This document shows, piece after piece, positions 1 through 64,000 of a DNA stretch of 64,000 nucleotides. Position 1 is the first letter of the stretch. Every line of letters starts with the position of its first letter. Source of the stretch: Gammaproteobacteria bacterium (lineage in GTDB: Bacteria > Pseudomonadota > Gammaproteobacteria > SZUA-152). The notes beneath the pieces are model-generated. The model was not told the origin of the DNA. It ran no database searches and saw only the letters and a program-made list of their open reading frames with translations. The stretch is from the NCBI GenBank assembly GCA_021648485.1, contig JAKISS010000001.1, positions 2,650 to 66,649 on the forward strand. The letters are read 5' to 3'. A program made the position numbers and the translations under genes.

Positions 1-1358
1 CCGGTGCGTCCATCAACGGGCCATTGGCAGCCGGTATTCCAGGTGTGCCAGCGGCCATGGCGCATATAGCCAAAAAATATGGCCGTCTGTCGCTGGCGAA
101 AAATCTGGCACCTGCCATTCGGCTGGCGCGGAATGGCTTCAAAGTGGATAAACAATACCGGCGTTACGCCGAAATGCGCCTGAAAACCTTGCAGCATTTC
201 CCGACGACGGCAAAGATATTTTTGCACAATAATGCGGTGCCACCATTGGGTTACCGGTTAAAACAGAAAGATCTGGCCAATACCCTGGAATCTATCGCAC
301 AACACGGTGGGTCGGATTTTTACCGGGGGGCTTTGGCTAAGCGTCTGGTGGATGCGGTAAAAAAGGCGGGAGGTATCTGGTCTCTGGATGATTTGAAAAA
401 TTACAACATTGTTGAACGGGAGCCGGTGCGTACAGAATATCGCGGCATGACATTAATTTCCGCAGCGCTGCCTTCATCAGGCGGTATTACGTTGGCCAGT
501 ATGTTGCAGATGTTACAACAGTACGATCTGCATAAAATGTCGGATACCGACCGGGCACATTTAATCATTGAGGTGATGCGCCGTGCATACCGTGACAGGG
601 CGGAGTATTTGGGGGACAGTGATTTTGTGGACGTACCCGTTGCGCGTTTGACCAGTACGGCTTATGCCAAAGAGCTGGTGAAAGGGATTCGCATGGACGA
701 GGCCACACCCAATACAGCGCTGAAACCTGTGGGCAAGCCCGGTGGGGCGGGTACTGATACCACACATTTCTCCATACTGGATAAAGAAGGTAACCGTGTT
801 GCGGCAACCTTGAGCGTGAATTATCTTTTTGGTTCCTGTTTTGTGGTGCCGGGCACCGGTTTTTTGCTCAATGACGAAATGGACGATTTTTCGGCCAAGC
901 CCGGTGTTGCCAATGCCTATGGTTTGATTGGTGCGGAGGCCAATGCCATCGAACCGGGCAAACGCCCCTTGTCGAGCATGTCTCCCACCTTTCTGGAAGA
1001 CAAACGGGGTGTGGCCATTATTGGTACGCCCGGTGGCAGTCGTATTATCAGTATGGTTTTACTGGCTGCCTTGCACTATGCAGAGGGTGCTGATGCACCT
1101 TCCATTGTGCAGCTTCCCCGGTTCCATCATCAATACGTGCCGGATATGGTGATGTTTGAAGATGATGCATTTTCCGAAAAAACGGAACAGGAACTTGAAC
1201 TGCGTGGACATGTGCTGAAAAAACAAATGTCACCCTATGGTGGTGGTTTTGGTCACTACGGCAACATGCAAGGCATTGTGTGGGACAAGCACAAAAATAA
1301 AGTCACTGCTGCCAGCGATGCGCGAGGCATTGGTGCCGCTGTTGTTTTCGGGCAATGA
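1..1358 (+). CDS. ggt: gamma-glutamyltransferase, C-terminal ~445 aa (5' end outside the window)
   Basis: The frame is open to the window start. It contains the GGT nucleophile/autoprocessing region 'GAGTDTTHFSILDKEGN' and the small-subunit motif 'GTPGGSRIIS'. Confidence 0.9.
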   Translation, partial: GASINGPLAAGIPGVPAAMAHIAKKYGRLSLAKNLAPAIRLARNGFKVDKQYRRYAEMRLKTLQHFPTTAKIFLHNNAVPPLGYRLKQKDLANTLESIAQHGGSDFYRGALAKRLVDAVKKAGGIWSLDDLKNYNIVEREPVRTEYRGMTLISAALPSSGGITLASMLQMLQQYDLHKMSDTDRAHLIIEVMRRAYRDRAEYLGDSDFVDVPVARLTSTAYAKELVKGIRMDEATPNTALKPVGKPGGAGTDTTHFSILDKEGNRVAATLSVNYLFGSCFVVPGTGFLLNDEMDDFSAKPGVANAYGLIGAEANAIEPGKRPLSSMSPTFLEDKRGVAIIGTPGGSRIISMVLLAALHYAEGADAPSIVQLPRFHHQYVPDMVMFEDDAFSEKTEQELELRGHVLKKQMSPYGGGFGHYGNMQGIVWDKHKNKVTAASDARGIGAAVVFGQ

Positions 1359-1401
1359 AAAAGGGCAATGAAAAAGGGCAATGAAAAAGGGCAATGAAAA
1401 A
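1350..1401. repeat. perfect 13-bp tandem repeat x4 (GGGCAATGAAAAA)
   Basis: Read directly. Four identical head-to-tail units. The first unit contains the last two codons and the TGA stop of ggt (stop at 1356-1358). Confidence 0.95.
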
Positions 1402-1430
1402 TATCAGGCAGTGGTGATTGAAGGGATTTT

Positions 1431-2222
1431 ATGATGTTTGGTTTTATGCGACAGGCTGCATTGCTGGATAGTGAATCCGTTGACTGGATGCTGGATGTTT
1501 TTGACTGGGCACTGGTCAATTTTAATCGTCAGAAATTACAGGCTGAAACACGCCTGATTTATCCCAATAATGAATATTTTCCGGGAGAAGAAAGCAGTGT
1601 AGAAGGTATGGCAGCGTTGATTTTTACGCAAGTCAAAACCTATGCAGGTATTGCAGCGCTACCCTGTGATCTGCAAAATGAAACGGGCATCAGCCATGCA
1701 GTGTCGTCCGGGCCAGAGCTGCCAGTGGCCGCCGACAGTAAAAAATGGGTGTTTACGTACCACACACATACGCTGAACAATCCCGAAGTATTGATTGCCT
1801 CTTTTGCACATCAAATTGCCTTTCATATTGTTTCTTCGACACATAATCCACCACCGGGCGGAAAGGAAAACTGGCCACATGCCGCAGAAATTCTGGCAAC
1901 GCTGATGGGCTTTGGGGTCATTATGGCGAATACGGCAAACACACAAAAAATTCGATCCTGTGGCAGTTGCAGTGGGCCGGCTGTGGAACGGGAGTCATTT
2001 TTATCGCAGTATGATATGAGCTATGCCCTGGCGATATTTTGCGCATTGAAAAATATTCCCGCAAAAGAGGCGACATTGCACCTGAAAAAAACATTACGTG
2101 CTTTCTATAAAAAGTCGCACAAGGAAATATTGAATACGGCTTTTCCTGGTAACGCCAGACTGGCATCTTTACAGGCCACATATTTTTCAACTCATCAACA
2201 CGCTATTAAGGACAACCCATAA
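1431..2222 (+). CDS. hypothetical protein (263 aa), family not recognised
   Basis: Long ORF whose stop directly abuts the ppnN start (TAA-ATG), which suggests an operon. Contains a 'CGSCSGP' Cys pair. I recognise no family. Confidence 0.6.
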   Translation: MMFGFMRQAALLDSESVDWMLDVFDWALVNFNRQKLQAETRLIYPNNEYFPGEESSVEGMAALIFTQVKTYAGIAALPCDLQNETGISHAVSSGPELPVAADSKKWVFTYHTHTLNNPEVLIASFAHQIAFHIVSSTHNPPPGGKENWPHAAEILATLMGFGVIMANTANTQKIRSCGSCSGPAVERESFLSQYDMSYALAIFCALKNIPAKEATLHLKKTLRAFYKKSHKEILNTAFPGNARLASLQATYFSTHQHAIKDNP

Positions 2223-3599
2223 ATGAATGAATCTGTCGATGTGATGAATGCGCGCATTTCGCCGGAAGGGCGGCTTGATGTGCTTTCCCAGCTTGAAGTG
2301 AGCAAATTACTGGATGCCAGCCAGGGGGATTTATACAAAATCTTCAGAAATTGTTCTCTGGCTGTGTTGAATTGTGGCAACAGTATGGATGATGGAAAAG
2401 AGTTACTGGAACGTTATAGTTCGTTTGATATCAGTGTGATTCAGCAAGAGCGTGGCATCAAACTTGAAGTTAAAAATGCACCGGCAAATGCCTTTGTCGA
2501 TGGCACAATGATCAAAGGTATTAATGAACATTTGTTTGCTGTGCTGAGAGATGTTGTGTACGTCAATAATGAAATTGACGATAACCCGAAGTTTAATCTT
2601 GATACTTCGGAAGGGATAACAACCGCCGTATTTCATATCCTGCGTAATTCAAAAATTTTACTGCCCATGAAACCACCCAACATGGTGGTGTGCTGGGGTG
2701 GTCATTCCATTAAACGTAAAGAATACGACTACACAAAAGAAGTCGGGCATGAAATGGGCCTGCGGGGAATGGATATTTGCACAGGCTGTGGCCCGGGCGC
2801 AATGAAGGGGCCCATGAAAGGCGCGACTATCGGTCATGCCAAGCAACGCATTACTAATGGCCAGTATCTGGGCATTAGTGAACCCGGCATTATTGCCGCC
2901 GAATCACCCAACCCGATTGTGAATGATCTGGTGATCATGCCCGACATTGAAAAACGTCTTGAGGCCTTTGTGCGAACCGGTCACGGTATTGTTGTGTTTC
3001 CGGGAGGGGCAGGTACAGCAGAAGAGATTCTTTATATTCTGGGTATATTGTTGCACCCGAAAAACAAAAACATTCCGTTTCCGTTGATTCTGACAGGCCC
3101 GGAATGTGCGAAAGATTATTTTGTGGGGATCAACCAGTTTATTGCGGACACACTAGGGATTGAAGCACAACAACGTTACACAGTTATTATTGATGATCCG
3201 GCACAAGTGGGACGTGAAATGGCCGCTGGCTTGAAAAAAGTGCGGGAGTTTCGCAGAAAAACAGGAGATGCCTTTTATTTTAACTGGCTGTTGCATATTG
3301 ACCTCGCATTTCAGCAGCCCTTTTTACCCACGCACAAAAACATGTCAACGCTGGAATTGCATAAAGATCAGCCTGTGCATTTATTGGCAGCAAACTTACG
3401 CCGCGCTTTTTCAGGTATCGTTGCCGGTAATGTGAAGGATGAAGGTATTCGCACTATCGAAAAACACGGTCATTTTGAGATCAGGGGTGATGTGAGCATG
3501 ATGAAATCACTGGATGTATTACTGACTTCATTTGTTCAGCAGGAACGAATGAAATTACCGGGTAAAAAATACACGCCGTGTTATCAGGTTGTTACGTAG
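2223..3599 (+). CDS. ppnN: nucleotide 5'-monophosphate nucleosidase PpnN (LOG-family, YgdH-like)
   Basis: 458 aa, matching the length class of E. coli PpnN. Carries LOG-family motifs 'TGCGPGAMKGPMKGA' and 'VVFPGGAGTAEE'. Confidence 0.85.
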   Translation: MNESVDVMNARISPEGRLDVLSQLEVSKLLDASQGDLYKIFRNCSLAVLNCGNSMDDGKELLERYSSFDISVIQQERGIKLEVKNAPANAFVDGTMIKGINEHLFAVLRDVVYVNNEIDDNPKFNLDTSEGITTAVFHILRNSKILLPMKPPNMVVCWGGHSIKRKEYDYTKEVGHEMGLRGMDICTGCGPGAMKGPMKGATIGHAKQRITNGQYLGISEPGIIAAESPNPIVNDLVIMPDIEKRLEAFVRTGHGIVVFPGGAGTAEEILYILGILLHPKNKNIPFPLILTGPECAKDYFVGINQFIADTLGIEAQQRYTVIIDDPAQVGREMAAGLKKVREFRRKTGDAFYFNWLLHIDLAFQQPFLPTHKNMSTLELHKDQPVHLLAANLRRAFSGIVAGNVKDEGIRTIEKHGHFEIRGDVSMMKSLDVLLTSFVQQERMKLPGKKYTPCYQVVT

Positions 3600-3701
3600 C
3601 GTTTGTCACAATATGTGCTGGTTAGTGAATAAAGCTATTGGTTTGTATGGAGAAATTAAACTTTTCAGCAAGCGCAATAATGAAGCAGATGAAAAGTAAA
3701 C

Positions 3702-4034
3702 ATGGTTTATCAAAGTCCTAAATTAAAGTATATATTTTCAGTAGCGGCAATATTGTTTGTTATGACAAAATTATTTACTGCGGTCATTATCTTAAAAGAT
3801 GACCCTAGTGTTTTTTTAGTGTTAAAGCTTTCGCCCTCTTTAGATAGTCAATTATCTCTATCGTTAGTTGATGAAAAAAAATATATTACGTTATTCTCAG
3901 ATGAAAATGGTTTTATAGGGGAAAGTCTTTATTATTTGGTTGCTTTTTATTTATGGTGGTTAATGCCTGTGTTTATGGTGTTTTTTATCTTTGTTTTTTC
4001 TCGAAAAAAGCATGAACAATTAGCTGAATATTAA
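3702..4034 (+). CDS. hypothetical small membrane protein
   Basis: 110-aa ORF in a very AT-rich stretch with two hydrophobic segments. No recognisable family, so it may be spurious. Confidence 0.35.
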   Translation: MVYQSPKLKYIFSVAAILFVMTKLFTAVIILKDDPSVFLVLKLSPSLDSQLSLSLVDEKKYITLFSDENGFIGESLYYLVAFYLWWLMPVFMVFFIFVFSRKKHEQLAEY

Positions 4035-4148
4035 CTGTTTTATACGCAGCTTCGTTGCACCAGGCAGTATAGTAAGGTGGAAAGTGAGCATAGTACTATC
4101 GGAAGTGATCGTTTGTTATACATAAAAATATATAAATAGGGAGTTTTC

Positions 4149-4796
4149 ATGAGAATTATTTTGTTGGGTGCCCCAGGGGCGGGTAAAGGGACGGTGGCAA
4201 AAGTGTTGACGAAATTGGATGGTGCCGTACAGATTTCTACCGGCGATATTTTGCGTGGTGCCGTTCAGGCGGATACAGAGCTGGGGAAAAAAGCCAATGC
4301 GTTTATGAAAGCGGGGGATTTGGTGCCGGACGATTTGATCATGGATATTATGAAAGATCGGCTACAGGAGCCTGACTGTAAAAAAGGCTTTTTACTGGAT
4401 GGTTTTCCCCGCACCATTCCACAGGCTGAGGCACTGAAAACCTTGCTGGGTGATCTGGGTATTGAGCTGGATATGGCAGCCAGTCTTGAAGTGCCGCGTG
4501 AGGAAATTCTGAACCGTCTGAGCACACGTCGAACCTGTGAGAATTCCACCTGTCAGGCGATTTATAATGTGAAAAGCAGCCCGACAAAAGTGGATGGTAT
4601 TTGTGATAAATGTGGCAGCAAGGTCATTCAGCGTGAGGACGAAACGGAAGAGGCGATTACTCACCGCCTGGAAACTTACTGCGAAAAAACAGCACCTTTA
4701 ATAGGGTATTATGAGAAGGAAGGGTTATTAATGACGGTGGATGCCTGTGTGACGGATGATGTGGTCAAGGCCATTCAGGCACGGTTGAAAACCTGA
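4149..4796 (+). CDS. adk: adenylate kinase (Cys-containing lid)
   Basis: N-terminal P-loop 'MRIILLGAPGAGKGT' and 'GFLLDGFPRT'. The lid carries 'C..STC...CDKCG', a zinc-lid type. SD 'AGGGAG' lies upstream. Confidence 0.95.
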   Translation: MRIILLGAPGAGKGTVAKVLTKLDGAVQISTGDILRGAVQADTELGKKANAFMKAGDLVPDDLIMDIMKDRLQEPDCKKGFLLDGFPRTIPQAEALKTLLGDLGIELDMAASLEVPREEILNRLSTRRTCENSTCQAIYNVKSSPTKVDGICDKCGSKVIQREDETEEAITHRLETYCEKTAPLIGYYEKEGLLMTVDACVTDDVVKAIQARLKT

Positions 4797-4817
4797 AAAT
4801 CGACCAATTGCATAAAG

Positions 4818-4856
4818 ACCGGGTCCGGTATATCTTTGGCGGGCCCGGTTTTTTTG
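4818..4856 (+). terminator. rho-independent terminator after adk
   Basis: Stem ACCGGGTCC / GGGCCCGGT with a 14-nt loop, followed by a T7 run. Confidence 0.7.
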
Positions 4857-4921
4857 TGGTGATGGACATTTATCTCGTTTCATTCAGCGGTATTGACCCT
4901 TAATCAGAGAAGGAGGCCACC

Positions 4922-5326
4922 ATGTCTACATTTATGCCTGTATTACGTGTTTTTATATTAGGAATCGTTGCACTTGGATTATTGAGCAGTGTTGCTGTTT
5001 TTGCAGGGAGTGACCATGAAAAATCGGCCACTTATCAAATAGCAGAAATCATGCATCGTTTGAAACATTACCCCAGTCCTGCGGGTAAAGAGGTGTTGAA
5101 AAAAATCACACAAGCGGCGAGTACAACTGAAAATGAGCGTACCATCGCAACGGCAATGCTGAATTTACAGCACAAAGTGGTTAGCAGTGATATTCCAAAG
5201 CTGGAAGCGGTTATTGCTGATAAAAAAGCAACAGCCCATGAACGTGAATTGGCCGGCATTGTGCTGAGCCTGGATCATCGTCCTACCCAGCAGGATAAGG
5301 CCAAGCTTAAGGCGATGATGCAATAG
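4922..5326 (+). CDS. hypothetical secreted protein
   Basis: 134-aa ORF with an N-terminal signal-like helix (…LLSSVAVFAG) and SD 'GAAGGAGG' upstream. No family recognised. Confidence 0.55.
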   Translation: MSTFMPVLRVFILGIVALGLLSSVAVFAGSDHEKSATYQIAEIMHRLKHYPSPAGKEVLKKITQAASTTENERTIATAMLNLQHKVVSSDIPKLEAVIADKKATAHERELAGIVLSLDHRPTQQDKAKLKAMMQ

Positions 5327-5510
5327 TTTTTACTTTCTCTCTATCCTGGGCGCTTGTTCGAGAATATTGTTTTGTAGAAGATCGGTTTTGTAAAAAACCG
5401 CGTTCTCGGGCGGGCTCCTGATACTTTTTCAGATGCAATCCGTTTATCGTTTATCCCATATGGATTAAATGTGTTTGTCATTCACATTGACTCGCCAGAG
5501 GAAAATAAAC

Positions 5511-6653
5511 ATGTTCACTCCGAGTGTAAAAGGTTTGCTGGCCAGTGTGGTGATTATGGCTGCATTACTATCTTTTAGTGCGTTTAGTATGGACACGGTT
5601 AAAACCGAAAATTATTCGCTGCGGATAAATACGCTGGTTACAGGCCTGAAGCATCCGTGGGGACTCGCATTTTTACCGGATGGTCGCATGTTGGTGACGG
5701 AGCGTGCAGGGCGTTTGCGTCTTATTGCTGCAAATGGTGTGCTTGATCCCAAGCCCATAGCCGGTTTGCCTCATATTGAAGTTGACGGTCAGGGTGGTCT
5801 GCTGGATATTGTTCTCCATCCGGATTATGCGAAAAACGGTTGGCTTTATCTTTCTTATGTCGCGTCAAACAAACACGGTAACGGTACTGAAGTGGCACGT
5901 TTCCGGCTCGATGGTTATCGCCTCAAGGATTTTCAGAGTATTTTTCGTATGGAGCCCAAACTGCCGGGCGCGCGCCATTTCGGTTCGCGATTATTATTCG
6001 ATGAGCAAGGCTATCTTTATATCACGCTGGGTGACCGTGGTGACAAGGAGCGGGCACAGCAATTAAGTGATCACCTGGGTACGGTTGTTCGTTTGCACGA
6101 TGATGGCAGCATACCCACTGACAATCCTTTTCGTTATCAAAACAACGCCAAAGCGGAAATCTATACTTATGGCAATCGTAATGTACAGGGCATCGCTCAA
6201 AATCCCTGGACCAAAGCAATCTGGGCACATGAACACGGCCCCCAGGGCGGCGACGAAGTGAATGTGTTGCAGTCGGGGGTGAATTACGGCTGGCCGGTGA
6301 TCACCTATGGTGTGAATTATGGCTGGGGTACCCGGATTGGCGAAGGCACTGCCAAAAAAGGTATGGCTCAACCCATTCATTATTGGGTGCCCAAATCCAT
6401 TGCGCCTTCTGGTATGACTTTTTATAAGGGTGATAAATTTCCCGACTGGCAGGGTGATCTGTTTTTGGGTGCATTACGTGATCAAATGCTGGTGAGGCTG
6501 GAAATTAATGGTGAAAAAGTGACAAAGGAAGAGCATATCCTGAAAGGTAAATTAGGGCGCATCCGTGATGTTAAAACGGGAGCCGATGGTTATCTTTATC
6601 TGCTTGTCGATGCAGGCAATGGCAAGTTGGTCAGACTGGAGCCTGCGAAGTAG
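5511..6653 (+). CDS. PQQ-dependent sugar (aldose/sorbosone) dehydrogenase, YliI-like beta-propeller
   Basis: Signal peptide from the ATG at 5511. Motifs 'HPWGLAFLPDGRMLVTER', 'HFGSRLLFD', 'GNRNVQG' and 'EHGPQGGDEVN' are typical of soluble glucose/sorbosone dehydrogenases. The track start at 5469 is probably too early. Confidence 0.8.
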   Translation: MFTPSVKGLLASVVIMAALLSFSAFSMDTVKTENYSLRINTLVTGLKHPWGLAFLPDGRMLVTERAGRLRLIAANGVLDPKPIAGLPHIEVDGQGGLLDIVLHPDYAKNGWLYLSYVASNKHGNGTEVARFRLDGYRLKDFQSIFRMEPKLPGARHFGSRLLFDEQGYLYITLGDRGDKERAQQLSDHLGTVVRLHDDGSIPTDNPFRYQNNAKAEIYTYGNRNVQGIAQNPWTKAIWAHEHGPQGGDEVNVLQSGVNYGWPVITYGVNYGWGTRIGEGTAKKGMAQPIHYWVPKSIAPSGMTFYKGDKFPDWQGDLFLGALRDQMLVRLEINGEKVTKEEHILKGKLGRIRDVKTGADGYLYLLVDAGNGKLVRLEPAK

Positions 6654-6657
6654 GGTG

Positions 6658-8703
6658 ATGCCAGGGGGCACATGTTATACAGTGCTGATAGCGGTTTGTT
6701 TGCCCTGTATTACGGCTGCACAAACACCTGCACCCTCGAAAGAGCCACTGCATATTACGATTACTGCGGGGCGGCTCGATAACGCGTTGGCGGAAACACC
6801 TGCGGCGGCCAGCGTGCTGACCGGTGACGCACTTCATGGTGCGCGCCAGCAACTGGGTCTGGATGAAGTGCTTGCTGGTGTCCCCGGCGTTTTCGCCGTT
6901 AACCGTTATAATTTTGCACAAGACCTGCGTCTGTCTATTCGTGGTTTTGGTGCCCGGGCCAATTTTGGTATTCGTGGCGTGCGTATTTTGATCGATGGTA
7001 TTCCGGCAACGACACCGGATGGTCAATCCAGTATCGATGACATTGATCTCGACACGCTGGACCGTATCGAGATTATCCGTGGTCCCGCAGGTGCGCTTTA
7101 TGGCCCTTCCGCAGGCGGAGTGCTGAGTATGGAAACCCGCCACAGTATGACGACCCCATATGCGGAAAGCGGTATCAAACGTGGTGCTTACGGTGTTTCT
7201 GACCTTCGCTTTAAAGGCAATAATACACACGGCAGGTTGGGTTATGCACTCAATGCTTCCCGGTTTCGTATTGAGGGTTATCGTGCGCAATCCGCTGCGG
7301 AAAGAGAATTGTTTAATGGTCGGCTTGATTATGATTTCAAAAACGGCGGTGAACTGACAACGACGTTTGCATCACTTGATGCTCCGCTGGCACAAGATCC
7401 CGGTGGACTCACCGCCGAGCAGGTGCGTGCTGATCCACGTCAGGCTGCGCCGGTTAATCTGCGTTTTGATACCGGCGAGTCCGTGCGCCAACAGCGACTG
7501 GGTTTGCACACTCGCCATCCTCTTGCCGGTGGCGCTGAAGTGCGTTTAAGCGGTTACTTTGTTCAGCGCGATTTTGCCAATCGTTTGCCGTTCAATATGA
7601 TCGAGCTTGACCGGCGTTTTGGTGGTGTTGGTGTGGAATACCAGCGCGAAACGCAGTGGTCAGCCGGGTCCGGGCGGTTGCTGCTGGGTGTTGATGTTGA
7701 CTATCAAAACGATGAACGCCGTCGTCGCGAGAATCTGGACGGTGTTGCGGGGGACTTGCGCTTTGATCAACGCGAGCGCGTGATGAACAGCGGCGTTTTT
7801 ATCACCCACGAACAGCAACTGGCGCAGCAGCTGCGTCTGGATATTGGTTTGCGGTATGACCGCTTGCGTATTACTGCCGATGATCGTTTTTTAAATAATG
7901 GTGATGATTCCGATGCCGTCAGTTTTGCGCACTGGAGCCCCAGCATCGCATTACTTGTGCAGCGCGACAGTGCAACCCAGCTGTACGTCCGTATTGCCAC
8001 CGGTTTTGAAACGCCCACTACGACCGAACTTGTCCGTATTGATGGCAGTGGCGGTTTCAATAATGCGTTAGCCCCGGCAACGTCCGTGAACTATGAACTG
8101 GGTGCCCGCATAACACCTGTGCCAGATATGCATCTCGAAGCCGCGTTGTTTCAGATTGATATAGGCGACCAGCTGGTTCCTTTTGAAATTTCCGACTCAC
8201 CCGGTCGCTTTGCCTTTGAAAATGCAGGCCGTTCGCGCAACCGTGGTCTGGAGGCGGCGCTGTCACTGGGTAAATACACCGGATGGGGGCTGAAACTTGC
8301 GTACACTTATTCGGATTTTCGGTTTATTAAATTTACCGATAAAAACAGTGTGGCGCTGGATGGTAATCATTTTCCCGGTGTGCCCATGCATTTATTTAAT
8401 CTGGAATCGCGGTATCGCCACTATTCAGGTGTGTATGTGGCCTTTGAAGCGCGTTATACCGGTCGCTATTACGCAGATAATCTCAATACCGTTGAGATTG
8501 CTTCATCCATCAACAGCGGCCTGCGCCTGAGTTACCCGCATTTTGTTAATGGCTGGCGGTTTACTGTTTCCGGGGGCATTAATAATCTTTTTGATGAACG
8601 TTATTACGCCAATGTGCGTTTGAATGCCAGAGGCGGGCGATACTTCGAGCCTGCGCCAGGTCGTCACGGGTATCTGGGTTTTAGTGCAGGCCGTGATTTT
8701 TGA
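6658..8703 (+). CDS. TonB-dependent outer-membrane receptor
   Basis: Plug motifs 'IRGFG', 'ILIDGIPATTPDG' and 'IEIIRGPAGALYG', followed by a long beta-barrel ending '...SAGRDF'. The start is set at the ATG just after the previous stop. The track start at 6565 overlaps the upstream gene. Confidence 0.85.
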   Translation: MPGGTCYTVLIAVCLPCITAAQTPAPSKEPLHITITAGRLDNALAETPAAASVLTGDALHGARQQLGLDEVLAGVPGVFAVNRYNFAQDLRLSIRGFGARANFGIRGVRILIDGIPATTPDGQSSIDDIDLDTLDRIEIIRGPAGALYGPSAGGVLSMETRHSMTTPYAESGIKRGAYGVSDLRFKGNNTHGRLGYALNASRFRIEGYRAQSAAERELFNGRLDYDFKNGGELTTTFASLDAPLAQDPGGLTAEQVRADPRQAAPVNLRFDTGESVRQQRLGLHTRHPLAGGAEVRLSGYFVQRDFANRLPFNMIELDRRFGGVGVEYQRETQWSAGSGRLLLGVDVDYQNDERRRRENLDGVAGDLRFDQRERVMNSGVFITHEQQLAQQLRLDIGLRYDRLRITADDRFLNNGDDSDAVSFAHWSPSIALLVQRDSATQLYVRIATGFETPTTTELVRIDGSGGFNNALAPATSVNYELGARITPVPDMHLEAALFQIDIGDQLVPFEISDSPGRFAFENAGRSRNRGLEAALSLGKYTGWGLKLAYTYSDFRFIKFTDKNSVALDGNHFPGVPMHLFNLESRYRHYSGVYVAFEARYTGRYYADNLNTVEIASSINSGLRLSYPHFVNGWRFTVSGGINNLFDERYYANVRLNARGGRYFEPAPGRHGYLGFSAGRDF

Positions 8704-8712
8704 CGATGCTCA

Positions 8713-9786
8713 CTACCTGCACTTGATACCTAACGGATCATCAGGATCAATGCCGTCCATGAAACGTTTTTTACGGTCACTGTTTGTGGTTTGGTAAACA
8801 CGACCTATCCAGTTGTTGATCATCGCCTCGCCGGTGTCATGCCAGGTGTTGTGAAGGTATGAACAAATCAGCGCTTCGGGGAATACCGGCAATGGCTCTT
8901 TGCCTGCTTTTGCTTTTATCAGCCGGGCCTTGTGCTCAAGCAGAATGGCTTGCACCTGCTGACTGAAATAATTATCGGGGAAGGGAGGGTAGCTGTCCCG
9001 TTTATCATCAACAAACAACATAACTTCCCGTTTGTATTCCTTTAACAGGCTGTTGATGTCGTATTCCGGGTGACCCTGGAAATAGACAATGCGAAACAGG
9101 TCTTCACTGACCGCAAGATGCACGCCTGCATCAGGGCTTGCAACCAGCACATGCAAACCCGCATCTTCAAACTGCTGTTGGGTAATTTCGTTATAGCGGG
9201 AGTGGGGTACATTAAAACGTGTGTTGATATCGCTGACCAGTGGATGGGCGCGATCCATTACTTCGTGCTGGAAGACACCCCAGCATTTTTCCGCGAGTTT
9301 TTTCCGTTTTTGCTGATGTCTGAATTGCACAACGGCATGGGTGGCCAGACAGGAGCACAGTATGGATGTGACATTGTTATACCCCCAATCGATGATCTCG
9401 ATCAGGGGCTCCCAAAATGCCTCATCTGCCAGATTGGGCTGGGTGACGTTGGCACCGGTGATAATGAGCGCGTCCAGTCCCTCTGCCTTGATGGCATCAA
9501 ATGTTTCATAATATTGACGGATGTGCGCAGCCGCCTTTTCACCTCGCGGCAATTGCGGCAGGGTGAACAGGTGAATATAAAACTGTGCGATTTGATTGCT
9601 CTCACTGACAATGCGCAAAAACTGGCGCTCGGTTGCTTCAAGTGCCGCATCCGGCATCATGTTCAGCAGGCCGATATGCATTTCCCGGATATCCTGTTGC
9701 CGGGCACGAGCCGGGTCCAGCACGGAGTCTCCTTCTTCACGAAGACGGGTAAATGTTGGCAATGATGAATTGGCGACCAGCGGCAT
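8713..9786 (-). CDS. metA: homoserine O-acyl(succinyl/acetyl)transferase, MetA family
   Basis: The N-terminus 'MPLVANSSLPTFTRLREEG...IREMHIGLLNMMP' parallels E. coli MetA 'MPIRVPDELPAVNFLREEN...LILNLMP'. ATG at 9786 is preferred over the TTG at 9828. Confidence 0.85.
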   Translation of the reverse strand: MPLVANSSLPTFTRLREEGDSVLDPARARQQDIREMHIGLLNMMPDAALEATERQFLRIVSESNQIAQFYIHLFTLPQLPRGEKAAAHIRQYYETFDAIKAEGLDALIITGANVTQPNLADEAFWEPLIEIIDWGYNNVTSILCSCLATHAVVQFRHQQKRKKLAEKCWGVFQHEVMDRAHPLVSDINTRFNVPHSRYNEITQQQFEDAGLHVLVASPDAGVHLAVSEDLFRIVYFQGHPEYDINSLLKEYKREVMLFVDDKRDSYPPFPDNYFSQQVQAILLEHKARLIKAKAGKEPLPVFPEALICSYLHNTWHDTGEAMINNWIGRVYQTTNSDRKKRFMDGIDPDDPLGIKCR

Positions 9787-9799
9787 GAAGGTTTCCGGG

Positions 9800-10657
9800 T
9801 TAGTTAATGGGATTGTTTTTTCGAGCAATAGCAGTGGCGATCAGATTGACGAAGTTCTCTTCTGTTTGCACCTCTGCCAGCTCATCCGTGCTAATGGTGT
9901 AACCGTATTTTTTTGCGATGGCTTCATAACGCGGAATACGCGAATGAAACAAGCGGGGAAAAACCCAGCGCACAAATTCATCCGGGTTGATCAGGGCGAT
10001 ATACGGCAGATTATTTTCTGACATGTATATTTCAAGCTGTTCATCAAGAAAGGTTTCACGGTAATAAAGCGGCTTGGGGTCATTTTCAGCACGCTGAATC
10101 AGCTTTTTTTCATCCTGTTTGCTGGCTTGAATGTAAAGAATAAGCGTGTGTCTGGCCAGCGTGTCAATAACGGCGGGATCATCAAGTTCGCAGGCGCTGC
10201 CACCGGCATCATTGATGAAATGTTTGTAGCCATAAATATCCTGCGCCTTTTGAATAAATGCCGGCACATCATTCATCGCGGCAATTTCAGCTTCCCGATG
10301 CAAGTGCTGGCGACGTTTAAACTCATCCAGACTCAAACCATCCTGTTCCGGGTTACCCAGCTTTCCCATGAAGCTGGCCACCGGTTTCAAGTGATCCACA
10401 GTGATATTGTTACAAATATAAATGGAATCTGACTGTAAAAGATCACGTAAAAAAGGCACCTGCATGGCCTGTATTTTAATATTATCGAGGATAGCCTCAT
10501 CCAGGTAATGTGTACCAATGCGATAATCCGCAGAATAATGAAACCAGTCACTCTTCCTGAGAATGGACGCCAGGCGCGTTTTGCCCACACCGGACATGCC
10601 CAGCAGGGTGATGCGCTTGTGTTCCGTCGAGAGAAATTGCTGTGGGTTGAATTCCAT
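9800..10657 (-). CDS. P-loop NTPase (shikimate-kinase-like fold), first gene of the metA operon
   Basis: Walker A 'GMSGVGKT' near the N-terminus. Stop lies 13 nt before the metA ATG. Specific function not recognised. Confidence 0.7.
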   Translation of the reverse strand: MEFNPQQFLSTEHKRITLLGMSGVGKTRLASILRKSDWFHYSADYRIGTHYLDEAILDNIKIQAMQVPFLRDLLQSDSIYICNNITVDHLKPVASFMGKLGNPEQDGLSLDEFKRRQHLHREAEIAAMNDVPAFIQKAQDIYGYKHFINDAGGSACELDDPAVIDTLARHTLILYIQASKQDEKKLIQRAENDPKPLYYRETFLDEQLEIYMSENNLPYIALINPDEFVRWVFPRLFHSRIPRYEAIAKKYGYTISTDELAEVQTEENFVNLIATAIARKNNPIN

Positions 10658-10700
10658 TGATTGCCCCGGTTATACATCGCTTTAGTGAAAGAATGCGTAC

Positions 10701-10867
10701 TACCTAGATCCTGTAAGTGATCGTGCTTGCGCAGTGCAAGATATTGATTCGTAGAGCGAATGACAACTTTGAGTGTAATCCTTATTGTGATTGCCGAAAA
10801 GTTTCATATCGCTATACGAGTCAAGAGCTTGTGCTGAGTGAGTGCGAGCACTTGCAAGATCTAGGTA
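10701..10867. repeat. ~170-bp imperfect palindromic intergenic element (ERIC/MITE-like)
   Basis: Termini TACCTAGATC...GATCTAGGTA. The two halves stay complementary, with mismatches, along the whole length. It lies 44 bp upstream of the metA-operon start. Confidence 0.5.
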
Positions 10868-11170
10868 CTATATCGTATTGTTTCTTTGGCTCACAGCAAT
10901 CGGTTGATTGGAGCGAAAAACCCTGGTTCGGAAATCAGGAAAGCGCATGAAGCATTGAGTGTTCAAACATGGGGGTAGTGCTGAAACAGAGCATCGTGAA
11001 ATGCTCAGGCCTACCTTGTAGGGAACAAAGAAAAAATCATTTACCTGTGTGTTGATATCGATACTGAATGATATCCGGAAAAACAAAAAAGCCAATGAAA
11101 GGTGCTTAAATGGGATAACGGTGCTATTGTTAAACAATGTTAAACAGTAGCAAAGGATGGAGTAATAACC

Positions 11171-11437
11171 ATGTTAGGCGTTCGATTAGACCCTGAGCTG
11201 GAACGCCGCCTGGCGGTACTGGCAAAAAAGACCAAACGCTCAAAAAGTTACCTGGCTAAAGAGGCTCTACGAGATTACATCGACCGGCAGGAAAGTCAGG
11301 AGCGGCGGCGGCAGGAGACTCTGGAGCGCTGGGAAGCCTATGAACAGAGTGGGGAAACCATCGGGCATGATGCCATGGTGGACTGGCTGGAATCCTGGGG
11401 TGAAGATGAGGAGAAAGCGTGCCCGGTTATCAAATAG
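11171..11437 (+). CDS. ribbon-helix-helix (CopG/ParD-type) antitoxin
   Basis: 88 aa. N-terminal RHH pattern 'LGVRLDPELERRLAVLAKKTKRSKSYLAKEAL' with an acidic C-terminus. Overlaps the downstream toxin gene by 19 nt. Confidence 0.8.
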   Translation: MLGVRLDPELERRLAVLAKKTKRSKSYLAKEALRDYIDRQESQERRRQETLERWEAYEQSGETIGHDAMVDWLESWGEDEEKACPVIK

Positions 11438-11730
11438 AGCGCCAAATAGAATGGTTGCCGGATGCTGCCCGGGATGTGGCCCGATTACGAGAATTCATCA
11501 GGAAAGACAATCCCCTTGCCGCTAAAAAAGCCAGCCAACGTTTGTTGAGTGCGGTGAAAATCCTGCTTAAAAACCCAGAAGTCGGGATGCCTGGCCTCGA
11601 TGAAGCCTGTGACATGTTCAGGGATTTATACGTTCCATTTGGTCAAGGAGGTTATACCATCCGCTACCGTGTTGACCAACACATTATTCTCATTGTCCGG
11701 GTTTGGCATAGTCGGGAAGAGCGTGGCTGA
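11419..11730 (+). CDS. RelE/ParE-family toxin
   Basis: 103 aa with a GTG start overlapping the antitoxin. The C-terminal 'YTIRYRVDQHIILIVRVWHSRE' is typical of the ParE/RelE plasmid-stabilisation fold. Confidence 0.8.
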   Translation: MPGYQIERQIEWLPDAARDVARLREFIRKDNPLAAKKASQRLLSAVKILLKNPEVGMPGLDEACDMFRDLYVPFGQGGYTIRYRVDQHIILIVRVWHSREERG

Positions 11731-11774
11731 TGTTGCCATATCGTATTGTTTTTTGACTCACACCAACAGCGTCC

Positions 11775-12584
11775 TTAATTTTTAGCCGATTTTTTTAATT
11801 TCGCCAGCGTTTTATTAATGACCCGCGATGCCGCCACATTTCCAAACGTTGCTGTGACAGCCGTGGTCGATCCATATCCCAGCGAGCAATCCAGTGAAAT
11901 ACCGTGAATGCCGGGTTTGGCATGGCTGATGCTGCCATCGGGTTTCGGGTACACCGGCTGCTGGCTGGAAAATACACATTCAATGCGAAAGCTGCGCTTG
12001 CTGTTGCGTGGAAAATGATATTCGCTGCGTAATTGTGCCCGGACTTTGGCGGCGAGGGGGTCATTGTAGGTGCGTGATAAATCCTTGACCTGAATGGCCA
12101 GGGGATCGGTGAGTCCGCCCGCGCCTCCAGTGGTGATGATTGGAATTTTGTTGCGTCGGCAATGGTAAATAATGGCGGATTTAAACTTGATGCTGTCGAT
12201 GGCATCGATCACATAATCATACTGGCGTTCTGGTGACAGGTAACCCCGGATGTTTTTTGTCGTCAAAAAATCATCAATGATTTTGCACTGACAATGCGGA
12301 TTGATACCGGCAATACGCTGCTGTAAAACGGCGGATTTTTTTTCATCCAGCGTGGTGTCCAGCGCGGGCAATTGCCGGTTGATATTACCTTTGCTGACAG
12401 TGTCGTAATCGATGAGCGTAAGCTGACCGACGCCGGTGCGTGCCAGTGTTTCCACCGCCCAGGAGCCTACACCGCCCAAGCCGATAACACAGACATGCAT
12501 CTGCTGAATACTATCCGCAGCGGTTTGTCCATACAGGCGCTGGATACCGCCAAAGCGTTCACTAAAATCCTGATTTTTTATCAT
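11775..12584 (-). CDS. tcdA: tRNA threonylcarbamoyladenosine dehydratase (ThiF/E1-like)
   Basis: 269 aa, the length class of E. coli TcdA/CsdL. Nucleotide-binding motif 'VCVIGLGGVGSWAVETLARTGVGQLTLIDYD'. Confidence 0.85.
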   Translation of the reverse strand: MIKNQDFSERFGGIQRLYGQTAADSIQQMHVCVIGLGGVGSWAVETLARTGVGQLTLIDYDTVSKGNINRQLPALDTTLDEKKSAVLQQRIAGINPHCQCKIIDDFLTTKNIRGYLSPERQYDYVIDAIDSIKFKSAIIYHCRRNKIPIITTGGAGGLTDPLAIQVKDLSRTYNDPLAAKVRAQLRSEYHFPRNSKRSFRIECVFSSQQPVYPKPDGSISHAKPGIHGISLDCSLGYGSTTAVTATFGNVAASRVINKTLAKLKKSAKN

Positions 12585-13357
12585 GTGTTTGTCCGGGAAA
12601 AATCCAATACGGCTTCGGCGTTGGCCGTTGTTTGTGCAGCGACCTTGTTGATGTCTTCAGCGCGCAGTTTTGCTAACGCCTGAAGATATTCGGGTAAATA
12701 TTCGGGACTGTTGCGTTGTCCGTGATGGCGGGCACCTGTCATATCCGGAGCATCGGTTTCCAGTACGATGGCTTCCAACGGTAATTGTTGGGCCAGACGG
12801 TGCAGTTTATGTGAGCGCTCAAAACTTAACATGCCACCGAATCCCAGTTTAAAACCCAGGTCAATGTATTGGTGCGCCTGTTGCTGGCTGCCATTGAAGG
12901 CATGGCAAATACCGCCGGTAACGGTTGTTTTACGCAGACAGGCAAGTACCGCATCATGTGATTTTCGTACATGCAGCAATACCGGGAGTGCTGCATTGGC
13001 GGCTACGACAAGCTGTTCTTCAAACAGTGTGCGTTGGCGGCTCTGATCCAGCGTTTGACAATAAAAATCCAGACCGATTTCACCCACAGCAATGGGCCGC
13101 CGGTGTTTGATATATTCAGCCAGCTTGTCAATATCATCGGGACTATGCTGATCCAGATAAACCGGGTGCAGGCCAAAAGCGGCGTACAGGGCAGGGCTTG
13201 ATGCGCAGATTTCCCACTGTTTGTTCCAGGTCTTTGCCATGATGCCCGGTACGACGATATGTGAAATCCCAACGTGTAGACAGTGTTCAAGCACGGTATT
13301 GCGATCAGCATCAAATGCGGCAACATCAATATGTGCATGGGTATCGATCAGTTTCAT
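12581..13357 (-). CDS. TatD-family metal-dependent hydrolase
   Basis: N-terminal 'LIDTHAHID', internal 'GEIGLD', 'HCFNG-like ICHAFNGS' and 'ETDAPDM'. There is a 4-nt overlap with tcdA. Confidence 0.85.
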   Translation of the reverse strand: MKLIDTHAHIDVAAFDADRNTVLEHCLHVGISHIVVPGIMAKTWNKQWEICASSPALYAAFGLHPVYLDQHSPDDIDKLAEYIKHRRPIAVGEIGLDFYCQTLDQSRQRTLFEEQLVVAANAALPVLLHVRKSHDAVLACLRKTTVTGGICHAFNGSQQQAHQYIDLGFKLGFGGMLSFERSHKLHRLAQQLPLEAIVLETDAPDMTGARHHGQRNSPEYLPEYLQALAKLRAEDINKVAAQTTANAEAVLDFSRTNT

Positions 13358-13519
13358 TTGGCGTATTTTACGCGATCCTCCTCATGGATCGGAAGTGGCA
13401 AGAAAAAATAGCATCATCAATGATTTACCGCATGATTCTCATCAGTGTTCCAGATTTGAAAATACTGTTTTATTCGTTACACTCGGGAAATTGCATTTTT
13501 GCCTTAGGGAGGAAGAGAA

Positions 13520-14248
13520 ATGCGTTCAACGATTCGGGGTGTGTTATCGGTCGTCTCGGTTTTAGCATTCAGTTGCAGTCTGGCCGGGTTGGTGAGTGCG
13601 GCAGAAACGAAGCTGTATGATAAAGGTCTTGCAGCATATAACGCGGGTGATTACACGGCGGCCTATAAATTCACCATGCCACTGGCTAATCAGGGGCATC
13701 CTGCCGCAAAAAACCTGCTGGGTATGATGTATGAGCTGGGTAAAGGCGTGCCGCAGGATCTGGCCCGCTCAGTGAGTTATTATCGCCAGGGCGCGAAGCA
13801 GGGTGACCCGTATGCCCAATACAACCTGGCTGTTTCGTTTGATTCCGGCACCGGTGTTCCGCAAAATTACCGGGAAGCTGTTCGCTGGTTTCGGCGCGCA
13901 GCAGAACAGGGTATCAGTGCCGCACAATATGATCTTGGTGTGATGATGGAACGGGGTCGCGGTGTCGACAAAAATTTTCAAAAAGCCGCCAACTGGTATC
14001 AGAAAGCAGCAAAACAAGGGCATGTACAGGCTCAAAACAATCTGGCGTGGTTGTACGAAAAAGGTCAGGGGGTTGAGCGGGATCTGGTAACGGCCTATGC
14101 ATGGTTTGATGTTGCTGCGGCGCAGGGTTTTGAGTCTGCGCAACACAAACGTGATGCCATCAAGGTTGAATTAACAGCTGGCGACCTGGACAAGGCGCAG
14201 GCCAGATCAACACAATTGCGGAAAAACATTTTACAGACTACTCACTGA
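13520..14248 (+). CDS. secreted Sel1-repeat (TPR-like) protein
   Basis: Signal peptide, then five 36-aa Sel1-type repeats of the form 'A..WY.KAA.QG...AQ..LG.MYE.G.GV..D'. Confidence 0.85.
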   Translation: MRSTIRGVLSVVSVLAFSCSLAGLVSAAETKLYDKGLAAYNAGDYTAAYKFTMPLANQGHPAAKNLLGMMYELGKGVPQDLARSVSYYRQGAKQGDPYAQYNLAVSFDSGTGVPQNYREAVRWFRRAAEQGISAAQYDLGVMMERGRGVDKNFQKAANWYQKAAKQGHVQAQNNLAWLYEKGQGVERDLVTAYAWFDVAAAQGFESAQHKRDAIKVELTAGDLDKAQARSTQLRKNILQTTH

Positions 14249-14256
14249 ACCCCGCA

Positions 14257-14281
14257 GCATGGCAGGCCGGGCCTGCCATGC
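14257..14281. terminator. GC-rich perfect palindrome between convergent genes (possible bidirectional terminator)
   Basis: GCATGGCAGGCC-G-GGCCTGCCATGC, with 12-bp arms. No clear U-tract on either side, so function is uncertain. Confidence 0.4.
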
Positions 14282-14292
14282 AATGTCCACAA

Positions 14293-15369
14293 TCAGGGTT
14301 GGTTTTCACCCACTTTTTCATCGGCATAACGCCAAATATCCACATCCCGTCCCTGCTCTCTGAAATGATCCGCGTAATCCGTCAGGTAACGCTGAAAGCT
14401 GGGTTGCTTTTTATAGGCCTCACTGAGCACATAACTCAGTATTCCCTGAGTATGAAAGACTTTGAAAAAGGCTTCGGTACGGATAATCTCTTTACCTTGT
14501 GGATTAAAAACCAGAATGGAGGGCGCATATTCTACGTTGAGTTTTTTGGCCCATTCGCGCGCGGTCATTTTTTCGCCTTCGGGGGTGATAACCGGTGTTT
14601 TTGACCACATGTCCAGCTGGACAACATCAAACTGCCTGATAATGTCGAGCAGCTCGGTATCAGGCAGAATTTTCTGGTGTAGAAAATCACAATTCGGACA
14701 GTCTTTTTGCTCAAAAAATACGGCGAAAGGCCGTTTGTTTTCCTTCACTTTTGCGGAAAAATCAAAAGGTGGTTTGCTGAAAAAAGGTTCAGTATTAAGT
14801 GTTTTGCTCGCTTTGCTGGCCGGGAGATTAGCCTGAATGAAATCCCGGTAGCTGATTTCTTTTTCTTTGCGTTGCGCGACATAGTCCAGATCCAGGCTGA
14901 AGCGTTGTGGTGAGCGGTAACCATTGATACGCAGTGCGACGTTACCCTGCTCATCAAAAAAAATGATCGTCGGTGTAAATTGTACCCTGAGTTTTTCCGC
15001 GAAGGTTTTTTCCGTGTACTGCTGGCCATCAAAGTGAGTGACCGGACGATCTCCCCACATATTAATGGCAATAAGATCGAAGTTTTTCTGCGCTTTTTCT
15101 GTGATTTCTTTTTGCGAGAAGTTACGTTGCACCACTGCATTACAGTAAGGGCAGCCATCCTGATGGAAGAAAATTACCAGTCGTTTCCCCTCGCTGGTTG
15201 CTTCAGTAAGATCTTCCGGAAAATCGAGAAAACTGTCTTTGAACCAGGTGGGGTAGTCAGTTTCTATTCCCCCAAAAAACTCTCCCTTTTTGGGGGAGGC
15301 AAAAGGCTCCAGCGAAAAGAGTATCAGGGTTGAGGCGAGCAACGGGACACTGAAAGCAGGGTATCGCAT
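14293..15369 (-). CDS. periplasmic thioredoxin-fold protein with two CxxC domains
   Basis: Signal peptide from 'MRYPAFSVPLLAST'. Two thioredoxin-like modules with 'DGCPYCN' and 'KDCPNCD'. The track start at 15441 is probably too early. Confidence 0.7.
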   Translation of the reverse strand: MRYPAFSVPLLASTLILFSLEPFASPKKGEFFGGIETDYPTWFKDSFLDFPEDLTEATSEGKRLVIFFHQDGCPYCNAVVQRNFSQKEITEKAQKNFDLIAINMWGDRPVTHFDGQQYTEKTFAEKLRVQFTPTIIFFDEQGNVALRINGYRSPQRFSLDLDYVAQRKEKEISYRDFIQANLPASKASKTLNTEPFFSKPPFDFSAKVKENKRPFAVFFEQKDCPNCDFLHQKILPDTELLDIIRQFDVVQLDMWSKTPVITPEGEKMTAREWAKKLNVEYAPSILVFNPQGKEIIRTEAFFKVFHTQGILSYVLSEAYKKQPSFQRYLTDYADHFREQGRDVDIWRYADEKVGENQP

Positions 15370-15632
15370 GTGATGGCTTCCCGGAAAAATATTTATCGGT
15401 GTGTTTCGGTTGGTGTTTGAGTATAGCAGTGTAATGGTCACACTTCATGCTCATGTTTTCAGGTTAACTGTTATTGTAATTTATTGAGTATTATCGAGAT
15501 TTTTAATTTTCTGCGTTGAAAAATAAGCTGGCTGTGTGTAGCACAAAGGATTAGCTTATTAGCTGAATTGTTTATAAGTTAATCAAATCTTCAATTATGT
15601 GTGTGAATATTATTAAGTCATACTGCGCGTAC

Positions 15633-16079
15633 ATGTTTCGAGCATTGAAGACATTTTTATTATTTTTCCTGGTTTTCCAGGTTGGAATGATGCCCATATC
15701 GCAGGCGTTTGCTGCGCGGCACATGCATGATAGTTCCCATGAAGTTTCCCATAAAAAAATAATGACTGCTGTTTTTCCATCGTCAGCGATGATTGCGGAA
15801 TTTCAACACGTTGTTAAATCCAACAGAAAAGACGGTTTGTCAGATATGGCTCATGTCTCTTCCTCGTCACAGAAAACATATTTGCAAAGCAGCCGGTGTG
15901 GCAAAAGAAATGGGCACAAAGGGGATTGTGACAGTTGCCAATGTACACCGATTGTTGCTGCTCCTGTTTTAATGCAAGAGACTTCGGTATCGACACCAGC
16001 GGAATCGTATAACGTTAAATGGGGTTGTCCATTATACAACGTTTTTATGGCTCCACTTCTCAGACCTCCCGCTTCCTGA
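15633..16079 (+). CDS. small secreted Cys/His-rich protein with C-terminal 'LY..LLRPP' tail (CzcI/DUF2946-like; assignment from memory)
   Basis: Signal peptide 'MFRALKTFLLFFLVFQVGMMPISQAFA', a Cys cluster 'CDSCQC', and the tail 'CPLYNVFMAPLLRPPAS'. That tail is shared with the ORFs at 42500 and 50776. Confidence 0.55.
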   Translation: MFRALKTFLLFFLVFQVGMMPISQAFAARHMHDSSHEVSHKKIMTAVFPSSAMIAEFQHVVKSNRKDGLSDMAHVSSSSQKTYLQSSRCGKRNGHKGDCDSCQCTPIVAAPVLMQETSVSTPAESYNVKWGCPLYNVFMAPLLRPPAS

Positions 16080-16449
16080 ATATCACCGCGTATTTATTTG
16101 TAAGACGATATAAATCGTTCTACAAAAAATTAATGCGCAAAGAGCGCTCCTTAAGTTGTGAATACAGCCTCCGTTATATATCGAGGGTGCGTAAAACTTA
16201 ATCGCTTGAAGTATTTCCGCGATAAAAATTCCTGTCGCAGATTGGTTGGTGTTCTGTTTGTTTATTAAACAGGCCCTATAAAATATTCATTATCAGAGGT
16301 AACGTAATGAAAAGATATAATGCAAAAATGTTTAAAGTTAAGGGGAAGCTTGTAATTAGCACAAGCTTTAACTATATACCGGGGGGCGTGCTGCTCTGCT
16401 CCAAGTTGGAGCATGCCTGCGATCTCAATCAAACCTGGGGGCAACACAA

Positions 16450-18015
16450 ATGAAGAAAGTCAGTATGAAGATGTCTACGTGTTTTTGTCGTGTGGGAGCA
16501 ATGTTTATGCTTCCGATAGTGGCGATAAGTATGTTTTTGGTTGATATCGGTGCCGCAGAAGCGGTACCGGCTTTTGCGCGCAAGTTTCAGGCAAACTGTG
16601 CTTTGTGCCATACCAATGTTCCTCGGCTTGCACCTTTCGGCCAGCAGTTTCTGGCCAATGGTTATCAGTTTCCGGGCACAATGGATGGTGGTGATACTGC
16701 CAAAATCAAACTGGATGGTGCTCAGGGGCCAGTAACGCTGGATACGTTATCTAACATGATGGCTGTGCGTTTACGCGGTGACATCCAGAAAGCCTCGTTC
16801 AAAAATGAACCTGGAGATGGTGTTGATGATCGCTGGGCCATTGAAATGCCTAAAATCGTCAATTTTTTCTTTGGTGGTACCGTTGCGGAAAATATCAGTT
16901 ATTTTATCGAGTCTGAATACAACACTATGGAAAGTGATGAACCTTCTGTGAAATTCGAGCGGGCTGTCATGCAATTTAGCAACCTTGGCGGTGTACAAGG
17001 TGTTGCGAATGTGAAAGTAGGTCGATTTGATCCTTCGTCGCTGTTTTCATTTCCGACTCATCGCCAGCAGTTGAACCCGATTCTGCCGATTGCGGATACG
17101 GGTACGTATCCACCGATGATCCAGCGGATTCCCTTATTACCCTATGCATTTTCGAGCAAATTATTCGGCATGAGCACTGCGGGGGTTGCGGCAGGTACAG
17201 CCGGCACTGCTGTGGGTGATGGCTTTTCTCTGTTGCCATTTGCCCCAACACTGTATAACGCGCCAGTGCAGAATGGTATTTCGATACATGGCCGCCCGGG
17301 TGGTGGTGGAAGCCCATTGCTGTATCAAATAGGGCTCGCATTGAATGATAAAGCGGATGGTACGGCTGAACAGCGCACGGATGTTTATGCCATGTTGCGT
17401 TTTGATTTCCAGGCAGCCGGGGCTGATGCGCAGATTTCCGGTTTCTGGTACAACGCACCGGATGCGGCCCGCTCAACATTGTTGATGCTTGGTAATGTTC
17501 AATATGCAGACAGCGCAACAGACATCACCCGTGTGGGTATTGGTGCGCGGGCGCAATGGGAAACGGTGGATGTCTATTTTGCATATACCCAGGATTCAAT
17601 TGACAATCCGACATGGAATGATTTGCCTAATGCGATGATGATCGCTGCGGCCAACAGTTCAGAATGGCAAGACACCGCAACGGGGTTTTCTCTGGAGGCA
17701 GACTGGCGTTTTGACCCTAACTGGATGCTGGGTGTGCGTTATGACCAGATGGATGCAGGTGGTCTGGAGCGATTGCCAGCAGGGGTGGTAACAGCTGCAA
17801 ATGACAAGATTAATGCCACCGTGCAAATGATCAGTCCCATTCTCAAATACTATCCCAGCCCTAATATTGCGTTGTATACGCGGGCACACATCAATATAAG
17901 TTCTTCCTCTACACTGCCAGATACAAACGGTCAGGTTGCGGGGTTTTCAGGCCAGGAACATCCAGCCTCTAATCTGGAAAATGTGTTGACGTTGGGTGTC
18001 GATATGGCTTTCTAG
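16450..18015 (+). CDS. outer-membrane fused monoheme cytochrome c-porin candidate (Cyc2-like)
   Basis: Signal peptide. A single CxxCH ('PAFARKFQANCALCHTNVPRLAPFGQQF', nt 16597-16611). The ~450 aa that follow are Gly/Ala/aromatic-rich with no further Cys, ending in 'GVDMAF' (an OM-barrel C-terminal Phe). Confidence 0.6.
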   Translation: MKKVSMKMSTCFCRVGAMFMLPIVAISMFLVDIGAAEAVPAFARKFQANCALCHTNVPRLAPFGQQFLANGYQFPGTMDGGDTAKIKLDGAQGPVTLDTLSNMMAVRLRGDIQKASFKNEPGDGVDDRWAIEMPKIVNFFFGGTVAENISYFIESEYNTMESDEPSVKFERAVMQFSNLGGVQGVANVKVGRFDPSSLFSFPTHRQQLNPILPIADTGTYPPMIQRIPLLPYAFSSKLFGMSTAGVAAGTAGTAVGDGFSLLPFAPTLYNAPVQNGISIHGRPGGGGSPLLYQIGLALNDKADGTAEQRTDVYAMLRFDFQAAGADAQISGFWYNAPDAARSTLLMLGNVQYADSATDITRVGIGARAQWETVDVYFAYTQDSIDNPTWNDLPNAMMIAAANSSEWQDTATGFSLEADWRFDPNWMLGVRYDQMDAGGLERLPAGVVTAANDKINATVQMISPILKYYPSPNIALYTRAHINISSSSTLPDTNGQVAGFSGQEHPASNLENVLTLGVDMAF

Positions 18016-18154
18016 AGGTTATTTTGGCGGGTGCAGAGATGTACCCGCTTTTTCTCTTTCTGGTTCCCTCGGTCCTCCGTGGGAATCCATATCCGGCTTT
18101 GTAGTAGTAACAACATCATACACTTTTCGGCATATCACTTGCCTTTACCACCCG

Positions 18155-19546
18155 TTAATTCAAGTTATGCAATATGACCCGAAACCGGGTACATTTTTCT
18201 GTGGATTCAACTTTGATACTGCCACCATGAATGTCAATAATGGATTTGACGATGGACAACCCCAGTCCGGCACCTTCGTCACTGCGATGCCGTGAGGCAT
18301 CAACACGATGAAAACGGTTGAACAGTAGCGGGATGTGTTCAGCCGGAATAACCGGGCCGGGGTTTTCCACGCTGATGGATATGGTCTGCCCGGGCAATTG
18401 TTCAAGTCGCACATGCACGGTATTGCCCGACGGAGAATGACGAATGGCGTTGGATAAGAGGTTGTTCAATACACGCCGCAACATGAGCCGGTCTGCGAGC
18501 ATGGTGGCGGTGCCATGCAGGACTAACGCAACACCTTGTTCTTCCGCCCATGCTTCGTAGTACTCAAAAAGATCCTGTACTTCTTTGGCGAGATCAACAT
18601 CCGTGCGGTTCAGTTGGTACTGCCCGTTATCCGCTTTGGCAAGGAACAACATGTCACCGATCATTTGTGCCATGCGTTCATATTCTTCGATATTGGAATA
18701 AAGGATTTCACGGTATTCATCATTGCTGCGCGATTGAGACAGGGCTACCTGGGTCTGTGTCAGCAGACTGGTCACCGGTGTGCGGAGTTCGTGAGCAATG
18801 TCGGCAGAAAAATTGGATAAACGCTGAAAGGCTTCTTCCATGCGTGCGAGCATGTCGTTGAATGAGTTTGCCAGATCGGTAAGTTCCCGGGGTACGGTTT
18901 CCGGAGATAAACGCGTGTTCAGTTCGTTGGCACTGATGCGGTGGATTTGTGTGACGATGGTGTGCAAGGGGGCATGGCCCCGACGTACGGCTATCCAGCC
19001 CATCAGGCCCATGAGTACGGTGCCGCTGGCAACCATTAACCACAATGTGAGACGAAAATGGTCAAGAAAGCGCAAGTGGCTGTTGATAGCCACAGCCACA
19101 GACATTGTATAATACCGCGGAGTTGTCGTGTTGTTTTCCGCAAGGTGTCGGGTTAATACGCGGTAAGTGTGTTTGGCATCACTCCAATGGCGTATTTTAT
19201 CATTATTGTCGAAAGTGGTTTGATTGAGCGAGGAAAGATCAGGCCCGCCAGGACTGGAAAACAGGGTATAGCCATCCGGAGTGGTGATGTGCAGTACGGT
19301 GCCATGGTGCCCCACCAGCACGTCATTAAATCTTTGCGCCAGCGCCACAGGGCTGTTTGTTGCATCGTGGCCGGCCAGTGTTTGTGATACGGCGTGAGCA
19401 ACACTCGCAAGCTCAGCATCATCTTCAATCTCAAAATGACGTTCAATGGAACGCTCGATGATCCAGCCGAAACCGGTTAAAACTATGGCCGCAGCAATGG
19501 CAAACAGCAGGGTCAGGCGTAACGTTAGCGAAGGTGGTCGGCGCAT
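18155..19546 (-). CDS. copS: heavy-metal (copper) sensor histidine kinase
   Basis: Two TM helices flank a periplasmic domain. HAMP, H-box 'FSADIAHELRTPV', and N/G boxes 'NLLSNAIRH' and 'GAGLGLSIVKSI'. Adjacent to copR and divergent from copAB. Confidence 0.85.
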   Translation of the reverse strand: MRRPPSLTLRLTLLFAIAAAIVLTGFGWIIERSIERHFEIEDDAELASVAHAVSQTLAGHDATNSPVALAQRFNDVLVGHHGTVLHITTPDGYTLFSSPGGPDLSSLNQTTFDNNDKIRHWSDAKHTYRVLTRHLAENNTTTPRYYTMSVAVAINSHLRFLDHFRLTLWLMVASGTVLMGLMGWIAVRRGHAPLHTIVTQIHRISANELNTRLSPETVPRELTDLANSFNDMLARMEEAFQRLSNFSADIAHELRTPVTSLLTQTQVALSQSRSNDEYREILYSNIEEYERMAQMIGDMLFLAKADNGQYQLNRTDVDLAKEVQDLFEYYEAWAEEQGVALVLHGTATMLADRLMLRRVLNNLLSNAIRHSPSGNTVHVRLEQLPGQTISISVENPGPVIPAEHIPLLFNRFHRVDASRHRSDEGAGLGLSIVKSIIDIHGGSIKVESTEKCTRFRVILHNLN

Positions 19547-19552
19547 CGTTTT

Positions 19553-20236
19553 TCAATTTTCATCTGACACGTCAAGCATGTAACCCATGCCGCGTACAGT
19601 GTGAATCAACCGAGTGTCAAAGTCGTCGTCAATTTTAGCCCGCACCCGGCGAATTGCGACATCAATGACATTGGTATCACTGTCGAAATTCATATCCCAT
19701 ACTTGAGAGGCAATCAAAGAACGGGGCAGCACTTCTCCCTGGCGACGCATCAATAGTTCCAGTAAAGCAAATTCTTTAGCAGTGAGTGTGATGCGTTGGC
19801 CGTTACGGATAACCCGGCGACGCATAAGATCCAGTTCCAGGTCAGCAACTTTGAGTGTGGTTTCCGTTGCGATTGTTGCACCGCGTCGCAGCAGTGTGCG
19901 CACCCGCGCCAGTAATTCTGCGAAGGCAAAAGGTTTAACCAGATAATCATCCGCACCCAGCTCCAGACCTTTGACGCGATCTTCCACGCTATCCCGTGCG
20001 GTGAGAAATAACACAGGCACTGTTCTACCTGCTTCACGCAGTGATTGCAGGATACGCCAGCCGTCTACGTCCGGCAGCATGACATCGAGAATAATCAGAT
20101 CGTAAGGCTCGGTCATCGCAAAGTGATGGCCGTCCAGGCCGTTACGGGCGAGGTCTGTCACAAAGCCCGCTTCACTGAGCCCTTGTTTGAGATAGTCCCC
20201 GATTTTAGTTTCGTCTTCGACAATGAGTATTTTCAT
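19553..20236 (-). CDS. copR: heavy-metal response regulator (OmpR family, CusR/CopR type)
   Basis: 'MKILIVEDE...[14 protein letters not shown]' receiver domain plus a winged-helix C-terminus '[11 protein letters not shown]'. Confidence 0.9.
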
Positions 20237-20341
20237 TCATAACCTACAGTCGGTATACCGGAATTCGGATAGCGCTGGATAGAGCGCTTTGTATTTTACC
20301 TTGTGTACTTTATTCGCAATATGCTGTCGATAACATGACCG

Positions 20342-20365
20342 GATCATTACAACATTGTAATGATC
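20342..20365. promoter_or_regulatory. candidate CopR/CusR 'copper box' in the copR-copA divergent region
   Basis: Perfect 11-2-11 inverted repeat GATCATTACAA-CA-TTGTAATGATC. It lies 91 bp upstream of the MCO copA start and 106 bp upstream of the copR start. As I recall, the E. coli CusR box is TGACAA-N2-TTGTCA, which this resembles. Confidence 0.5.
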
Positions 20366-20455
20366 TTGTCAGCTTGAGGACAGGGAAAGTTCGCTATAGT
20401 TTTGACATCAACTCGGTGTGAACTGAACACACTCTTGCAAAAGGATTAAAGCCGC

Positions 20456-22216
20456 ATGAGAAGAACTCCCTCAAATACGCGTGTCATTCCCGACCTCTCT
20501 CGTCGCCGGTTTTTACAGGGGCTTGCTGCCGGTGGTGTACTGGCGGGTTTGTCACCCTGGGTCAAACCTGCCTGGGCAGGTGAAGTTGCCACCACGGCCA
20601 CGGGTATGGCTCCGGTGCTCAGTGGTACAGAATTTGATCTCGTTGTTGCGGAGACTGCGGTTAACTATACGGGCAGCCCGCGTATGGCAACCACAATCAA
20701 CGGTTCCATTCCGTCCCCCATTTTGCGGTGGCGTGAAGGTGATACGGTGACTATTCGTGTCACTAATCGTCTGAACACATCAACCTCTATTCATTGGCAT
20801 GGCATCATTCTGCCGTATCAAATGGATGGTGTTCCCGGGATCAGCTTTGCCGGTATCGCGCCTGGTGAAACCTTCACTTACCGTTTTAAGGTAGATCAGG
20901 CAGGCACTTATTGGTATCACTCCCACAGTGGCTTTCAGGAACAGACCGGCATGTACGGCACAATTATTGTTGAACCAAGAGGCGGTGAACACATTCGTGC
21001 GGATCGTGATTATGTTGTGCAGTTATCGGATTGGACTGACGAAGATCCCATGAAGGTGTATGCGAAGTTAAAAAAACAAAGTGACTACTATAATTTTAAT
21101 GCACCGACGGCCATGGATTTTTTCCGCGATGCTTCCGAACGTGGTCTGGGTAAAGCCATGGAGAGACGGCGCATGTGGAATCAGATGCGCATGAGTCCCA
21201 CGGACCTGGCGGATATTTCTGCCCACACTTATACCTACCTTATGAATGGCACGACACCGGCGGGTAACTGGACCGGGCTGTTTAATCCGGGTGAGCGGGT
21301 GCGGTTGCGTTTTATCAGCAGCGGCACGCAGAGTTTCTTCGATGTGCGTATTCCCGGTCTGAAAATGACCGTAGTGCATGTGGATGGCCAGGATATCGAA
21401 CCGGTCACTGTGGATGAATTACGCTGCGGGCCGGGCGAAACATATGACGTGCTGGTGACGCCTCAGGACGATGCCTACACTATTTTTGCGCAATCCATGG
21501 ATCGTACCGGCTATGCACGTGGCACGCTCGCGACCCGTGCGGATCTCACTGCCCCTATTCCGAAGCTGGATGAACCCGAATGGCTGACCATGACGGACAT
21601 GATGGGTGCAATGGCCCAGGGTGGTGTTATGGGTGGTATGGGCGGCATGAATCACAGTGGTCACAGTATGTCAGGCAGCATGAATAAAAATGCTACACCG
21701 GTACGTCACGCCAAAACGGAATACGGACCGAGTGTGGATATGCGTGTGGATATGCCGCGTACCAACCTGGATGATCCGGGTATCGGTCTGCGTAACAATG
21801 GCCGACGAGTGCTGACGTATGCGGATATAAAAACACCTGGTGAGCCTGTTGACCCGCGTGAGCCTGGCCGGGACATTGAATTACATCTAACGGGAAATAT
21901 GGAACGTTACACCTGGTCACTGGACGGTCTGGAATTTGGCAAGTCTACGCCAATACACTTCCGCCATGGCGAACGCCTGCGAGTGATTCTGCACAACGAC
22001 ACGATGATGACCCATCCTATGCATTTACACGGTATGTGGAGTGACATGGAAGATGCAGACGGGGAGTTTCTGGCGCGCCGACACACTATCAGCGTGCAAC
22101 CGGCGCAGCGCGTCAGTTTTCGGGTCACTGCGGATGCTCTCGGGCGTTGGGCCTGGCACTGCCACCTGCTTTATCACATGGATGCGGGCATGTTCCGCGA
22201 AGTGATAGTGACGTGA
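20456..22216 (+). CDS. copA: copper-resistance multicopper oxidase (CopA/PcoA type), Tat-exported
   Basis: Twin-arginine signal 'SRRRFLQGLAAGG'. Copper-ligand motifs 'HWHG', 'YHSH', 'HPMHLHG' and 'WAWHCHLLYHMDAGM'. Met-rich loop 'MTDMMGAMAQGGVMGGMGGMNHSGHSMSGSM'. Confidence 0.9.
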   Translation: MRRTPSNTRVIPDLSRRRFLQGLAAGGVLAGLSPWVKPAWAGEVATTATGMAPVLSGTEFDLVVAETAVNYTGSPRMATTINGSIPSPILRWREGDTVTIRVTNRLNTSTSIHWHGIILPYQMDGVPGISFAGIAPGETFTYRFKVDQAGTYWYHSHSGFQEQTGMYGTIIVEPRGGEHIRADRDYVVQLSDWTDEDPMKVYAKLKKQSDYYNFNAPTAMDFFRDASERGLGKAMERRRMWNQMRMSPTDLADISAHTYTYLMNGTTPAGNWTGLFNPGERVRLRFISSGTQSFFDVRIPGLKMTVVHVDGQDIEPVTVDELRCGPGETYDVLVTPQDDAYTIFAQSMDRTGYARGTLATRADLTAPIPKLDEPEWLTMTDMMGAMAQGGVMGGMGGMNHSGHSMSGSMNKNATPVRHAKTEYGPSVDMRVDMPRTNLDDPGIGLRNNGRRVLTYADIKTPGEPVDPREPGRDIELHLTGNMERYTWSLDGLEFGKSTPIHFRHGERLRVILHNDTMMTHPMHLHGMWSDMEDADGEFLARRHTISVQPAQRVSFRVTADALGRWAWHCHLLYHMDAGMFREVIVT

Positions 22217-22245
22217 ATATGGTGATGAAGGAAAAGGTGACTGCA

Positions 22246-23184
22246 ATGAACAAACGATTGACATTAGGCTGCGTATTTTTGTTAAGCAGTAGTGCTTTCC
22301 CCGTCTGGGCAGACAATGACGCCGCGCAGGATAGGCCGACGATGCCCATGAAAAATATGGATCATAATGCTATGCCGGGTATGAATCATGGCGATAAACA
22401 AAGTGCTAATGAAAAACCGGGTGCCATGCAGGGCAGGGCGCAGGGTGGATCGGCACCGGCCAATGCCCGTGATCCACATGCTTATTCAGGCGGCTATTCC
22501 ATTGAGTCCGGTAAATATGCGTTACCCGGGCCACGGATATTAAAACTGGCGGATGAATATAATTTTGCATCATTGCTGGTTGATCGACTGGAAATGGTGC
22601 GCACTTCAGATAACAGCTCGATAACCTATGATCTGCAAGGCTGGTATGGGCGTGATTATGATCGTCTGGTGATCAAGGCCGAAGGTAATGTGGATAACGG
22701 GAAAATAGAGGAAGCCAGTACCGAGTTGTTATGGAGCCATGCCTTGACAACTTATTGGGATGGACAATTAGGCCTTCGTTACGACAGTGGTGAAGACCCT
22801 GGTCGTACCTGGGTGGCTTTTGGCGTGCAGGGTTTGGCACCTTATTGGTTTGAGCTGGACATTACAGGTTATGTCGGCGAAGAAGGTCGCACAGCGTTGG
22901 GCCTGGAAGCAGAATACGAAATACTGTTCACGCAAAAACTGATTCTGACACCACGCATTGAAGCCAGTGTTTATGGTAAAGACGATGTTAAACGTGGCAC
23001 GGGTTCCGGGTTATCTGAATTTTCTGCGGGGCTTCGTTTACGTTATGAAATTCGGCGGGAATTTGCACCTTATGCAGGTATTGAATGGGCCAGCACATAT
23101 GGTGGCACGGCCGATTATGCGCGTGCAGCGGGACTCGATACGCGTGAAACACGCGCCGTAGCAGGTCTTCGATTCTGGTTTTGA
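22246..23184 (+). CDS. copB: copper-resistance outer-membrane protein CopB/PcoB
   Basis: Signal peptide 'MNKRLTLGCVFLLSSSAFPVWA', a Met/His-rich N-terminal segment 'MPMKNMDHNAMPGMNHG', and a barrel ending 'AGLRFWF'. The start is chosen downstream of the copA stop. The track start at 22147 overlaps copA. Confidence 0.85.
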   Translation: MNKRLTLGCVFLLSSSAFPVWADNDAAQDRPTMPMKNMDHNAMPGMNHGDKQSANEKPGAMQGRAQGGSAPANARDPHAYSGGYSIESGKYALPGPRILKLADEYNFASLLVDRLEMVRTSDNSSITYDLQGWYGRDYDRLVIKAEGNVDNGKIEEASTELLWSHALTTYWDGQLGLRYDSGEDPGRTWVAFGVQGLAPYWFELDITGYVGEEGRTALGLEAEYEILFTQKLILTPRIEASVYGKDDVKRGTGSGLSEFSAGLRLRYEIRREFAPYAGIEWASTYGGTADYARAAGLDTRETRAVAGLRFWF

Positions 23185-23262
23185 AGGGTGATGGGTGCAA
23201 TGTGCTGATGCCACATTTAAACACCTGAATTTCAAATGCACAGGTATATGAGGACGTTAACG

Positions 23263-24327
23263 ATGAAAAATATACTGATACGTTTATCAATCTTCACGTT
23301 ATTGTTTCCCTTTGTCACAATTGCACAGCCGTTGTTGTATGTCCCCACAGGTAACACGAATGATGTTGTGATTATTGATCTCAGTACAGACAAAATTATT
23401 GGGCGAATTGATGAGCTGGAAAATGCTCATGGCCTGTCGAGCAGTCGTTACACTGAATATCTGGTTGCAGGCAGTATGCAGGCACCGGGTACAAAAAAAT
23501 CCGCTGCAGCCAAACCCGCGAAAATGAGTGAAGCTGAACATGCGGAACATCATGCGAATACCAAAAGCAAGGCTGAGAAAACGGCTACACCAAGTTATGT
23601 TTCCATTATTCATGCCAAGCATGGGCACGTCATGCGTCGTGTCGAAGTAGGTGCGCTGACACATCATACGGCCGTATCACCGGATGGGAAAATCGCGATT
23701 GCCGTACATTCCGGGGCGGGCGATATTTCTGTTATCGATCTCGATAAAATGAATGTTATCAAAATATTGCAAACCGGAACATGGCCTAATTATGCAGTGT
23801 TTAGCAGCGACGGAAATTTTCTTTATATCACAAATGCCGGCATGGATATGGTCAGTGAAATTAATACCCGGACATGGCAGGTCACACGGGAAATAAACGT
23901 TGGTAAAGCACCGGAGCACATGGTGATCAGTACTGATAATAAATTTCTTTATGTTGCCAATAAGACTGGCGGGTCTGTTTCTGTTGTCAATTTAACGGAT
24001 GGAAATGTGACAAAAACTTGGCCAGTGGGTGAAAAAATACACGGCATAGATTTGTCGGACGATGGCCGTTGGTTGTTTGTGGCCAGTAAAGGTACTGACA
24101 CGTTAAGCCGGATTAATCTTTCCAACGGAAAAGTTTCTACAATTGATTTGTTACCTTCACCGTACCATGTTGCATATATTACCGGACTGAACAAACTTTA
24201 TGTTTCCAGTCGGAAAATACCCAAAATCTGGGTGCTTAACCCGCAAACTCTGCACGTCGAGAATGAAATTGACTTGGGTAAGGGGGTAGCACATCAGATG
24301 GTTATTCGTTCAAACAACAACAAATAG
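23263..24327 (+). CDS. secreted YVTN-type beta-propeller repeat protein
   Basis: Signal peptide 'MKNILIRLSIFTLLFPFVTIAQP'. Repeated ~40-aa units ('LYV.N...V.VI.L', 'FLYITNAG', 'FLYVANK', 'LFVASKG', 'LYVSS'). One loop is His-rich ('EAEHAEHHANTK'). Confidence 0.7.
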   Translation: MKNILIRLSIFTLLFPFVTIAQPLLYVPTGNTNDVVIIDLSTDKIIGRIDELENAHGLSSSRYTEYLVAGSMQAPGTKKSAAAKPAKMSEAEHAEHHANTKSKAEKTATPSYVSIIHAKHGHVMRRVEVGALTHHTAVSPDGKIAIAVHSGAGDISVIDLDKMNVIKILQTGTWPNYAVFSSDGNFLYITNAGMDMVSEINTRTWQVTREINVGKAPEHMVISTDNKFLYVANKTGGSVSVVNLTDGNVTKTWPVGEKIHGIDLSDDGRWLFVASKGTDTLSRINLSNGKVSTIDLLPSPYHVAYITGLNKLYVSSRKIPKIWVLNPQTLHVENEIDLGKGVAHQMVIRSNNNK

Positions 24328-24349
24328 GACAACAAAATAGGAGTCACCT

Positions 24350-24772
24350 ATGTTTACAGTGAGTGAATTGGCAAAGCGAACCGATGTCACACCGGATACG
24401 GTGCGTCATTATGTACATATTGGCATGCTGAAGCCTGAGCGTAATCCTCATAACGGTTATAAATTATTTAGTGGTGAGGACGTTACCAAGCTGCGCTTCA
24501 TTCGTCAGGCGCAGAGTCTAGGGTTCACTCTGGCAGAAATTGGTGAAATTCTTAATCATTCCATGGCAGGAGGGTCTCCCTGTCCCCAGGTGCGTGAGCT
24601 GATGCAACGCCGGGTTGTTGAAAATAAAATCAAACTGGATGCGTTGAATGCCTTACAAAAACGCATGGAAGAAGCCTTGTTACTTTGGGAAAACATACCC
24701 AATGGACAGCCTGATGGCGACTCGGTTTGTCATTTGATTGAATCGGTCACTTTATTGAATCCAAAAGCTTGA
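24350..24772 (+). CDS. MerR-family metal-responsive transcriptional regulator
   Basis: N-terminal wHTH 'FTVSELAKRTDVTPDTVRHYVHIGML', a dimerisation helix, and candidate metal ligands 'GGSPCP' and 'DSVCHLIE'. Confidence 0.85.
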   Translation: MFTVSELAKRTDVTPDTVRHYVHIGMLKPERNPHNGYKLFSGEDVTKLRFIRQAQSLGFTLAEIGEILNHSMAGGSPCPQVRELMQRRVVENKIKLDALNALQKRMEEALLLWENIPNGQPDGDSVCHLIESVTLLNPKA

Positions 24773-24800
24773 CCTATTAGCTGCGCATAGGTTTTACACT
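24769..24800 (+). promoter_or_regulatory. MerR-type promoter/operator (TTGACC-20 bp-TACACT with dyad ACCTAT-N9-ATAGGT)
   Basis: The -35 box overlaps the merR-like stop codon. The 20-bp spacer is over-long, as in MerR-family activated promoters, and the dyad is centred in it. It lies 56 bp upstream of the Met-rich gene. Confidence 0.6.
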
Positions 24801-24855
24801 TGCCAGTAGAAAACAAATAAACGGTTGTTTGTTTCCAAACAGAGATTAAAGGAGA

Positions 24856-25281
24856 TTGATCATGAAATTCACAATGAAACCGGTTTTAGGCACATCTGTT
24901 TTGCTGATTGCATTGTTGGCAACCCCTCTGTTGTATGCAGGAGAACAGCATGCCAAAGGCATGAACGGCATGTCCGGGCAGCACAGTAAGCAAATGATGA
25001 ACATGGATAAGATGCAAGGCCAAATGAGTGAGATGTCGAAAATGATGGAAGAGGCCCATGCGACAAAAGACATGGATAAACGTCACGAGATGATGCGTAA
25101 ACACATGAAAAAAATGCAAGACGTGATGGGTAATATGAAGGGCATGATGAGCGACAATATGTCGGGTACCATGAATATGGAACAACATCAGAAAATGATG
25201 TCAACACGTATGGACATGATGCAGGGCATGATGGAGCAGATGCTCAAACAGCAATCCATGATGATGGATACAAAGAAATAA
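24856..25281 (+). CDS. secreted methionine-rich protein (candidate periplasmic Cu(I)/Ag(I) binder)
   Basis: SD 'AAAGGAG', a signal peptide, then ~112 aa containing 33 Met (counted) plus several His. No Cys in the mature part. Confidence 0.7.
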   Translation: MIMKFTMKPVLGTSVLLIALLATPLLYAGEQHAKGMNGMSGQHSKQMMNMDKMQGQMSEMSKMMEEAHATKDMDKRHEMMRKHMKKMQDVMGNMKGMMSDNMSGTMNMEQHQKMMSTRMDMMQGMMEQMLKQQSMMMDTKK

Positions 25282-25344
25282 TTGCTTTGTTATGGTGATG
25301 TTTACCCGTTTATAACAATAAAAGCAGGCAGCAGGAGTGAGACA

Positions 25345-27918
25345 ATGACCAAGGATCCAGTATGTGGAATGGATGTCGCCGAAACATCCGGGCATCACTC
25401 AGAATATGAAGGAGATACCTACTATTTTTGCAGTGAGAGTTGTCAACACAAGTTTGAGGATACTCCTGCTTCATATGTGAAAAACAGCCAGCTTAAGGAT
25501 CCGGTGTGTGGCATGGATGTTACCACTGACTCTGATTTCCATACAAAGCATGAAGGTGAAAATTATTATTTCTGTAGCGAAAACTGCCAGCACACGTTTG
25601 GAAAAAATCCACAACAGTATTTACACAATCAGGAAAGCAATGCTTGCAGTCATGAACACAAGAGCGATACCCGCCAGCAGCCTGTCGATGAATCTGCGAT
25701 TTATACGTGCCCTATGCATCCTGAGGTTGAGCAGCAAGGGCCGGGGGCCTGTCCCAAATGCGGTATGGCACTGGAGCCCAAGAATGTACCTTTGACCGCT
25801 ACCAAAACGAAATATACCTGCCCTATGCATCCGGAGATTGTTCAGGATCAGCCTGGCAGTTGTCCCAAGTGTGGTATGGCACTGGAAGCCGTTACTGTAG
25901 AAGCAGAAGAAGATACCAGTGAACTGGAGTACATGAGCAAACGTTTCTGGGTCAGTGCTGTATTGGCCCTTCCTGTGTTATTCAGTGCCATGGCGGCTGA
26001 ATTCTGGCCTGAAGGCATGGCAGAATTGATTGACCCCAGTTTGCGGCAATGGTTGGAAATGATTGTGTCAGCACCGGTCATTATCTGGGGTGGCTGGATA
26101 TTTTATGTGCGCGCTATCCAGTCTGTGATCACACGTAACCTGAACATGTTTACCCTTATCGGACTCGGTGTCTCGGTTGCCTTTACGTATAGTGTCATTG
26201 CCACTGTGGCTCCCGGTATCTTTCCGGCGGCGGTCTTTAACGACGTTGGTGTTGTGCCGGTTTATTTTGAAGCCGCAGCCGTTATCACTGCCTTGATACT
26301 GCTGGGGCAGGTGCTGGAATTGCGGGCACGCAGTCAAACCAATGCGGCCATCAAATTGCTGTTAGGCCTGGCACCCAAAACTGCACGCATCGTACGTGAG
26401 GATGGTACTGAAGAAGATATTCCCATGGAACACGTACAAGTCGGCGATGTTCTGCGGGTACGCCCGGGTGAAAAGGTACCGGTGGACGGTACCGTGATTG
26501 AAGGTGAGAGCAACGTTGATGAGTCCATGGTCACTGGTGAACCGCTGCCGGTAGGAAAAAACAAAGGCGAACGTCTCATTGGTGCTACGGTTAATGGTAC
26601 CGGTGGTCTGTTAATGCGGGCTGAAAAGGTAGGCGCTGATACATTGTTATCACAAATTGTACAGATGGTAGCCGATGCCCAGCGTTCACGGGCACCCATT
26701 CAAAGACTGGTTGATCTTGTTGCAGGCTACTTTGTGCCTGTAGTGGTGGTGATCGCTATTATTACCTTCATCGTCTGGAGTTTGTGGGGGCCGGAGCCAG
26801 CAATCGCTTATGCCGTAATTAATGCAGTGGCGGTGTTGATTATCGCCTGTCCCTGCGCGTTGGGTTTGGCAACCCCCATGTCCATTATGGTAGGTACCGG
26901 CAAAGGCGCGATGATGGGTGTACTGTTTAAAAATGCCGAAGCACTGGAGGTCTTGCGCAAGGTGGATACTCTGGTGGTGGACAAAACCGGCACGCTCACC
27001 GAAGGCAAGCCAAAACTGGTGGCGGTAACATCTGTTGGTGATTTTTCTGAAGACGATGCCTTGCGCCTGATTGCCAGCCTGGAACGTGCCAGTGAACATC
27101 CCTTGGCCGAGGCCATTGTACAGGGGGCAGAAGAACGCAAACTGGTCTTGGTAAAAGCCGATAACTTCCAGTCAATCACCGGCAAAGGGGTAACAGGTGA
27201 TGTGGATGGACACAGTGTGGCCATGGGTAACATCAAATTGCTGGAAGACCTTGGTATTGATGCGGGCGACTTGCCTCAACAGGCCGATACACAACGGGCT
27301 GAAGGTCAGACAGTCATGTTCTTTGCCATCGATGGTAAAGCCGCCGGGTTGATTGGTGTTGCCGACCCCATCAAGGAAACCACGCCCGAAGCGATTCGCG
27401 ACTTGCATGCCGCCGGTATCAAAGTCGTTATGCTCACTGGCGACAGTCGTAAAACGGCTGAAGCAGTGGCTGCGAAACTGGATATTGACCAGGTACAGGC
27501 CGAGGTATTGCCGGATCAGAAAGCTGCCGTTGTCAAGCAGCTTCAGGATGAAGGACGTATTGTCGCCATGGCAGGTGATGGCATTAATGATGCCCCTGCC
27601 CTGGCACAGGCCCATGTCGGTATCGCCATGGGAACGGGTACTGATGTTGCCATGGAAAGTGCTGGGGTGACGCTGGTGAAAGGTGATTTACGCGGCATTG
27701 TGCGAGCACGGCGCTTGTCTCAGGCCACCATGCGCAATATTCGCCAAAACCTGTTCTTTGCCTTCATCTATAATTCGTTAGGCGTACCGGTTGCGGCGGG
27801 GCTGCTCTATCCCTTCTTTGGTATTTTATTATCACCGATCATTGCCGCAGCGGCCATGAGTTTCAGTTCGGTGTCGGTGATCATGAATGCCCTGCGACTG
27901 AAGAACTTGCGCCTATAA
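25345..27918 (+). CDS. copper-translocating P1B-type ATPase (CopA-type) with 2x YHS + 2x 'CPMHP..CPKCG' N-terminal modules
   Basis: Motifs 'CPC' ([12 protein letters not shown]), 'DKTGTLT', 'GDGINDAP' and 'TGES-like TGEP'. The N-terminus has two 'DPVCGMDV...YYFCSE.CQH.F' and two 'YTCPMHPE...CPKCGMALE' modules. SD 'AGGAG' precedes the ATG at 25345. Confidence 0.95.
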
Positions 27919-27999
27919 AGCAGATGCAGAAAGAAGAACCTTGTACATTTTGGCAGAAAAGTCAGACCTTCAGAAGCCACTAAAAACGAGGAGCTTAAA

Positions 28000-28671
28000 A
28001 TGCATAGTGTTGGGTATGCATATGGTATGTGGGTGGTGGTCGCGTTTAACGTTGGCCTGTTCCTCTTTTTTACTCTGAGCTTTCTGAAACCACGGGGCAG
28101 CCAGGAGTGGCGCAGTATGAGCGTGGTGACGGCCTTTTTTGTCGCCCTGTTTGCCGAAATGTACGGCTTTCCGTTAACGATTTATTTACTGACCGGCTGG
28201 CTAGGTGATGCCTATCCTGCACTGGAGCCCTTCAGCCATAAACTGGGACATCTGTGGGTCGTGGTGCTTGGCGGATCAACGCTGGCCTGGGCAGTGGTGA
28301 TGGCTCTGAGTCTGGTATTGATGCTCATGGGCTACACGCTGCTGTCAAAAGGCTGGACACAAATCCATGCTGCTCGTGGCGGTCTGGTGACCGATGGTAT
28401 TTATACCTATGCCCGCCATCCACAATACACCGGACTCTTTCTGGTGATCATCGGCTTTTTGGTGCAGTGGCCCACGATACTTACCGTAATAATGGCACCC
28501 GTTCTATTGTTTGCTTATGTCCATCTGGCCAGAGTGGAAGAGCGGCGAGCCGAGGTGGAGTTCGGTGTAGAGTACGACGAATACGTCCGTAAAACACCGG
28601 CCTTTTTTCCACCTCTGAATCAGTGGAAAGCATTTTTAACAGTGAACGTTCCGGATGAAGAAACATCGTAA
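28000..28671 (+). CDS. isoprenylcysteine carboxyl methyltransferase (ICMT/PEMT)-family membrane methyltransferase
   Basis: Polytopic membrane protein with the family hallmark 'GIYTYARHPQYTGLFLVIIG' and a downstream 'EE..L...FG..Y..Y' region. Confidence 0.75.
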   Translation: MHSVGYAYGMWVVVAFNVGLFLFFTLSFLKPRGSQEWRSMSVVTAFFVALFAEMYGFPLTIYLLTGWLGDAYPALEPFSHKLGHLWVVVLGGSTLAWAVVMALSLVLMLMGYTLLSKGWTQIHAARGGLVTDGIYTYARHPQYTGLFLVIIGFLVQWPTILTVIMAPVLLFAYVHLARVEERRAEVEFGVEYDEYVRKTPAFFPPLNQWKAFLTVNVPDEETS

Positions 28672-28696
28672 TTATTATTAGAACAGGAGGTGACAT

Positions 28697-29023
28697 ATGG
28701 AAGGCCTGGGTTCGTTTTTACTGTTTGCGGCGTTTTTTTATTTCATGATGCGCTTCGGCTGTGGTTCACACATGACACACGGGCAGGGTGGTCACGATCA
28801 TTCCAAAGGTAATGCTTCTGGTCACGATGATGGCGCAGGAAAATATATTGATCCCGTTTGTGGTATGGAAGTTGAAACCGAGCAAGGCTACGGAAAGATG
28901 TACCAGGGCATGCTCTATCGTTTTTGTTCCAGGAACTGTCTGGACAAATTTGACAATGAGCCAGAGCGTTATATCAATAAACAGCAGGCTCTCGTGATGG
29001 AGGAAAAAAACAATGACCACTAA
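28697..29023 (+). CDS. membrane-anchored His-rich YHS-domain protein
   Basis: N-terminal TM helix, a His-rich linker 'HMTHGQGGHDHSKGNASGHDD', then the YHS module 'DPVCGMEV...YRFCSRNCLDKF'. Confidence 0.8.
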   Translation: MEGLGSFLLFAAFFYFMMRFGCGSHMTHGQGGHDHSKGNASGHDDGAGKYIDPVCGMEVETEQGYGKMYQGMLYRFCSRNCLDKFDNEPERYINKQQALVMEEKNNDH

Positions 29024-29315
29024 TACAATGACAAACCGTTATCAACAACAGGGGATTTCATTATTAGGTGTAGGGCATGCGACCAGCTTGTTGCTGGCGA
29101 TCAGTTTTGCACTGTGTGTCAGTTTTGATTTGCTTTTTCCTGAACATGCCATGTACAAAACCTGGCAACAACTGTTACCCGGTTTTGAATGGCTAAGCTG
29201 GAAAAGTTTTTTCCTGGGATTGATCGAAGCTTATGGTTATGGCTGGTTTTTCGCATTGATCTGGGTTCCTATCTATAATTTTGTTACGCTGCGAGGTAGG
29301 CAAGAAAAAAATTGA
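29013..29315 (+). CDS. small two-TM membrane protein, unknown function
   Basis: 100 aa with two hydrophobic helices. Overlaps the upstream gene by 11 nt and the downstream one by 4 nt, consistent with translational coupling. Confidence 0.6.
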   Translation: MTTNTMTNRYQQQGISLLGVGHATSLLLAISFALCVSFDLLFPEHAMYKTWQQLLPGFEWLSWKSFFLGLIEAYGYGWFFALIWVPIYNFVTLRGRQEKN

Positions 29316-29332
29316 GTTATCAGGGAGGCAAT

Positions 29333-30121
29333 ATGTCACCGGGATATCGTAAAAATAACAAGGTAAAAAGAAACAGGCGCACAACTATCTGGCATCATTT
29401 TCTTGATGCGCACCCGGAGTATTTAGCACGACATTATTGGTGGGCCTATTTATGGCGGTTTGGAGTATGGTTTTTTGATCATCAACCTATCATCAATGCC
29501 ATTCTGTTCGGGCAGTATCAAACCCTTAAAAAGCAGGCATTGCAAGCTTGCATGACAAACCGGCCAAAAGGCCGTCTGTTACAGTTGACCTGTGTGTATG
29601 GGAGTCTTACACCTTCATTGATCAAATCAATGAAAAAAGATGAAGATCTTTACCTGATGGATGTTGCCGACGTACAACTGGATGCAACACGCAAAAAGCT
29701 CAACAATAAAGAAAAAAGTCGATTGCTGGCGACACGTATGAATGCGGAACATCTCGCTTATTGCGACGATGCATTTTCCACTATTCTGATGTTCTTTCTG
29801 TTACATGAATTACCCGCTGATGCACGGGAACGCACGCTTAATGAAACGCTACGGGTGTTGCAACCTGGTGGCCGCCTTGTGGTTACTGAATATGGTCAAT
29901 ATCCTCGCCAGCATTTTTTATGCCGGTTTTGGCCGATACGTATTTTATTATTAGGTTTGGAACCTTTTTTGGGCGATTTTTGGCACAGGAATCTGTTTGC
30001 CATGTTACGCCGTCATGCAAAGACGCATAACAAAACACTCAAACGGGTAAATGAGTTTCACTGTTTCTCCAATTTTTACCGGGTATGTGTGTTTGAGGTA
30101 AATAGCCCGGATGATGAATAA
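29333..30121 (+). CDS. class I SAM-dependent methyltransferase
   Basis: Motifs 'LLQLTCVYGS' (motif I region), 'LMDVADVQL', 'FSTILMFFLLHELP' and 'LQPGGRLVVTEY'. ATG at 29333 with SD 'AGGGAGG' (the track start is a TTG at 29312). Confidence 0.7.
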   Translation: MSPGYRKNNKVKRNRRTTIWHHFLDAHPEYLARHYWWAYLWRFGVWFFDHQPIINAILFGQYQTLKKQALQACMTNRPKGRLLQLTCVYGSLTPSLIKSMKKDEDLYLMDVADVQLDATRKKLNNKEKSRLLATRMNAEHLAYCDDAFSTILMFFLLHELPADARERTLNETLRVLQPGGRLVVTEYGQYPRQHFLCRFWPIRILLLGLEPFLGDFWHRNLFAMLRRHAKTHNKTLKRVNEFHCFSNFYRVCVFEVNSPDDE

Positions 30122-31097
30122 AAGTATGATGAATCAAAACCATGTCGGTAATACCGTTGCAAAGTACCCGCGAATGGGGGTGCTATTAAGCTCAGGAGGA
30201 GGGCGCGGTGTTTATGCACATACGGGGTTTCTCTCAGCTCTGGAAACATTAAAGCTGCCCATTACCGCACTCGCAGGTTGCAGCGCAGGGGCATTGGTTG
30301 GAGGAATAGTGGCCAGCGGTACTTCTTTGCCGGATTGGGTTGCTGCACTTAACACAGTGCAGCGAAAAGAATTCTGGAGGCCAGCCTCTTTACCCGGCTT
30401 ACTCTGGTGTATGTTTCGTGACAAAGGGCGTGGTATTACCGGTATTTCAGATACCAAATGGGCGATAGAGTTTTGTCAGAAAAACCTTCATGTAAAAACG
30501 TTTGAAGAATGTCAGTTTCCTTTTTATGCCTTGGCCATTGACCTGGACAGCGGGGAAAAAACCATATTTTCAGAAGGCGAACTGGCCCCCCGTATTATGG
30601 CGAGTGCAGCAATTCCTATCGTCTATCAACCGGTACATATTGACGACAAATATTTTTGTGACGGAGCCGTGGTGGATTTTGCACCCACGGATGCAATCTG
30701 TTGTTTACATAACCTGGATGTGGTTATTGTGCATCATGTATCACAGCGTTTTGATAAAAATAAAAGTATTGATCACGCACGGACTGAACCGTGGACGTTG
30801 CTAAAAATCACGGATCGTCTGCTTTATCGAAATCGTCCATGGTACTTATCGGATGAAGGCGCATCCTCACAGCAAATTTCATCACAACGCTGTCCCTGTG
30901 GCTGTGGTGCGATAATCATTGTCATCGAACCTGAATTGCCCGAATTGACCTGGCCAATGACCAAAGGAGGTGCTCAGGTATTGTATGAAGCGGAACAGCA
31001 AACGATAGATTTACTGACACCGTATCAAGCGGCCCTGCAAACTGATCCACGGGGAATGTTTCCAAAAAATATCAAAGCATGTGATAACAGTGACTGA
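30111..31097 (+). CDS. patatin-like phospholipase
   Basis: Oxyanion 'SSGGGRG', the nucleophile elbow 'GCSAG' (GxSxG), and the catalytic Asp motif 'DGAVVD'. Overlaps the upstream gene by 11 nt. Confidence 0.85.
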   Translation: MMNKSMMNQNHVGNTVAKYPRMGVLLSSGGGRGVYAHTGFLSALETLKLPITALAGCSAGALVGGIVASGTSLPDWVAALNTVQRKEFWRPASLPGLLWCMFRDKGRGITGISDTKWAIEFCQKNLHVKTFEECQFPFYALAIDLDSGEKTIFSEGELAPRIMASAAIPIVYQPVHIDDKYFCDGAVVDFAPTDAICCLHNLDVVIVHHVSQRFDKNKSIDHARTEPWTLLKITDRLLYRNRPWYLSDEGASSQQISSQRCPCGCGAIIIVIEPELPELTWPMTKGGAQVLYEAEQQTIDLLTPYQAALQTDPRGMFPKNIKACDNSD

Positions 31098-31117
31098 AAC
31101 AAGAGGTTTTTGTAGAA

Positions 31118-31801
31118 ATGAATGATCAATATGTATGGCTTTTATGGTCAAGTGCTTTTTTGGTACCATGGATAATCATTTATATCAGCTTCCCGGCACA
31201 CCGGCGTGCCATGCTATGGGCAAGCCTGTTCACCATGCCCTTTGGTTTGAGTGAACCATTATTTGTACCGGAATACTGGAGTCCTCCCAGCCTGTTTGAT
31301 CTGGCTTTACGCACAGGCTTTGATATTGAAAGTTTGATTTTTTGTTTTGGTATTGGCGGCATCGCGGCGGTGATGTATAACCTCCTGACGCGCCGGGTTC
31401 CTGTTAGGATACCGACAAATGAACGTAAGCAACCTTTGCATCGTCATCATTACAAGGCGATGGCAGCTCCTTTTGTTGTTTTTATTCCATTATATTTTCT
31501 ACCATGGAATCCTATTTATCCCTCTATTGTTGCCATGATCGTTGGTGCAGTTGCCAACATTCTTTGCCGCCCGGATTTAAAATGGAAAACATGGATTGGG
31601 GGGCTGCTGTTTCTGGTTTATTACGCACTGTTTCTCGTCGGGCTGGAATGGTCTGCACCGGGTTATATTGATCGCGTCTGGAACTTATCGGCACTAAGCG
31701 GTATCAATATTGCATTTATGCCCCTGGAAGAACTGCTTTTTGCCATTGCTTTTGGTATGTACTGGGCAGGTGTTTATGAACATATCACATGGCGAAAATG
31801 A
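31118..31801 (+). CDS. polytopic membrane protein, lycopene-cyclase-domain-like
   Basis: Seven or so hydrophobic segments. 'MPLEELLFAIAF' resembles the PxEE..F motif of CrtYc/d-type lycopene cyclase domains. The assignment is from memory and unverified. Confidence 0.4.
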   Translation: MNDQYVWLLWSSAFLVPWIIIYISFPAHRRAMLWASLFTMPFGLSEPLFVPEYWSPPSLFDLALRTGFDIESLIFCFGIGGIAAVMYNLLTRRVPVRIPTNERKQPLHRHHYKAMAAPFVVFIPLYFLPWNPIYPSIVAMIVGAVANILCRPDLKWKTWIGGLLFLVYYALFLVGLEWSAPGYIDRVWNLSALSGINIAFMPLEELLFAIAFGMYWAGVYEHITWRK

Positions 31802-31822
31802 CATGCGAACAGGAGATAGATA

Positions 31823-32599
31823 ATGAGCGAACAGCACACAATGGAAGCTTGTCCCGCCACCCGCCCGCGCCGGTTTTATGATTGTACGCTCAATGAAAAA
31901 CTGCTTTATACCTCATTTTTATTGTTAGCGGGATTAGCCTATCTGATGGCATTGGGCTATCTTTATTCCAGTTTTCAAGGTATCGATGGTAAGCCGGGGC
32001 TATCCGTGGAAGATATCGCTGAGAATTATTATGGTAACCGCAGTGGTACGCGACTGGAATCTGCATTGCGTGGGCCCATGGCCAGTTACATTGATGTTGA
32101 ACAACGTCACCACATTGTTGAATGGCTGAAGTCAGGTGCGCCGGAAAGTGGTTATGACAGCAAAATCCGTCCCATTCTTGCTGAACGCTGTTTTGGTTGC
32201 CATAGCGCTGCTTCGGGTTTACCGGTTCCTGATTTTACCCGCTACGCAGGCATTAAACCCGTTGCCAACGTGGATACCGGAGTTTCTCTGCACAGTTTGA
32301 TGAAAGTTTCACATATCCATTTATTTGGCATCGGTCTGGTAGCCCTGGGTATTGGTCTTATTTTCCGTTTTACTTTTCTGCCATCCTGGCTTCAACACAC
32401 GCTAACGTTAGCGCCATTTATTGCTATTTTTACTGATATCCTGGCCTGGTTTTTCACTAAATGGGACCCGCACTATGCGTATATCGTTGTTATCGCCGGT
32501 GCTGTTCTGGGTTTAGCCTGGGCGGCGCAGATCAGTATCTCTTTGTACCAGATCTGGTTTTTAAAATGTCGCGTGACACCGGGACATAATCGACCTTGA
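31823..32599 (+). CDS. membrane protein with a single CxxCH motif in a soluble loop
   Basis: One N-terminal TM helix, then a ~110-aa soluble segment with 'ILAERCFGCHSAASGLPVPDF' (nt 32189-32203), then three C-terminal TM helices. Confidence 0.6.
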   Translation: MSEQHTMEACPATRPRRFYDCTLNEKLLYTSFLLLAGLAYLMALGYLYSSFQGIDGKPGLSVEDIAENYYGNRSGTRLESALRGPMASYIDVEQRHHIVEWLKSGAPESGYDSKIRPILAERCFGCHSAASGLPVPDFTRYAGIKPVANVDTGVSLHSLMKVSHIHLFGIGLVALGIGLIFRFTFLPSWLQHTLTLAPFIAIFTDILAWFFTKWDPHYAYIVVIAGAVLGLAWAAQISISLYQIWFLKCRVTPGHNRP

Positions 32600-32713
32600 C
32601 CTGTGGTCAGCACGCACATCATACACTTTATTCATCCTTGGTATAACGATTGCCTGGACTGGTGGATTTGACGTTAACGCAGACCAGAGCCGCTTTTCGG
32701 TGAGGAGTTTTCG

Positions 32714-33460
32714 ATGCTGATTAAGACGAAAAAAAATTGTCTGTGGTGCGATAAGCCAATCACTAATGGGGTACACACCACTGACAATAACGATGTCTTT
32801 TGTTGTGAGGGATGTTATCTCGGATACATGGCGCATCAGCGTTTTCAGCACGAGCGTGATGAAATTCAGTTATCACTGGTTGAGGCGTTGGCAGCAGCAC
32901 TGGATGCCCGCGAACATGAAACGGGAATGCACTCACAGCGCGTCGCATGCCATACCCAGGTATTGGCACGGCAATTCAGTAAAGACAAAAGTGTGCTTCA
33001 GCAGATCTACTGGGGTTCACTGTTACACGATATCGGTAAAATCGCTATTCCTGATTTTATTTTATTAAACCCTCATGCACTGAATGACGATGAATGGAAG
33101 ATTATGCGTAGCCATTCACAACGTGGATACGATATTATCAGTGATATTCCATTCATGAGTGAAGCGGCAAATATCGTGTTATGTCACGAGGAGCGCTGGG
33201 ATGGGGGTGGTTATCCGCAGGGTTTGAAAGGGAAAGCCATTCCATGGGGTGCAAGATTGTTTGCTATTATTGATACACTGGATGCCATTACCTCGGATCG
33301 TCCCTACAGGAAAGCACAATCTTTTGATGCGGCCAAAAAGGAAATCATCAACATGAGTGGTCAGCAATTTGATCCGGAGGGCGTGGAAGCCTTTCTGGCC
33401 GAAGAAGATATTTTACGCGGGATGGTGGAGGTGAAATGCACGCTGGTGACAGAGCGCTAA
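32714..33460 (+). CDS. HD-GYP domain protein (c-di-GMP phosphodiesterase type) with N-terminal Cys-rich metal-binding module
   Basis: 'HSQRV', 'LLHDIGKIAIP' and 'HEERWDGGGYPQGL' (HD-GYP). The N-terminal 'CLWCDKPI...VFCCEGCYLGY' matches the CxxC...CCxxC pattern found at the N-termini of some cation ATPases. Confidence 0.85.
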   Translation: MLIKTKKNCLWCDKPITNGVHTTDNNDVFCCEGCYLGYMAHQRFQHERDEIQLSLVEALAAALDAREHETGMHSQRVACHTQVLARQFSKDKSVLQQIYWGSLLHDIGKIAIPDFILLNPHALNDDEWKIMRSHSQRGYDIISDIPFMSEAANIVLCHEERWDGGGYPQGLKGKAIPWGARLFAIIDTLDAITSDRPYRKAQSFDAAKKEIINMSGQQFDPEGVEAFLAEEDILRGMVEVKCTLVTER

Positions 33461-33580
33461 TAATGCGCAACGATGGTTTTTGTGCGGTGAACGCGAGCAA
33501 CTTATGCTGAATACAGGTGGATGGCCAAGATTAACATCAGGTTTGCCACCCGCCTGCAACAAACAGGAAAACCGGCTTAT

Positions 33581-33979
33581 ATGTTGAAAACACATTATTT
33601 CATTTTAGCGGCTGTGCTGAGTTTGTTTTTGGCAGGCTGTGACAGCCTGGACCCGGAAGAAATACGCAAGCGTCAACATTTCCCCGGGAAGGATTTTGTC
33701 GCTGATGCTCAACAGGGGGAGACGCTGTTTGTGGCGAATTGTTCACAGTGTCACGGCCCGGCAGGGCAGGGGACACGGCAGGGACCACCACTGGTGGACA
33801 AAATATACCGCCCTGCACATCACGCCGATATTACCTTTCACTGGGCCGTAAAAAACGGTGTCAAACACCACCACTGGGGATTCGGCGACATGCCGCCCAT
33901 CAAGAATGTTTCTCCCGAGGATGTCGGTCATATTATCGCCTATATCCGCCAACAACAGCGTAATGCGGGTATTCAGTAA
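33581..33979 (+). CDS. lipoprotein c-type cytochrome (class I), paralog of 41883-42284
   Basis: Lipobox 'LFLAGC' and the heme motif 'CSQCHGPAGQG'. It shares 'GPPL...Y.P.HHAD.TF..AV..GV..HHW.FGDMPP' with the other copy. Confidence 0.8.
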   Translation: MLKTHYFILAAVLSLFLAGCDSLDPEEIRKRQHFPGKDFVADAQQGETLFVANCSQCHGPAGQGTRQGPPLVDKIYRPAHHADITFHWAVKNGVKHHHWGFGDMPPIKNVSPEDVGHIIAYIRQQQRNAGIQ

Positions 33980-34019
33980 TCATTGAATCGCCCTGTATGC
34001 CGGGTGTTTTTGTCAGCTT

Positions 34020-34823
34020 ATGAATATCATAAACTGGGTTAACCGCCTGCGTGTTCGTCACACACTGACGCAATATCCCATTCCCTATGAATTGTGGGAA
34101 ACTGTGATTAACAGAGCCAGCCTGCTACATGACCTGAGTGCCACAGAGGAAGCCGGTTTGCGCGAACTGGCGACGCTGTTTCTTCATCAGAAGACAATTA
34201 CCGGCGCACAAGGCTTGCTGGTCAGCGACGAAATGAAAGTGATTATTGCCGCTCAGGCAGTGCTTCTGGTGCTGGAGCTTGGGCTGGATTATTACAATGG
34301 ATGGGTTGAGATTATTCTTTACCCAAGTGCCTTTCGGGTCAATCATGGAGATGTTGATCAAAATGGGCTGGTGTCCAGTGACTCACATAATCTCAGCGGA
34401 GAATCCTGGTTGCGCGGGCCGGTGATTCTTTCCTGGGAAGATATCGAGTACGAACTGCATACGCCTCACTCAGGGTATAACGTTGTTGTGCATGAGTTTG
34501 CACATAAACTGGATATGCTGAACGGGCGCGCCAATGGTATGCCACCACTCCATCCCCGTATGGAAATCGATCAGTGGACACGCGCACTCAGTGGTGCATT
34601 CGAAATATTGCAACAGCAAGTCGCGCATCAGCACCCAACACGGATTAATGCTTATGCGGCTACAACGCCTGCTGAATATTTTGCGGTAGTCAGCGAATAC
34701 TTTTTCACTGCACCGGATGTGCTCGGGAAACACTGCCCGGATGTATATTTGCAGTTAACACAATTTTACCGTCAGAATCCTGCTTCACGCCGAGAGCACA
34801 AAATGACAGAAAATGCCCGGTAA
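34020..34823 (+). CDS. mtfA: MtfA-family zinc peptidase (M90, Mlc titration factor A-like)
   Basis: 267 aa. The HExxH motif 'VVHEFAHKLD' sits in the expected position, and 'EYFAVVSEYFF' is typical of MtfA/DUF980. Confidence 0.8.
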   Translation: MNIINWVNRLRVRHTLTQYPIPYELWETVINRASLLHDLSATEEAGLRELATLFLHQKTITGAQGLLVSDEMKVIIAAQAVLLVLELGLDYYNGWVEIILYPSAFRVNHGDVDQNGLVSSDSHNLSGESWLRGPVILSWEDIEYELHTPHSGYNVVVHEFAHKLDMLNGRANGMPPLHPRMEIDQWTRALSGAFEILQQQVAHQHPTRINAYAATTPAEYFAVVSEYFFTAPDVLGKHCPDVYLQLTQFYRQNPASRREHKMTENAR

Positions 34824-34860
34824 TGTAAAGCCGGGTTAAATGGTGTGTCGCGGGCGATAA

Positions 34861-35121
34861 CTATAGCAGTTTTCGTATGCGTTCAAAGCCCTGCTTGATT
34901 TCATCGGCAACGAGTTTGCTTGCTTCAATAACGTTGGATGATGTGTCCGCCGCTTCTTTGCGTAACACATCTGCTTTGCTGCCAAGTTCTTCGAGTTTCT
35001 TTTCAAGTTCAGAAAGTTCGTCACGCACTTCGGCTTTTGCCAAATGGATTTGCAATCGTATTTCATCCTTTTGCTGTTTCAGGCTTTCAATGATGTTGTC
35101 AATATCGCGTTGATGTGACAT
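34861..35121 (-). CDS. hypothetical coiled-coil protein
   Basis: 86 aa, highly charged with heptad-like periodicity. It lies 38 nt downstream of the ABC1 kinase gene on the same strand. Confidence 0.5.
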   Translation of the reverse strand: MSHQRDIDNIIESLKQQKDEIRLQIHLAKAEVRDELSELEKKLEELGSKADVLRKEAADTSSNVIEASKLVADEIKQGFERIRKLL

Positions 35122-35159
35122 GTTTTTCTCCCTTTGTGTGTGGGTTATTTAGATTGAGG

Positions 35160-36824
35160 TTATACACGTCCTGAACGTGATATGCCTCGCAACAGACGAA
35201 AAGTCACCCATAACGCCAGGGTGTAACCACCCAGGGCAATCAGTGGCATACCGGCAATCACTGGTTTTAATTCACTCTGTGCCAACAATGATGACGCAAT
35301 ATAAAGCCCCAGCGCAACCAGTGCCAGAGCTATCCGATTACTGCTGCGATCAACATGGTTTTCAAAATCGCGTAATCCACGATGATGAAGCGGTATTTCG
35401 AATTTTCCTGAGCGCGACCGCCGGAGAAATCTCGCCAGTGCCTTGGGTAATTCCTGGGCAAATACGGATGCTTCGTATTTGAGACGCGCTGAACTTGATC
35501 CCCCTGCTGACTCTTTAAGCGCTGTTGTCATCAGTGTTGCCCCCTTGCTTTGCCAATAATCAGCCATGTTAAATTGCGGGTCCAGACTGCGCAGGGTGGA
35601 TTCCATGATTAACAGGGCGCGCATGATTAACAGTAAATGGTAAGGCATACGCAGGTTGAACCCCCAGCCCATGCGTGCTGCACTCAGCATGGCTGTTGCC
35701 AGTGACCATTCCTGTAATGACACGCTGGCATATTCCTGAATAAGCTCGTTCATTCCTCGTTGTACCTGTTGGCGATCAATTTCTTCGCCCAATAGTCCGA
35801 GGTCGAGGTAGCTATCGAGCAGCCATTCACTGTCCTGATTAATCAATGCCAGAAAAAAGCCGGCCAGTTTTCGGCGTGTGGTGATATCGATGAGTCCCAC
35901 CATGCCAAAATCATGAAAACAAATTTTCCCGTTGTCCATGATAAAGAGATTGCCGGGGTGTGGGTCGGCATGAATGCAACCCATGACAAAAAACTGATGC
36001 AGATAAGCATCTGCAAAATTGATGGCCAGTTGCGGCCCGTCTTTTTGCACGGAAGGGTCGGTGACCAGCCGACCACCGCTCATTTCTTGAACCATCACTG
36101 ACTCGGTGCAAAGTTCCGGAATGGCGGCCGGGATGTGAATCGTTGATGAATCTTTGAAGGCTTCACGAAAACGGTGCGTATTGCGCATCTCCTGACGAAA
36201 ATCCATTTCCTTCATCAGGGTAAGGCCGTTTTCACGTACGATTTCCGGTAGAGAATATTTTTGCAGCTGAGGTGCCAGCGCCAATACAACCCGTAACACC
36301 AGTTTGAGCAGGCGTATATCCTGTGTCACCTGGTTACGCAGATCTGGTCGTCGCACCTTGATGATGACCTTGCGTCCATCCGGCAATATTGCTTTGTGTA
36401 CCTGTGCAATGGATGCTGCTGCCAGGGGAGTGTCGTCAAATTCGGCAAACAGGTTTTCGATAGAATCCCCCAGTGCCTGTTCGATTTCCCGCCGGGCTAT
36501 TTTACTGTCGAAAGCCTGTACGTGATCTTGCAGGTTTTGCAAGGCCTCTACGTAATCATTCGGCAGAATATCCTGACGCAGACTCAGGCCTTGCCCCAGT
36601 TTGACGAATGTTGTTCCCAGTTTTTCCAGCACTTTGCTCAAGCGTTGTGCCGGGCTGATAGCGGGATGTAAAAGATGGCTGTACACCAGTCCCAGCCAAA
36701 CGATGTGGCTACCGATTGCCCAATAAATTTGTATCAGTCTTCGCAAGGTACCCATAGCGTGTTTTGTTTGTCCTGTTTGGTGATCCCGGCCAGTTTTTTG
36801 TCGAATTTTTATTAAGCCTATCAC
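35160..36824 (-). CDS. ABC1/UbiB-family atypical kinase
   Basis: 'AAASIAQVHKA', 'VIIKVRRP', 'HADPHPGNLF' and 'FHDFGMVG' are kinase-like motifs, and there are C-terminal TM helices. The true start may be the internal Met at ~36755. Confidence 0.85.
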   Translation of the reverse strand: MIGLIKIRQKTGRDHQTGQTKHAMGTLRRLIQIYWAIGSHIVWLGLVYSHLLHPAISPAQRLSKVLEKLGTTFVKLGQGLSLRQDILPNDYVEALQNLQDHVQAFDSKIARREIEQALGDSIENLFAEFDDTPLAAASIAQVHKAILPDGRKVIIKVRRPDLRNQVTQDIRLLKLVLRVVLALAPQLQKYSLPEIVRENGLTLMKEMDFRQEMRNTHRFREAFKDSSTIHIPAAIPELCTESVMVQEMSGGRLVTDPSVQKDGPQLAINFADAYLHQFFVMGCIHADPHPGNLFIMDNGKICFHDFGMVGLIDITTRRKLAGFFLALINQDSEWLLDSYLDLGLLGEEIDRQQVQRGMNELIQEYASVSLQEWSLATAMLSAARMGWGFNLRMPYHLLLIMRALLIMESTLRSLDPQFNMADYWQSKGATLMTTALKESAGGSSSARLKYEASVFAQELPKALARFLRRSRSGKFEIPLHHRGLRDFENHVDRSSNRIALALVALGLYIASSLLAQSELKPVIAGMPLIALGGYTLALWVTFRLLRGISRSGRV

Positions 36825-37061
36825 ACCAAAGCTAGCGCCTGTTCTGTATTACATACAGACAAAATGCAGGTCGAGGATAAAAGCCTGAAAATAAAGTTGA
36901 TTCTGATGTCAGGTTGATAACGTTTACATTTCACTTCTAAGTGGAACGATAAATGCAAAAAGTAAAAACACGTCATTTGTTTATTACTTATAATCTGAAA
37001 TGTTAATCATATTTGGCCTTCCAATGGCTTCTATATCTTCAGAATTATAATGTGAATGTGC

Positions 37062-37093
37062 TTGACCTGTAGGCTACATTCAGGTTTTACACT
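37062..37093 (+). promoter_or_regulatory. second, apparently orphan MerR-type promoter (TTGACC-20 bp-TACACT)
   Basis: 'CTTGACCTGTAGGCTACATTCAGGTTTTACACT' has the same hexamers, spacer length and flanks as the site at 24769-24800. It contains the dyads ACCTG...CAGGT and TGTAG-G-CTACA. Confidence 0.45.
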
Positions 37094-37257
37094 GTGAATG
37101 GTGTTATACAGGAGGGCGGATCACTGATGAATATTCTCAGTGACCATTAGGACAGTATGTCGGTATGTATGCTGCCTGGATTTAATTTTATATCGAGAGT
37201 AATCAGGAGACCGCAGGCAGCATAATACAAGCATATCGTATTGTCGAAGTGTGTTAG

Positions 37258-37374
37258 TTTCCGGTGATTAAAAAAGAAGGCGGTTACACGATTGATTACG
37301 AATATTGTAAAGGGTGTGGTATTTGCGCAGAGGAGTGCCCGTGCGGACATATTGATATGGAATCTGTGGTGTAA
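37258..37374 (+). pseudogene. C-terminal remnant of a 4Fe-4S ferredoxin-domain protein (PorD/2-oxoacid:ferredoxin oxidoreductase delta-like)
   Basis: The open frame reads '..[36 protein letters not shown]' with a canonical CxxCxxCxxxCP motif. It is preceded by an in-frame TAG and has no plausible full-length partner. Confidence 0.5.
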
Positions 37375-37441
37375 GGATGGTGGAGTTAAGGTGTTTATGA
37401 TTTTTTGTGTTCCACTCTCATTCAACATACGGCAAAACCGT

Positions 37442-37471
37442 AGGGTGGAACAAGCGCAGCGGTTCCACCAA
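37442..37471. repeat. 30-bp hairpin-forming repeat, copy 1
   Basis: AGGGTGGAACAAGCGCAGCGGTTCCACCAA. The internal stem is GGTGGAAC/GTTCCACC. Its exact reverse complement is at 37659-37688. Confidence 0.85.
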
Positions 37472-37658
37472 CAGGCTATTAAGGAACAACAAATCGCCTC
37501 TGTGCCACGACCGCTGACAAAAAAATCAAAACCCTGCACCAAAAAACCGATTGTCTGAAACAGGAGAAAAACTCTCTTATGTAACAACGACGCACCGGAA
37601 AATGGTGAGTCAAGGTGGACGTTGATAGTTGATCGAATCTTGAAGATGCCCGTAGCGT

Positions 37659-37688
37659 TTGGTGGAACCGCTGCGCTTGTTCCACCCT
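37659..37688. repeat. 30-bp hairpin-forming repeat, copy 2 (inverted)
   Basis: TTGGTGGAACCGCTGCGCTTGTTCCACCCT, the perfect reverse complement of 37442-37471. Confidence 0.85.
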
Positions 37689-37786
37689 GCCCAGGGTATA
37701 CCTTTAAGGGGAGAGAGTTGGGGTAAGGGGTGAATTGCACAGGGTAATGTGATGCTATTGGTCAGGAATTCAGAGGAGAAGAAATA

Positions 37787-37876
37787 ATGGAATGGTTAAT
37801 ACTTTTGTTGGTGGCTTGCTGTATTACCATGATCTTTTTTATGTGTGGCGGGCATGGGGAATCAGGTGATAAATGA
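37787..37876 (+). CDS. candidate 29-aa small membrane protein (below the ORF-track cut-off)
   Basis: ATG preceded by 'GAGGAG' at an 8-nt spacing. Encodes 'MEWLILLLVACCITMIFFMCGGHGESGDK'. The stop lies 31 nt before the oxidoreductase start. Confidence 0.35.
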   Translation: MEWLILLLVACCITMIFFMCGGHGESGDK

Positions 37877-37907
37877 TAAATATTCGTTCTGACTTCGGAA
37901 AAAAATA

Positions 37908-39056
37908 ATGACGGAAACAAAAATAAATCAGGAAACGCCTGTAGAAATCGCTGGTGCCGGTCCCGCCGGACTGGCAGCAGCAATCACTCTGGCCCATGCC
38001 GGGCGTCAGGTGATCGTACATGAAGCACATAAAAGAGTGGGGCATCGTTTTGGTGGTGACTTTCAGGGGCTGGAAAACTGGACAACTCAGAATGATGTGC
38101 TCAACGAATTTAAAGCACTTGGTTTGACGACAGACTTTACAGCCATGCCAGGTTGTAACGGGACGGCTTTTGATTCCGCCCGAAAATCCTATGAAATCAA
38201 AAGTGATGAACCTCTGTTTTATCTGATTGAGCGTGGCCCCGGTCCCGATACGCTTGATAGTGCCTTGTTAAAGCAGGCGCAATCGCTTGGTGTCGAGGTT
38301 CGTTTTAACAGTCGTCTGCGTCAAATGGCCGGTGAAGGCATTCTCGCCGCCGGGCCGCGTGCTGCTGATGCCATCGCCGTGGGCTATCACTTTGAGACCG
38401 ACATGACAGACGGTTATTGGGTTATCTGTGACGATGACCTGGCTCCTCAGGGTTATGCCTATCTCCTGGTAATGAAGGGCAGAGGCACGGTTAAAAGCTG
38501 CATGTTTTCCAGTTTTAAACAGGAGAAATGTTATGTGCAGCGAACGGTGGAAGCCTTTCAGGAGCTGGTTGGTCTGGAGATGAAAAATCCCCGGCCTCAT
38601 GGTGGCAGTGGTAATTTTCGTATTCCGCGTAGTGCTTATAGCGGCCCGCATCCCCTGGTGGGGGAACAGGCCGGTTTTCAGGATACGTTATGGGGGTTTG
38701 GTATGCGGCTGGCGATTTCATCCGGCGTACTGGCGGCAAGAAGTTTGTTGAATGATGAAAACTACGACATGCTCTGGCAGCATGAGCTGCGGCCGCAAAT
38801 GGAAACGTCAATTGTTAACCGCAGTCTGTTTTCATTGCTGGGAAATCGGGGTTACGGCTGGTTTCTGGGGAATCAGCTTGCCAGGCCGGATTTACGAGCA
38901 TCATTGCGACGGCAGTATCAGCCGTCCCTGATTAAGCGGTTACTTGGCCCGTGGGCCAGGCATCGTTATAGCAGCCGTCGAAAAGATATCACTTGTGATC
39001 ACATTGACTGTTACTGTGTCTGGTGTCGGGAAGAGTGTTGTGTACATGAGCAGTGA
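37908..39056 (+). CDS. FAD-dependent oxidoreductase (geranylgeranyl-reductase-like) with Cys-rich C-terminal tail
   Basis: Dinucleotide-binding 'VEIAGAGPAGLAAAITLAHAGRQVIVHE'. The C-terminal 'CDHIDCYCVWCREECCVHEQ' has 7 Cys in 20 aa. Confidence 0.8.
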   Translation: MTETKINQETPVEIAGAGPAGLAAAITLAHAGRQVIVHEAHKRVGHRFGGDFQGLENWTTQNDVLNEFKALGLTTDFTAMPGCNGTAFDSARKSYEIKSDEPLFYLIERGPGPDTLDSALLKQAQSLGVEVRFNSRLRQMAGEGILAAGPRAADAIAVGYHFETDMTDGYWVICDDDLAPQGYAYLLVMKGRGTVKSCMFSSFKQEKCYVQRTVEAFQELVGLEMKNPRPHGGSGNFRIPRSAYSGPHPLVGEQAGFQDTLWGFGMRLAISSGVLAARSLLNDENYDMLWQHELRPQMETSIVNRSLFSLLGNRGYGWFLGNQLARPDLRASLRRQYQPSLIKRLLGPWARHRYSSRRKDITCDHIDCYCVWCREECCVHEQ

Positions 39057-39085
39057 AACAAAAAAATAGCCACAGGTCATTGATA

Positions 39086-39264
39086 ATCCTAAATTAATCA
39101 GTTAAACCGTAGCGAGAGCGACTAAGGTGCGGAAGATAAAGCGTTTTTCAGGTTATTTTGGACGAAAGCGTATCACCCATACGGTGAGTTCAACATGTTC
39201 TGAAAAATGCTTTAGATTCTGTGCATTAGGCGCTCGCAGTAGATTTAACTGATTAATTTAGGAT
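39086..39264 (+). mobile_element. 179-bp MITE-like palindromic element, copy A
   Basis: Perfect 21-bp terminal inverted repeats ATCCTAAATTAATCAGTTAAA / TTTAACTGATTAATTTAGGAT. The interior is an imperfect long hairpin. The reverse complement of 41195-41373 is identical except for 1 nt. Confidence 0.7.
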
Positions 39265-39265
39265 A

Positions 39266-39682
39266 ATGAAAGTCAGCGAATTATCCAGACTAACCCGGGT
39301 AACACCGGCAGCGATACGTCATTACGTAAGGGTTGGACTGTTGCACCCAAAACGAAATCCCGTCAATGATTATCAACTATTCAGCGATTTTGATGTCAAA
39401 AGAGTTAACTTTATCCGTCAGGCGAAAGGGCTGGGGTTCTCCTTGAGTGATATCCAGGAAATTTTCAAACACGGAAAACAGGGGTAGTCACCTTGTCCCA
39501 CTGTCCGGGATATTATTCACCAGCGTATTGAAGATAACCGGGTGCAACTGGCTGAACTGAATATTTTGACAAAACGGATGAAAAAGGCATTGGAAAAATG
39601 GAAAACCATGCCGGATGGGGAGCCGAATGGTGATGAAATTTGTCACCTTATTGAGACAGTCGCAAAACCACTGTCACTATAA
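39266..39682 (+). pseudogene. MerR-family regulator interrupted by an in-frame TAG (paralog of 24350-24772)
   Basis: 'MKVSELSRLTRVTPAAIRHYVRVGLL...HGKQG*SPCPTVRD...EICHLIE' is collinear with the intact paralog ('...MAGGSPCPQVRE...SVCHLIE'). The TAG at 39485-39487 sits where the paralog has Gly. The same frame continues to the TAA at 39680-39682. Confidence 0.75.
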
Positions 39683-39723
39683 ATAGTGTGTCAGAGGGAA
39701 ATTAAAACAGAAGGAGAAACGAT

Positions 39724-40218
39724 ATGAATCAGAATGAAGATCCGGTCAAAGACCCGGTGTGCGAAATGATGGTGAACCCGCAGGATAATGTGATTGAATA
39801 TCAGAAAATGTCTTTTGCGTTTTGCTCAAAGCAGTGCCAGGAACGTTTCCTGGCTAACCCGCATTTATATATCGGCATACCAGGCATTAAAGCACCTAAA
39901 CAGGAAGGGCGGGAAGTGATCAAGCGGCGCAGGATGCATCTGTCTCATACCTTGTCCCCGGATGAAATTACGCTGGTCAGTGAAGCATTACGGGCAATGA
40001 TGGGCATCAAGGATCTTGCGATTACGCAAGACACTGTCGAGATTACCTATGATCTTCTACAGGCCACATTGAAGCAGATTGAAGACAAACTGATTGAGAT
40101 TGGTATTCAATTGGGTGGCGGCTGGACAGAACGCCTGCAACGTGCGTTTTTACAGGAAAGTGAGGAATTGCAGGTCGAAAGTATGGAAGTAACGACAACC
40201 CCTCACTATCGGGTTTAA
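39724..40218 (+). CDS. YHS-domain protein with ferredoxin-like (HMA-like, no CxxC) C-terminal domain
   Basis: N-terminal 'DPVCEMMV...FAFCSKQCQERFLANPHLY'. SD 'AAGGAG' upstream. Confidence 0.75.
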   Translation: MNQNEDPVKDPVCEMMVNPQDNVIEYQKMSFAFCSKQCQERFLANPHLYIGIPGIKAPKQEGREVIKRRRMHLSHTLSPDEITLVSEALRAMMGIKDLAITQDTVEITYDLLQATLKQIEDKLIEIGIQLGGGWTERLQRAFLQESEELQVESMEVTTTPHYRV

Positions 40219-40244
40219 CTTTTTGTTATCAAGGGTATTGAACA

Positions 40245-40408
40245 TATACCCGCAGCGATTGAAATTCAGGTACTCATTGCACGCTCTCTTCATTCCGTGG
40301 CTGCGTTGAAATTCCTCACAATAGACCGGCTATTACTCGTCATTTCGCCTTGCCATGAAATGAATATGACGCACACTGAACACCTAAATTTCAAACGCTA
40401 CGGGTATA
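40245..40408. repeat. ~164-bp imperfect palindromic intergenic element (third family)
   Basis: Termini TATACCCGCAGCGATTGAAATTCAGGT / ACCTAAATTTCAAACGCTACGGGTATA (3 mismatches). The interior halves are partly complementary. It lies between convergent genes. Confidence 0.5.
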
Positions 40409-40530
40409 GCATTGGAGTATTTGTTTTATGTTGCGGCATTATTTTACGGGCTTGGCGGGCGTATATTTTTACATAACGCTATACCTGTAACATTTGAGGT
40501 CCATTATCCCGGCCCTGCCGACAATATTGC

Positions 40531-41196
40531 TCAATGATTCTTTGGGCGGAAGCCATCCGGGAATATTTTTTTGATGAGCACAATCCCAAGAGAAAACGCG
40601 CCCAATAACAAAAGCGTGATTGCAATAGTGTTGGTTTCGGTGGAGGCCAGTTCGCTGCCGAAATGCGCCAATAGAAAGCTGCTGGGAATAATGCCCGCCA
40701 GTGTCGCCAGGGCAAATCGCCAAAAAGTCAATGCGGTAACGCCAGCCGCATAACTGACCATGTCGAAAGAAATAAATGGCAACAGCCGGGACACAAATAC
40801 AATGCTCATTAACGTCGTCTGTGAACCCAGCAAGTACTTGTCATAACGATCACCTAACCCGTTTTTGAGAGCCTCGGCACCTGACAGACGAGCGATAAAA
40901 AAAGCAATAATTGCACCCAGTCCTGCACCTATTACTACATATACGGTTCCCAGGTAATGACCATAAACTGCACCTGATACCAGTGCGATGGGCGCGCTGG
41001 GGACAGGACTCATCACAATGGCCAGTGTCAGCAGGCCAATGATAACGAGCGGGCCAAAGATGCCCAGTTGTTGTATCCAGGCTTTGAGTGCACTGCCATC
41101 ACCCAGGAAATCAATTATACCTTTATGCGAGAGTACAAAATATCCCGCAATAATCAGCGCAATAATAATGCCGGGTTTTATCAGCCGTGACATCAT
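40531..41196 (-). CDS. TVP38/TMEM64 (DedA-related, SNARE-associated) family membrane protein
   Basis: 221 aa, polytopic, with a family-typical 'SPVPSAPIALVSGAVYG' re-entrant region. The start codon overlaps the last 2 nt of MITE copy B. Confidence 0.75.
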   Translation of the reverse strand: MMSRLIKPGIIIALIIAGYFVLSHKGIIDFLGDGSALKAWIQQLGIFGPLVIIGLLTLAIVMSPVPSAPIALVSGAVYGHYLGTVYVVIGAGLGAIIAFFIARLSGAEALKNGLGDRYDKYLLGSQTTLMSIVFVSRLLPFISFDMVSYAAGVTALTFWRFALATLAGIIPSSFLLAHFGSELASTETNTIAITLLLLGAFSLGIVLIKKIFPDGFRPKNH

Positions 41197-41373
41197 CCTA
41201 AATTAATCAGTTAAATCTACTGCGAGCGCCTAAGGCACAGAATCTAAAGCATTTTTCAGAACATGTTGAACTCACCGTATGGGTGATACGCTTTCGTCCA
41301 AAATAACCTGAAAAACGCTTTATCTTCCGCACCTTAGTCGCTCTCGCTACGGTTTAACTGATTAATTTAGGAT
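41195..41373 (-). mobile_element. 179-bp MITE-like palindromic element, copy B (inverted relative to A)
   Basis: The reverse complement is identical to 39086-39264 apart from one A/C difference. Confidence 0.7.
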
Positions 41374-41393
41374 CATACATTGTCTACGGATGG

Positions 41394-41876
41394 TTATTGT
41401 CGTTGGCGTTGCAAAGCTTCATTGTTGATGTCCGCCTGAATTTTTCGTGTTTCTTCAGGCCAGCGACTTTTTATGTAGGCAATAACCGCCCAGATATCGT
41501 CGTCACTGAGGGTGTCTCTCCAGGCTGGCATGTCACTTTTGTAATCATCTGGGGCATAGGGCGGTATCATTCCCAGTTTGGTGATACCGAACAGAAGCTC
41601 GTCAGCATGATGCCAGGTATGCCCGGTTTCATCATGGGGCGGAGCAGGTAATTTGCCGTCGGGTTTCCGTATTCGCCAGTTTTTCTGCCCTTCAAGATTG
41701 GCTCCGTGACACAATGAGCAAAAGCGTTTGTAGACAAGTTCACCGCGTTTTAGCTGTTCATTCTCGGTGTTTTCTGCCTGTGCAACCATTGGCACAACCA
41801 TTGTCATACATAATAAAGTCACGTACGCAGGGCAGCGCATGATTTTAAAAAACATATTTGAGTTTTCCTTGCGCAA
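41394..41876 (-). CDS. c-type cytochrome (class I, monoheme)
   Basis: Signal peptide and the heme motif 'CSLCHGANLEGQ'. Downstream 'HTWHHADELLFGITK...MPAW' provides the distal Met region. Confidence 0.8.
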   Translation of the reverse strand: MRKENSNMFFKIMRCPAYVTLLCMTMVVPMVAQAENTENEQLKRGELVYKRFCSLCHGANLEGQKNWRIRKPDGKLPAPPHDETGHTWHHADELLFGITKLGMIPPYAPDDYKSDMPAWRDTLSDDDIWAVIAYIKSRWPEETRKIQADINNEALQRQRQ

Positions 41877-41882
41877 TGGAAA

Positions 41883-42284
41883 TTAATAAATACCGTTTTC
41901 ACGCTGTAACCAGCGAATAAAGGGTAAAAGAACATCAACATCTTTTCGTGTTGCACCTGGCACCGGTGGCATGTCGCCAAAGCGCCAGTGATGAGCTTGT
42001 ACACCTTTGAGCACTGCCCGGTAAAATGTCGGATCAGCATGGTGTGACGGCTTGTAAAATCCGTGCATCAACGGCGGACCCTGAGGGGTGCCATTTCCCC
42101 ATTTTCCGTGACAGCTGGAACACAGGTCTCTAAATTTTTCCATGCCGACAACATATTTTTCGGGTACTTTCGGTGGGTTGTCAATGGAATATTTAGTGGC
42201 AGCGATCACGCCCGACAGGGGAGCCAACGATAAAATTGCCAATGTAAGCAAGCTACAAAATAAAAATCGGAATTTCATCATCAT
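41883..42284 (-). CDS. c-type cytochrome (class I), paralog of 33581-33979
   Basis: Signal peptide, 'CSSCHGKWGNG', and the shared 'GPPLMHGFYKPSHHADPTFYRAVLKGVQAHHWRFGDMPP'. Confidence 0.8.
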   Translation of the reverse strand: MMMKFRFLFCSLLTLAILSLAPLSGVIAATKYSIDNPPKVPEKYVVGMEKFRDLCSSCHGKWGNGTPQGPPLMHGFYKPSHHADPTFYRAVLKGVQAHHWRFGDMPPVPGATRKDVDVLLPFIRWLQRENGIY

Positions 42285-42298
42285 TACCTTTTTGTAAT
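42283..42298. promoter_or_regulatory. possible second copper box (ATTAC-N6-GTAAT)
   Basis: ATTACCTTTTTGTAAT has the same half-sites and spacing as the core of 20342-20365 (ATTACAACATTGTAAT). It lies in the divergent region between the cytochrome genes and the Cus-like operon, but it overlaps the first of three consecutive ATGs of the cytochrome gene. Confidence 0.3.
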
Positions 42299-42499
42299 AT
42301 TAAAGAAACGGGGTTGTTTGCGTGTATTATATCGTCAAATTGATTGTGTATGTGATGCATTTGATGAGTCGGATGCAAGTTACACACAGGAAGGAACCTA
42401 CGCTTTGTGATCAGGTCAGACTGCACAATGTCCAGCGGCATTATGTATAGGCAATTGTTGACAAAATCACATACTGGCACCTACACTTTATCCCTAATC

Positions 42500-42868
42500 A
42501 TGGCTATCTTTATACAACATCTTCGTCTACTGCTGATCATTGCCATCGTGCTGTCACCTGTACAGCCTGTGTTTGCTGTGCAAGCTGACGATTCGATGGC
42601 TCTCTTGATGAGCGCAGAGGCAGCTATAGTCAGTGATATTGCCCAAAGCGATACGGTGAAAATGCTGGATGATGCTTGCAACAAGCAGGGGAAATGCAGC
42701 AATTGTCAGGATGTCAATCATTGCAGCAGTTGTCCTGTGTCGCTGGGAATTCCCCAGATTCTGTCGAAACATACCGAACTGAGTACGCATATTCAACTCA
42801 CTGTTTCAGGCGTTTCGCTCTACAGCGCTGATCTCTTGCCGGATTACCGGCCTCCACGTTACTCCTGA
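42500..42868 (+). CDS. small secreted Cys-rich protein with 'LY..LL..RPP' tail (CzcI/DUF2946-like), leader of the Cus-like operon
   Basis: Signal peptide 'MAIFIQHLRLLLIIAIVLSPVQPVFA', the Cys cluster 'CSNCQDVNHCSSC', and the tail 'VSLYSADLLPDYRPPRYS'. The start is uncertain (the track uses a GTG at 42407). Confidence 0.55.
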   Translation: MAIFIQHLRLLLIIAIVLSPVQPVFAVQADDSMALLMSAEAAIVSDIAQSDTVKMLDDACNKQGKCSNCQDVNHCSSCPVSLGIPQILSKHTELSTHIQLTVSGVSLYSADLLPDYRPPRYS

Positions 42869-43061
42869 TTTTTAACCTGCGGGGTTTGCCCGCATGGCTG
42901 CGCTTGCGCGCGCGTGTTATGAATATTTCAGGAGAATCTGATGATTCTGTTCCATTTGGCAGCTTCCGGTCAGAAAATGACTGGCATTACATTATTTTCA
43001 GGATTGCTCACAGCATTTCATTATGCTGTGGGTTTTATCTGCTTCAAGGAAGGAGGGTGGT

Positions 43062-44384
43062 ATGCCGTTTAAGCAATTATTTTCTCTGTTGGCGATTAGT
43101 GGTTTGCTTATTGTCAGCAGTGTCAACGTTGTGCTTGCAGCATCGGAGCCAAAGCAACTGTCTCTGGCGGATGCGGTGGCCATTACCCTGACGGATCACC
43201 CAGGGCTGGCGGCGATGAAAACCCGTGCCGAAGCGCTCGCCGCAGTGCCTTCACAACAAGGTTCGCTGCCTGACCCCCGCTTGTCATTGAACATGCTGAA
43301 TTTACCTATCGATAGTTTTGATTTTAATCAGGAAGGCATGACTCAGTTACAGGTCGGATTCAGTCAGATGTTGCCATTTCCCGGCAAACTTGGGTTACGC
43401 GAGGCCGTTGCCGAGCATGAAAGCACAGCGGCCCGCTGGCAGGTTGAAGAATTACGTTTGAAGCTGGTGCGTGATGTGAAAACGGTGTGGTGGAATCTGT
43501 ATTTCACGGATCGTGCGCTGGAAATCGTGGCTCGAAACAGGGGGCTGTTGCGTCAGTTTGTCGATGTTGCACAAACTAAATACAAGGTGGGCAAGGGGCT
43601 GCAACAGGATGTTCTGCTTGCGCAACTGGAATTGTCCAAATTGCATGATCAAAGCATCAATTTGCAGGGGTTGCGGCGCAATCAGGTTGTTCAACTGAAT
43701 ACCTTGCTGGACCAGCCCACCAATAGCCCATTGCAATTACCCCAACGAATAACGGAAACGCTGGCGGAGATTACTGATGAACAAGGGTTACTCAGTTATG
43801 CCGCAAAAACCCGTCCTGTGCTGGCTGCGGCTCACAGTAAAATTGATGCAGCCCGTGCCCGCCTGGGTCTGGCAAAAAAGAGTTATTCCCCTGATTTTAC
43901 GTTAGGTGCTGCGTATGGTTATCGTGGCGGAGAAAATATCGATGGCAGCAGCCGTGATGATTTTCTCTCTGTGATGTTCAGTATGAATCTGCCTATTTAT
44001 GCCGGAGCCCGGCAAGACAAGGCTGTCGATCAGCGTACTTCTCAGGTATTGCAAAACCGGTATGAACTGGATGATGCCCACAGCAGGGTAGCGGCCGAGG
44101 TATCGCGCGCATTGGCTGACTATCAGCAATCCCGCGAACAGGTCAGCTTGTTTAAACAGGGCATTATTCCCCAGGCCGCGCAGACCGTTGCTTCTATGCT
44201 GGCGGCTTATCAGGTGAGCAAAGTGGATTTTCTGAATCTGGTGCGTGCGCAGATTACCTTATTCAATTACGAGACCCGTTACTGGAAGGCTTTGTCCCGG
44301 GGCAATCAGGCGCTGGCACGATTAGCTGCGGCTGTTGGCAAGCAAAGTTTGTTTGATGGCGATGAAAAAAATAACTGGAATTAG
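43062..44384 (+). CDS. cusC: TolC-family outer-membrane efflux protein (CusC-like)
   Basis: SD 'AAGGAGGG' and a signal peptide. Two OEP repeats with the coiled pattern typical of heavy-metal RND outer-membrane factors. First structural gene of an OMF-MFP-RND operon. Confidence 0.8.
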   Translation: MPFKQLFSLLAISGLLIVSSVNVVLAASEPKQLSLADAVAITLTDHPGLAAMKTRAEALAAVPSQQGSLPDPRLSLNMLNLPIDSFDFNQEGMTQLQVGFSQMLPFPGKLGLREAVAEHESTAARWQVEELRLKLVRDVKTVWWNLYFTDRALEIVARNRGLLRQFVDVAQTKYKVGKGLQQDVLLAQLELSKLHDQSINLQGLRRNQVVQLNTLLDQPTNSPLQLPQRITETLAEITDEQGLLSYAAKTRPVLAAAHSKIDAARARLGLAKKSYSPDFTLGAAYGYRGGENIDGSSRDDFLSVMFSMNLPIYAGARQDKAVDQRTSQVLQNRYELDDAHSRVAAEVSRALADYQQSREQVSLFKQGIIPQAAQTVASMLAAYQVSKVDFLNLVRAQITLFNYETRYWKALSRGNQALARLAAAVGKQSLFDGDEKNNWN

Positions 44385-44429
44385 TATTTTTAATGCTAAT
44401 TGATTAGCACGAAATTTTGAGGTGAATTC

Positions 44430-45929
44430 ATGAACAAACAAACTGTGATGGTCGCAATACTGGTTGCATTGGCCGTGGGTGGCGGTGGTGGATACTGGTT
44501 TGCATCACGTATGGCTCCTGATGCCATGAGCACGGCTGGCGATGCCAAACAGGAACGCAAAGCCCTGTTTTATCGAAATCCTATGAACCCGGCCATTACG
44601 TCTCCGGTGCCTGCGCAGGACGAGATGGGTATGGATTATATTCCGGTTTATGCGGACGACAATACACCCAAAGAGCGCAAGGCACTGTTTTACCGGAATC
44701 CCATGAACCCGGCTATTACCTCACCAGTACCCGCTCAGGATGAAATGGGCATGGATTATATTCCGGTTTATGCGGACGAGGACAATGCCGGAGATGCTCC
44801 CGCAGGTACGGTGAAAATTGATCCGGTTACTGTACAAAACATTGGTGTGCGTACGGCCATCGTAGAGCAACGTACCCTGAGTCGGCATATTCGTGCAGTG
44901 GGTCGGGTTGCGTACAACGAGGAACGTTTATCCCGTCTGCATCCTAAGACTGAGGGTTGGATCAAAGAGCTGCGCATTGACAAAACGGGTTCACCGGTCA
45001 AAAAAAATGACATCCTGTTAAGTATTTATGCGCCGCAACTGGTTGCCAGCCAGGAAGAATATCTGTTGGCAATGAAAAGCAAACAGATTTTGGCAGACAG
45101 TCCTTTCGACGATATTCGTCAGGGAGCCATTGATCTGGAGAAAACGGCACGGGAACGTTTGGAATTGCTGGATATGGCTGAGCACCAGATTCGAGAGTTG
45201 GAGCGCACGCACGAGATAAAAAAGTATCTGCATATTCATTCACCTTTTAACGGAATCGCAATAAAAATTGGAGCCCGTGAGGGACAGTACGTTACCCCCA
45301 AAACAGAATTATATATGTTGGCCGACCTGTCCAAAATATGGGTGTATGTTGATATTTACGAATATGAATTGCCCTGGATTACGGTGGGTGATCAGGTCGA
45401 GATGGAATTAACGGGTGTGCCTGGCAGAGTTTTCACAGGCCGTCTTGCCTATATTTATCCCTATGCAGAGGCCAGAACCCGCACGATCAGAGTGCGTCTG
45501 GTTTTTGATAACAAAGAGTTGTTGTTGAAACCCGATATGTTTGCCGAGGTCAGCATTGCCGCGAGTCGGCAGATTGCTGCCGTAGTGGTGCCCGCCGAAG
45601 CTGTGGTGCGCTCAGGGACTCGTGAACAGGTATTCGTGGTGCGCGGTGCCGGAAAATTTGAACCGCGTGAAGTCAAAATCGGTATCACTACCAGCGGTGT
45701 CACCCAGATACTGACCGGTCTGAAGGTTGGTGAAGAAGTAGTGACCTCCTCCCAGTTCCTTATTGATTCAGAGTCCAAGTTGCGTGAAGCGACCGCGAAA
45801 ATGATGGAGATACTGAATGCGGGGCAGGGTGATAACAACTCCGCAAGTGTATTTGATGATATGTCTATGGATGATATGTCTATGGATGATATGTCTATGG
45901 ATGATATGTCGCCGGAAAAAGCAAAATAG
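44430..45929 (+). CDS. cusB: RND periplasmic adaptor (CusB-like) with duplicated N-terminal tri-Met module and C-terminal (DDMSM)n tail
   Basis: Membrane-fusion-protein core (a 'barrel-sandwich' region 'VKKNDILLSIYAPQLV...', and a beta-barrel 'VPAEAVVRSGTREQVFV'). Positioned between the OMF and the RND pump. Confidence 0.85.
   Translation: MNKQTVMVAILVALAVGGGGGYWFASRMAPDAMSTAGDAKQERKALFYRNPMNPAITSPVPAQDEMGMDYIPVYADDNTPKERKALFYRNPMNPAITSPVPAQDEMGMDYIPVYADEDNAGDAPAGTVKIDPVTVQNIGVRTAIVEQRTLSRHIRAVGRVAYNEERLSRLHPKTEGWIKELRIDKTGSPVKKNDILLSIYAPQLVASQEEYLLAMKSKQILADSPFDDIRQGAIDLEKTARERLELLDMAEHQIRELERTHEIKKYLHIHSPFNGIAIKIGAREGQYVTPKTELYMLADLSKIWVYVDIYEYELPWITVGDQVEMELTGVPGRVFTGRLAYIYPYAEARTRTIRVRLVFDNKELLLKPDMFAEVSIAASRQIAAVVVPAEAVVRSGTREQVFVVRGAGKFEPREVKIGITTSGVTQILTGLKVGEEVVTSSQFLIDSESKLREATAKMMEILNAGQGDNNSASVFDDMSMDDMSMDDMSMDDMSPEKAK
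44553..44792 (+). repeat. 120-bp (40-codon) tandem duplication inside cusB-like gene
   Basis: Both copies encode an identical 35-aa 'ERKALFYRNPMNPAITSPVPAQDEMGMDYIPVYAD'. The DNA differs at 16 third-codon positions. Confidence 0.95.
45855..45910 (+). repeat. perfect 15-bp tandem repeat x3.7 (GATGATATGTCTATG) encoding (DDMSM)n
   Basis: Read directly. It lies at the extreme 3' end of the cusB-like gene. Confidence 0.95.
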
Positions 45930-45935
45930 GGGCAC

Positions 45936-48900
45936 ATGATGATTCAAAATATTATTAACGCCTCGTTGCGTGATAAATTCCTGGTACTGATTGCCACAGC
46001 ATTAATCGTCGTGGCCGGTATATTTGCCGTCAAAAACACACCACTGGATGCCATTCCGGATCTTTCTGATGTGCAGGTTATTGTCTTTACCGAATACCCG
46101 GGACAGTCACCGCAGGTTGTGGAAGATCAGGTGACCTATCCCTTGACCACAGCAATGCTGGCGGTACCCTCTGCCAAAGTGGTGCGTGGTTATTCTTTCT
46201 TTGGTTTTTCCTTTGTCTACATTATTTTTGAAGACGGTACTGATATGTACTGGGCCCGTTCGCGGGTGCTGGAGTATCTAAACTATGTTAGCTCCCGGTT
46301 ACCTGCCGGACTATCGCCTTCGCTGGGGCCGGATGCTACCGGTGTCGGTTGGATTTACGAATATGCCCTGGTGGATCGCACTGGCAAACATGACCTGGCA
46401 CAACTGCGTTCCTTGCAGGACTGGTATTTACGTTATCCCTTGCAAACAGTACAGGGTGTTTCCGAAGTGGCCTCGGTAGGCGGTTATGTCAAACAATATC
46501 AGGTGGAGGTTGACCCCAATGCTTTGTTAGCCTACGGCATTCCGTTGTCCAAAGTAAAATATGCTATTCAGCGTTCCAATAATGATGTAGGTGGCAAACT
46601 GGTAGAGATGGCCGAGACCGAATACATGGTGCGCGGCAAAGGCTACATTCGTTCCATTGCGGACCTGGAAGTTATTCCGGTGGGCGTTGATGCCAATGGC
46701 ACACCCATACGCCTGATGGATGTGGCGAACATCCAGATTGGTCCCGAATTACGGCGTGGTGTGGCAGAGCTTAATGGCGAAGGTGAAGTCGTCGGTGGCG
46801 TGGTGATTATGCGCTTCGGCGAAAATGCCTTGGCCACCATCGAACGGGTACGTGAAAAGCTGGAAGAACTGAAAAGCGGTTTGCCGGAAGGCGTAGAGAT
46901 TGTGCCGGTCTATGACCGTGGCGACCTCATCGAACGCGCAGTGAATAACCTGGCTGAGAAACTCATCGAAGAATCCATTGTAGTGAGTCTTATCTGCATC
47001 TTGTTTTTGTTGCATGTCCGTTCGGCGCTGGTGGCTGTTATTAGCTTGCCTGTAGGGATTCTAATGGCGTTTATCATCATGAAATGGCAAGGCATTAATG
47101 CCAACATCATGTCGCTCGGTGGTATTGCCATCGCCATCGGAGCCATGGTGGATGGTGCCATTGTGATGATTGAAAATGCCCATAAACACCTGGAACACGC
47201 AGGTAATAAAAAGGGCCGTGAACTGACCCTGCCCGAACGCTGGGAAGCGGTGGCCTCGGCCTCACGCGAAGTGGGCCCCGCGTTGTTTTTCTCACTATTG
47301 ATTATCACCGTATCCTTCCTGCCGGTATTTACGCTTCAAGCCCAGGAAGGGCGTTTGTTCGCACCGCTGGCGTTCACCAAAACCTATGCCATGGCAGCAG
47401 CAGCCATTCTTGCGATTACTCTGGTGCCGGTATTAATGGGCTATTTTATTCGCGGCAGGATCATGCCCGAAGCCAAAAACCCGGTGAATCGTTTTCTGCA
47501 TGCCATTCATTCGCCGACACTGAAAAGTGCCATTCAGTGGCGTTGGTTGACGCTGTTTGTGGCGGGAACATTGTTACTGGTAACGGCCTGGCCGGTGAAC
47601 AAACTTGGCAGTGAATTCATGCCGCCGCTGGATGAAGGTGACATCCTGTACATGCCCACCACCTATCCGGGATTGTCGATTACCAAGGCCAAGGAAATTT
47701 TGCAACAGACAGACAAAATCCTCTACACCTTTCCGGAAGTGCATCAGGTTTTCGGCAAAGCGGGGCGTGCTGAAACGGCTACCGACCCGGCACCGCTGGC
47801 GATGCTCGAAACCACCGTACGACTAAAGCCTCGGTCTGACTGGCCGAACCCGGACAAGACCACCAAGGAACTGATGGCCGAAATGGATGCCGCGATCAAA
47901 TTCCCTGGTGTCGCCAATGCCTGGACCATGCCGATCAAGACCCGCATTGACATGTTGTCCACGGGTATCAAAACACCGGTTGGTATCAAAGTCAGCGGAC
48001 CGGACCTCAACGTACTGGAAGAGGTGGCAGGTAATATTGAACGGGCGCTAAAAACCATGCCGGATACATTGTCCGCCTTTGGAGACAAAGCAGCGGGCGG
48101 TTATTACCTGGACTTTGATATCGACCGTGTTGCGGCGTCGCGTTACGGTCTTACTGTGGGTGACGTGCAGGACATTATTCAAAGTGCCATCGGTGGTATG
48201 AACGTCACGCAAACGGTAGAAGGACTGGAGCGTTATCCCGTTAATGTGCGTTATCCGCGTGAGCTGCGTGACAACATGGAACAGTTAAAGCGGGTATTGA
48301 TTCCCACACCCACGGGAACGCAGATTCCACTGGCGCTAGTGGCCGAATTGATATTACGACGCGGGCCACCTGCCATCAAAAGTGAAAACTCACGACCCAA
48401 TGCCTGGGTTTATGTGGACATCAAGACTTCGGATATTGGTGGTTATGTGGCCGATGCCAAAGAGGTGTTGAAAGCCCAGGTGAAAATTCCGGCGGGTTAC
48501 ACTCTGGTATGGTCCGGGCAGTTTGAGTACATGGAACGTGCTGCTGAACGTCTGCGTATCGTGGTGCCAGTGACACTGCTGGTGATCTTCTTGTTGTTGT
48601 ATCTCAACTTTCGCAACGTTTCGGAACCGTTGGTGGTTATGCTTTCCATTCCCTTCGGACTGATTGGTGGTTTTTGGCTGATTTACTGGCTGGGTTTCAA
48701 TATGTCAGTGGCGGTGGCAGTGGGCTTCATTGCCCTGGCGGGTGTAGCAGCGGAAATCGGCGTGCTGGTATTAACCTTTATTGATCATGAAATCGCGCGC
48801 CGCCGTCGCGACAAAGGAGCAGCGTTGGATGCAAAAGAAATCATGGAGGCAGTACATGCAGGTACCTCGGAACGTGTACGACCGATTGTGATGACGGCTA

Positions 48901-49106
48901 CGGCCATCATCGCCGGTTTGTTGCCCATTATGTGGGGCAGCGGCACGGGTTCCGGTGTCATGCAACGTATTGCTGCACCCATGGTGGGAGGTATGGCCAC
49001 CGTCACTATCCTAAGCCTGCTGGTGCTGCCAGTGATTTATGGTTTGGTTTTGCAGTTTCAGGAACGACAACTGCGACGACAAACTGCAAAAAACAATGTG
49101 GCATGA
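45936..49106 (+). CDS. cusA: heavy-metal efflux RND pump, CusA family (Cu(I)/Ag(I) type)
   Basis: 1056 aa with 12-TM RND topology. The TM4 motif 'AIGAMVDGAIVMIEN' (nt 47133-47177) fits the monovalent-cation HME pattern, and 'NAWTMPIKTRIDMLSTGIKTPVGIKV' is typical of CusA. Confidence 0.9.
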   Translation: MMIQNIINASLRDKFLVLIATALIVVAGIFAVKNTPLDAIPDLSDVQVIVFTEYPGQSPQVVEDQVTYPLTTAMLAVPSAKVVRGYSFFGFSFVYIIFEDGTDMYWARSRVLEYLNYVSSRLPAGLSPSLGPDATGVGWIYEYALVDRTGKHDLAQLRSLQDWYLRYPLQTVQGVSEVASVGGYVKQYQVEVDPNALLAYGIPLSKVKYAIQRSNNDVGGKLVEMAETEYMVRGKGYIRSIADLEVIPVGVDANGTPIRLMDVANIQIGPELRRGVAELNGEGEVVGGVVIMRFGENALATIERVREKLEELKSGLPEGVEIVPVYDRGDLIERAVNNLAEKLIEESIVVSLICILFLLHVRSALVAVISLPVGILMAFIIMKWQGINANIMSLGGIAIAIGAMVDGAIVMIENAHKHLEHAGNKKGRELTLPERWEAVASASREVGPALFFSLLIITVSFLPVFTLQAQEGRLFAPLAFTKTYAMAAAAILAITLVPVLMGYFIRGRIMPEAKNPVNRFLHAIHSPTLKSAIQWRWLTLFVAGTLLLVTAWPVNKLGSEFMPPLDEGDILYMPTTYPGLSITKAKEILQQTDKILYTFPEVHQVFGKAGRAETATDPAPLAMLETTVRLKPRSDWPNPDKTTKELMAEMDAAIKFPGVANAWTMPIKTRIDMLSTGIKTPVGIKVSGPDLNVLEEVAGNIERALKTMPDTLSAFGDKAAGGYYLDFDIDRVAASRYGLTVGDVQDIIQSAIGGMNVTQTVEGLERYPVNVRYPRELRDNMEQLKRVLIPTPTGTQIPLALVAELILRRGPPAIKSENSRPNAWVYVDIKTSDIGGYVADAKEVLKAQVKIPAGYTLVWSGQFEYMERAAERLRIVVPVTLLVIFLLLYLNFRNVSEPLVVMLSIPFGLIGGFWLIYWLGFNMSVAVAVGFIALAGVAAEIGVLVLTFIDHEIARRRRDKGAALDAKEIMEAVHAGTSERVRPIVMTATAIIAGLLPIMWGSGTGSGVMQRIAAPMVGGMATVTILSLLVLPVIYGLVLQFQERQLRRQTAKNNVA

Positions 49107-49272
49107 ATGTCCCACATAATTGTAATTAAGCGGTTTTATTCCTCTCCTCTTGATGAGGGGGAAACTGGGAGGAAGGATGATATTACCGAACCTGATTCAA
49201 GCCTTCCCCCAACTCTTTGAAGTATATAAAAAGACGGAATATTAATATTACATATCAACAGGAGAATGAAAG

Positions 49273-49782
49273 ATGAAAAAATTAACACTGATTTCGGTTA
49301 TTACCACTTTGCTGGTTTCCATGAGTGCTGTTGTTCAGGCATCGGAAGGTCACGACCATGGCCATGATGACGGTCACAGCAACATGAGTGGAATGAAACA
49401 TGATGATCATCATGATGGTCATAGCTCTGCGGGTCATGATGAAAAGGGCATGCCACACAAAAAGGGCGAGATGTTTCTGGTGAAAAAAGAAGTTGATGGT
49501 TACGATGTCAGCTTCCACATCATGAAAGCCAAAGCCGGTAAGGAAATGGGAGGCAGTCATGACTTTATGATCAAAGTGGAAAAAAATGGCAAGGCACTGG
49601 ACAATATCACCATGAATACCAAAGTAGTGCATCCTAATGGCAAAGAAGAAAGTAAAAAAGTCATGAAAATGGGTGACTGGTATATGGCAGGCTATGACCT
49701 TGGGCATGAAGGAAAACATCAGATGATGATTCTTTTTAAAACCAAAGATGGTCAAAAACATAAAGCCGGAATTTATTATTAA
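49273..49782 (+). CDS. secreted His-rich metal-binding protein
   Basis: Signal peptide, 'SEGHDHGHDDGHSNMSGMKHDDHHDGHSSAGHDEKGMPH', then a ~110-aa beta-rich domain. SD 'AGGAGAA' upstream. Confidence 0.65.
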   Translation: MKKLTLISVITTLLVSMSAVVQASEGHDHGHDDGHSNMSGMKHDDHHDGHSSAGHDEKGMPHKKGEMFLVKKEVDGYDVSFHIMKAKAGKEMGGSHDFMIKVEKNGKALDNITMNTKVVHPNGKEESKKVMKMGDWYMAGYDLGHEGKHQMMILFKTKDGQKHKAGIYY

Positions 49783-49855
49783 GCAAATAATTACATGAGT
49801 GCCAGGCAGCTCAGTTTTTGCGCTGCCTGATACCCTGTATTTTCAGGAGCAGTCC

Positions 49856-50182
49856 ATGAACTTTAAAAAAGTAACAGCGATTATCCGTTGTGAATCCTGT
49901 GAAAAAGTTGAGCAAAAATTACAAAAGCTCGGTGTGCATGGTTTCAGTATCAGCAAAGTAAAAGGTTATGGTGAATATGCTGACCTTTACAGCAATGACT
50001 GGCTGGTGAGTCATGCACGCATTGAGATATTTACTGAAGCCTCCAAGGCGGAAGAAATTGCTGAAGCCATTATGGAGGCCGCACATGTTGGCCTGGAAGG
50101 TGATGGCATTATTGCAGTGTTGCCGGTTGAAAAACTGTTTCGGATTCGTACCCGTAGTGAGTTTAAGCCTGGTGATGCGTGA
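49856..50182 (+). CDS. P-II (GlnB)-like signal-transduction protein with divergent T-loop
   Basis: 'VTAIIR', 'GVHGFSISKVKGYGE' and 'GDGIIAVLPVEKLFRIRT' align with the PII fold. The T-loop region is altered. SD 'AGGAG' before the ATG at 49856. Confidence 0.7.
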   Translation: MNFKKVTAIIRCESCEKVEQKLQKLGVHGFSISKVKGYGEYADLYSNDWLVSHARIEIFTEASKAEEIAEAIMEAAHVGLEGDGIIAVLPVEKLFRIRTRSEFKPGDA

Positions 50183-50775
50183 TATTCGTCGATACTGGAA
50201 TATGCCTGAGTGTATAAATATGACTTAATGAGTTGTTTGCCGGAATAAAGCCAAACTATTTTCCACCAATTGACATATAAAAAATCAGAGTTGCGGCGGC
50301 TGGTCCATTTTTATGCGGGATATATTCAATGCCATATTCCACGTTATCATTGTATATTATTTGATCTATAGGTAATCCAACCGAAAGAAGGAGCTCAAAT
50401 ATACTTGTATAATGCGAATATCTTTTCTTTGATTAACCCCATTGATACCTACAGTACAGATTGTACTATCCCTGTTATCATTGCATTTTCTTAACGTAGA
50501 AAGATGGTAATACCTTACTAAAATCGGGAACTACTACCAATAGAAAATTCATTGTGGTTTTGTCATCCGGTGTCGAATGCAAATGCATGACACACCAGCA
50601 GAGGGCGCGCAATTTACCTCGTTTTCACTCGCGAAAAGGTCAGAATGTGATGGCAAAAGCACCTACAGGGTTGTCTTTCTGAGAAAATCATAAACTTGCT
50701 GCCTGAATTGCCGATACAGTACAGACGGGTAGAGAGAGTTGACTACGGAGCATGCTTGCAGCAGAATCGACACCG

Positions 50776-51108
50776 ATGCGAAAATTTCTGATCTCCATAT
50801 TAGTACTGATGAGCCTGTGCTCCGGGTCGGCCTTTGCCTGGGATAAACACCCTGCATCGATGTCGAACCATGGGGTGGCTGTTGCTATGGATATGGTTGC
50901 TGACCTGGATCATGATCATTCCGGTGGTTTCTCTCAAAACGGGTCGTATCCTGATGACCATTGTGGCCATGGCGCGGCACATCTGGTGGGCATCTTTTAT
51001 GACGCTTCGTTGAAAGCGCTGAATATCGACCACAGCTACCGCGCTGTTGCGATGGTTTCTTTTCCTTCCCTGTATATTTCTCCGCTACTCCGACCTCCTA
51101 TCGTTTAA
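50776..51108 (+). CDS. small secreted His-rich protein with 'LY..LLRPP' tail (CzcI/DUF2946-like), leader of the Czc-like operon
   Basis: Signal peptide 'MRKFLISILVLMSLCSGSAFA', 'DLDHDHSGG...DDHCGHGAAH', and the tail 'FPSLYISPLLRPPIV'. Confidence 0.55.
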   Translation: MRKFLISILVLMSLCSGSAFAWDKHPASMSNHGVAVAMDMVADLDHDHSGGFSQNGSYPDDHCGHGAAHLVGIFYDASLKALNIDHSYRAVAMVSFPSLYISPLLRPPIV

Positions 51109-51193
51109 TCCTTTTTGTCTTTTTTTCGTGCGCAGCTGTGCTTGTTGCGGTGGTGCGTGCTTTTTTGTAAAAGATTTTTGAAGGATTATTCTC

Positions 51194-52522
51194 ATGTTGT
51201 TAACACGTATTTTTTATGCGGGTGTTTGCATTTATTGGCTGTTACCTATGGCTGCCGTGGCCGATGTCAGCACTTCTACCGGTGTTAGTCGTACCATTAC
51301 TGGCACTACAGGGGCGGATAAAATCGATCCGGCACTGCCTGCATTTATCAAACAGGTCTGGGCAGAAAGTCCCGCTGTGCAAGGGGCTCAGGCGGCAGTA
51401 GAAGCTGCACGGGCTCGTCGCGATGGGGCAGACAGGCCGTTGCACAATCCGTCACTGGGGCTGGATGCTGAGCGTACCGATATCAATACCAGCACCATTG
51501 GTTTGACCCAAACGCTGGACTGGAGTGACAAGCGAGGTGCGTTGGTCAATATTGCCAAACAGGAAGAGCAAGCCGTTCAGGCTGCCTTTCAGGAAGTCCG
51601 GCGCAGTACGGCACTGGAAGCGCTCAATGCGTTAGTGGATTTTTCCACGGCGCGTGAAATGCAGAAACTGGCGAAGCATCGCATGCAATTGATGCAGACG
51701 CTGGTGGACACGGCAACACAACGCCAGGCCGCAGGTGATATGCAGGCGCTGGATATGATATTGGCTCAGGTGGCGTACAGCGAGGCATTGATGACGCAGG
51801 CGGAGGCTGAAAGCGCATTGAGTGAAGCTGAGACGGCCTTGCAGGCTGTCAGTGGTTTGATGCAATCGCGGTCACAATCGTCATTACAATGGCCGTCATT
51901 GCCCGGTGCGCTCGCGTTACCTTCCGCACAACAAACCGAAAGCACGGCATTTGAAACCCTGCCAAGGCTGGCCATGTTGCGTAGCCGTGTGGAAGCGGCC
52001 AGGGCGCGAGTCAGTCTGGCACAGAAAACAGGACGTATTGATCCGACGCTCGGTATCCGGGCCGGTAAGGAAGACAGTGCAACATTGTTGGGACTGAGTT
52101 TGGAAATCCCGCTTTTTGTGCGCAACAGCTTCAAGGCAGAGGCGCGTGCTGCTTCTCATGAGGCCATCGTTGAAGAGCAGGCGTACCGTGATGCTTATCG
52201 ACGCGCCAGGGCTTATTTTGCCGGTGCGCTTGCCCGTTATCAAAATACCAGTCGTGCCTGGAGCGTCTGGTTGGCGGCAGGTCAACATGCCCAGCGTGAG
52301 CAAATGAGTTTGCTGAATCAACTGTGGCAGGTGGGTGAATTAAGTGTCACGGAGTATCTCATTCAGGCCAAACAAAATATCGATACACAAGAGGCTGCAA
52401 CCCGTTTGCTGGGTGAGGCCCGGCAGGCGCATTTCGCCTGGCTGGCGGCGTCCAATCAGGTTGAACACTGGTTGGGCCTGGCACAGCACGATATCGAAAC
52501 GAATTCCGGAGAATCAAAATGA
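51194..52522 (+). CDS. czcC: TolC-family outer-membrane efflux protein (CzcC-like)
   Basis: Signal peptide and two OEP repeats. Overlaps the adaptor gene by 4 nt. Confidence 0.8.
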   Translation: MLLTRIFYAGVCIYWLLPMAAVADVSTSTGVSRTITGTTGADKIDPALPAFIKQVWAESPAVQGAQAAVEAARARRDGADRPLHNPSLGLDAERTDINTSTIGLTQTLDWSDKRGALVNIAKQEEQAVQAAFQEVRRSTALEALNALVDFSTAREMQKLAKHRMQLMQTLVDTATQRQAAGDMQALDMILAQVAYSEALMTQAEAESALSEAETALQAVSGLMQSRSQSSLQWPSLPGALALPSAQQTESTAFETLPRLAMLRSRVEAARARVSLAQKTGRIDPTLGIRAGKEDSATLLGLSLEIPLFVRNSFKAEARAASHEAIVEEQAYRDAYRRARAYFAGALARYQNTSRAWSVWLAAGQHAQREQMSLLNQLWQVGELSVTEYLIQAKQNIDTQEAATRLLGEARQAHFAWLAASNQVEHWLGLAQHDIETNSGESK

Positions 52523-53853
52523 AACGCACATTATTTTTGCAGCATGCCGTTTATTGTTTGTTGTTGTTATCCAGTCTGGCGATGTCCAGCGTTGTTTTGG
52601 CTGAAGGAGATCATGACGATCTTGATGATTTTTCTGGCATTGAAATGGAAGATAGTCACGAAAGCCATGGTGATGAAGGTCATCAGCATCAAAAAGAAGG
52701 CCATGGCCATGAAGATGATGGCCATGAAGAAAAAGGGCATGACCATGGTGATCATGACGAGGGCGGTCATGATGAAAGTGGTCATGATGAAAGTGGTCAT
52801 GACGAAGGTGACGATGGTCACGGTCATGGCGAAGTTGCAAGCGACGCTGAATTGAATGATGTTCAGCGCCGTTTAGCAGGCGTTGAAACCATGGCTGTAA
52901 AACATCAGTCACTGGGTGATGCAATTACCGCACCTGGTGAGGCAATGCTGAATGCCTACCGTACCACCAGAGTAACGCCACGCACACCTTCTCAGGTGAC
53001 AGAGCGCCATGTGCGACTGGGTGATCATGTTAAAAAGGGTCAGCGGTTGGTAACGCTTTCCAGTGTGGAAATGGCTGAGGCACAGGGCGCACTGATGGAA
53101 GCTAATGTAGAACTGCGTCGTGTCACAAAACTGGGGCGAAAGGTGGTTTCTGAAAAACGCTTTGTGGCGGCACAAATTGCCTATCAGCTCGCGTATGCCA
53201 GAGTCAGTGCTTACGGTATGGCGAAAAAGCAAATTCAGTCTTTGCTGAAAACCGGGGATGCCACCCGTGCGACGGGTGAATTTCATCTGGTTTCATTACA
53301 GGATGGCACGGTAATCAGTGATGATTTTGTTGTGGGTGAATTAATTGATCCGGGTTATGTGTTAATGACCATCAGTGATGAGTCGGTGCTTTGGATCGAA
53401 GCTAGGTTAACTCCTGAAGATGCAGCACGCACTGTTCTGGGAGCAGTGGCTCGCGTTCAGGTGGGCAAACGCTGGATTGCAGGCAAGGTTGCACAGGCTA
53501 GCCATACCCTTGACGAGACGACACGTACGCTGGCAGTGCATATTGAAATTGCTAATCGCAATGAAGTTGTTCACCCCGGTCAGTTTGTTAGCGTTTTTAT
53601 TGAAGGCAATAAAAAACAGCAAGGTATTGCTGTGCCGATAGAAGCGGTATTACGTGGCCCTGATGGTGACTGGCAGGTGTTTGTGGAAACCGCACCGGGA
53701 CGTTTTGAGCCCAAAGAAATTACCGTGTTGAGCACCCTGGGTGACCAGATGTTGGTAGAAGGTATTGCTGAAGGCACCACCATCGTGAGCAAAGGTGCAT
53801 TCTTCGTGCAGTCCGAAATGGCCAAGGGCGGATTTGATCCGCATAACCATTAA
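52519..53853 (+). CDS. czcB: RND periplasmic adaptor (CzcB-like) with long His/Asp/Glu-rich N-terminal region
   Basis: 'EGDHDDLDD...HESHGDEGHQHQKEGHGHEDDGHEEKGHDHGDHDEGGHDESGHDESGHDEGDDGHGHGE' followed by an MFP core. Includes 15-bp repeats at 52765-52809. Confidence 0.85.
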   Translation: MKRTLFLQHAVYCLLLLSSLAMSSVVLAEGDHDDLDDFSGIEMEDSHESHGDEGHQHQKEGHGHEDDGHEEKGHDHGDHDEGGHDESGHDESGHDEGDDGHGHGEVASDAELNDVQRRLAGVETMAVKHQSLGDAITAPGEAMLNAYRTTRVTPRTPSQVTERHVRLGDHVKKGQRLVTLSSVEMAEAQGALMEANVELRRVTKLGRKVVSEKRFVAAQIAYQLAYARVSAYGMAKKQIQSLLKTGDATRATGEFHLVSLQDGTVISDDFVVGELIDPGYVLMTISDESVLWIEARLTPEDAARTVLGAVARVQVGKRWIAGKVAQASHTLDETTRTLAVHIEIANRNEVVHPGQFVSVFIEGNKKQQGIAVPIEAVLRGPDGDWQVFVETAPGRFEPKEITVLSTLGDQMLVEGIAEGTTIVSKGAFFVQSEMAKGGFDPHNH

Positions 53854-53880
53854 TCTACTGACTCAAGGAGAATAAACATC

Positions 53881-56800
53881 ATGTTAAATCGTTTAATCGA
53901 CTGGTCAGTTGCCAACCGTTTACTGGTTGTGATTGGCCTGCTGGCGCTAATGGCGTCGGCAACACTTATTATACCGAAACTGAATCTGGATGCATTTCCA
54001 GATGTGACTAATGTGCAGGTATCCATTAACACCGAAGCCCCTGGTCTGGGCGCAGAAGAAGTTGAGCAATTAATTACCTTTCCCATTGAGGCGGTAATGT
54101 ATGCGTTGCCGGATGTAGAGCAGGTGCGCTCCATATCAAAAACAGGTTTGTCAGGTATCACCGTGGTTTTCAAGGAAGGGAAAGATATTTATTTTGCCCG
54201 ACAGTTGGTTTTTGAACGTTTACAGTCGGCCAAAGAACTGATACCCGAAGGCGTTGGTACACCCGAAATCGGCCCGAATACGTCTGGACTGGGACAGGTC
54301 TACCAATATCTCATGGTGGCCGATGCAGAGTCCGGCCTTGATGCCATGGCATTGCGCAGCCTTAATGACTGGGTGGTCAAACTGTTACTGATGCCGGTAG
54401 ACGGCGTGACCGATGTTTTATCCTTCGGGGGTGATGTCCGGCAGTATCAGGTGAATTTGAATCCTTCCCGATTGCTTGCTTACGGCTTACGTCAGCAGGA
54501 TGTGATTGATGCTTTGGAAAACAATAACTCTAACGCGGGCGGCTGGTATATGGACCGTGGTCAGGAGCAGTTAGTTATTCGTGGCATTGGCTGGCTGAGC
54601 CATGATGAAAAAGGCTTAGAAGAGCTACGCCAGATTCCATTGAAAACGGTGGATGGTACCGTTGTTACCATCGCGCAGGTTGCCACGGTAGAGCTGGGTA
54701 GTGAAATACGCCAGGGTGCGGTCACGATGACACGTCGTGATGCTCAGGGGCAGCCGGAGGCATTGGGTGAAGTGGTTGCCGGTATTGTTTTGAAACGTAT
54801 GGGTTCAAATACCAAAAGTACTATTGACGGCATCAACAGTCGTATCGCATTGATCCAACAGGCTTTGCCAGAAGGTGTTCGATTCGAAGCATTTTATGAT
54901 CAGGCAGATTTAATTACGCAAGCAGTTAAAACGGTGGTCGATGCCTTATTGTTGGCGTTTGTTTTCATCGTTGTAGTGTTGGCGCTGTTTTTGATGAACC
55001 TGAGCGCGACGTTTCTGGTATTAATATCAATCCCGATCTCCATTGGCATCGCGTTGATGATCATGGCCTGGTTTGGATTGTCCGCAAACCTCATGTCATT
55101 GGGGGGAATAGCCGTGGCCATTGGCATGTTGGTGGACGGCTCGGTGGTTATGGTGGATAACATGTTCAAGCATCTGGCCCATCCCGATGCTGAACATGAC
55201 AAAGAACGCAGGGCACTGCTGAGTGCGGATGATGTTGATCCTCATGATGTCGTGCATGACCAAACCGGTATTGCCTTACGACTGCAAATTGCTGGCAAGG
55301 AAGTCGTGCGTCCCATATTTTTTGCGACCTCGATTATCCTCGTGGTGTTTTTGCCCCTGTTCAGTTTTGAAGGGGTAGAGGCAAAATTATTTCAACCCAT
55401 GGCCATCAGCATTATGTTGGCCATTGTGTCAGCGGTATTCGTTGCGCTCATCATTGTTCCGGCATTGGCGACCTACCTGTTTCGACATGGCATACGTGAA
55501 AGAGAAAGCCCTTTTTTAAAGCCGCTTGATACACTTTATCGTCGTGGTTTGCGTTGGGCATTGAGAAAAACCAAAGTGGTGGTGGGTTTTGCCTTGGTTT
55601 TGTTGATTGGCGCACTGGCTGTGGTACCGCTACTGGGTACAGAGTTTGTTCCGGAGCTGGAAGAAGGCACCATCAATCTGCGAGTTACTCTGGCACCGAC
55701 GGCCAGTCTGGACACAGCGCTGACCGTCGCACCCAAACTGGAAGCCATGCTGCTGGAATTTCCGGAAGTGATTTATGCATTGAGTCGCATCGGCAGACCT
55801 GAAATTGGTGGTGACCCGGAACCGGTCAATAATATCGAAATCTACATTGGCCTGAAACCCGTCAGCGAATGGACGAGTGCCGATAACCGGCAAGCCTTGC
55901 AAGGTTTGATGGAGCAGAAACTGGAACAACACCCCGGTTTGTTGTTGAATTTTTCTCAGCCCATTGCCACACGGGTTGATGAATTATTATCAGGTGTCAA
56001 AGCACAGCTTGCCATTAAACTGTTTGGACCGGATCTGGCAGTCCTTGCAGAGAAAGGGCAGGCCATCGAAAAAGTGATACAGGGCATTGATGGCGCGAAA
56101 GATGTGGCCATGGAGCAGATTGTAGGTGAAGCACAATTAGTGGTACGCCCGGACAGAAATCAACTGTCGCGTTACGGGTTGGCGGTGGGTGATGTGATGG
56201 CTCTCGTAAGCGATGGCCTGGGTGGACGTGCAGCCGGACAAATCATCAACGGTAATGAACGTTATGATATCTATGTTCGACTGGCGGAAGTCTATCGTGC
56301 CGACGCTAATGCCATTGCCAATTTGCGCTTGCAATCACCCACCGGACAATGGGTTCGTCTGGGCGATGTTGCACAAATCAGCATTGAATCCGGGCCGCCC
56401 CAGGTACGACGCGACGATGTGCAACGGCGTGTTGTCATTCAGGCCAATGTACAGGGACGCGACATGGGCAGTGTCGTTGCTGACATTCGAGCCGCCATTG
56501 ATACGCAAGTGTCCTTGCCAGCAGGGTATTCCGTGGACATTGGTGGGCAGTTCGAAAATCAGCAGCGCGCGCAAAAGCGCCTGAGCATGGTAGTCCCCCT
56601 GTCACTTGCCCTGATTGCTTTACTGTTATATTTTGCCTTCAAATCGGTAGGGCAGGCGATGCTGATTCTGGTCAACGTACCGCTTGCGGTTATTGGCGGA
56701 GTATTCTCACTGTACCTTTCCGGGCAATACCTTTCTGTACCCAGCTCCATTGGTTTTATTACCCTGTTTGGTGTTGCCGTACTCAACGGTGTTGTGATGG

Positions 56801-57084
56801 TAGAAAGTATCAACCAGCGTATTGCTGATGGACTTTCCATGGATGATGCTATCTTTAACGGAGCAACGTCACGCCTGCGCCCGGTGTTGATGACAGCGAT
56901 TACCTCCGCACTGGGTTTAATACCCATGTTGATGTCAACCGGTGTCGGCGCGGAAATCCAGAAACCACTGGCGACCGTTATTGTCGGGGGATTACTGACA
57001 GCAACATTCTTAACCCTGTTTGTGTTGCCGACGCTTTTTTCATGGTTTTCCAAAGGTAAATTCAGTGATATGAGAAAAGTATAA
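53881..57084 (+). CDS. czcA: heavy-metal efflux RND pump (CzcA/HME family, atypical TM4 motif)
   Basis: 1067 aa with RND topology. The TM4 motif is 'AIGMLVDGSVVMVDN' (nt 55117-55161). It is followed by a CDF gene. Confidence 0.85.
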   Translation: MLNRLIDWSVANRLLVVIGLLALMASATLIIPKLNLDAFPDVTNVQVSINTEAPGLGAEEVEQLITFPIEAVMYALPDVEQVRSISKTGLSGITVVFKEGKDIYFARQLVFERLQSAKELIPEGVGTPEIGPNTSGLGQVYQYLMVADAESGLDAMALRSLNDWVVKLLLMPVDGVTDVLSFGGDVRQYQVNLNPSRLLAYGLRQQDVIDALENNNSNAGGWYMDRGQEQLVIRGIGWLSHDEKGLEELRQIPLKTVDGTVVTIAQVATVELGSEIRQGAVTMTRRDAQGQPEALGEVVAGIVLKRMGSNTKSTIDGINSRIALIQQALPEGVRFEAFYDQADLITQAVKTVVDALLLAFVFIVVVLALFLMNLSATFLVLISIPISIGIALMIMAWFGLSANLMSLGGIAVAIGMLVDGSVVMVDNMFKHLAHPDAEHDKERRALLSADDVDPHDVVHDQTGIALRLQIAGKEVVRPIFFATSIILVVFLPLFSFEGVEAKLFQPMAISIMLAIVSAVFVALIIVPALATYLFRHGIRERESPFLKPLDTLYRRGLRWALRKTKVVVGFALVLLIGALAVVPLLGTEFVPELEEGTINLRVTLAPTASLDTALTVAPKLEAMLLEFPEVIYALSRIGRPEIGGDPEPVNNIEIYIGLKPVSEWTSADNRQALQGLMEQKLEQHPGLLLNFSQPIATRVDELLSGVKAQLAIKLFGPDLAVLAEKGQAIEKVIQGIDGAKDVAMEQIVGEAQLVVRPDRNQLSRYGLAVGDVMALVSDGLGGRAAGQIINGNERYDIYVRLAEVYRADANAIANLRLQSPTGQWVRLGDVAQISIESGPPQVRRDDVQRRVVIQANVQGRDMGSVVADIRAAIDTQVSLPAGYSVDIGGQFENQQRAQKRLSMVVPLSLALIALLLYFAFKSVGQAMLILVNVPLAVIGGVFSLYLSGQYLSVPSSIGFITLFGVAVLNGVVMVESINQRIADGLSMDDAIFNGATSRLRPVLMTAITSALGLIPMLMSTGVGAEIQKPLATVIVGGLLTATFLTLFVLPTLFSWFSKGKFSDMRKV

Positions 57085-57087
57085 ATT

Positions 57088-57966
57088 ATGGGGCATGAGC
57101 ATCATCACGATGTAGAAACCATGGGCGATCAGCGTTTGCTGATCGCCATTATCATTAACATGCTGCTGACACTGGCCCAGGTGGTTGGCGGTATTATTTC
57201 CGGCAGTTTGTCACTCATCGCCGATGCCTTGCACAACTTCAGTGATGCCAGCTCATTATTGATTGCCATGGTTGCGCGTAAAATTGGCCGACAACCGCCC
57301 GATGCCTTTAAAACCTTCGGCTACAAACGAGCCGAAGTGATTGCGGCTCTGATTAATCTGGTTACCCTGGTATTGATCGGGCTCTATCTCATTTACGAAG
57401 CACTATGGCGTTTTTACTCCCCACAAGAAATTGAAGGCTGGATAGTGGTTATTGTTGCCAGTGTTGCGCTGGTCATTGATGTGGCCACAGCGATGTTGAC
57501 GTACAGTATGTCAAAAAACAGCCTGAATATCCGTGCCGCCTTCTTGCATAACGTTTCTGATGCTTTGGCCTCTGTAGGAGTGATAGTGGCGGGCAGCCTT
57601 ATCTTACTCTATGGCTGGTACTGGACAGATACCGTGATGACACTGGCCATTGCAGGCTATGTTCTTTATCAGGCAGCCACCATGCTACCCCTGACCATAC
57701 ATATATTAATGCAAGGCACACCTGAAAACCTTACCATTGACGAAGTGATCAACGCCATGGAAAAAACGACAGGCGTGTGTAATGTGCACCATGTGCATGT
57801 CTGGCAGATTGATGAACATCAAATTGCATTGGAAGCACATGTCGTTATCACTGATTTCGCGCAAACGGAACAGGTCAAAAAAATATTGAAAACTGAACTT
57901 AAACAGCGCTTTTCCATCGCTCATTCCACGCTGGAATTTGAGGTTGTTCATTGCGAAGAATGTTGA
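57088..57966 (+). CDS. czcD: cation diffusion facilitator (CzcD/ZitB-type)
   Basis: N-terminal 'MGHEHHHD', six TM helices, 'SLIADALHNFSD' (the TM2 HxxxD site) and 'FLHNVSDAL' (TM5). There is a C-terminal cytoplasmic domain. Confidence 0.9.
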   Translation: MGHEHHHDVETMGDQRLLIAIIINMLLTLAQVVGGIISGSLSLIADALHNFSDASSLLIAMVARKIGRQPPDAFKTFGYKRAEVIAALINLVTLVLIGLYLIYEALWRFYSPQEIEGWIVVIVASVALVIDVATAMLTYSMSKNSLNIRAAFLHNVSDALASVGVIVAGSLILLYGWYWTDTVMTLAIAGYVLYQAATMLPLTIHILMQGTPENLTIDEVINAMEKTTGVCNVHHVHVWQIDEHQIALEAHVVITDFAQTEQVKKILKTELKQRFSIAHSTLEFEVVHCEEC

Positions 57967-58016
57967 AGAATGACACAGCGATGGCATGGGAAGAGTTGAT
58001 ATGATTTTGTTGATAT

Positions 58017-58035
58017 AACCCCGCTTCGGGGTTTT
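58017..58035 (+). terminator. rho-independent terminator after czcD
   Basis: AACCCCG-CTT-CGGGGTT followed by TT(C)T. It lies 50 nt after the stop codon. Confidence 0.65.
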
Positions 58036-58746
58036 CTACGAAACCGCTATTTGTGTAAGTCGCAAGAAAGCTGACATCGCTAATGCTGTTGTCCAGCATG
58101 TTGCTCGGCGCGGGAGAGGTGATTATCGTCCGTGTCTCTTTACGCTTGATTCGAGATAAAAGCATGAACTGTCGCTGTGCTGCCGCATCATTTACGATGG
58201 CCGTTAGATCACATGGCCTCGATGTCTTGTGCTATCTCGCCTTCAGTCTATGCCTCAGAATAAGTCCGTGCCTATGCTGGGCGTACACAAGCGCATTAAC
58301 GTTGACCGGTTTTACACGCCGCTTCGTTGCACTTCGTCCTGTGCAAAACCGCCAGGTTATGCAAGGCAGGGTGTAAAAATAAAAAATTGAAGGTGGACTT
58401 TCAGGTTTGTTTTTTGTTAACTTAACCATATTATTTTTCAACAAGCACTTTAAAACAAGTTGATTTTTTTGGTATTTTATGTAAGTGAGTGCTTTTTTAA
58501 AGTTAATCACCATCGTCAATTGTCTGGTTGCATGTGATTCGCAACATTAAACCTGGCAGAAAAGATTACTCCGCTAATCGGACGCAATATTTAAGGGATT
58601 GAAAATTATGCTTCAGCGTGCAGTCAGATTTTTATAGTCAAAAGCACAAGCGGAGGTGGTTTGCCAAAATGCACTGTGTTATCGTATTTAGCCGTGGCTA
58701 ATAACACATTATGTGGGCTGTAAAACTGCGCCTTTCTTTCAGTCTG

Positions 58747-58783
58747 TTGTGCAGTCAGTTAATCCATTGTGCAGTCAGTTAAT
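58747..58783. repeat. 20-bp-period direct repeat (TTGTGCAGTCAGTTAAT x2) upstream of the methyltransferase gene
   Basis: Read directly. Two 17-nt identical cores spaced 20 bp apart, 44 bp upstream of the ATG at 58827. Confidence 0.8.
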
Positions 58784-58826
58784 TCAAACGTTAGGCTAAT
58801 GTATACCATACAAAACTGGGAAAGTA

Positions 58827-59606
58827 ATGACAAAAAGACATCGAATACAATTTCCGAAAGATGAATCAATCAGCCTCAATCAAGACGAAGCCTATTTCTA
58901 CCTTCAAGGGTCGAGTGGCGAGAGAAAAATAAGGTTTCATGACTACGATGAAATTTATCAAGTGCCAGGCCTGTATGAACAAGTATTTTATGATCGTCTT
59001 AAATGCACATCTCCAAGTAAAGTAGCATCAATTCTCGAGTCGGCGGTAAAACAGTATCAAAATAACTTTACTGAGCTTCGTATATTAGACTTAGGTGCGG
59101 GCAATGGCATGATGGGAGAAGAGCTAAAAAAACAAGGAGTCTCCCGCTTAATAGGCGTAGATATAATTACCGAAGCTTATGATGCAACGATTCGAGATAG
59201 ACCGGGAATCTATGACGCATACTATGTTGAGGATTTCACCAGGCTAGACAAGGATAAAAAGGAAGAAATAGCATCATGGCAATGTGATTGTATGGTAACG
59301 GTTGCGGCGCTTGGTTTCGGTGACATTCCAACGAAGGCATTTTTAGAAGCATTTAATATAGTCAAAAATAAAGCGTGGGTGGCCTTTAATATTAAGGATA
59401 CTTTTTTTGATATTGGCGATGAATCAGGGTTTTCAAAAATGATCAGGGAATTAATTTTTTCGAAATATCTTGATATTTATTACATCGAACGTTATCGACA
59501 TAGGTTATCAATTGAAGGCGAGCCACTGTACTATTTCGCAATAACAGGATGGAAGACATCAGATGTACCTGATGATTTTTTGGAGGAAAAAGGCATCATA
59601 ACTTAG
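58827..59606 (+). CDS. class I SAM-dependent methyltransferase (orphan, AT-rich)
   Basis: Motif I 'ILDLGAGNGMMGEEL', motif II 'LIGVDI'. The gene is much more AT-rich than its neighbours. Confidence 0.7.
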   Translation: MTKRHRIQFPKDESISLNQDEAYFYLQGSSGERKIRFHDYDEIYQVPGLYEQVFYDRLKCTSPSKVASILESAVKQYQNNFTELRILDLGAGNGMMGEELKKQGVSRLIGVDIITEAYDATIRDRPGIYDAYYVEDFTRLDKDKKEEIASWQCDCMVTVAALGFGDIPTKAFLEAFNIVKNKAWVAFNIKDTFFDIGDESGFSKMIRELIFSKYLDIYYIERYRHRLSIEGEPLYYFAITGWKTSDVPDDFLEEKGIIT

Positions 59607-59848
59607 CAAACGCAGTAGAGTCCGACAGGCCTCCGCAGCGCTTCGTTTGTGGCCTGGTGCCACGAGCCTTTGAAGACCAATGGGGTCAGAATGGAGTAAG
59701 GCCAAACTCGTTTGATTCTTAACCAAATCTGCCCCCATTGGTTTGCATGCCTAATACCAAATAAGCCAAGCCGTTCACAAAGTTTTCGTAATTCCTTAGC
59801 AGTTCCCGCTCAAACCCCGGAGGGTTTATAAATAAAATTTAGCTCCCC

Positions 59849-59888
59849 GCTGTTTCATGTGGGTAGATGCTGTTTCATGTGGGTAGAT
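59849..59888. repeat. perfect 20-bp tandem duplication (GCTGTTTCATGTGGGTAGAT x2)
   Basis: Read directly. It overlaps the 3' end of the transposase fragment. Confidence 0.9.
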
Positions 59889-60073
59889 CGAACTCCAGTT
59901 TTTGCCAAAGTAAGATAAGCCATAGCAATAAAATTTCGATTACTTCTATAATCTCTAGCCTGGCTCTTAGCGGATTGAATTAAACTGTTCATCCCTTCAA
60001 GTAGTGCGTTAGTTAAGTAACTGTCCATCCAGTTCAACACACTATCCCAGTGCCGTTTAATAGTTTTTCTGTT
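59855..60073 (-). pseudogene. C-terminal fragment (~72 aa) of a DDE transposase, ISL3-like
   Basis: 'TIKRHWDSVLNWMDSYLTNALLEGMNSLIQSAKSQARDYRSNRNFIAMAYL' fits the ISL3-family C-terminal pattern TN...EG.N..I...K..ARGYR...NF. The family call is from memory. There is no N-terminal part, and an upstream in-frame stop lies at 60074-60076. Confidence 0.6.
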
Positions 60074-60107
60074 TTAATCATCGGTTCAAGGCGACTTGTG
60101 GGTGCCT

Positions 60108-60420
60108 TGTGTGAACATCGTAAAAGCCGTCCTCACGGTTTTGTTAGCGGGCGCAACGGCACACATTTCTTACCCTTACGTTCAACCAGAGCCTGTATCC
60201 ATGGCACGGTTTCCCGTGCCAAAACACCTGACAAACAAACTGATGAACGCCCAAAACCAGGAAGGCTTGCGTGTTTTCGGGATAACCGTCCTTGGCTATT
60301 GGCCTTCCTCCGTGATGGAGCGCATTTGCTAAACGGTATGCCGTGGTAACACGAAGGTTTCGACTTGAATGGGGCAGCAATGTATTTCGTATCGTCAGCA
60401 TTTCCAAAGTATTGGGAATA
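60108..60420. other. GC-rich, self-complementary non-coding segment (possible structured-RNA or group II intron 5' fragment)
   Basis: Three mutually overlapping ORFs in different frames, which is typical of non-coding GC-rich sequence. Long-range complementarities such as CAGGAAGGC...GCCTTCCTC and CACGG...CCGTG. The segment begins 'GTGTGAAC...GTAAAAGCCGTCC', reminiscent of intron 5' ends. Confidence 0.25.
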
Positions 60421-60629
60421 TTAAAGTTTTCTCCTCGGTTACCGCCTTAATCTGATGTAAATCTCTTTGTCTGACAGTGCGTGGCTTATATTGCAGGGGA
60501 TGAGTAAAAGATAAATAAATCAACTGGTTATATGGTTATCATTGTTCGGTGGAAAGAGATTTTCAGGCTGAAAATAACTGATTGGGGCATTCTAAAGCAG
60601 AAAAACAGATAAAAATACGGGAAAATTTA

Positions 60630-62615
60630 ATGAGCACAAATAAATCCATGAGCTTTGCTGGCCGGTATTCATTACGAACCAAAGTTAATTTGACAATTGG
60701 CTTGGTTTTTTTGGCAATGCTGGTTCTGGTGACAACTGCTGCCGTGACCCATGAGCGAAAAAGATTGATGGAGATGGCAGAAAGTCAGGTGAAAGAAATG
60801 ACGACACTGTATTTCGACAGCTTGAACACAATGATGCTCACGGGCACGATGGATCAGCGTAGTATCTTGCGCGAGAAAATGCTGGCCAGGACACAAATAG
60901 TAGTAGCTAGGGTCATTCGTGGACAACCCGTTATTGCGCAATTTGGTCCCGGTTACACCGATGAGGTGCCACTGGATGAGTTGGATAAGCGGGCGCTTTC
61001 GGGTGAGGAAATTATTCGCATTGAAGAGCATGCCGGTGAGCGGATGATGACGGTTATTACTCCCTTTAAGGCAACAGAAAATACGCGTGGGGTGAATTGT
61101 CTAAACTGCCATAATGTATCCAGTGGCGCAATAAATGGGGCTATTCGCATCGGTTATTCACTGTCAGAAATTGACAAAGCTGTGGAGCGTGAATTCTGGA
61201 TAACGGTTTTATTAAATACCGGGTTTTTCTTTATTGGTCTGTTAGTAATTAATACTCTGTTGAAAATATGGATAGTGAAACCACTGGCCAGTTTGAATAA
61301 CGTATTGATTAAGCGCGCACAGGGAGACAAGGATATTCGCGCACTGGTTGATCGTGACGATGAAATTGGTCAAATGAAAAAAGCCTTTAATACAATGGCG
61401 GATAATGTGAATGCCGCGGTAGACAGAGAAAGTCAGTCTGCTGAAAGCCTTCGTAAAAAAGTTGATCAATTACTATCTGCTGTTAATCAGGTGGCAGAGG
61501 GGGATTTTAATGTAAAAATTGACCTGCATGGTGACGGTGCAATAGGTGAGCTTGCCGAAAGCTTGCAGATAATGACCAATTTCATTGCCCAATCAACAGA
61601 ACAAAAACAGGCAGAAGTTGAAATATTAGAGAAAAAAGTGGGTGCCATTTTGCATGTAGTCACTATGGCTTCACAAGGCAATTTAACCGGTGTGGTTAAT
61701 GTCAATGGTGATGACGCCATTGGAAAATTGGCAGAGGGTGTGCAGGCTATGCTGGCAAGCCTGAATACATTGGTAGCGCAAGTACAACGTTCAGGTATTC
61801 AAGTAACCTCATCGGCAACAGAAATTGCGGCAACGGCAAAGCAGCAGGAAGCCACTATTGCGGAACAGGCAGCGACAACCAATGAAATCGTTACAACAGC
61901 AACTGAGATATCGGCTACCACAAAAGAATTGACCAATACTATGGATGAGGTTGCCAAAGTGGCAGATCGCACGCGCTCGTCAGCTGCCAGTGGTCACAAA
62001 GATCTCGGGCGCATGGAATCAACCATGCAACAAATTGTTGAAGCTGCAAAATCGATAGCCTCTCGGTTTGAGGTATTGAATGACAAGGCAAAAAATATTA
62101 ACAGTGTGGTGACAACCATTACCAAAGTTGCTGATCAGACAAACCTTTTATCATTAAATGCAGCGATAGAAGCTGAAAAGGCTGGCGAATATGGCCTGGG
62201 TTTTTCTGTGGTGGCGACAGAGGTGCGCCGTTTGGCGGATCAAACTGCAGTAGCAACGCTGGATATCGAACAAATGGTAAAGGAAATGCAGATGGCAGTA
62301 TCATCGGGTGTGCTGAGTATGGAAAAGTTTACAGATCAGGTGCGTAGTAGCGCTGAAGATGTGAACCAGGTGTCTTCACAACTTGCAGAAATTATTGAAC
62401 AGGTACAGGAGTTTACTCCGCGATTTGAAAATGTGCAGCAGGGGATGCATTTTCAGGCGCAGGGCGCACAGCAAATTACGGAAGCCATGGTGCAATTGAA
62501 TGAGTCAGCACAGCAATCTGTAGAATCAATTCATCATTCTACGTCAGCAATTGATTTGTTGAATGAAGCTGCGCAATTGTTACAAAGTGGTGTTTCAAAA
62601 TTTCGTGTCAGTTAG
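60630..62615 (+). CDS. methyl-accepting chemotaxis protein with CxxCH-containing periplasmic domain and multiple HAMP repeats
   Basis: TM1, a periplasmic ~170 aa with 'VNCLNCHN' (nt 61098-61112), and TM2. Several HAMP-like repeats ('GDFNVKIDLHGDGAIGELAESLQ', 'GNLTGVVNVNGDDAIGKLAEGVQ'). The signalling hairpin is 'ADQTNLLSLNAAIEAEKAGEYGLGFSVVATEVRRLA'. Confidence 0.9.
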   Translation: MSTNKSMSFAGRYSLRTKVNLTIGLVFLAMLVLVTTAAVTHERKRLMEMAESQVKEMTTLYFDSLNTMMLTGTMDQRSILREKMLARTQIVVARVIRGQPVIAQFGPGYTDEVPLDELDKRALSGEEIIRIEEHAGERMMTVITPFKATENTRGVNCLNCHNVSSGAINGAIRIGYSLSEIDKAVEREFWITVLLNTGFFFIGLLVINTLLKIWIVKPLASLNNVLIKRAQGDKDIRALVDRDDEIGQMKKAFNTMADNVNAAVDRESQSAESLRKKVDQLLSAVNQVAEGDFNVKIDLHGDGAIGELAESLQIMTNFIAQSTEQKQAEVEILEKKVGAILHVVTMASQGNLTGVVNVNGDDAIGKLAEGVQAMLASLNTLVAQVQRSGIQVTSSATEIAATAKQQEATIAEQAATTNEIVTTATEISATTKELTNTMDEVAKVADRTRSSAASGHKDLGRMESTMQQIVEAAKSIASRFEVLNDKAKNINSVVTTITKVADQTNLLSLNAAIEAEKAGEYGLGFSVVATEVRRLADQTAVATLDIEQMVKEMQMAVSSGVLSMEKFTDQVRSSAEDVNQVSSQLAEIIEQVQEFTPRFENVQQGMHFQAQGAQQITEAMVQLNESAQQSVESIHHSTSAIDLLNEAAQLLQSGVSKFRVS

Positions 62616-62636
62616 TTACGCAATAAGGTAAATAAT

Positions 62637-63113
62637 GTGTTGTATGCCCAGTTTTTTGTTAATGAAGATCGCTATGTTATCTCGGCAAAGGATATTGTTG
62701 AAATTATTCCGGTTGTACTGCTAAAAAAATTACCGATGTTGCCAAATTATGCAGCAGGATTGATGAATTACCACGGTTATCAGGTTCCAGTAATTGATCT
62801 TTGCTATTTGTTATTGAATCGAGCGTGTCAGAAAAAACTGAGTACAAGGATAATTTTGGTGAACAGGAGTGGAAGTTCCGGAAAATCAATGACACTAGGT
62901 TTCATGGTTGAAAAATCAACGGAAATGATCACTATTGATGAAAATCAATATAACCTCCCGGCAATGAGAAACCCCGATGCGCCTACGAATGGGCCGATTA
63001 TAGAGTATCAAGGGGAGTTGGTAACAAAAATATTAATCGAGGATGTGTTTGATAAGCTGGACAAAAGGTTTTTTCAGCAAGCTGAGATTTTCACTAGTGA
63101 GACAATACTGTAA
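62637..63113 (+). CDS. CheW-like coupling protein
   Basis: 158 aa. 'YVISAKDIVEIIPVV.L..LP..P.YAAGLMNYHGYQVPVIDL' is CheW-domain-like. The stop overlaps the next start (TAATG). Confidence 0.8.
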   Translation: MLYAQFFVNEDRYVISAKDIVEIIPVVLLKKLPMLPNYAAGLMNYHGYQVPVIDLCYLLLNRACQKKLSTRIILVNRSGSSGKSMTLGFMVEKSTEMITIDENQYNLPAMRNPDAPTNGPIIEYQGELVTKILIEDVFDKLDKRFFQQAEIFTSETIL

Positions 63114-64000
63114 TGGCATTTGTTCATATCAAAAACCTGCTGCAGAAGGTTATCGGGTTGCATGTTGATACTGTAGGAGAATCAAGTATTGATAGAGCAA
63201 TAAGTCATAGAATGCATGTAACAGCTTGTGGTAATGTGAGTGAATATTACAAGATAGTAAAAAAAAACAATTTGGAGTTGGATGAATTAATTGAAGAGAT
63301 TGTTGTTCCCGAAACATGGTTTTTCAGGAATGTTACACCATTTGAGATGTTGCGTGATAATGCATTAAAAATTTATGAGAATATTACAAATACAGATAAA
63401 TTAAAAAAACATAATAATGAGGTATCAGGTTCTCTTAAAATATTAAGCATTCCATGTTCGAGTGGTGAGGAGCCATATTCCATTGCAATAATGCTGAGTG
63501 AAGCAGGGTTAAGAAATGACGACTTCCTGATTGATGCTGTTGATATTAGCAAACAAGCCCTGAAAAAATCCCAACGTGCTATTTATGGAAAACATTCGTT
63601 TAGAGAGAAAGGGATGGATTTTCAAAACAAATATTTTTACCCTGTAAAGGCAGGTTTACAGTTGATACCAAGTATTCGTGACTGCGTATCTTTTCGGCAA
63701 GGTAATATTATCATTGATAATATAAGTTCCCTGGAGGAGTATTATGACATAATATTTTGCCGTAATTTATTGATTTATTTTGACCGTGAAACACAACAAA
63801 AAGTATTAAATAAGTTATCAGGAATGTTGAGATGTGGAGGATTATTGTTTGTTGGTCATGCAGAATCAGGGCAAGTTGATAAGAATGACTTTACTAAAGT
63901 TCGTGTAGCCAAGGCATTTTCTTTTCGTAAAAAACATAAGAGAAGGTCTATAATTCAGTCTACAAAATTAAGCAATCATCCCGTGAATAAACTTAAGGAT
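63113..64000 (+). CDS. CheR-type chemotaxis protein methyltransferase (3' end outside the window)
   Basis: My own translation gives 'ETWFFRN', 'LSIPCSSGEEPYSIAIML', 'FCRNLLIYFD' and 'GGLLFVGHAE'. The frame is open to the window end, so it is absent from the ORF track. Confidence 0.85.
   Translation, partial: MAFVHIKNLLQKVIGLHVDTVGESSIDRAISHRMHVTACGNVSEYYKIVKKNNLELDELIEEIVVPETWFFRNVTPFEMLRDNALKIYENITNTDKLKKHNNEVSGSLKILSIPCSSGEEPYSIAIMLSEAGLRNDDFLIDAVDISKQALKKSQRAIYGKHSFREKGMDFQNKYFYPVKAGLQLIPSIRDCVSFRQGNIIIDNISSLEEYYDIIFCRNLLIYFDRETQQKVLNKLSGMLRCGGLLFVGHAESGQVDKNDFTKVRVAKAFSFRKKHKRRSIIQSTKLSNHPVNKLKD

Follow-up and report, generated by a model that had tools for sequence, protein, structure and literature searches.

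[quoted passage not shown] Correia elements duplicate TA. The 175-bp element described here has all of the features common to these MITEs but is unrelated to them in sequence, is flanked by a 5-bp duplication at the target WTNAW, and shows no end-generated promoter in a consensus scan. Known MITEs can affect transcripts via RNase III or RNase E (PMC10969869; PMC2649163). A likeness in size and target is offered by bcr1 of the Bacillus cereus group, an element of about 155 bp with 5-bp direct repeats (TTTAT, which fits WTNAW), a distribution that differs between close relatives and a structure kept by compensatory changes (PMC3184786; PMC6542083). In contrast to our element, bcr1 belongs to Firmicutes, is unrelated in sequence, adopts a two-stem-loop cruciform-like fold rather than a single long hairpin, and has been shown to be transcribed; moreover, the available text of these two papers names no parent insertion sequence (IS) for bcr1, whereas the present MITE has a candidate parent.

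That candidate parent points to the IS1380 family (IS1247, ISEcp1, IS1678), prokaryotic relatives of piggyBac. The ends of piggyBac are CCC...GGG; the CC...GG ends of the MITE recall them, and its T-T-N-A-A-like target recalls the TTAA target of piggyBac. Members of the IS1380 family typically measure about 1.55-2 kb, contain a single ORF and make a direct repeat of 4-5 bp. IS1247, for example, measures 1672 bp and makes a 5-bp direct repeat (PMC3281130), and IS1380 transposases have served as an outgroup for piggyBac (PMC10813416). IS1380 goes unmentioned in a review of prokaryotic MITEs from 2024 (PMC10969869), and no link between a MITE and IS1380 appears in 15 listed titles and abstracts out of 21 papers naming both.

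We analyzed a 64-kb stretch of gammaproteobacterial DNA (the window) in which two copies of the MITE, in inverted orientation, enclose 1.9 kb containing merR-like, YHS-domain and TVP38/VTT genes. We conclude, with a probability of roughly 0.88, that the two copies are separate insertions of one non-autonomous 175-bp MITE that shares its end with an IS probably of the IS1380 family. The pair is thus an ordinary kind of feature and not a mobile gene cassette.

Ends and target-site duplications of the two copies

The near-identity of the inverted pair recorded in the initial annotation was borne out by direct comparison, since 178 of 179 positions agree between 39086-39264 and the reverse complement of 41195-41373, and at the sole mismatch copy A has A (39225) and copy B has C (41234, read on the strand of copy A). 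The inverted repeat extends further, to 186 nt that are 98% complementary (39083-39268 and 41191-41376). The 21-mer ATCCTAAATTAATCAGTTAAA occurs exactly four times in the window, at the four element ends, with none expected from 100 shuffles. Because conservation across copies elsewhere begins at CC and stops at GG, the true length of both window copies is 175 bp (Table 1). The ends were therefore perfect inverted repeats as described, but 19 rather than 21 nt long, the outer 2 nt lying outside the MITE. No ORF of at least 50 aa is contained in the 175 bp except for ORFs that enter from the flanks, and copy B is 100% identical over 177 nt to a MITE copy in another MAG (L016). MITE copies with 99-100% identity are present in the MAGs JAKIUF01 and JAJRWO01.

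Table 1. Coordinates of the MITE copies, their duplicated targets and the neighboring genes in the window
Feature	Position	Strand or orientation	Description
FAD-dependent oxidoreductase gene	37908-39056	+	Upstream of copy A on the same strand; stop 29 nt from the merR ATG before insertion
Copy A left 5-bp target-site duplication	39083-39087		ATAAT; identical to 39263-39267; single ATAAT at the orthologous place in L022
MITE copy A	39088-39262	+ (reference orientation)	175 bp, CC...GG; terminal inverted repeats at 39088-39106 and 39244-39262
Copy A right 5-bp target-site duplication	39263-39267		ATAAT; its final AT begins the merR-like ATG (39266-39268)
merR-like pseudogene	39266-39682	+	Interrupted in frame by TAG (39485-39487) at a position that is Gln in an intact homologue
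YHS-domain protein gene	39724-40218	+	Pfam PF04945; 93% identical to P0001 on L022-L024
Second palindromic element	about 40245-40408		Unrelated to the MITE
TVP38/VTT (DedA-type) membrane protein gene	40531-41196	-	Pfam PF09335; last of a cyt c - cyt c - VTT run; same arrangement in L022
Copy B 5-bp target-site duplication	41192-41196		ATCAT on +, ATGAT on -; holds the first TVP38/VTT ATG; identical to 41372-41376
MITE copy B	41197-41371	- (inverted orientation)	175 bp
Copy B second 5-bp target-site duplication	41372-41376		ATCAT
Two cytochrome c genes	41394-42284	-	Upstream of copy B; same arrangement in L022

Target-site duplications, which the initial annotation could not find, do exist: ATAAT is found twice at copy A and ATCAT twice at copy B. 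Since the WTNAW target is nearly palindromic, such a duplication resembles an extension of the inverted repeat, and it was probably overlooked for this reason. The target was defined from public genomes and metagenomes, in which 62 of 74 unique end pairs of any length are flanked by a perfect 5-bp duplication. In these 62 perfect cases position 2 of the duplicated pentamer is always T and position 4 always A; TTAAA/TTTAA accounts for 27, and ATAAT/ATTAT and TTCAA/TTGAA for 10 each. About half of the 12 end pairs that lack a perfectly matching duplication mismatch at several positions.

Gene context and empty sites in relatives

A homology search identified relatives (L022, L023 and L024) that are collinear with positions 32209-50388 of the window at 84-93% nucleotide identity and have the same gene order (merR, YHS, VTT, cyt c, cyt c, then Cus genes). 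Both MITE sites are empty in all three, with exactly the MITE plus one duplication missing; the reconstructed empty sites give gap-free alignments (72/82 and 82/90), and L022 has a single ATCAC at the site orthologous to copy B. In the window the pre-insertion gaps were 29 nt (oxidoreductase to merR) and 17 nt (second cytochrome c to TVP38/VTT); in the relatives, which have no MITE there, 20 bp separate the cytochrome c stop from the VTT start. Exact-protein look-ups of the window TVP38 and YHS proteins returned no record, and the distant YHS homologues P0011 and P0012 lie in other gene contexts and were of no use for locating empty sites. The amber stop noted earlier in the merR-like ORF and the further palindromic element between the copies are both present (Table 1), and the merR copy of L022 has a 232-bp internal deletion.

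One possible reading in the initial annotation was that the elements supply the start context of the genes that they abut. Contact with the merR ATG (from 39266) and the first TVP38/VTT ATG (41196-41194) is real, but the bases concerned belong to the target and its duplication and not to the MITE. Because these start codons lie within the target and are present at the empty sites, they predate the insertions, which counts against this reading. Moreover, the AGGA of the MITE lies only 2 nt upstream of the merR ATG and of the second TVP38 start codon and directly adjoins the first one, and a consensus scan found no promoter-like or terminator-like site in either window copy. The position of the insertions has its source in the available targets: the copy-B spacer offers one usable WTNAW site, which is the one used, and the copy-A spacer three, all within 9 nt of the ATG, so that both copies touch an ATG because the usable pentamers in these gaps adjoin or overlap a start codon.

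Under the separate-insertion reading, a transposase encoded elsewhere in the genome, the putative mobilizer, would bind both MITE ends, excise or copy the element and insert it at a WTNAW pentamer that becomes duplicated on each side. Copy A entered the oxidoreductase-merR gap and copy B the gap between the second cytochrome c gene and TVP38/VTT. Each insertion would move the original ribosome-binding region 180 nt away, and RNA read through from the upstream genes, which may occur, would contain a hairpin of about -80 kcal/mol. Displacement and hairpin together would probably reduce rather than enhance the expression of TVP38 and of merR, which is a pseudogene already.

The MITE family and its candidate autonomous partner

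A search with the 19-mer end recovered 21 loci from genome assemblies and a further 100 from metagenomes, yielding 78 end pairs, of which 39 span exactly 175 bp. Distinct insertion sites of 150-260 bp in public genomes and metagenomes number 56; the element is thus not confined to its two sites in the window. Neither did the MITE match plasmid records, nor its end 19-mer viral contigs. By crude ORF calls, copies between tandem gene pairs are co-oriented in 9 cases and opposed in 6, and 9 copies each lie in convergent and divergent gaps. A gene-relative orientation bias was not significant by the same calls (upstream neighbor on the same strand in 18 cases and on the opposite strand in 8; tandem pairs 9 versus 6), nor was one relative to replication, judged by the GC skew of the flanks as a proxy, which was positive in 12 of 33 cases (p = 0.16). 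Start-codon adjacency is not a habit of the family, since an ORF of at least 60 aa starts within 12 nt of the element at only 6 of the 56 sites; apart from the window copies, these ORFs are short and three of the four use TTG or GTG starts, leaving the window copies as the only ones among the 56 sites that abut credible start codons. A larger composite unit considered at L118 was also rejected, its solitary ends being truncated fragments 13.9 kb apart with mismatched flanks (TTTAA versus TTAAG).

A search for an autonomous element, as the initial annotation had suggested, yielded candidates with one matching end. Two ISs, one at L014 (1082-2772; the same element as L062) and one in L032, are both 1691 bp long, and their left end, CCTAAATTAATCAGTTAAA, is identical to the MITE end at 19 of 19 nt. 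They are flanked by 5-bp duplications (ATCAA and TTCAT, respectively) of the same type as those of the MITE, and a 5-bp duplication is also made by IS1247 (PMC3281130). The single ORF encodes a 520-aa DDE transposase of IS1380-like type, which scores 83.8 bits against Pfam PF13701 (E = 9.9e-24; cut-off 34.7). Its best NCBIfam model is NF033539 (IS1380) at 141 bits, which is below the cut-off of 180 for that model, with the next family at 34 bits. The partner fits the IS1380 pattern in size, single ORF and direct repeat, but its transposase is only about 25% identical (tblastn) to the annotated transposases of the IS1380-like IS1678; the best plasmid match is 46% identical. The window itself holds only the non-coding derivative, no transposase of IS1380-like kind being encoded within its 64 kb.

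Both MITE ends are copies of the IS left end, and this 19-nt end is all that the MITE and the IS have in common, the right end of the IS differing from the MITE end at several positions. Since the interiors are unrelated, the MITE is not a simple deletion derivative of the IS. Decay of the IS itself is represented at L017 by a copy with an internal deletion, and an IS end (L001) occurs in the same MAG as a MITE copy (L005). The designation "MITE-like" given to the pair at the outset is accordingly well founded: the elements have defined inverted ends and target-site duplications, many copies elsewhere, empty orthologous sites, and an IS with a matching end and the same type of duplication. We infer that an IS1380-like transposase moves the MITE.

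The hairpin and alternative readings of the pair

The long hairpin described for the element was confirmed and is very stable. The + strand of copy A folds at -83.8 kcal/mol (z = -11.4) and the other strand at -66.4 kcal/mol (z = -9.6); the 175-nt core folds at -80.8 kcal/mol. Rfam and tRNA scans found nothing in or at the elements. Under one reading, the MITE owes its retention to a transcript that folds into this hairpin on one strand. The hairpin would then act on neighboring genes in one of three ways: it would be processed by an RNase III-type enzyme, it would uncouple the halves of an operon, or it would mask or present a start codon. Covariation conserves the hairpin across the family, with 97.4% of cells paired and 25 of 70 pairs changed on both sides, compared with 11.7 +/- 1.9 two-sided pairs in shuffles and 5-8 in slid controls. 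One strand folds better by 3-40 kcal/mol in all 26 aligned copies (by at least 15 in 23 of them), and in hairpin copies that are longer and more divergent the better strand is ahead by 20-34 kcal/mol. When pairs are mapped in a strand-neutral way, departures of the G·U type exceed those of the A·C type by 29 to 8 (p = 7.5e-4), and mutational bias is unsupported as a source of this excess since the overall substitution spectrum is about symmetric. In both window copies the strand that folds better has the same sense as the flanking operon, and MITEs with effects at the RNA level have precedents (PMC10969869; PMC2649163; PMC3184786), the closest analogues for such a role being Correia, ERIC or bcr1 elements. 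Against this reading, orientation relative to neighboring genes looks random by the crude ORF calls given above (tandem, convergent and divergent alike), the copies contain no promoter-like or terminator-like sites and no Rfam match, and credible start codons are abutted by the window copies only. On balance we consider it unlikely that the MITE is kept as a functional RNA, and we advance only tentatively the related proposal that the hairpin of the family is under selection on one strand only, working as a structured single-stranded molecule.

Far less probable is that the pair serves as a recombination substrate through which the 1.9-kb segment is flipped or removed as a switch. Inverted repeats of 175 bp that are 99.4% identical and 1.9 kb apart make this plausible in principle, and of the 12 of 74 pairs elsewhere that lack a perfect duplication, about half have multiple mismatches, as expected after recombination between copies. 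At this locus, however, the duplications match at both copies, whereas the inverted state would swap the inner flanks to give ATAAT/ATGAT; the assembled state is therefore the original orientation. Inversion would also detach both gene sets from their operons, so that a useful switch is hard to see, and there is no recombinase gene nearby.

The suggestion that the two copies are the arms of a composite transposon that brought merR-YHS-TVP38 here has some points in its favor: two intact, near-identical inverted copies with intact outer ends do enclose 1.9 kb, and members of the IS1380 family can mobilize DNA next to them (PMC3281130). It is contradicted as an account of origin, however, and retains almost no probability. 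Each copy has its own matched duplication, where insertion as a composite should leave a single duplication flanking the whole pair; L022-L024 have the same genes, order and neighbors but neither MITE; and the genes between the copies are the final parts of two convergent operons, which lay 17-29 nt from their upstream genes before insertion.

The separate insertions, each with its own duplication and an empty site in a relative of the same gene order, thus reduce the apparent mobile metal-resistance cassette to native genes at the ends of two convergent operons, with the MITEs as recent hitch-hikers lodged in the spacers of these operons, in a region already in decay. More broadly, the MITE belongs to a family that is widespread and recently active in uncultured marine Gammaproteobacteria, has a clear WTNAW target and is tied to a divergent, piggyBac-related element probably of the IS1380 family. 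If the one-strand selection were true, the MITE would not be passive DNA recognized by its ends but would act most simply as RNA, read through from neighboring genes or made from the MITE itself, and in the window both hairpins would separate the last genes of their operons from those upstream, with a start codon at the foot of the stem. The whole family would then constitute an RNA module whose carrier is a bacterial transposon system related to piggyBac, and the one-strand bias, if it holds, would add another bacterial MITE constrained as an RNA or single-stranded DNA structure.

Two separate insertions

The initial annotation had described a near-identical inverted pair of long hairpins, and both points are borne out. 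Recomputing the repeats gave an inverted repeat of 186 nt (39083-39268/41191-41376, 98% complementary) with a single difference over the coordinates first given (39225, A, versus 41234, C on the copy-A strand), and copy A folds at -83.8 kcal/mol on the + strand (z = -11.4) and at -66.4 kcal/mol on the - strand (z = -9.6). Across the 64 kb, the four matches to the 21-mer ATCCTAAATTAATCAGTTAAA are the four element ends, with 0 expected from 100 dinucleotide-preserving shuffles. Of the 21-bp terminal repeats reported initially, only the inner 19 nt are the element's end: conservation across copies runs from CC to GG, and the two outer bases differ from copy to copy and are directly repeated on either side of each copy, so that the element is 175 bp long. 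The duplication mimics two extra inverted-repeat bases because the target is near-palindromic. Target-site duplications, which had been missed, are thus present as 5-bp direct repeats: copy A stands between two ATAAT and copy B between two ATCAT. The feature is genuine, and it is a MITE. Since each copy has its own matched duplication, the two were inserted separately. Inversion of the enclosed segment between copies A and B is not favoured. The matched duplications place the assembly in the un-inverted state, since inversion would leave ATAAT/ATGAT at each copy.

A homology search with the window's YHS protein reached three contigs (L022, L023 and L024) that are collinear with 32209-50388 at 84-93% nucleotide identity, in the order merR - YHS - VTT - cyt c - cyt c - (two small ORFs) - OEP - CusB - CusA. 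At both sites these contigs are without exactly the MITE and one duplication copy, and once these are removed the window aligns gap-free over both junctions (site A 72/82, site B 82/90). The cytochrome c stop lies 20 bp from the VTT start in L022; before insertion, the window had 17 nt there and 29 nt from the oxidoreductase stop to the merR ATG. The 1.9 kb was thus not brought in by the MITEs as a unit; it consists of the downstream ends of two convergent operons that already stood there. The composite, MITE-bounded cassette proposed initially is contradicted by the empty sites together with the separate matched duplications.

Features of the window in and around the element pair
Feature	Position (strand)	Observation
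MITE copy A	39088-39262 (+)	
MITE copy B	41197-41371 (-)	
FAD oxidoreductase gene		flanks the pair on the left
MerR-type regulator gene	39266-39682	enclosed; in-frame TAG at 39485-39487
YHS-domain protein gene		enclosed
Second palindromic element	40245-40408	about 164 bp, unrelated to the MITE, in the gap from YHS to VTT; bounded by imperfect 26-nt repeats ATACCCGCAGCGATTGAAATTCAGGT / ACCTAAATTTCAAACGCTACGGGTAT; missing from L022/L023 (gap about 60 bp there versus 312 bp); related piece at locus L002 538-599, 86% identity
VTT/TVP38 protein gene	40531-41196 (-)	enclosed
Two cytochrome c genes		flank the pair on the right
Third MITE-like element	37442-37688	247 bp, perfect 30-nt inverted ends AGGGTGGAACAAGCGCAGCGGTTCCACCAA; in ORF-poor stretch 36830-37900; related sequences at L006 (about 826-1010) and L022 (6967-7087)
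Palindrome, may be another MITE-like element	10698-10870	173 nt; 73-nt arms 73% complementary, 27 nt between arms
CusB-like periplasmic adaptor gene	44430-45929	about 37 residues duplicated in tandem close to the N-terminus (ERKALFYRNPMNPAITSPVPAQDEMGMDYIPVYAD, twice), in L022 too (12089-12322); DDMSM repeat at the C-terminus

A MITE family and its autonomous partner

Scanning the inner 19 nt against one genome per species gave 21 loci, mostly in gammaproteobacterial MAGs, and metagenomes gave 100 further loci. Across both sets there are 78 end pairs (39 of exactly 175 bp) and, for lengths of 150-260 bp, 56 distinct insertion sites. A perfect 5-bp duplication flanks 62/74 unique end pairs, and because the duplications have T at position 2 and A at position 4 without exception, the target is WTNAW (TTAAA/TTTAA 27, ATAAT/ATTAT 10, TTCAA/TTGAA 10, others 15). 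A copy in another species-level MAG (L016) matches copy B at 100% over 177 nt, other close copies reach 99.3% (L006) and 94% (L019), and copies with 94-96% identity to copy A occupy more than 30 sites in the Ga0316202-204 metagenomes; such near-identity points to recent activity of the family. Viral contigs and plasmid records yielded no copy of the MITE. A 415-bp variant (L072 3955-4369) has an insert of about 240 bp close to one of its ends and keeps its TTGAA flanks, and one contig (L118) contains two solitary, truncated ends separated by 13.9 kb (530-592 and 14363-14390) with unmatched flanks.

The initial annotation had suggested looking for an autonomous IS with the same terminal repeats, and an IS with the same left end does exist. 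Two elements, one at L014 1082-2772 (L062 being this element again) and one in L032, are each 1691 bp, begin with 19 nt identical to the MITE end, are flanked by 5-bp duplications (ATCAA, TTCAT) and contain one 520-aa ORF each. The protein matches Pfam PF13701 above cut-off (E = 9.9e-24); among NCBIfam transposase models IS1380 is best at 141 bits, below that model's 180-bit cut-off, with the next at 34. In plasmid records, annotated IS1380-like IS1678 transposases match at 25% identity and the top match is an unnamed Polaromonas transposase (46%). IS1247 of the IS1380 family is similar in length (1672 bp) and likewise has a direct repeat of 5 bp (PMC3281130), and IS1380 transposases serve as the prokaryotic outgroup of piggyBac (PMC10813416). 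The two ends of the IS differ, and the interior of the MITE bears no relation to the IS; the MITE is thus a palindrome made of two IS left ends and no simple deletion derivative. Decay forms include an internally deleted IS joining transposase residues 4-54 to 384-517 (L017 534-1150) and an IS end (L001) in the same MAG as a MITE copy (L005). Many MITE copies with 94-96% identity to copy A belong to Ga0316204, the metagenome series that also yielded the L032 element; no such transposase was found within the 64-kb window. The MITE family appears undescribed: IS1380 goes unmentioned in a review of MITEs in prokaryotes from 2024, and no link between the two was found in the 15 titles and abstracts listed out of 21 papers naming both.

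Start codons in a decaying region

Both start codons predate the insertions; the empty sites in L022 read ...ATTGATAATGAAAGT... and, on the minus strand, ...GTGATGGCACGG.... Spacer B has one WTNAW site only, ATCAT, overlapping the ATG, and spacer A has three, each at most 9 nt from the ATG. Any insertion tolerated by the cell had to fall at the start codon, since the usable sites in these very short spacers sit there. The 44 copies examined all lie between ORFs at widely varying distances, which rejects start-codon contact as a family trait, and among the sites examined none but the window copies directly adjoins a credible gene start. Target choice in such short spacers accounts for the start-context reading proposed initially. 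Insertion moved the old upstream region 180 nt away, and TTTAGG and the duplication now precede the ATG. AGGA, 2 nt upstream of the merR ATG and of the second TVP38 ATG and immediately next to the first TVP38 ATG, is within a perfect 19-bp stem. In neither copy was a promoter-like or terminator-like site found. Expression of the downstream genes would more likely be lowered than aided.

The gene content, including the merR amber stop, is as first described. This TAG stands where an intact homologue (L028) has a Gln codon, and merR in L022 (7469-7657) has a 232-bp internal deletion (window 39419-39650), two independent lesions that each break the gene. The neighbouring FAD oxidoreductase gene survives in L022 as a remnant of 112 bp (window 38224-38335). 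The surroundings of the pair are decaying, and four MITE-like elements of three kinds (37442-37688, copies A and B, and about 40245-40408) lie within 4 kb; in the remaining 60 kb one other clearly MITE-like palindrome was found (10698-10870), and two shorter hairpin-like repeats are also listed there. Relaxed constraint is a sufficient reason for this pile-up.

An apparent pairing constraint on one strand of the hairpin

An alignment of 26 distinct copies (copy A and 25 loci) shows the hairpin conserved: 97.4% of its cells are paired and two-sided changes occur at 25/70 pairs, compared with 11.7 +/- 1.9 in shuffles and 5-8 in partner-slid versions. The strand equivalent to the copy A + strand folds 3-40 kcal/mol better than its complement in 26/26 copies (by at least 15 in 23/26), and the same strand is better by 20-34 kcal/mol in longer, more divergent hairpin copies. 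Using a strand-neutral pair map, in which one arm is aligned against the other and departures are counted from Watson-Crick majority pairs, there are 29 departures of G·U type versus 8 of A·C type (p = 7.5e-4); single-sided changes were C>T 10 and A>G 16 versus G>A 4 and T>C 4. Simple mutational bias does not account for the G·U excess, since the substitution spectrum across all columns is about symmetric. Orientation is random relative to neighbouring genes (crude ORF calls) and to flank GC skew (12/33 positive). Pairing thus seems to matter on one strand, as RNA or single-stranded DNA. Among described elements, bcr1 from the Bacillus cereus group comes nearest, a transcribed element of about 155 bp with 5-bp TTTAT repeats and compensatory changes (PMC3184786; PMC6542083), and Correia and ERIC elements exemplify the effects of such hairpins on transcripts (PMC10969869; PMC2649163). 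The family is a further example of a well-known kind of element, and the apparent constraint on one strand of its hairpin is the sole lead that could add interest to it.

What the first reader, a model, noticed from the sequence alone, without database searches (positions are those of the whole stretch)
44553..44792. In-gene 120-bp duplication in the Cus adaptor: 35 identical codons' worth of protein, 16 synonymous DNA differences, 0 non-synonymous
The two tandem 40-codon units encode the same 'ERKALFYRNPMNPAITSPVPAQDEMGMDYIPVYAD'. Sixteen of the first 26 codons differ, and every difference is at a synonymous third position. The last 9 shared codons (ATGGATTATATTCCGGTTTATGCGGAC) are nucleotide-identical.

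Each unit carries three Met residues spaced 14 and 2 apart (M..x13..MGM). This resembles the N-terminal three-Met Cu(I)/Ag(I) site reported for E. coli CusB. The pump's adaptor therefore appears to carry two such sites in tandem.

Near-saturated synonymous divergence with no amino-acid change implies an old duplication under very strong purifying selection on both copies. It could also reflect selection for DNA divergence that prevents recombinational loss. The identical 27-nt tail hints at local gene conversion.
Basis: seen in the sequence. Interest (0 to 1): 0.62.

Follow-up and report, generated by a model that had tools for sequence, protein, structure and literature searches.

The report
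Doubled copper-binding module in CusB adaptor
A copper/silver efflux-pump adaptor protein carries two tandem copies of its small three-methionine metal-binding module; this is a real, old and widely conserved arrangement kept by very strong selection on the peptide, an under-described but unsurprising variant of a known system.

Summary
In the CusB-like gene (44430-45929, +), two 120-nt units start at 44553 and 44673. Each encodes the same 35 residues. They differ at 16 synonymous third positions and at no replacement site, and their last 27 nt are identical.

It is not an assembly artefact. Independent assemblies and contigs from other sequencing runs carry the same two units without indels.

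Unit 2 aligns directly, and unit 1 by identity, with the E. coli CusB N-terminal Cu(I)/Ag(I) site (M49/M64/M66). The neighbouring CusA-like pump keeps its own three-Met site.

Two modules are the norm in this clade: 66 of 80 species-representative loci and 101 of 119 top homologs. One or three modules are minorities.

Synonymous divergence between the window's units is saturated (dS about 1.8). That is at least four times the divergence from the closest relative. It is not more diverged than random codon choice predicts, so selection for DNA divergence is not needed.

Across genomes the units evolve in concert, and copies are gained and lost by recombination. One close relative is a unit1/unit2 deletion chimera.

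The identical tail is weak evidence for a short conversion tract (P about 0.01-0.02).

The arrangement appears undescribed in the searchable literature. Interest is moderate.

The parts
43023..44384 (+). Outer-membrane factor gene (CusC-like), first gene of the operon
   Evidence: Pfam OEP 2.2e-48; TolC/NodT-type NCBIfam hits below cutoff
44430..45929 (+). CusB-like periplasmic adaptor (membrane fusion protein), 499 aa, carrying the doubled module
   Evidence: Pfam HlyD_D23 6e-78 and the CusB hairpin domain. E. coli CusB structures 3.5e-44. TIGR01730 above cutoff; the CusB subfamily NF007303 is the best hit but below cutoff.
44430..44507 (+). N-terminal hydrophobic signal/anchor segment (aa 1-26)
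   Evidence: Sequence MNKQTVMVAILVALAVGGGGGYWFAS; AF2 predicts helix 3-26. Whether it is cleaved was not tested.
44553..44657 (+). Module 1 (aa 42-76), with putative ligands M52 (44583-44585), M66 (44625-44627) and M68 (44631-44633); followed by linker DNTPK (44658-44672)
   Evidence: unit HMM 87.5 bits
44673..44777 (+). Module 2 (aa 82-116), with putative ligands M92 (44703-44705), M106 (44745-44747) and M108 (44751-44753); followed by linker EDNAGDAPAG leading into the conserved adaptor body
   Evidence: This copy aligns with E. coli CusB residues 39-75, including M49/M64/M66.
44631..44659 (+).
   Evidence: In the single-module relative L004 the unit1/unit2 junction falls in this tail.
45855..45910 (+). 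Perfect 15-nt x 3.7 repeat encoding the C-terminal (DDMSM)n Met/Asp-rich tail
   Evidence: Copy number ranges from 2 (P0005, P0006, P0010) to 8 (P0007) among close relatives, counting near-variants such as DDMNM. Analogous to the flexible C-terminal Ag+ site of SilB (PMC10407283).
45936..49106 (+). CusA-like heavy-metal RND pump
   Evidence: 1310 bits to E. coli CusA structures. Residues aligned with M573, M623 and M672 are all Met. TIGR00914 scores 1302 bits.

Best explanation
The feature is a tandem pair of CusB N-terminal metal-binding modules on the periplasmic adaptor of a Cus-type Cu(I)/Ag(I) RND efflux pump.

Each 35-residue module most likely binds one Cu(I) or Ag(I) through three methionine thioethers (PM...MGM) on a flexible arm between the membrane anchor and the adaptor body. 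It then hands the ion on towards the three-Met site of CusA. A protomer would carry two such sites, so a CusB hexamer would carry twelve instead of six, plus a Met-rich C-terminal tail.

The doubling is old and is the standard state of a large clade. The peptide is the most constrained part of the protein. Synonymous sites between the copies have therefore run to saturation while replacement sites have not moved.

The array also undergoes occasional unequal recombination or gene conversion. This changes copy number (1, 2 or 3), keeps the copies within a genome alike, and may explain the identical 27-29-nt tail here.

Shown: the repeat, its conservation, its homology to the CusB site, the selection pattern, the concerted evolution, and one natural deletion chimera. 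Inferred: metal binding by each module, and the functional benefit of two.
For: - **Repeat and counts:**
- **Not an artefact:** a 2037-nt contig from another run spans 44300-45100 with 71 substitutions and no gaps, and a second run bridges the unit junction. Independently assembled relatives L001-L003 have the same layout.
- **Homology to the CusB site:** for the alignment. PMC6235853 and PMC4446572 document the M21/M36/M38 site and the sufficiency of the N-terminal region.
- **Cus-type pump:**
- **Prevalence:** 66 loci with two modules, 4 with three, 10 with one; among top homologs 101, 10 and 8. The module occurs in 996 clusters at 50% identity, and 98 of the best 150 carry 2-3 copies. Cultured carriers include a plasmid of Methylomonas sp. 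EFPC1.
- **Constraint:** 15-16 of 28 core positions are invariant in each module across 66 proteins that are only about 65% identical overall. Modules identical to the window's occur in Sideroxydans proteins that are 56% identical overall.
- **Age:** paralogous dS of 1.84 against orthologous dS of 0.35-0.46 to L002; unit orthology.
- **Concerted evolution:** within-genome unit1-unit2 amino-acid differences average 1.49, against 3.38 between genomes, with 0 of 20,000 permutations reaching the observed value. Within-genome nucleotide identity ranges from 0.68 to 0.94.
- **Loss by recombination:** L004 has a unit-1 5' part joined to the unit-2 linker.
Against: - No biochemical data exist for this protein or its clade. 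Metal binding and stoichiometry rest on alignment of three Met residues to a site that is disordered in E. coli crystal structures.
- AlphaFold confidence for the modules is low (pLDDT 40-66), so nothing can be said about how the two modules sit relative to each other.
- The protein scores below NCBIfam's CusB subfamily cutoff (197.6 against 390).
- Gene conversion cannot be separated from parallel selection as the cause of within-genome similarity. Codon identity is 0.67 at shared derived residues and 0.62 at shared consensus residues.
- The conversion reading of the tail rests on P of about 0.01-0.02 and two informative sites against L002.
Confidence: 0.8

Rival explanations
1. Assembly or strain-mixing artefact: two strain variants of a single module were concatenated by the assembler.
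For: The window comes from a metagenome-type assembly. Contigs of the two closest runs (X1, X2) break inside the repeat, with no coverage over 44651-44812.
Against: A 2037-nt contig from run X3 spans the whole region with no indel, and a contig from X4 bridges the unit1/unit2 junction. Separately assembled relatives and isolates have the same 117-135-nt period. The sequences flanking the two units differ, which does not fit a linearised bubble.
Confidence: 0.01
2. A relatively recent duplication whose copies were driven apart at synonymous sites by selection against recombinational loss (selection for DNA divergence).
For: Identical 120-nt tandem repeats are deletion-prone, and a natural deletion chimera exists (L004). 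A few genomes show codon identity below the saturation baseline (L074 at 0.14, L052 at 0.24).
Against: The window's codon identity (10 of 26, with 11.4 expected; 0.48 in the core) sits at the random-draw baseline and does not fall below it. The mean within-genome identity of 0.59 is above the baseline of 0.45-0.48. Both units already existed, and were already diverged, before the split from L002. The longest identical stretch, the best recombination substrate, has been retained rather than removed.
Confidence: 0.05
3. The within-genome likeness of the two peptides is maintained by selection alone: both modules dock on the same co-evolving partner such as CusA or a chaperone. There is no DNA-level homogenisation, and the identical tail is chance.
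For: Both units share lineage-specific residues (for example PVFMQDE, FYRSPM, KDS) while differing at 13-23 synonymous sites. Codon identity at shared derived residues is no higher than at consensus residues (0.67 against 0.62). The post hoc P for the tail is only 0.01-0.02.
Against: Several genomes have units that are 0.91-0.94 identical in DNA, with the paralog as the nearest relative (L006, L021, L066, L068, L075). Copy number changes (1 to 3) and the L004 chimera show that recombination does act on the array.
Confidence: 0.15
4. One of the two modules is a functionless passenger, duplicated and not yet decayed.
For: In more distant subfamilies the first unit often lacks the first Met (31 '?G' cases; NTM in Methylomonas sp. 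EFPC1). This suggests that degeneration of one copy can occur.
Against: In the window both copies are intact after saturating synonymous divergence with zero replacements (P about 3e-11 under neutrality). Both modules show 15-16 invariant core positions across 66 homologs.
Confidence: 0.04

Closest known systems
E. coli CusB N-terminal region (CusB-NT, mature residues 1-61; ligands M21/M36/M38)
   Same: Same position in the protein: after the signal/anchor and before the adaptor body. Same motif skeleton, ERK-hydrophobic-aromatic-x-x-PM ... M-x-M-D-x-x-P-x-YAD. The three Mets align. It sits in the same operon context with a CusA that keeps its three-Met site. The function of the E. coli region is documented in PMC6235853 and PMC4446572.
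   Different: E. coli has one copy; here there are two, and one to three across the clade. The loop between the first Met and the MxM pair is one residue shorter. The sequence is far more conserved within this clade than between it and E. coli. No cusF is detectable in the 64-kb window.
SilB of the sil silver-resistance system (N-terminal site M55-F73 plus a flexible C-terminal Ag+ site)
   Same: An adaptor with more than one metal site per chain: an N-terminal Met site and a flexible Met-containing C-terminal tail (PMC10407283). The window protein also has a C-terminal Met-rich tail.
   Different: SilB's two sites are different in kind and lie at opposite ends. Here the N-terminal site itself is repeated in tandem, and the tail is a (DDMSM)n slippage repeat.
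SilB of Cupriavidus metallidurans CH34 with a C-terminal CusF-like domain
   Same: An example of extra metal-handling modules fused to a Cus/Sil adaptor (PMC4446572; PDB 5a4g matched).
   Different: The added element there is a folded CusF-type beta-barrel at the C-terminus. It is not a repeat of the N-terminal peptide module.
Tandem N-terminal metal-binding domains of P1B-type copper ATPases
   Same: A repeated metal-binding unit on a flexible arm of a copper exporter, with variable copy number between lineages (established knowledge; a review on these domains appears as PMC11970713).
   Different: An unrelated fold and chemistry (cytosolic ferredoxin-like CxxC domains, against a periplasmic Met-triad peptide), and a different transporter class.

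Membership tests
CusB-type Cu(I)/Ag(I) RND periplasmic adaptor | Membrane-fusion-protein body (barrel-sandwich, beta-barrel, CusB-type helical domain) homologous to CusB | tested here: met
   Pfam HlyD_D23 6e-78, HlyD_3, HlyD_D4. E. coli CusB structures 3.5e-44 over aa 76-458. TIGR01730 scores 142.7 bits against a cutoff of 94.9.
CusB-type Cu(I)/Ag(I) RND periplasmic adaptor | N-terminal three-methionine site aligned with E. coli M49/M64/M66 (mature M21/M36/M38) | tested here: met
   phmmer alignment: M92, M106 and M108 of unit 2 align with M49, M64 and M66. Unit 1 has the identical peptide.
CusB-type Cu(I)/Ag(I) RND periplasmic adaptor | Score above NCBIfam's curated cutoff for the CusB subfamily (NF007303) | tested here: not met
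   It is the best-scoring family, but at 197.6 bits against a cutoff of 390. The protein is CusB-like but outside the enterobacterial-type subfamily as NCBI delimits it.
CusB-type Cu(I)/Ag(I) RND periplasmic adaptor | Binds Cu(I)/Ag(I) and activates or feeds CusA | not testable with these tools
   Requires protein biochemistry and genetics.
CusCBA operon with a CusA-type pump | Gene order OMF-adaptor-RND, and a CusA periplasmic three-Met cluster (M573/M623/M672) | tested here: met
   Gene order. All three positions are Met in the alignment to 3t51_A.
Four-part CusCFBA system | A cusF metallochaperone gene in the operon | tested here: not met
   tblastn with E. coli CusF (query sequence written from memory) finds nothing in the 64-kb window at E <= 10, but finds cusF upstream in 10 related loci. 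Small flanking ORFs have no Pfam or NCBIfam hit.
Tandem repeats under concerted evolution | Copies within a genome are more alike than copies between genomes, with copy-number turnover | tested here: met
   1.49 against 3.38 amino-acid differences, with 0 of 20,000 permutations reaching the observed value. Copy number ranges 1-3. Deletion chimera L004.

The most novel reading that the evidence does not exclude
The two modules are not simply additive capacity. They would form an obligate pair, either an intramolecular relay (outer module captures, inner module delivers to CusA) or a shared multi-Met site. That pair would let this clade's pump collect periplasmic Cu(I) without a dedicated CusF. 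The protein-level co-variation of the two copies, despite saturated synonymous divergence, would then reflect co-evolution with a common docking surface rather than DNA homogenisation.
Probability: 0.12. Interest if true: 0.6.

Novelty: new variant of a known kind. Interest (0 to 1): 0.4.

Why it matters
The N-terminal arm of CusB is where the pump receives Cu(I)/Ag(I) and is switched on. It has been studied almost only in E. coli, where it is single and disordered.

A large environmental clade, from hydrothermal-vent, marine, iron-oxidising and methanotrophic bacteria, keeps two copies and sometimes three. There the arm is the most conserved part of the protein.

This offers a natural series (1, 2 or 3 modules) for testing how many sites the pump needs, and whether the arm acts as a relay. 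The extreme conservation points to a specific protein interface beyond the three Met ligands.

The module has no Pfam model, so the architecture is invisible in routine annotation.

For genome scanning, the case is a clean example that 'saturated dS, zero dN' in an in-gene repeat can be explained by ordinary purifying selection plus occasional recombination.

Tried and rejected
- **Assembly artefact.** Rejected from contigs of other runs and independent assemblies.
- **Selection for synonymous divergence.** Rejected because codon identity is at or above the random-draw baseline.
- **A nucleotide-level constraint on the 27-nt tail, such as an RNA element.** Rejected. The tail is not identical between units in the relatives. 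Per-position codon identity in the tail (0.33-0.75) is like the rest of the unit. There are no Rfam hits anywhere in the window and no tRNAs.
- **Doubling compensates for a missing CusF.** Not supported. cusF lies upstream in 10 related loci, including all four three-module loci.
- **Separating gene conversion from parallel selection by codon identity at shared derived residues.** Inconclusive (0.67 against 0.62).
- **Structure prediction of the full protein with a 66-sequence alignment.** The body is confident, but the modules have pLDDT 40-66 with only short LFY/IPV strand pairs. I did not run fold searches on it because the region of interest is low-confidence.
- **Pfam scan of the N-terminal 132 aa and of one unit at E <= 10.** No relevant family.
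- **Literature searches for a described doubling of the CusB/SilB N-terminal site, or for the motif itself.** Nothing found. The library covers open-access papers only.

Full report
**Observation**

The ORF at 44430-45929 (+) encodes a 499-residue protein. The 35-residue peptide ERKALFYRNPMNPAITSPVPAQDEMGMDYIPVYAD occurs twice, at nt 44553-44657 and 44673-44777, exactly 120 nt apart.

The two DNA copies differ at 16 positions. All are third-position synonymous changes and all lie in the first 26 codons. The last nine codons are identical, and the identity runs 2 nt further (29 nt). The sequences flanking the two units are unrelated. Tandem Repeats Finder finds the same array: period 120, 85% matches, no indels.

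Nei-Gojobori counting gives Sd = 16 over 23.3 synonymous sites and Nd = 0 over 81.7 non-synonymous sites. That is pS = 0.69 and dS about 1.84. If the 16 changes fell on sites at random, the chance that all are synonymous is about 3e-11 (my arithmetic on the counts).

**Is it real DNA?**

Yes. A 2037-nt contig from an unrelated public hydrothermal-vent run covers 44300-45100 with 71 substitutions and no gap. A contig from another run bridges the unit1/unit2 junction.

Species-representative genomes assembled by other groups carry the same two-unit layout with periods of 117-135 nt, mostly 120. So do cultured isolates, including a plasmid of Methylomonas sp. EFPC1.

**What the gene is**

It lies between an outer-membrane factor gene (43023-44384) and an RND pump gene (45936-49106).

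The pump scores 1310 bits against E. coli CusA structures. It has Met at the positions of M573, M623 and M672, the periplasmic three-Met site.

The adaptor body matches E. coli CusB structures at 3.5e-44. In that alignment unit 2 lies on CusB residues 39-75, with M92/M106/M108 on M49/M64/M66. These are M21/M36/M38 in mature numbering, the N-terminal Cu(I)/Ag(I) site. That site receives metal from CusF, and on its own it is sufficient for binding and partial resistance (PMC6235853; PMC4446572).

NCBIfam ranks the CusB subfamily first, but below its cutoff (197.6 against 390). The general adaptor model passes. The protein therefore works like CusB and belongs to the wider CusB-like group, but not to the enterobacterial-type subfamily as curated. 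No Pfam model covers the module.

**How widespread is the doubling?**

I built an HMM from the units and counted modules:

| Set | One module | Two modules | Three modules |
|---|---|---|---|
| 119 best full-length homologs | 8 | 101 | 10 |
| 80 species-representative loci | 10 (some truncated) | 66 | 4 |

The loci span uncultured vent and marine Gammaproteobacteria, Methylococcales, Motiliproteus, Zetaproteobacteria and Sideroxydans/Gallionella.

A search of 1.84 billion cluster representatives with one 40-residue unit finds 996 proteins at E <= 0.001. Of the best 150, 98 have two or three modules. These include a second subfamily with the motif YYRNPMGLPDTSPVPKKDSMGMDYIPVY and with wider spacing.

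**Constraint**

In a 66-protein alignment with about 65% mean identity to the window protein, 15-16 of the 28 core positions of each module are invariant. About a quarter of positions are invariant elsewhere. Sideroxydans proteins only 56% identical overall carry modules identical to the window's.

Against close relatives, module omega is 0.004-0.04 and body omega is 0.04-0.07.

Zero replacements in the 28-residue core is common: 17 of 51 within-genome pairs. Six of those, the window among them, also have 10 or more synonymous codon differences.

Identity over all 35 residues is unique to the window. It owes something to a single CCC>GCC (P>A) change in unit 1.

**Age**

In the closest relative L002 (93% identical protein), unit 1 differs from the window's unit 1 at 10 nt, and unit 2 from unit 2 at 5 nt. 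Cross comparisons differ at 16-21 nt. Both units therefore predate that split.

Orthologous dS to L002 is 0.35 for the modules and 0.46 for the body, against 1.84 between the two units. Many lineages also share position-specific signatures at the unit starts: RKPL in unit 1 and KKVL or RKAL in unit 2.

**Selection for DNA divergence?**

Not needed. In the first 26 codons, 10 are identical, where independent draws from local codon usage predict 11.4. Across 43 two-module genomes, codon identity at shared residues averages 0.59, against a saturation baseline of 0.45-0.48. The window sits at 0.48. The copies are as different as saturation makes them, not more.

**Concerted evolution and turnover**

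Under a single old duplication followed by independent evolution, unit 1 of a genome should resemble its own unit 2 no more than it resembles unit 2 of any other genome. It does resemble its own more: 1.49 against 3.38 core differences, and none of 20,000 permutations reached the observed value.

Lineage-specific residues appear in both copies, for example FYRSPM, PVFMQDE and KDS. Within-genome nucleotide identity ranges continuously from 0.68 to 0.94. In several genomes the paralog is the nearest unit at the DNA level.

Copy number varies from 1 to 3.

The single-module relative L004 is nested next to L002. It has a unit-1-type 5' part (through codon 31) joined to the unit-2-type linker. That is the product of a 120-nt deletion by recombination inside the shared tail.

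Whether within-genome likeness comes from conversion or from parallel selection could not be separated. Codon identity is 0.67 at shared derived residues and 0.62 at shared consensus residues.

**The identical tail**

- The probability that all nine tail codons match under independent codon draws is 0.001.
- Allowing for any run of this length anywhere in the unit, it is 0.01-0.02.
- Relatives do not share the feature.
- At two informative sites (codons 31 and 34), both window units share one state while L002's units share or keep another.
- Identical runs of 27 nt or more occur in 17 of 51 pairs.

This is compatible with a short conversion tract, but it is not strong evidence.

**Mechanism (inferred)**

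Each module is predicted only as a short strand pair (LFY with IPV) that would bring the PM methionine near the MGM pair, at low confidence (pLDDT 40-66). This is consistent with the disorder of this region in E. coli crystal structures.

The likely picture is two Met-triad sites in series on a flexible arm, plus a Met/Asp-rich C-terminal tail. The tail resembles the flexible C-terminal Ag+ site of SilB (PMC10407283). Together they would raise capture capacity or form a relay to CusA.

No cusF is detectable in the window. However, cusF lies upstream in ten related loci, including all four three-module loci. Extra modules therefore do not simply replace CusF.

**Novelty**

I found no description of a tandemly repeated CusB/SilB N-terminal site in the searchable literature. 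The sequences are abundant in databases under the generic name 'efflux RND transporter periplasmic adaptor subunit'.

I rate it a new variant of a known kind: a repeat-number variant of a known metal-binding arm, with ordinary evolutionary dynamics. Interest is moderate.

Noticed in passing
window 45855-45910: A perfect 15-nt x 3.7 tandem repeat encodes the C-terminal tail DDMSMDDMSMDDMSMDDMS of the adaptor. Relatives more than 88% identical carry 2 to 8 copies, counting near-variants (DDMNM, DDMDM), so it behaves as a slippage-prone Met/Asp-rich tail. It is reminiscent of the flexible C-terminal Ag+ site of SilB.
   Followed up: partly
L004 3124-3290 (JAKIUF010000069.1): A single-module close relative is a chimera: the unit-1 5' part is joined to the unit-2 linker. 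This indicates a natural 120-nt deletion by recombination within the shared tail.
   Followed up: yes
window 51194-57966: A second heavy-metal RND operon (OMF 51194-52522, adaptor 52519-53853, RND 53881-57084), followed by a cation-diffusion-facilitator gene (57088-57966). Its adaptor has a long His/Asp/Glu-rich N-terminal region with short repeats (HDESGHDESGHDEG). This is the divalent-metal counterpart of the Met modules.
   Followed up: partly
window 49273-49782: A 169-aa secreted protein just downstream of cusA has a His/Met-rich N-terminal stretch (SEGHDHGHDDGHSNMSGMKHDDHHDGH...). It has no Pfam or NCBIfam match and is a candidate periplasmic metal-binding protein. It is followed by a P-II-like gene at 49799-50182.
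   Followed up: partly
L066, L068, L071, L075 (about 1000-1600 in each locus): All four three-module loci, and six two-module loci, have a CusF-like gene just upstream of the operon. None is found in the window (the query was E. coli CusF written from memory). These loci are phylogenetically clustered, so this is not an independent correlation.
   Followed up: partly
P0134 (519 aa; protein): One representative carries a module near the N-terminus (aa 45) and a second near the C-terminus (aa 449), instead of in tandem.
   Followed up: no
L081 5887-7323 (Methylomonas sp. EFPC1 plasmid NZ_CP070495.1): A cultured methanotroph carries a two-module adaptor on a 70-kb plasmid. Its first module has NTM instead of NPM and a Glu in the IPV strand, so the first copy is diverging. 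In the other subfamily many first units lack the first Met.
   Followed up: partly
window 39724-40218 and 41394-42284 (-): A YHS-domain protein and two c-type cytochrome genes lie just upstream of the operon. This fits a copper-handling neighbourhood.
   Followed up: no
L074 496-720; L052 3118-3342: Two genomes have unit pairs with codon identity well below the saturation baseline (0.14 and 0.24, against about 0.45). This may be chance among 43 genomes, or the only hint of synonymous over-dispersion.
   Followed up: no
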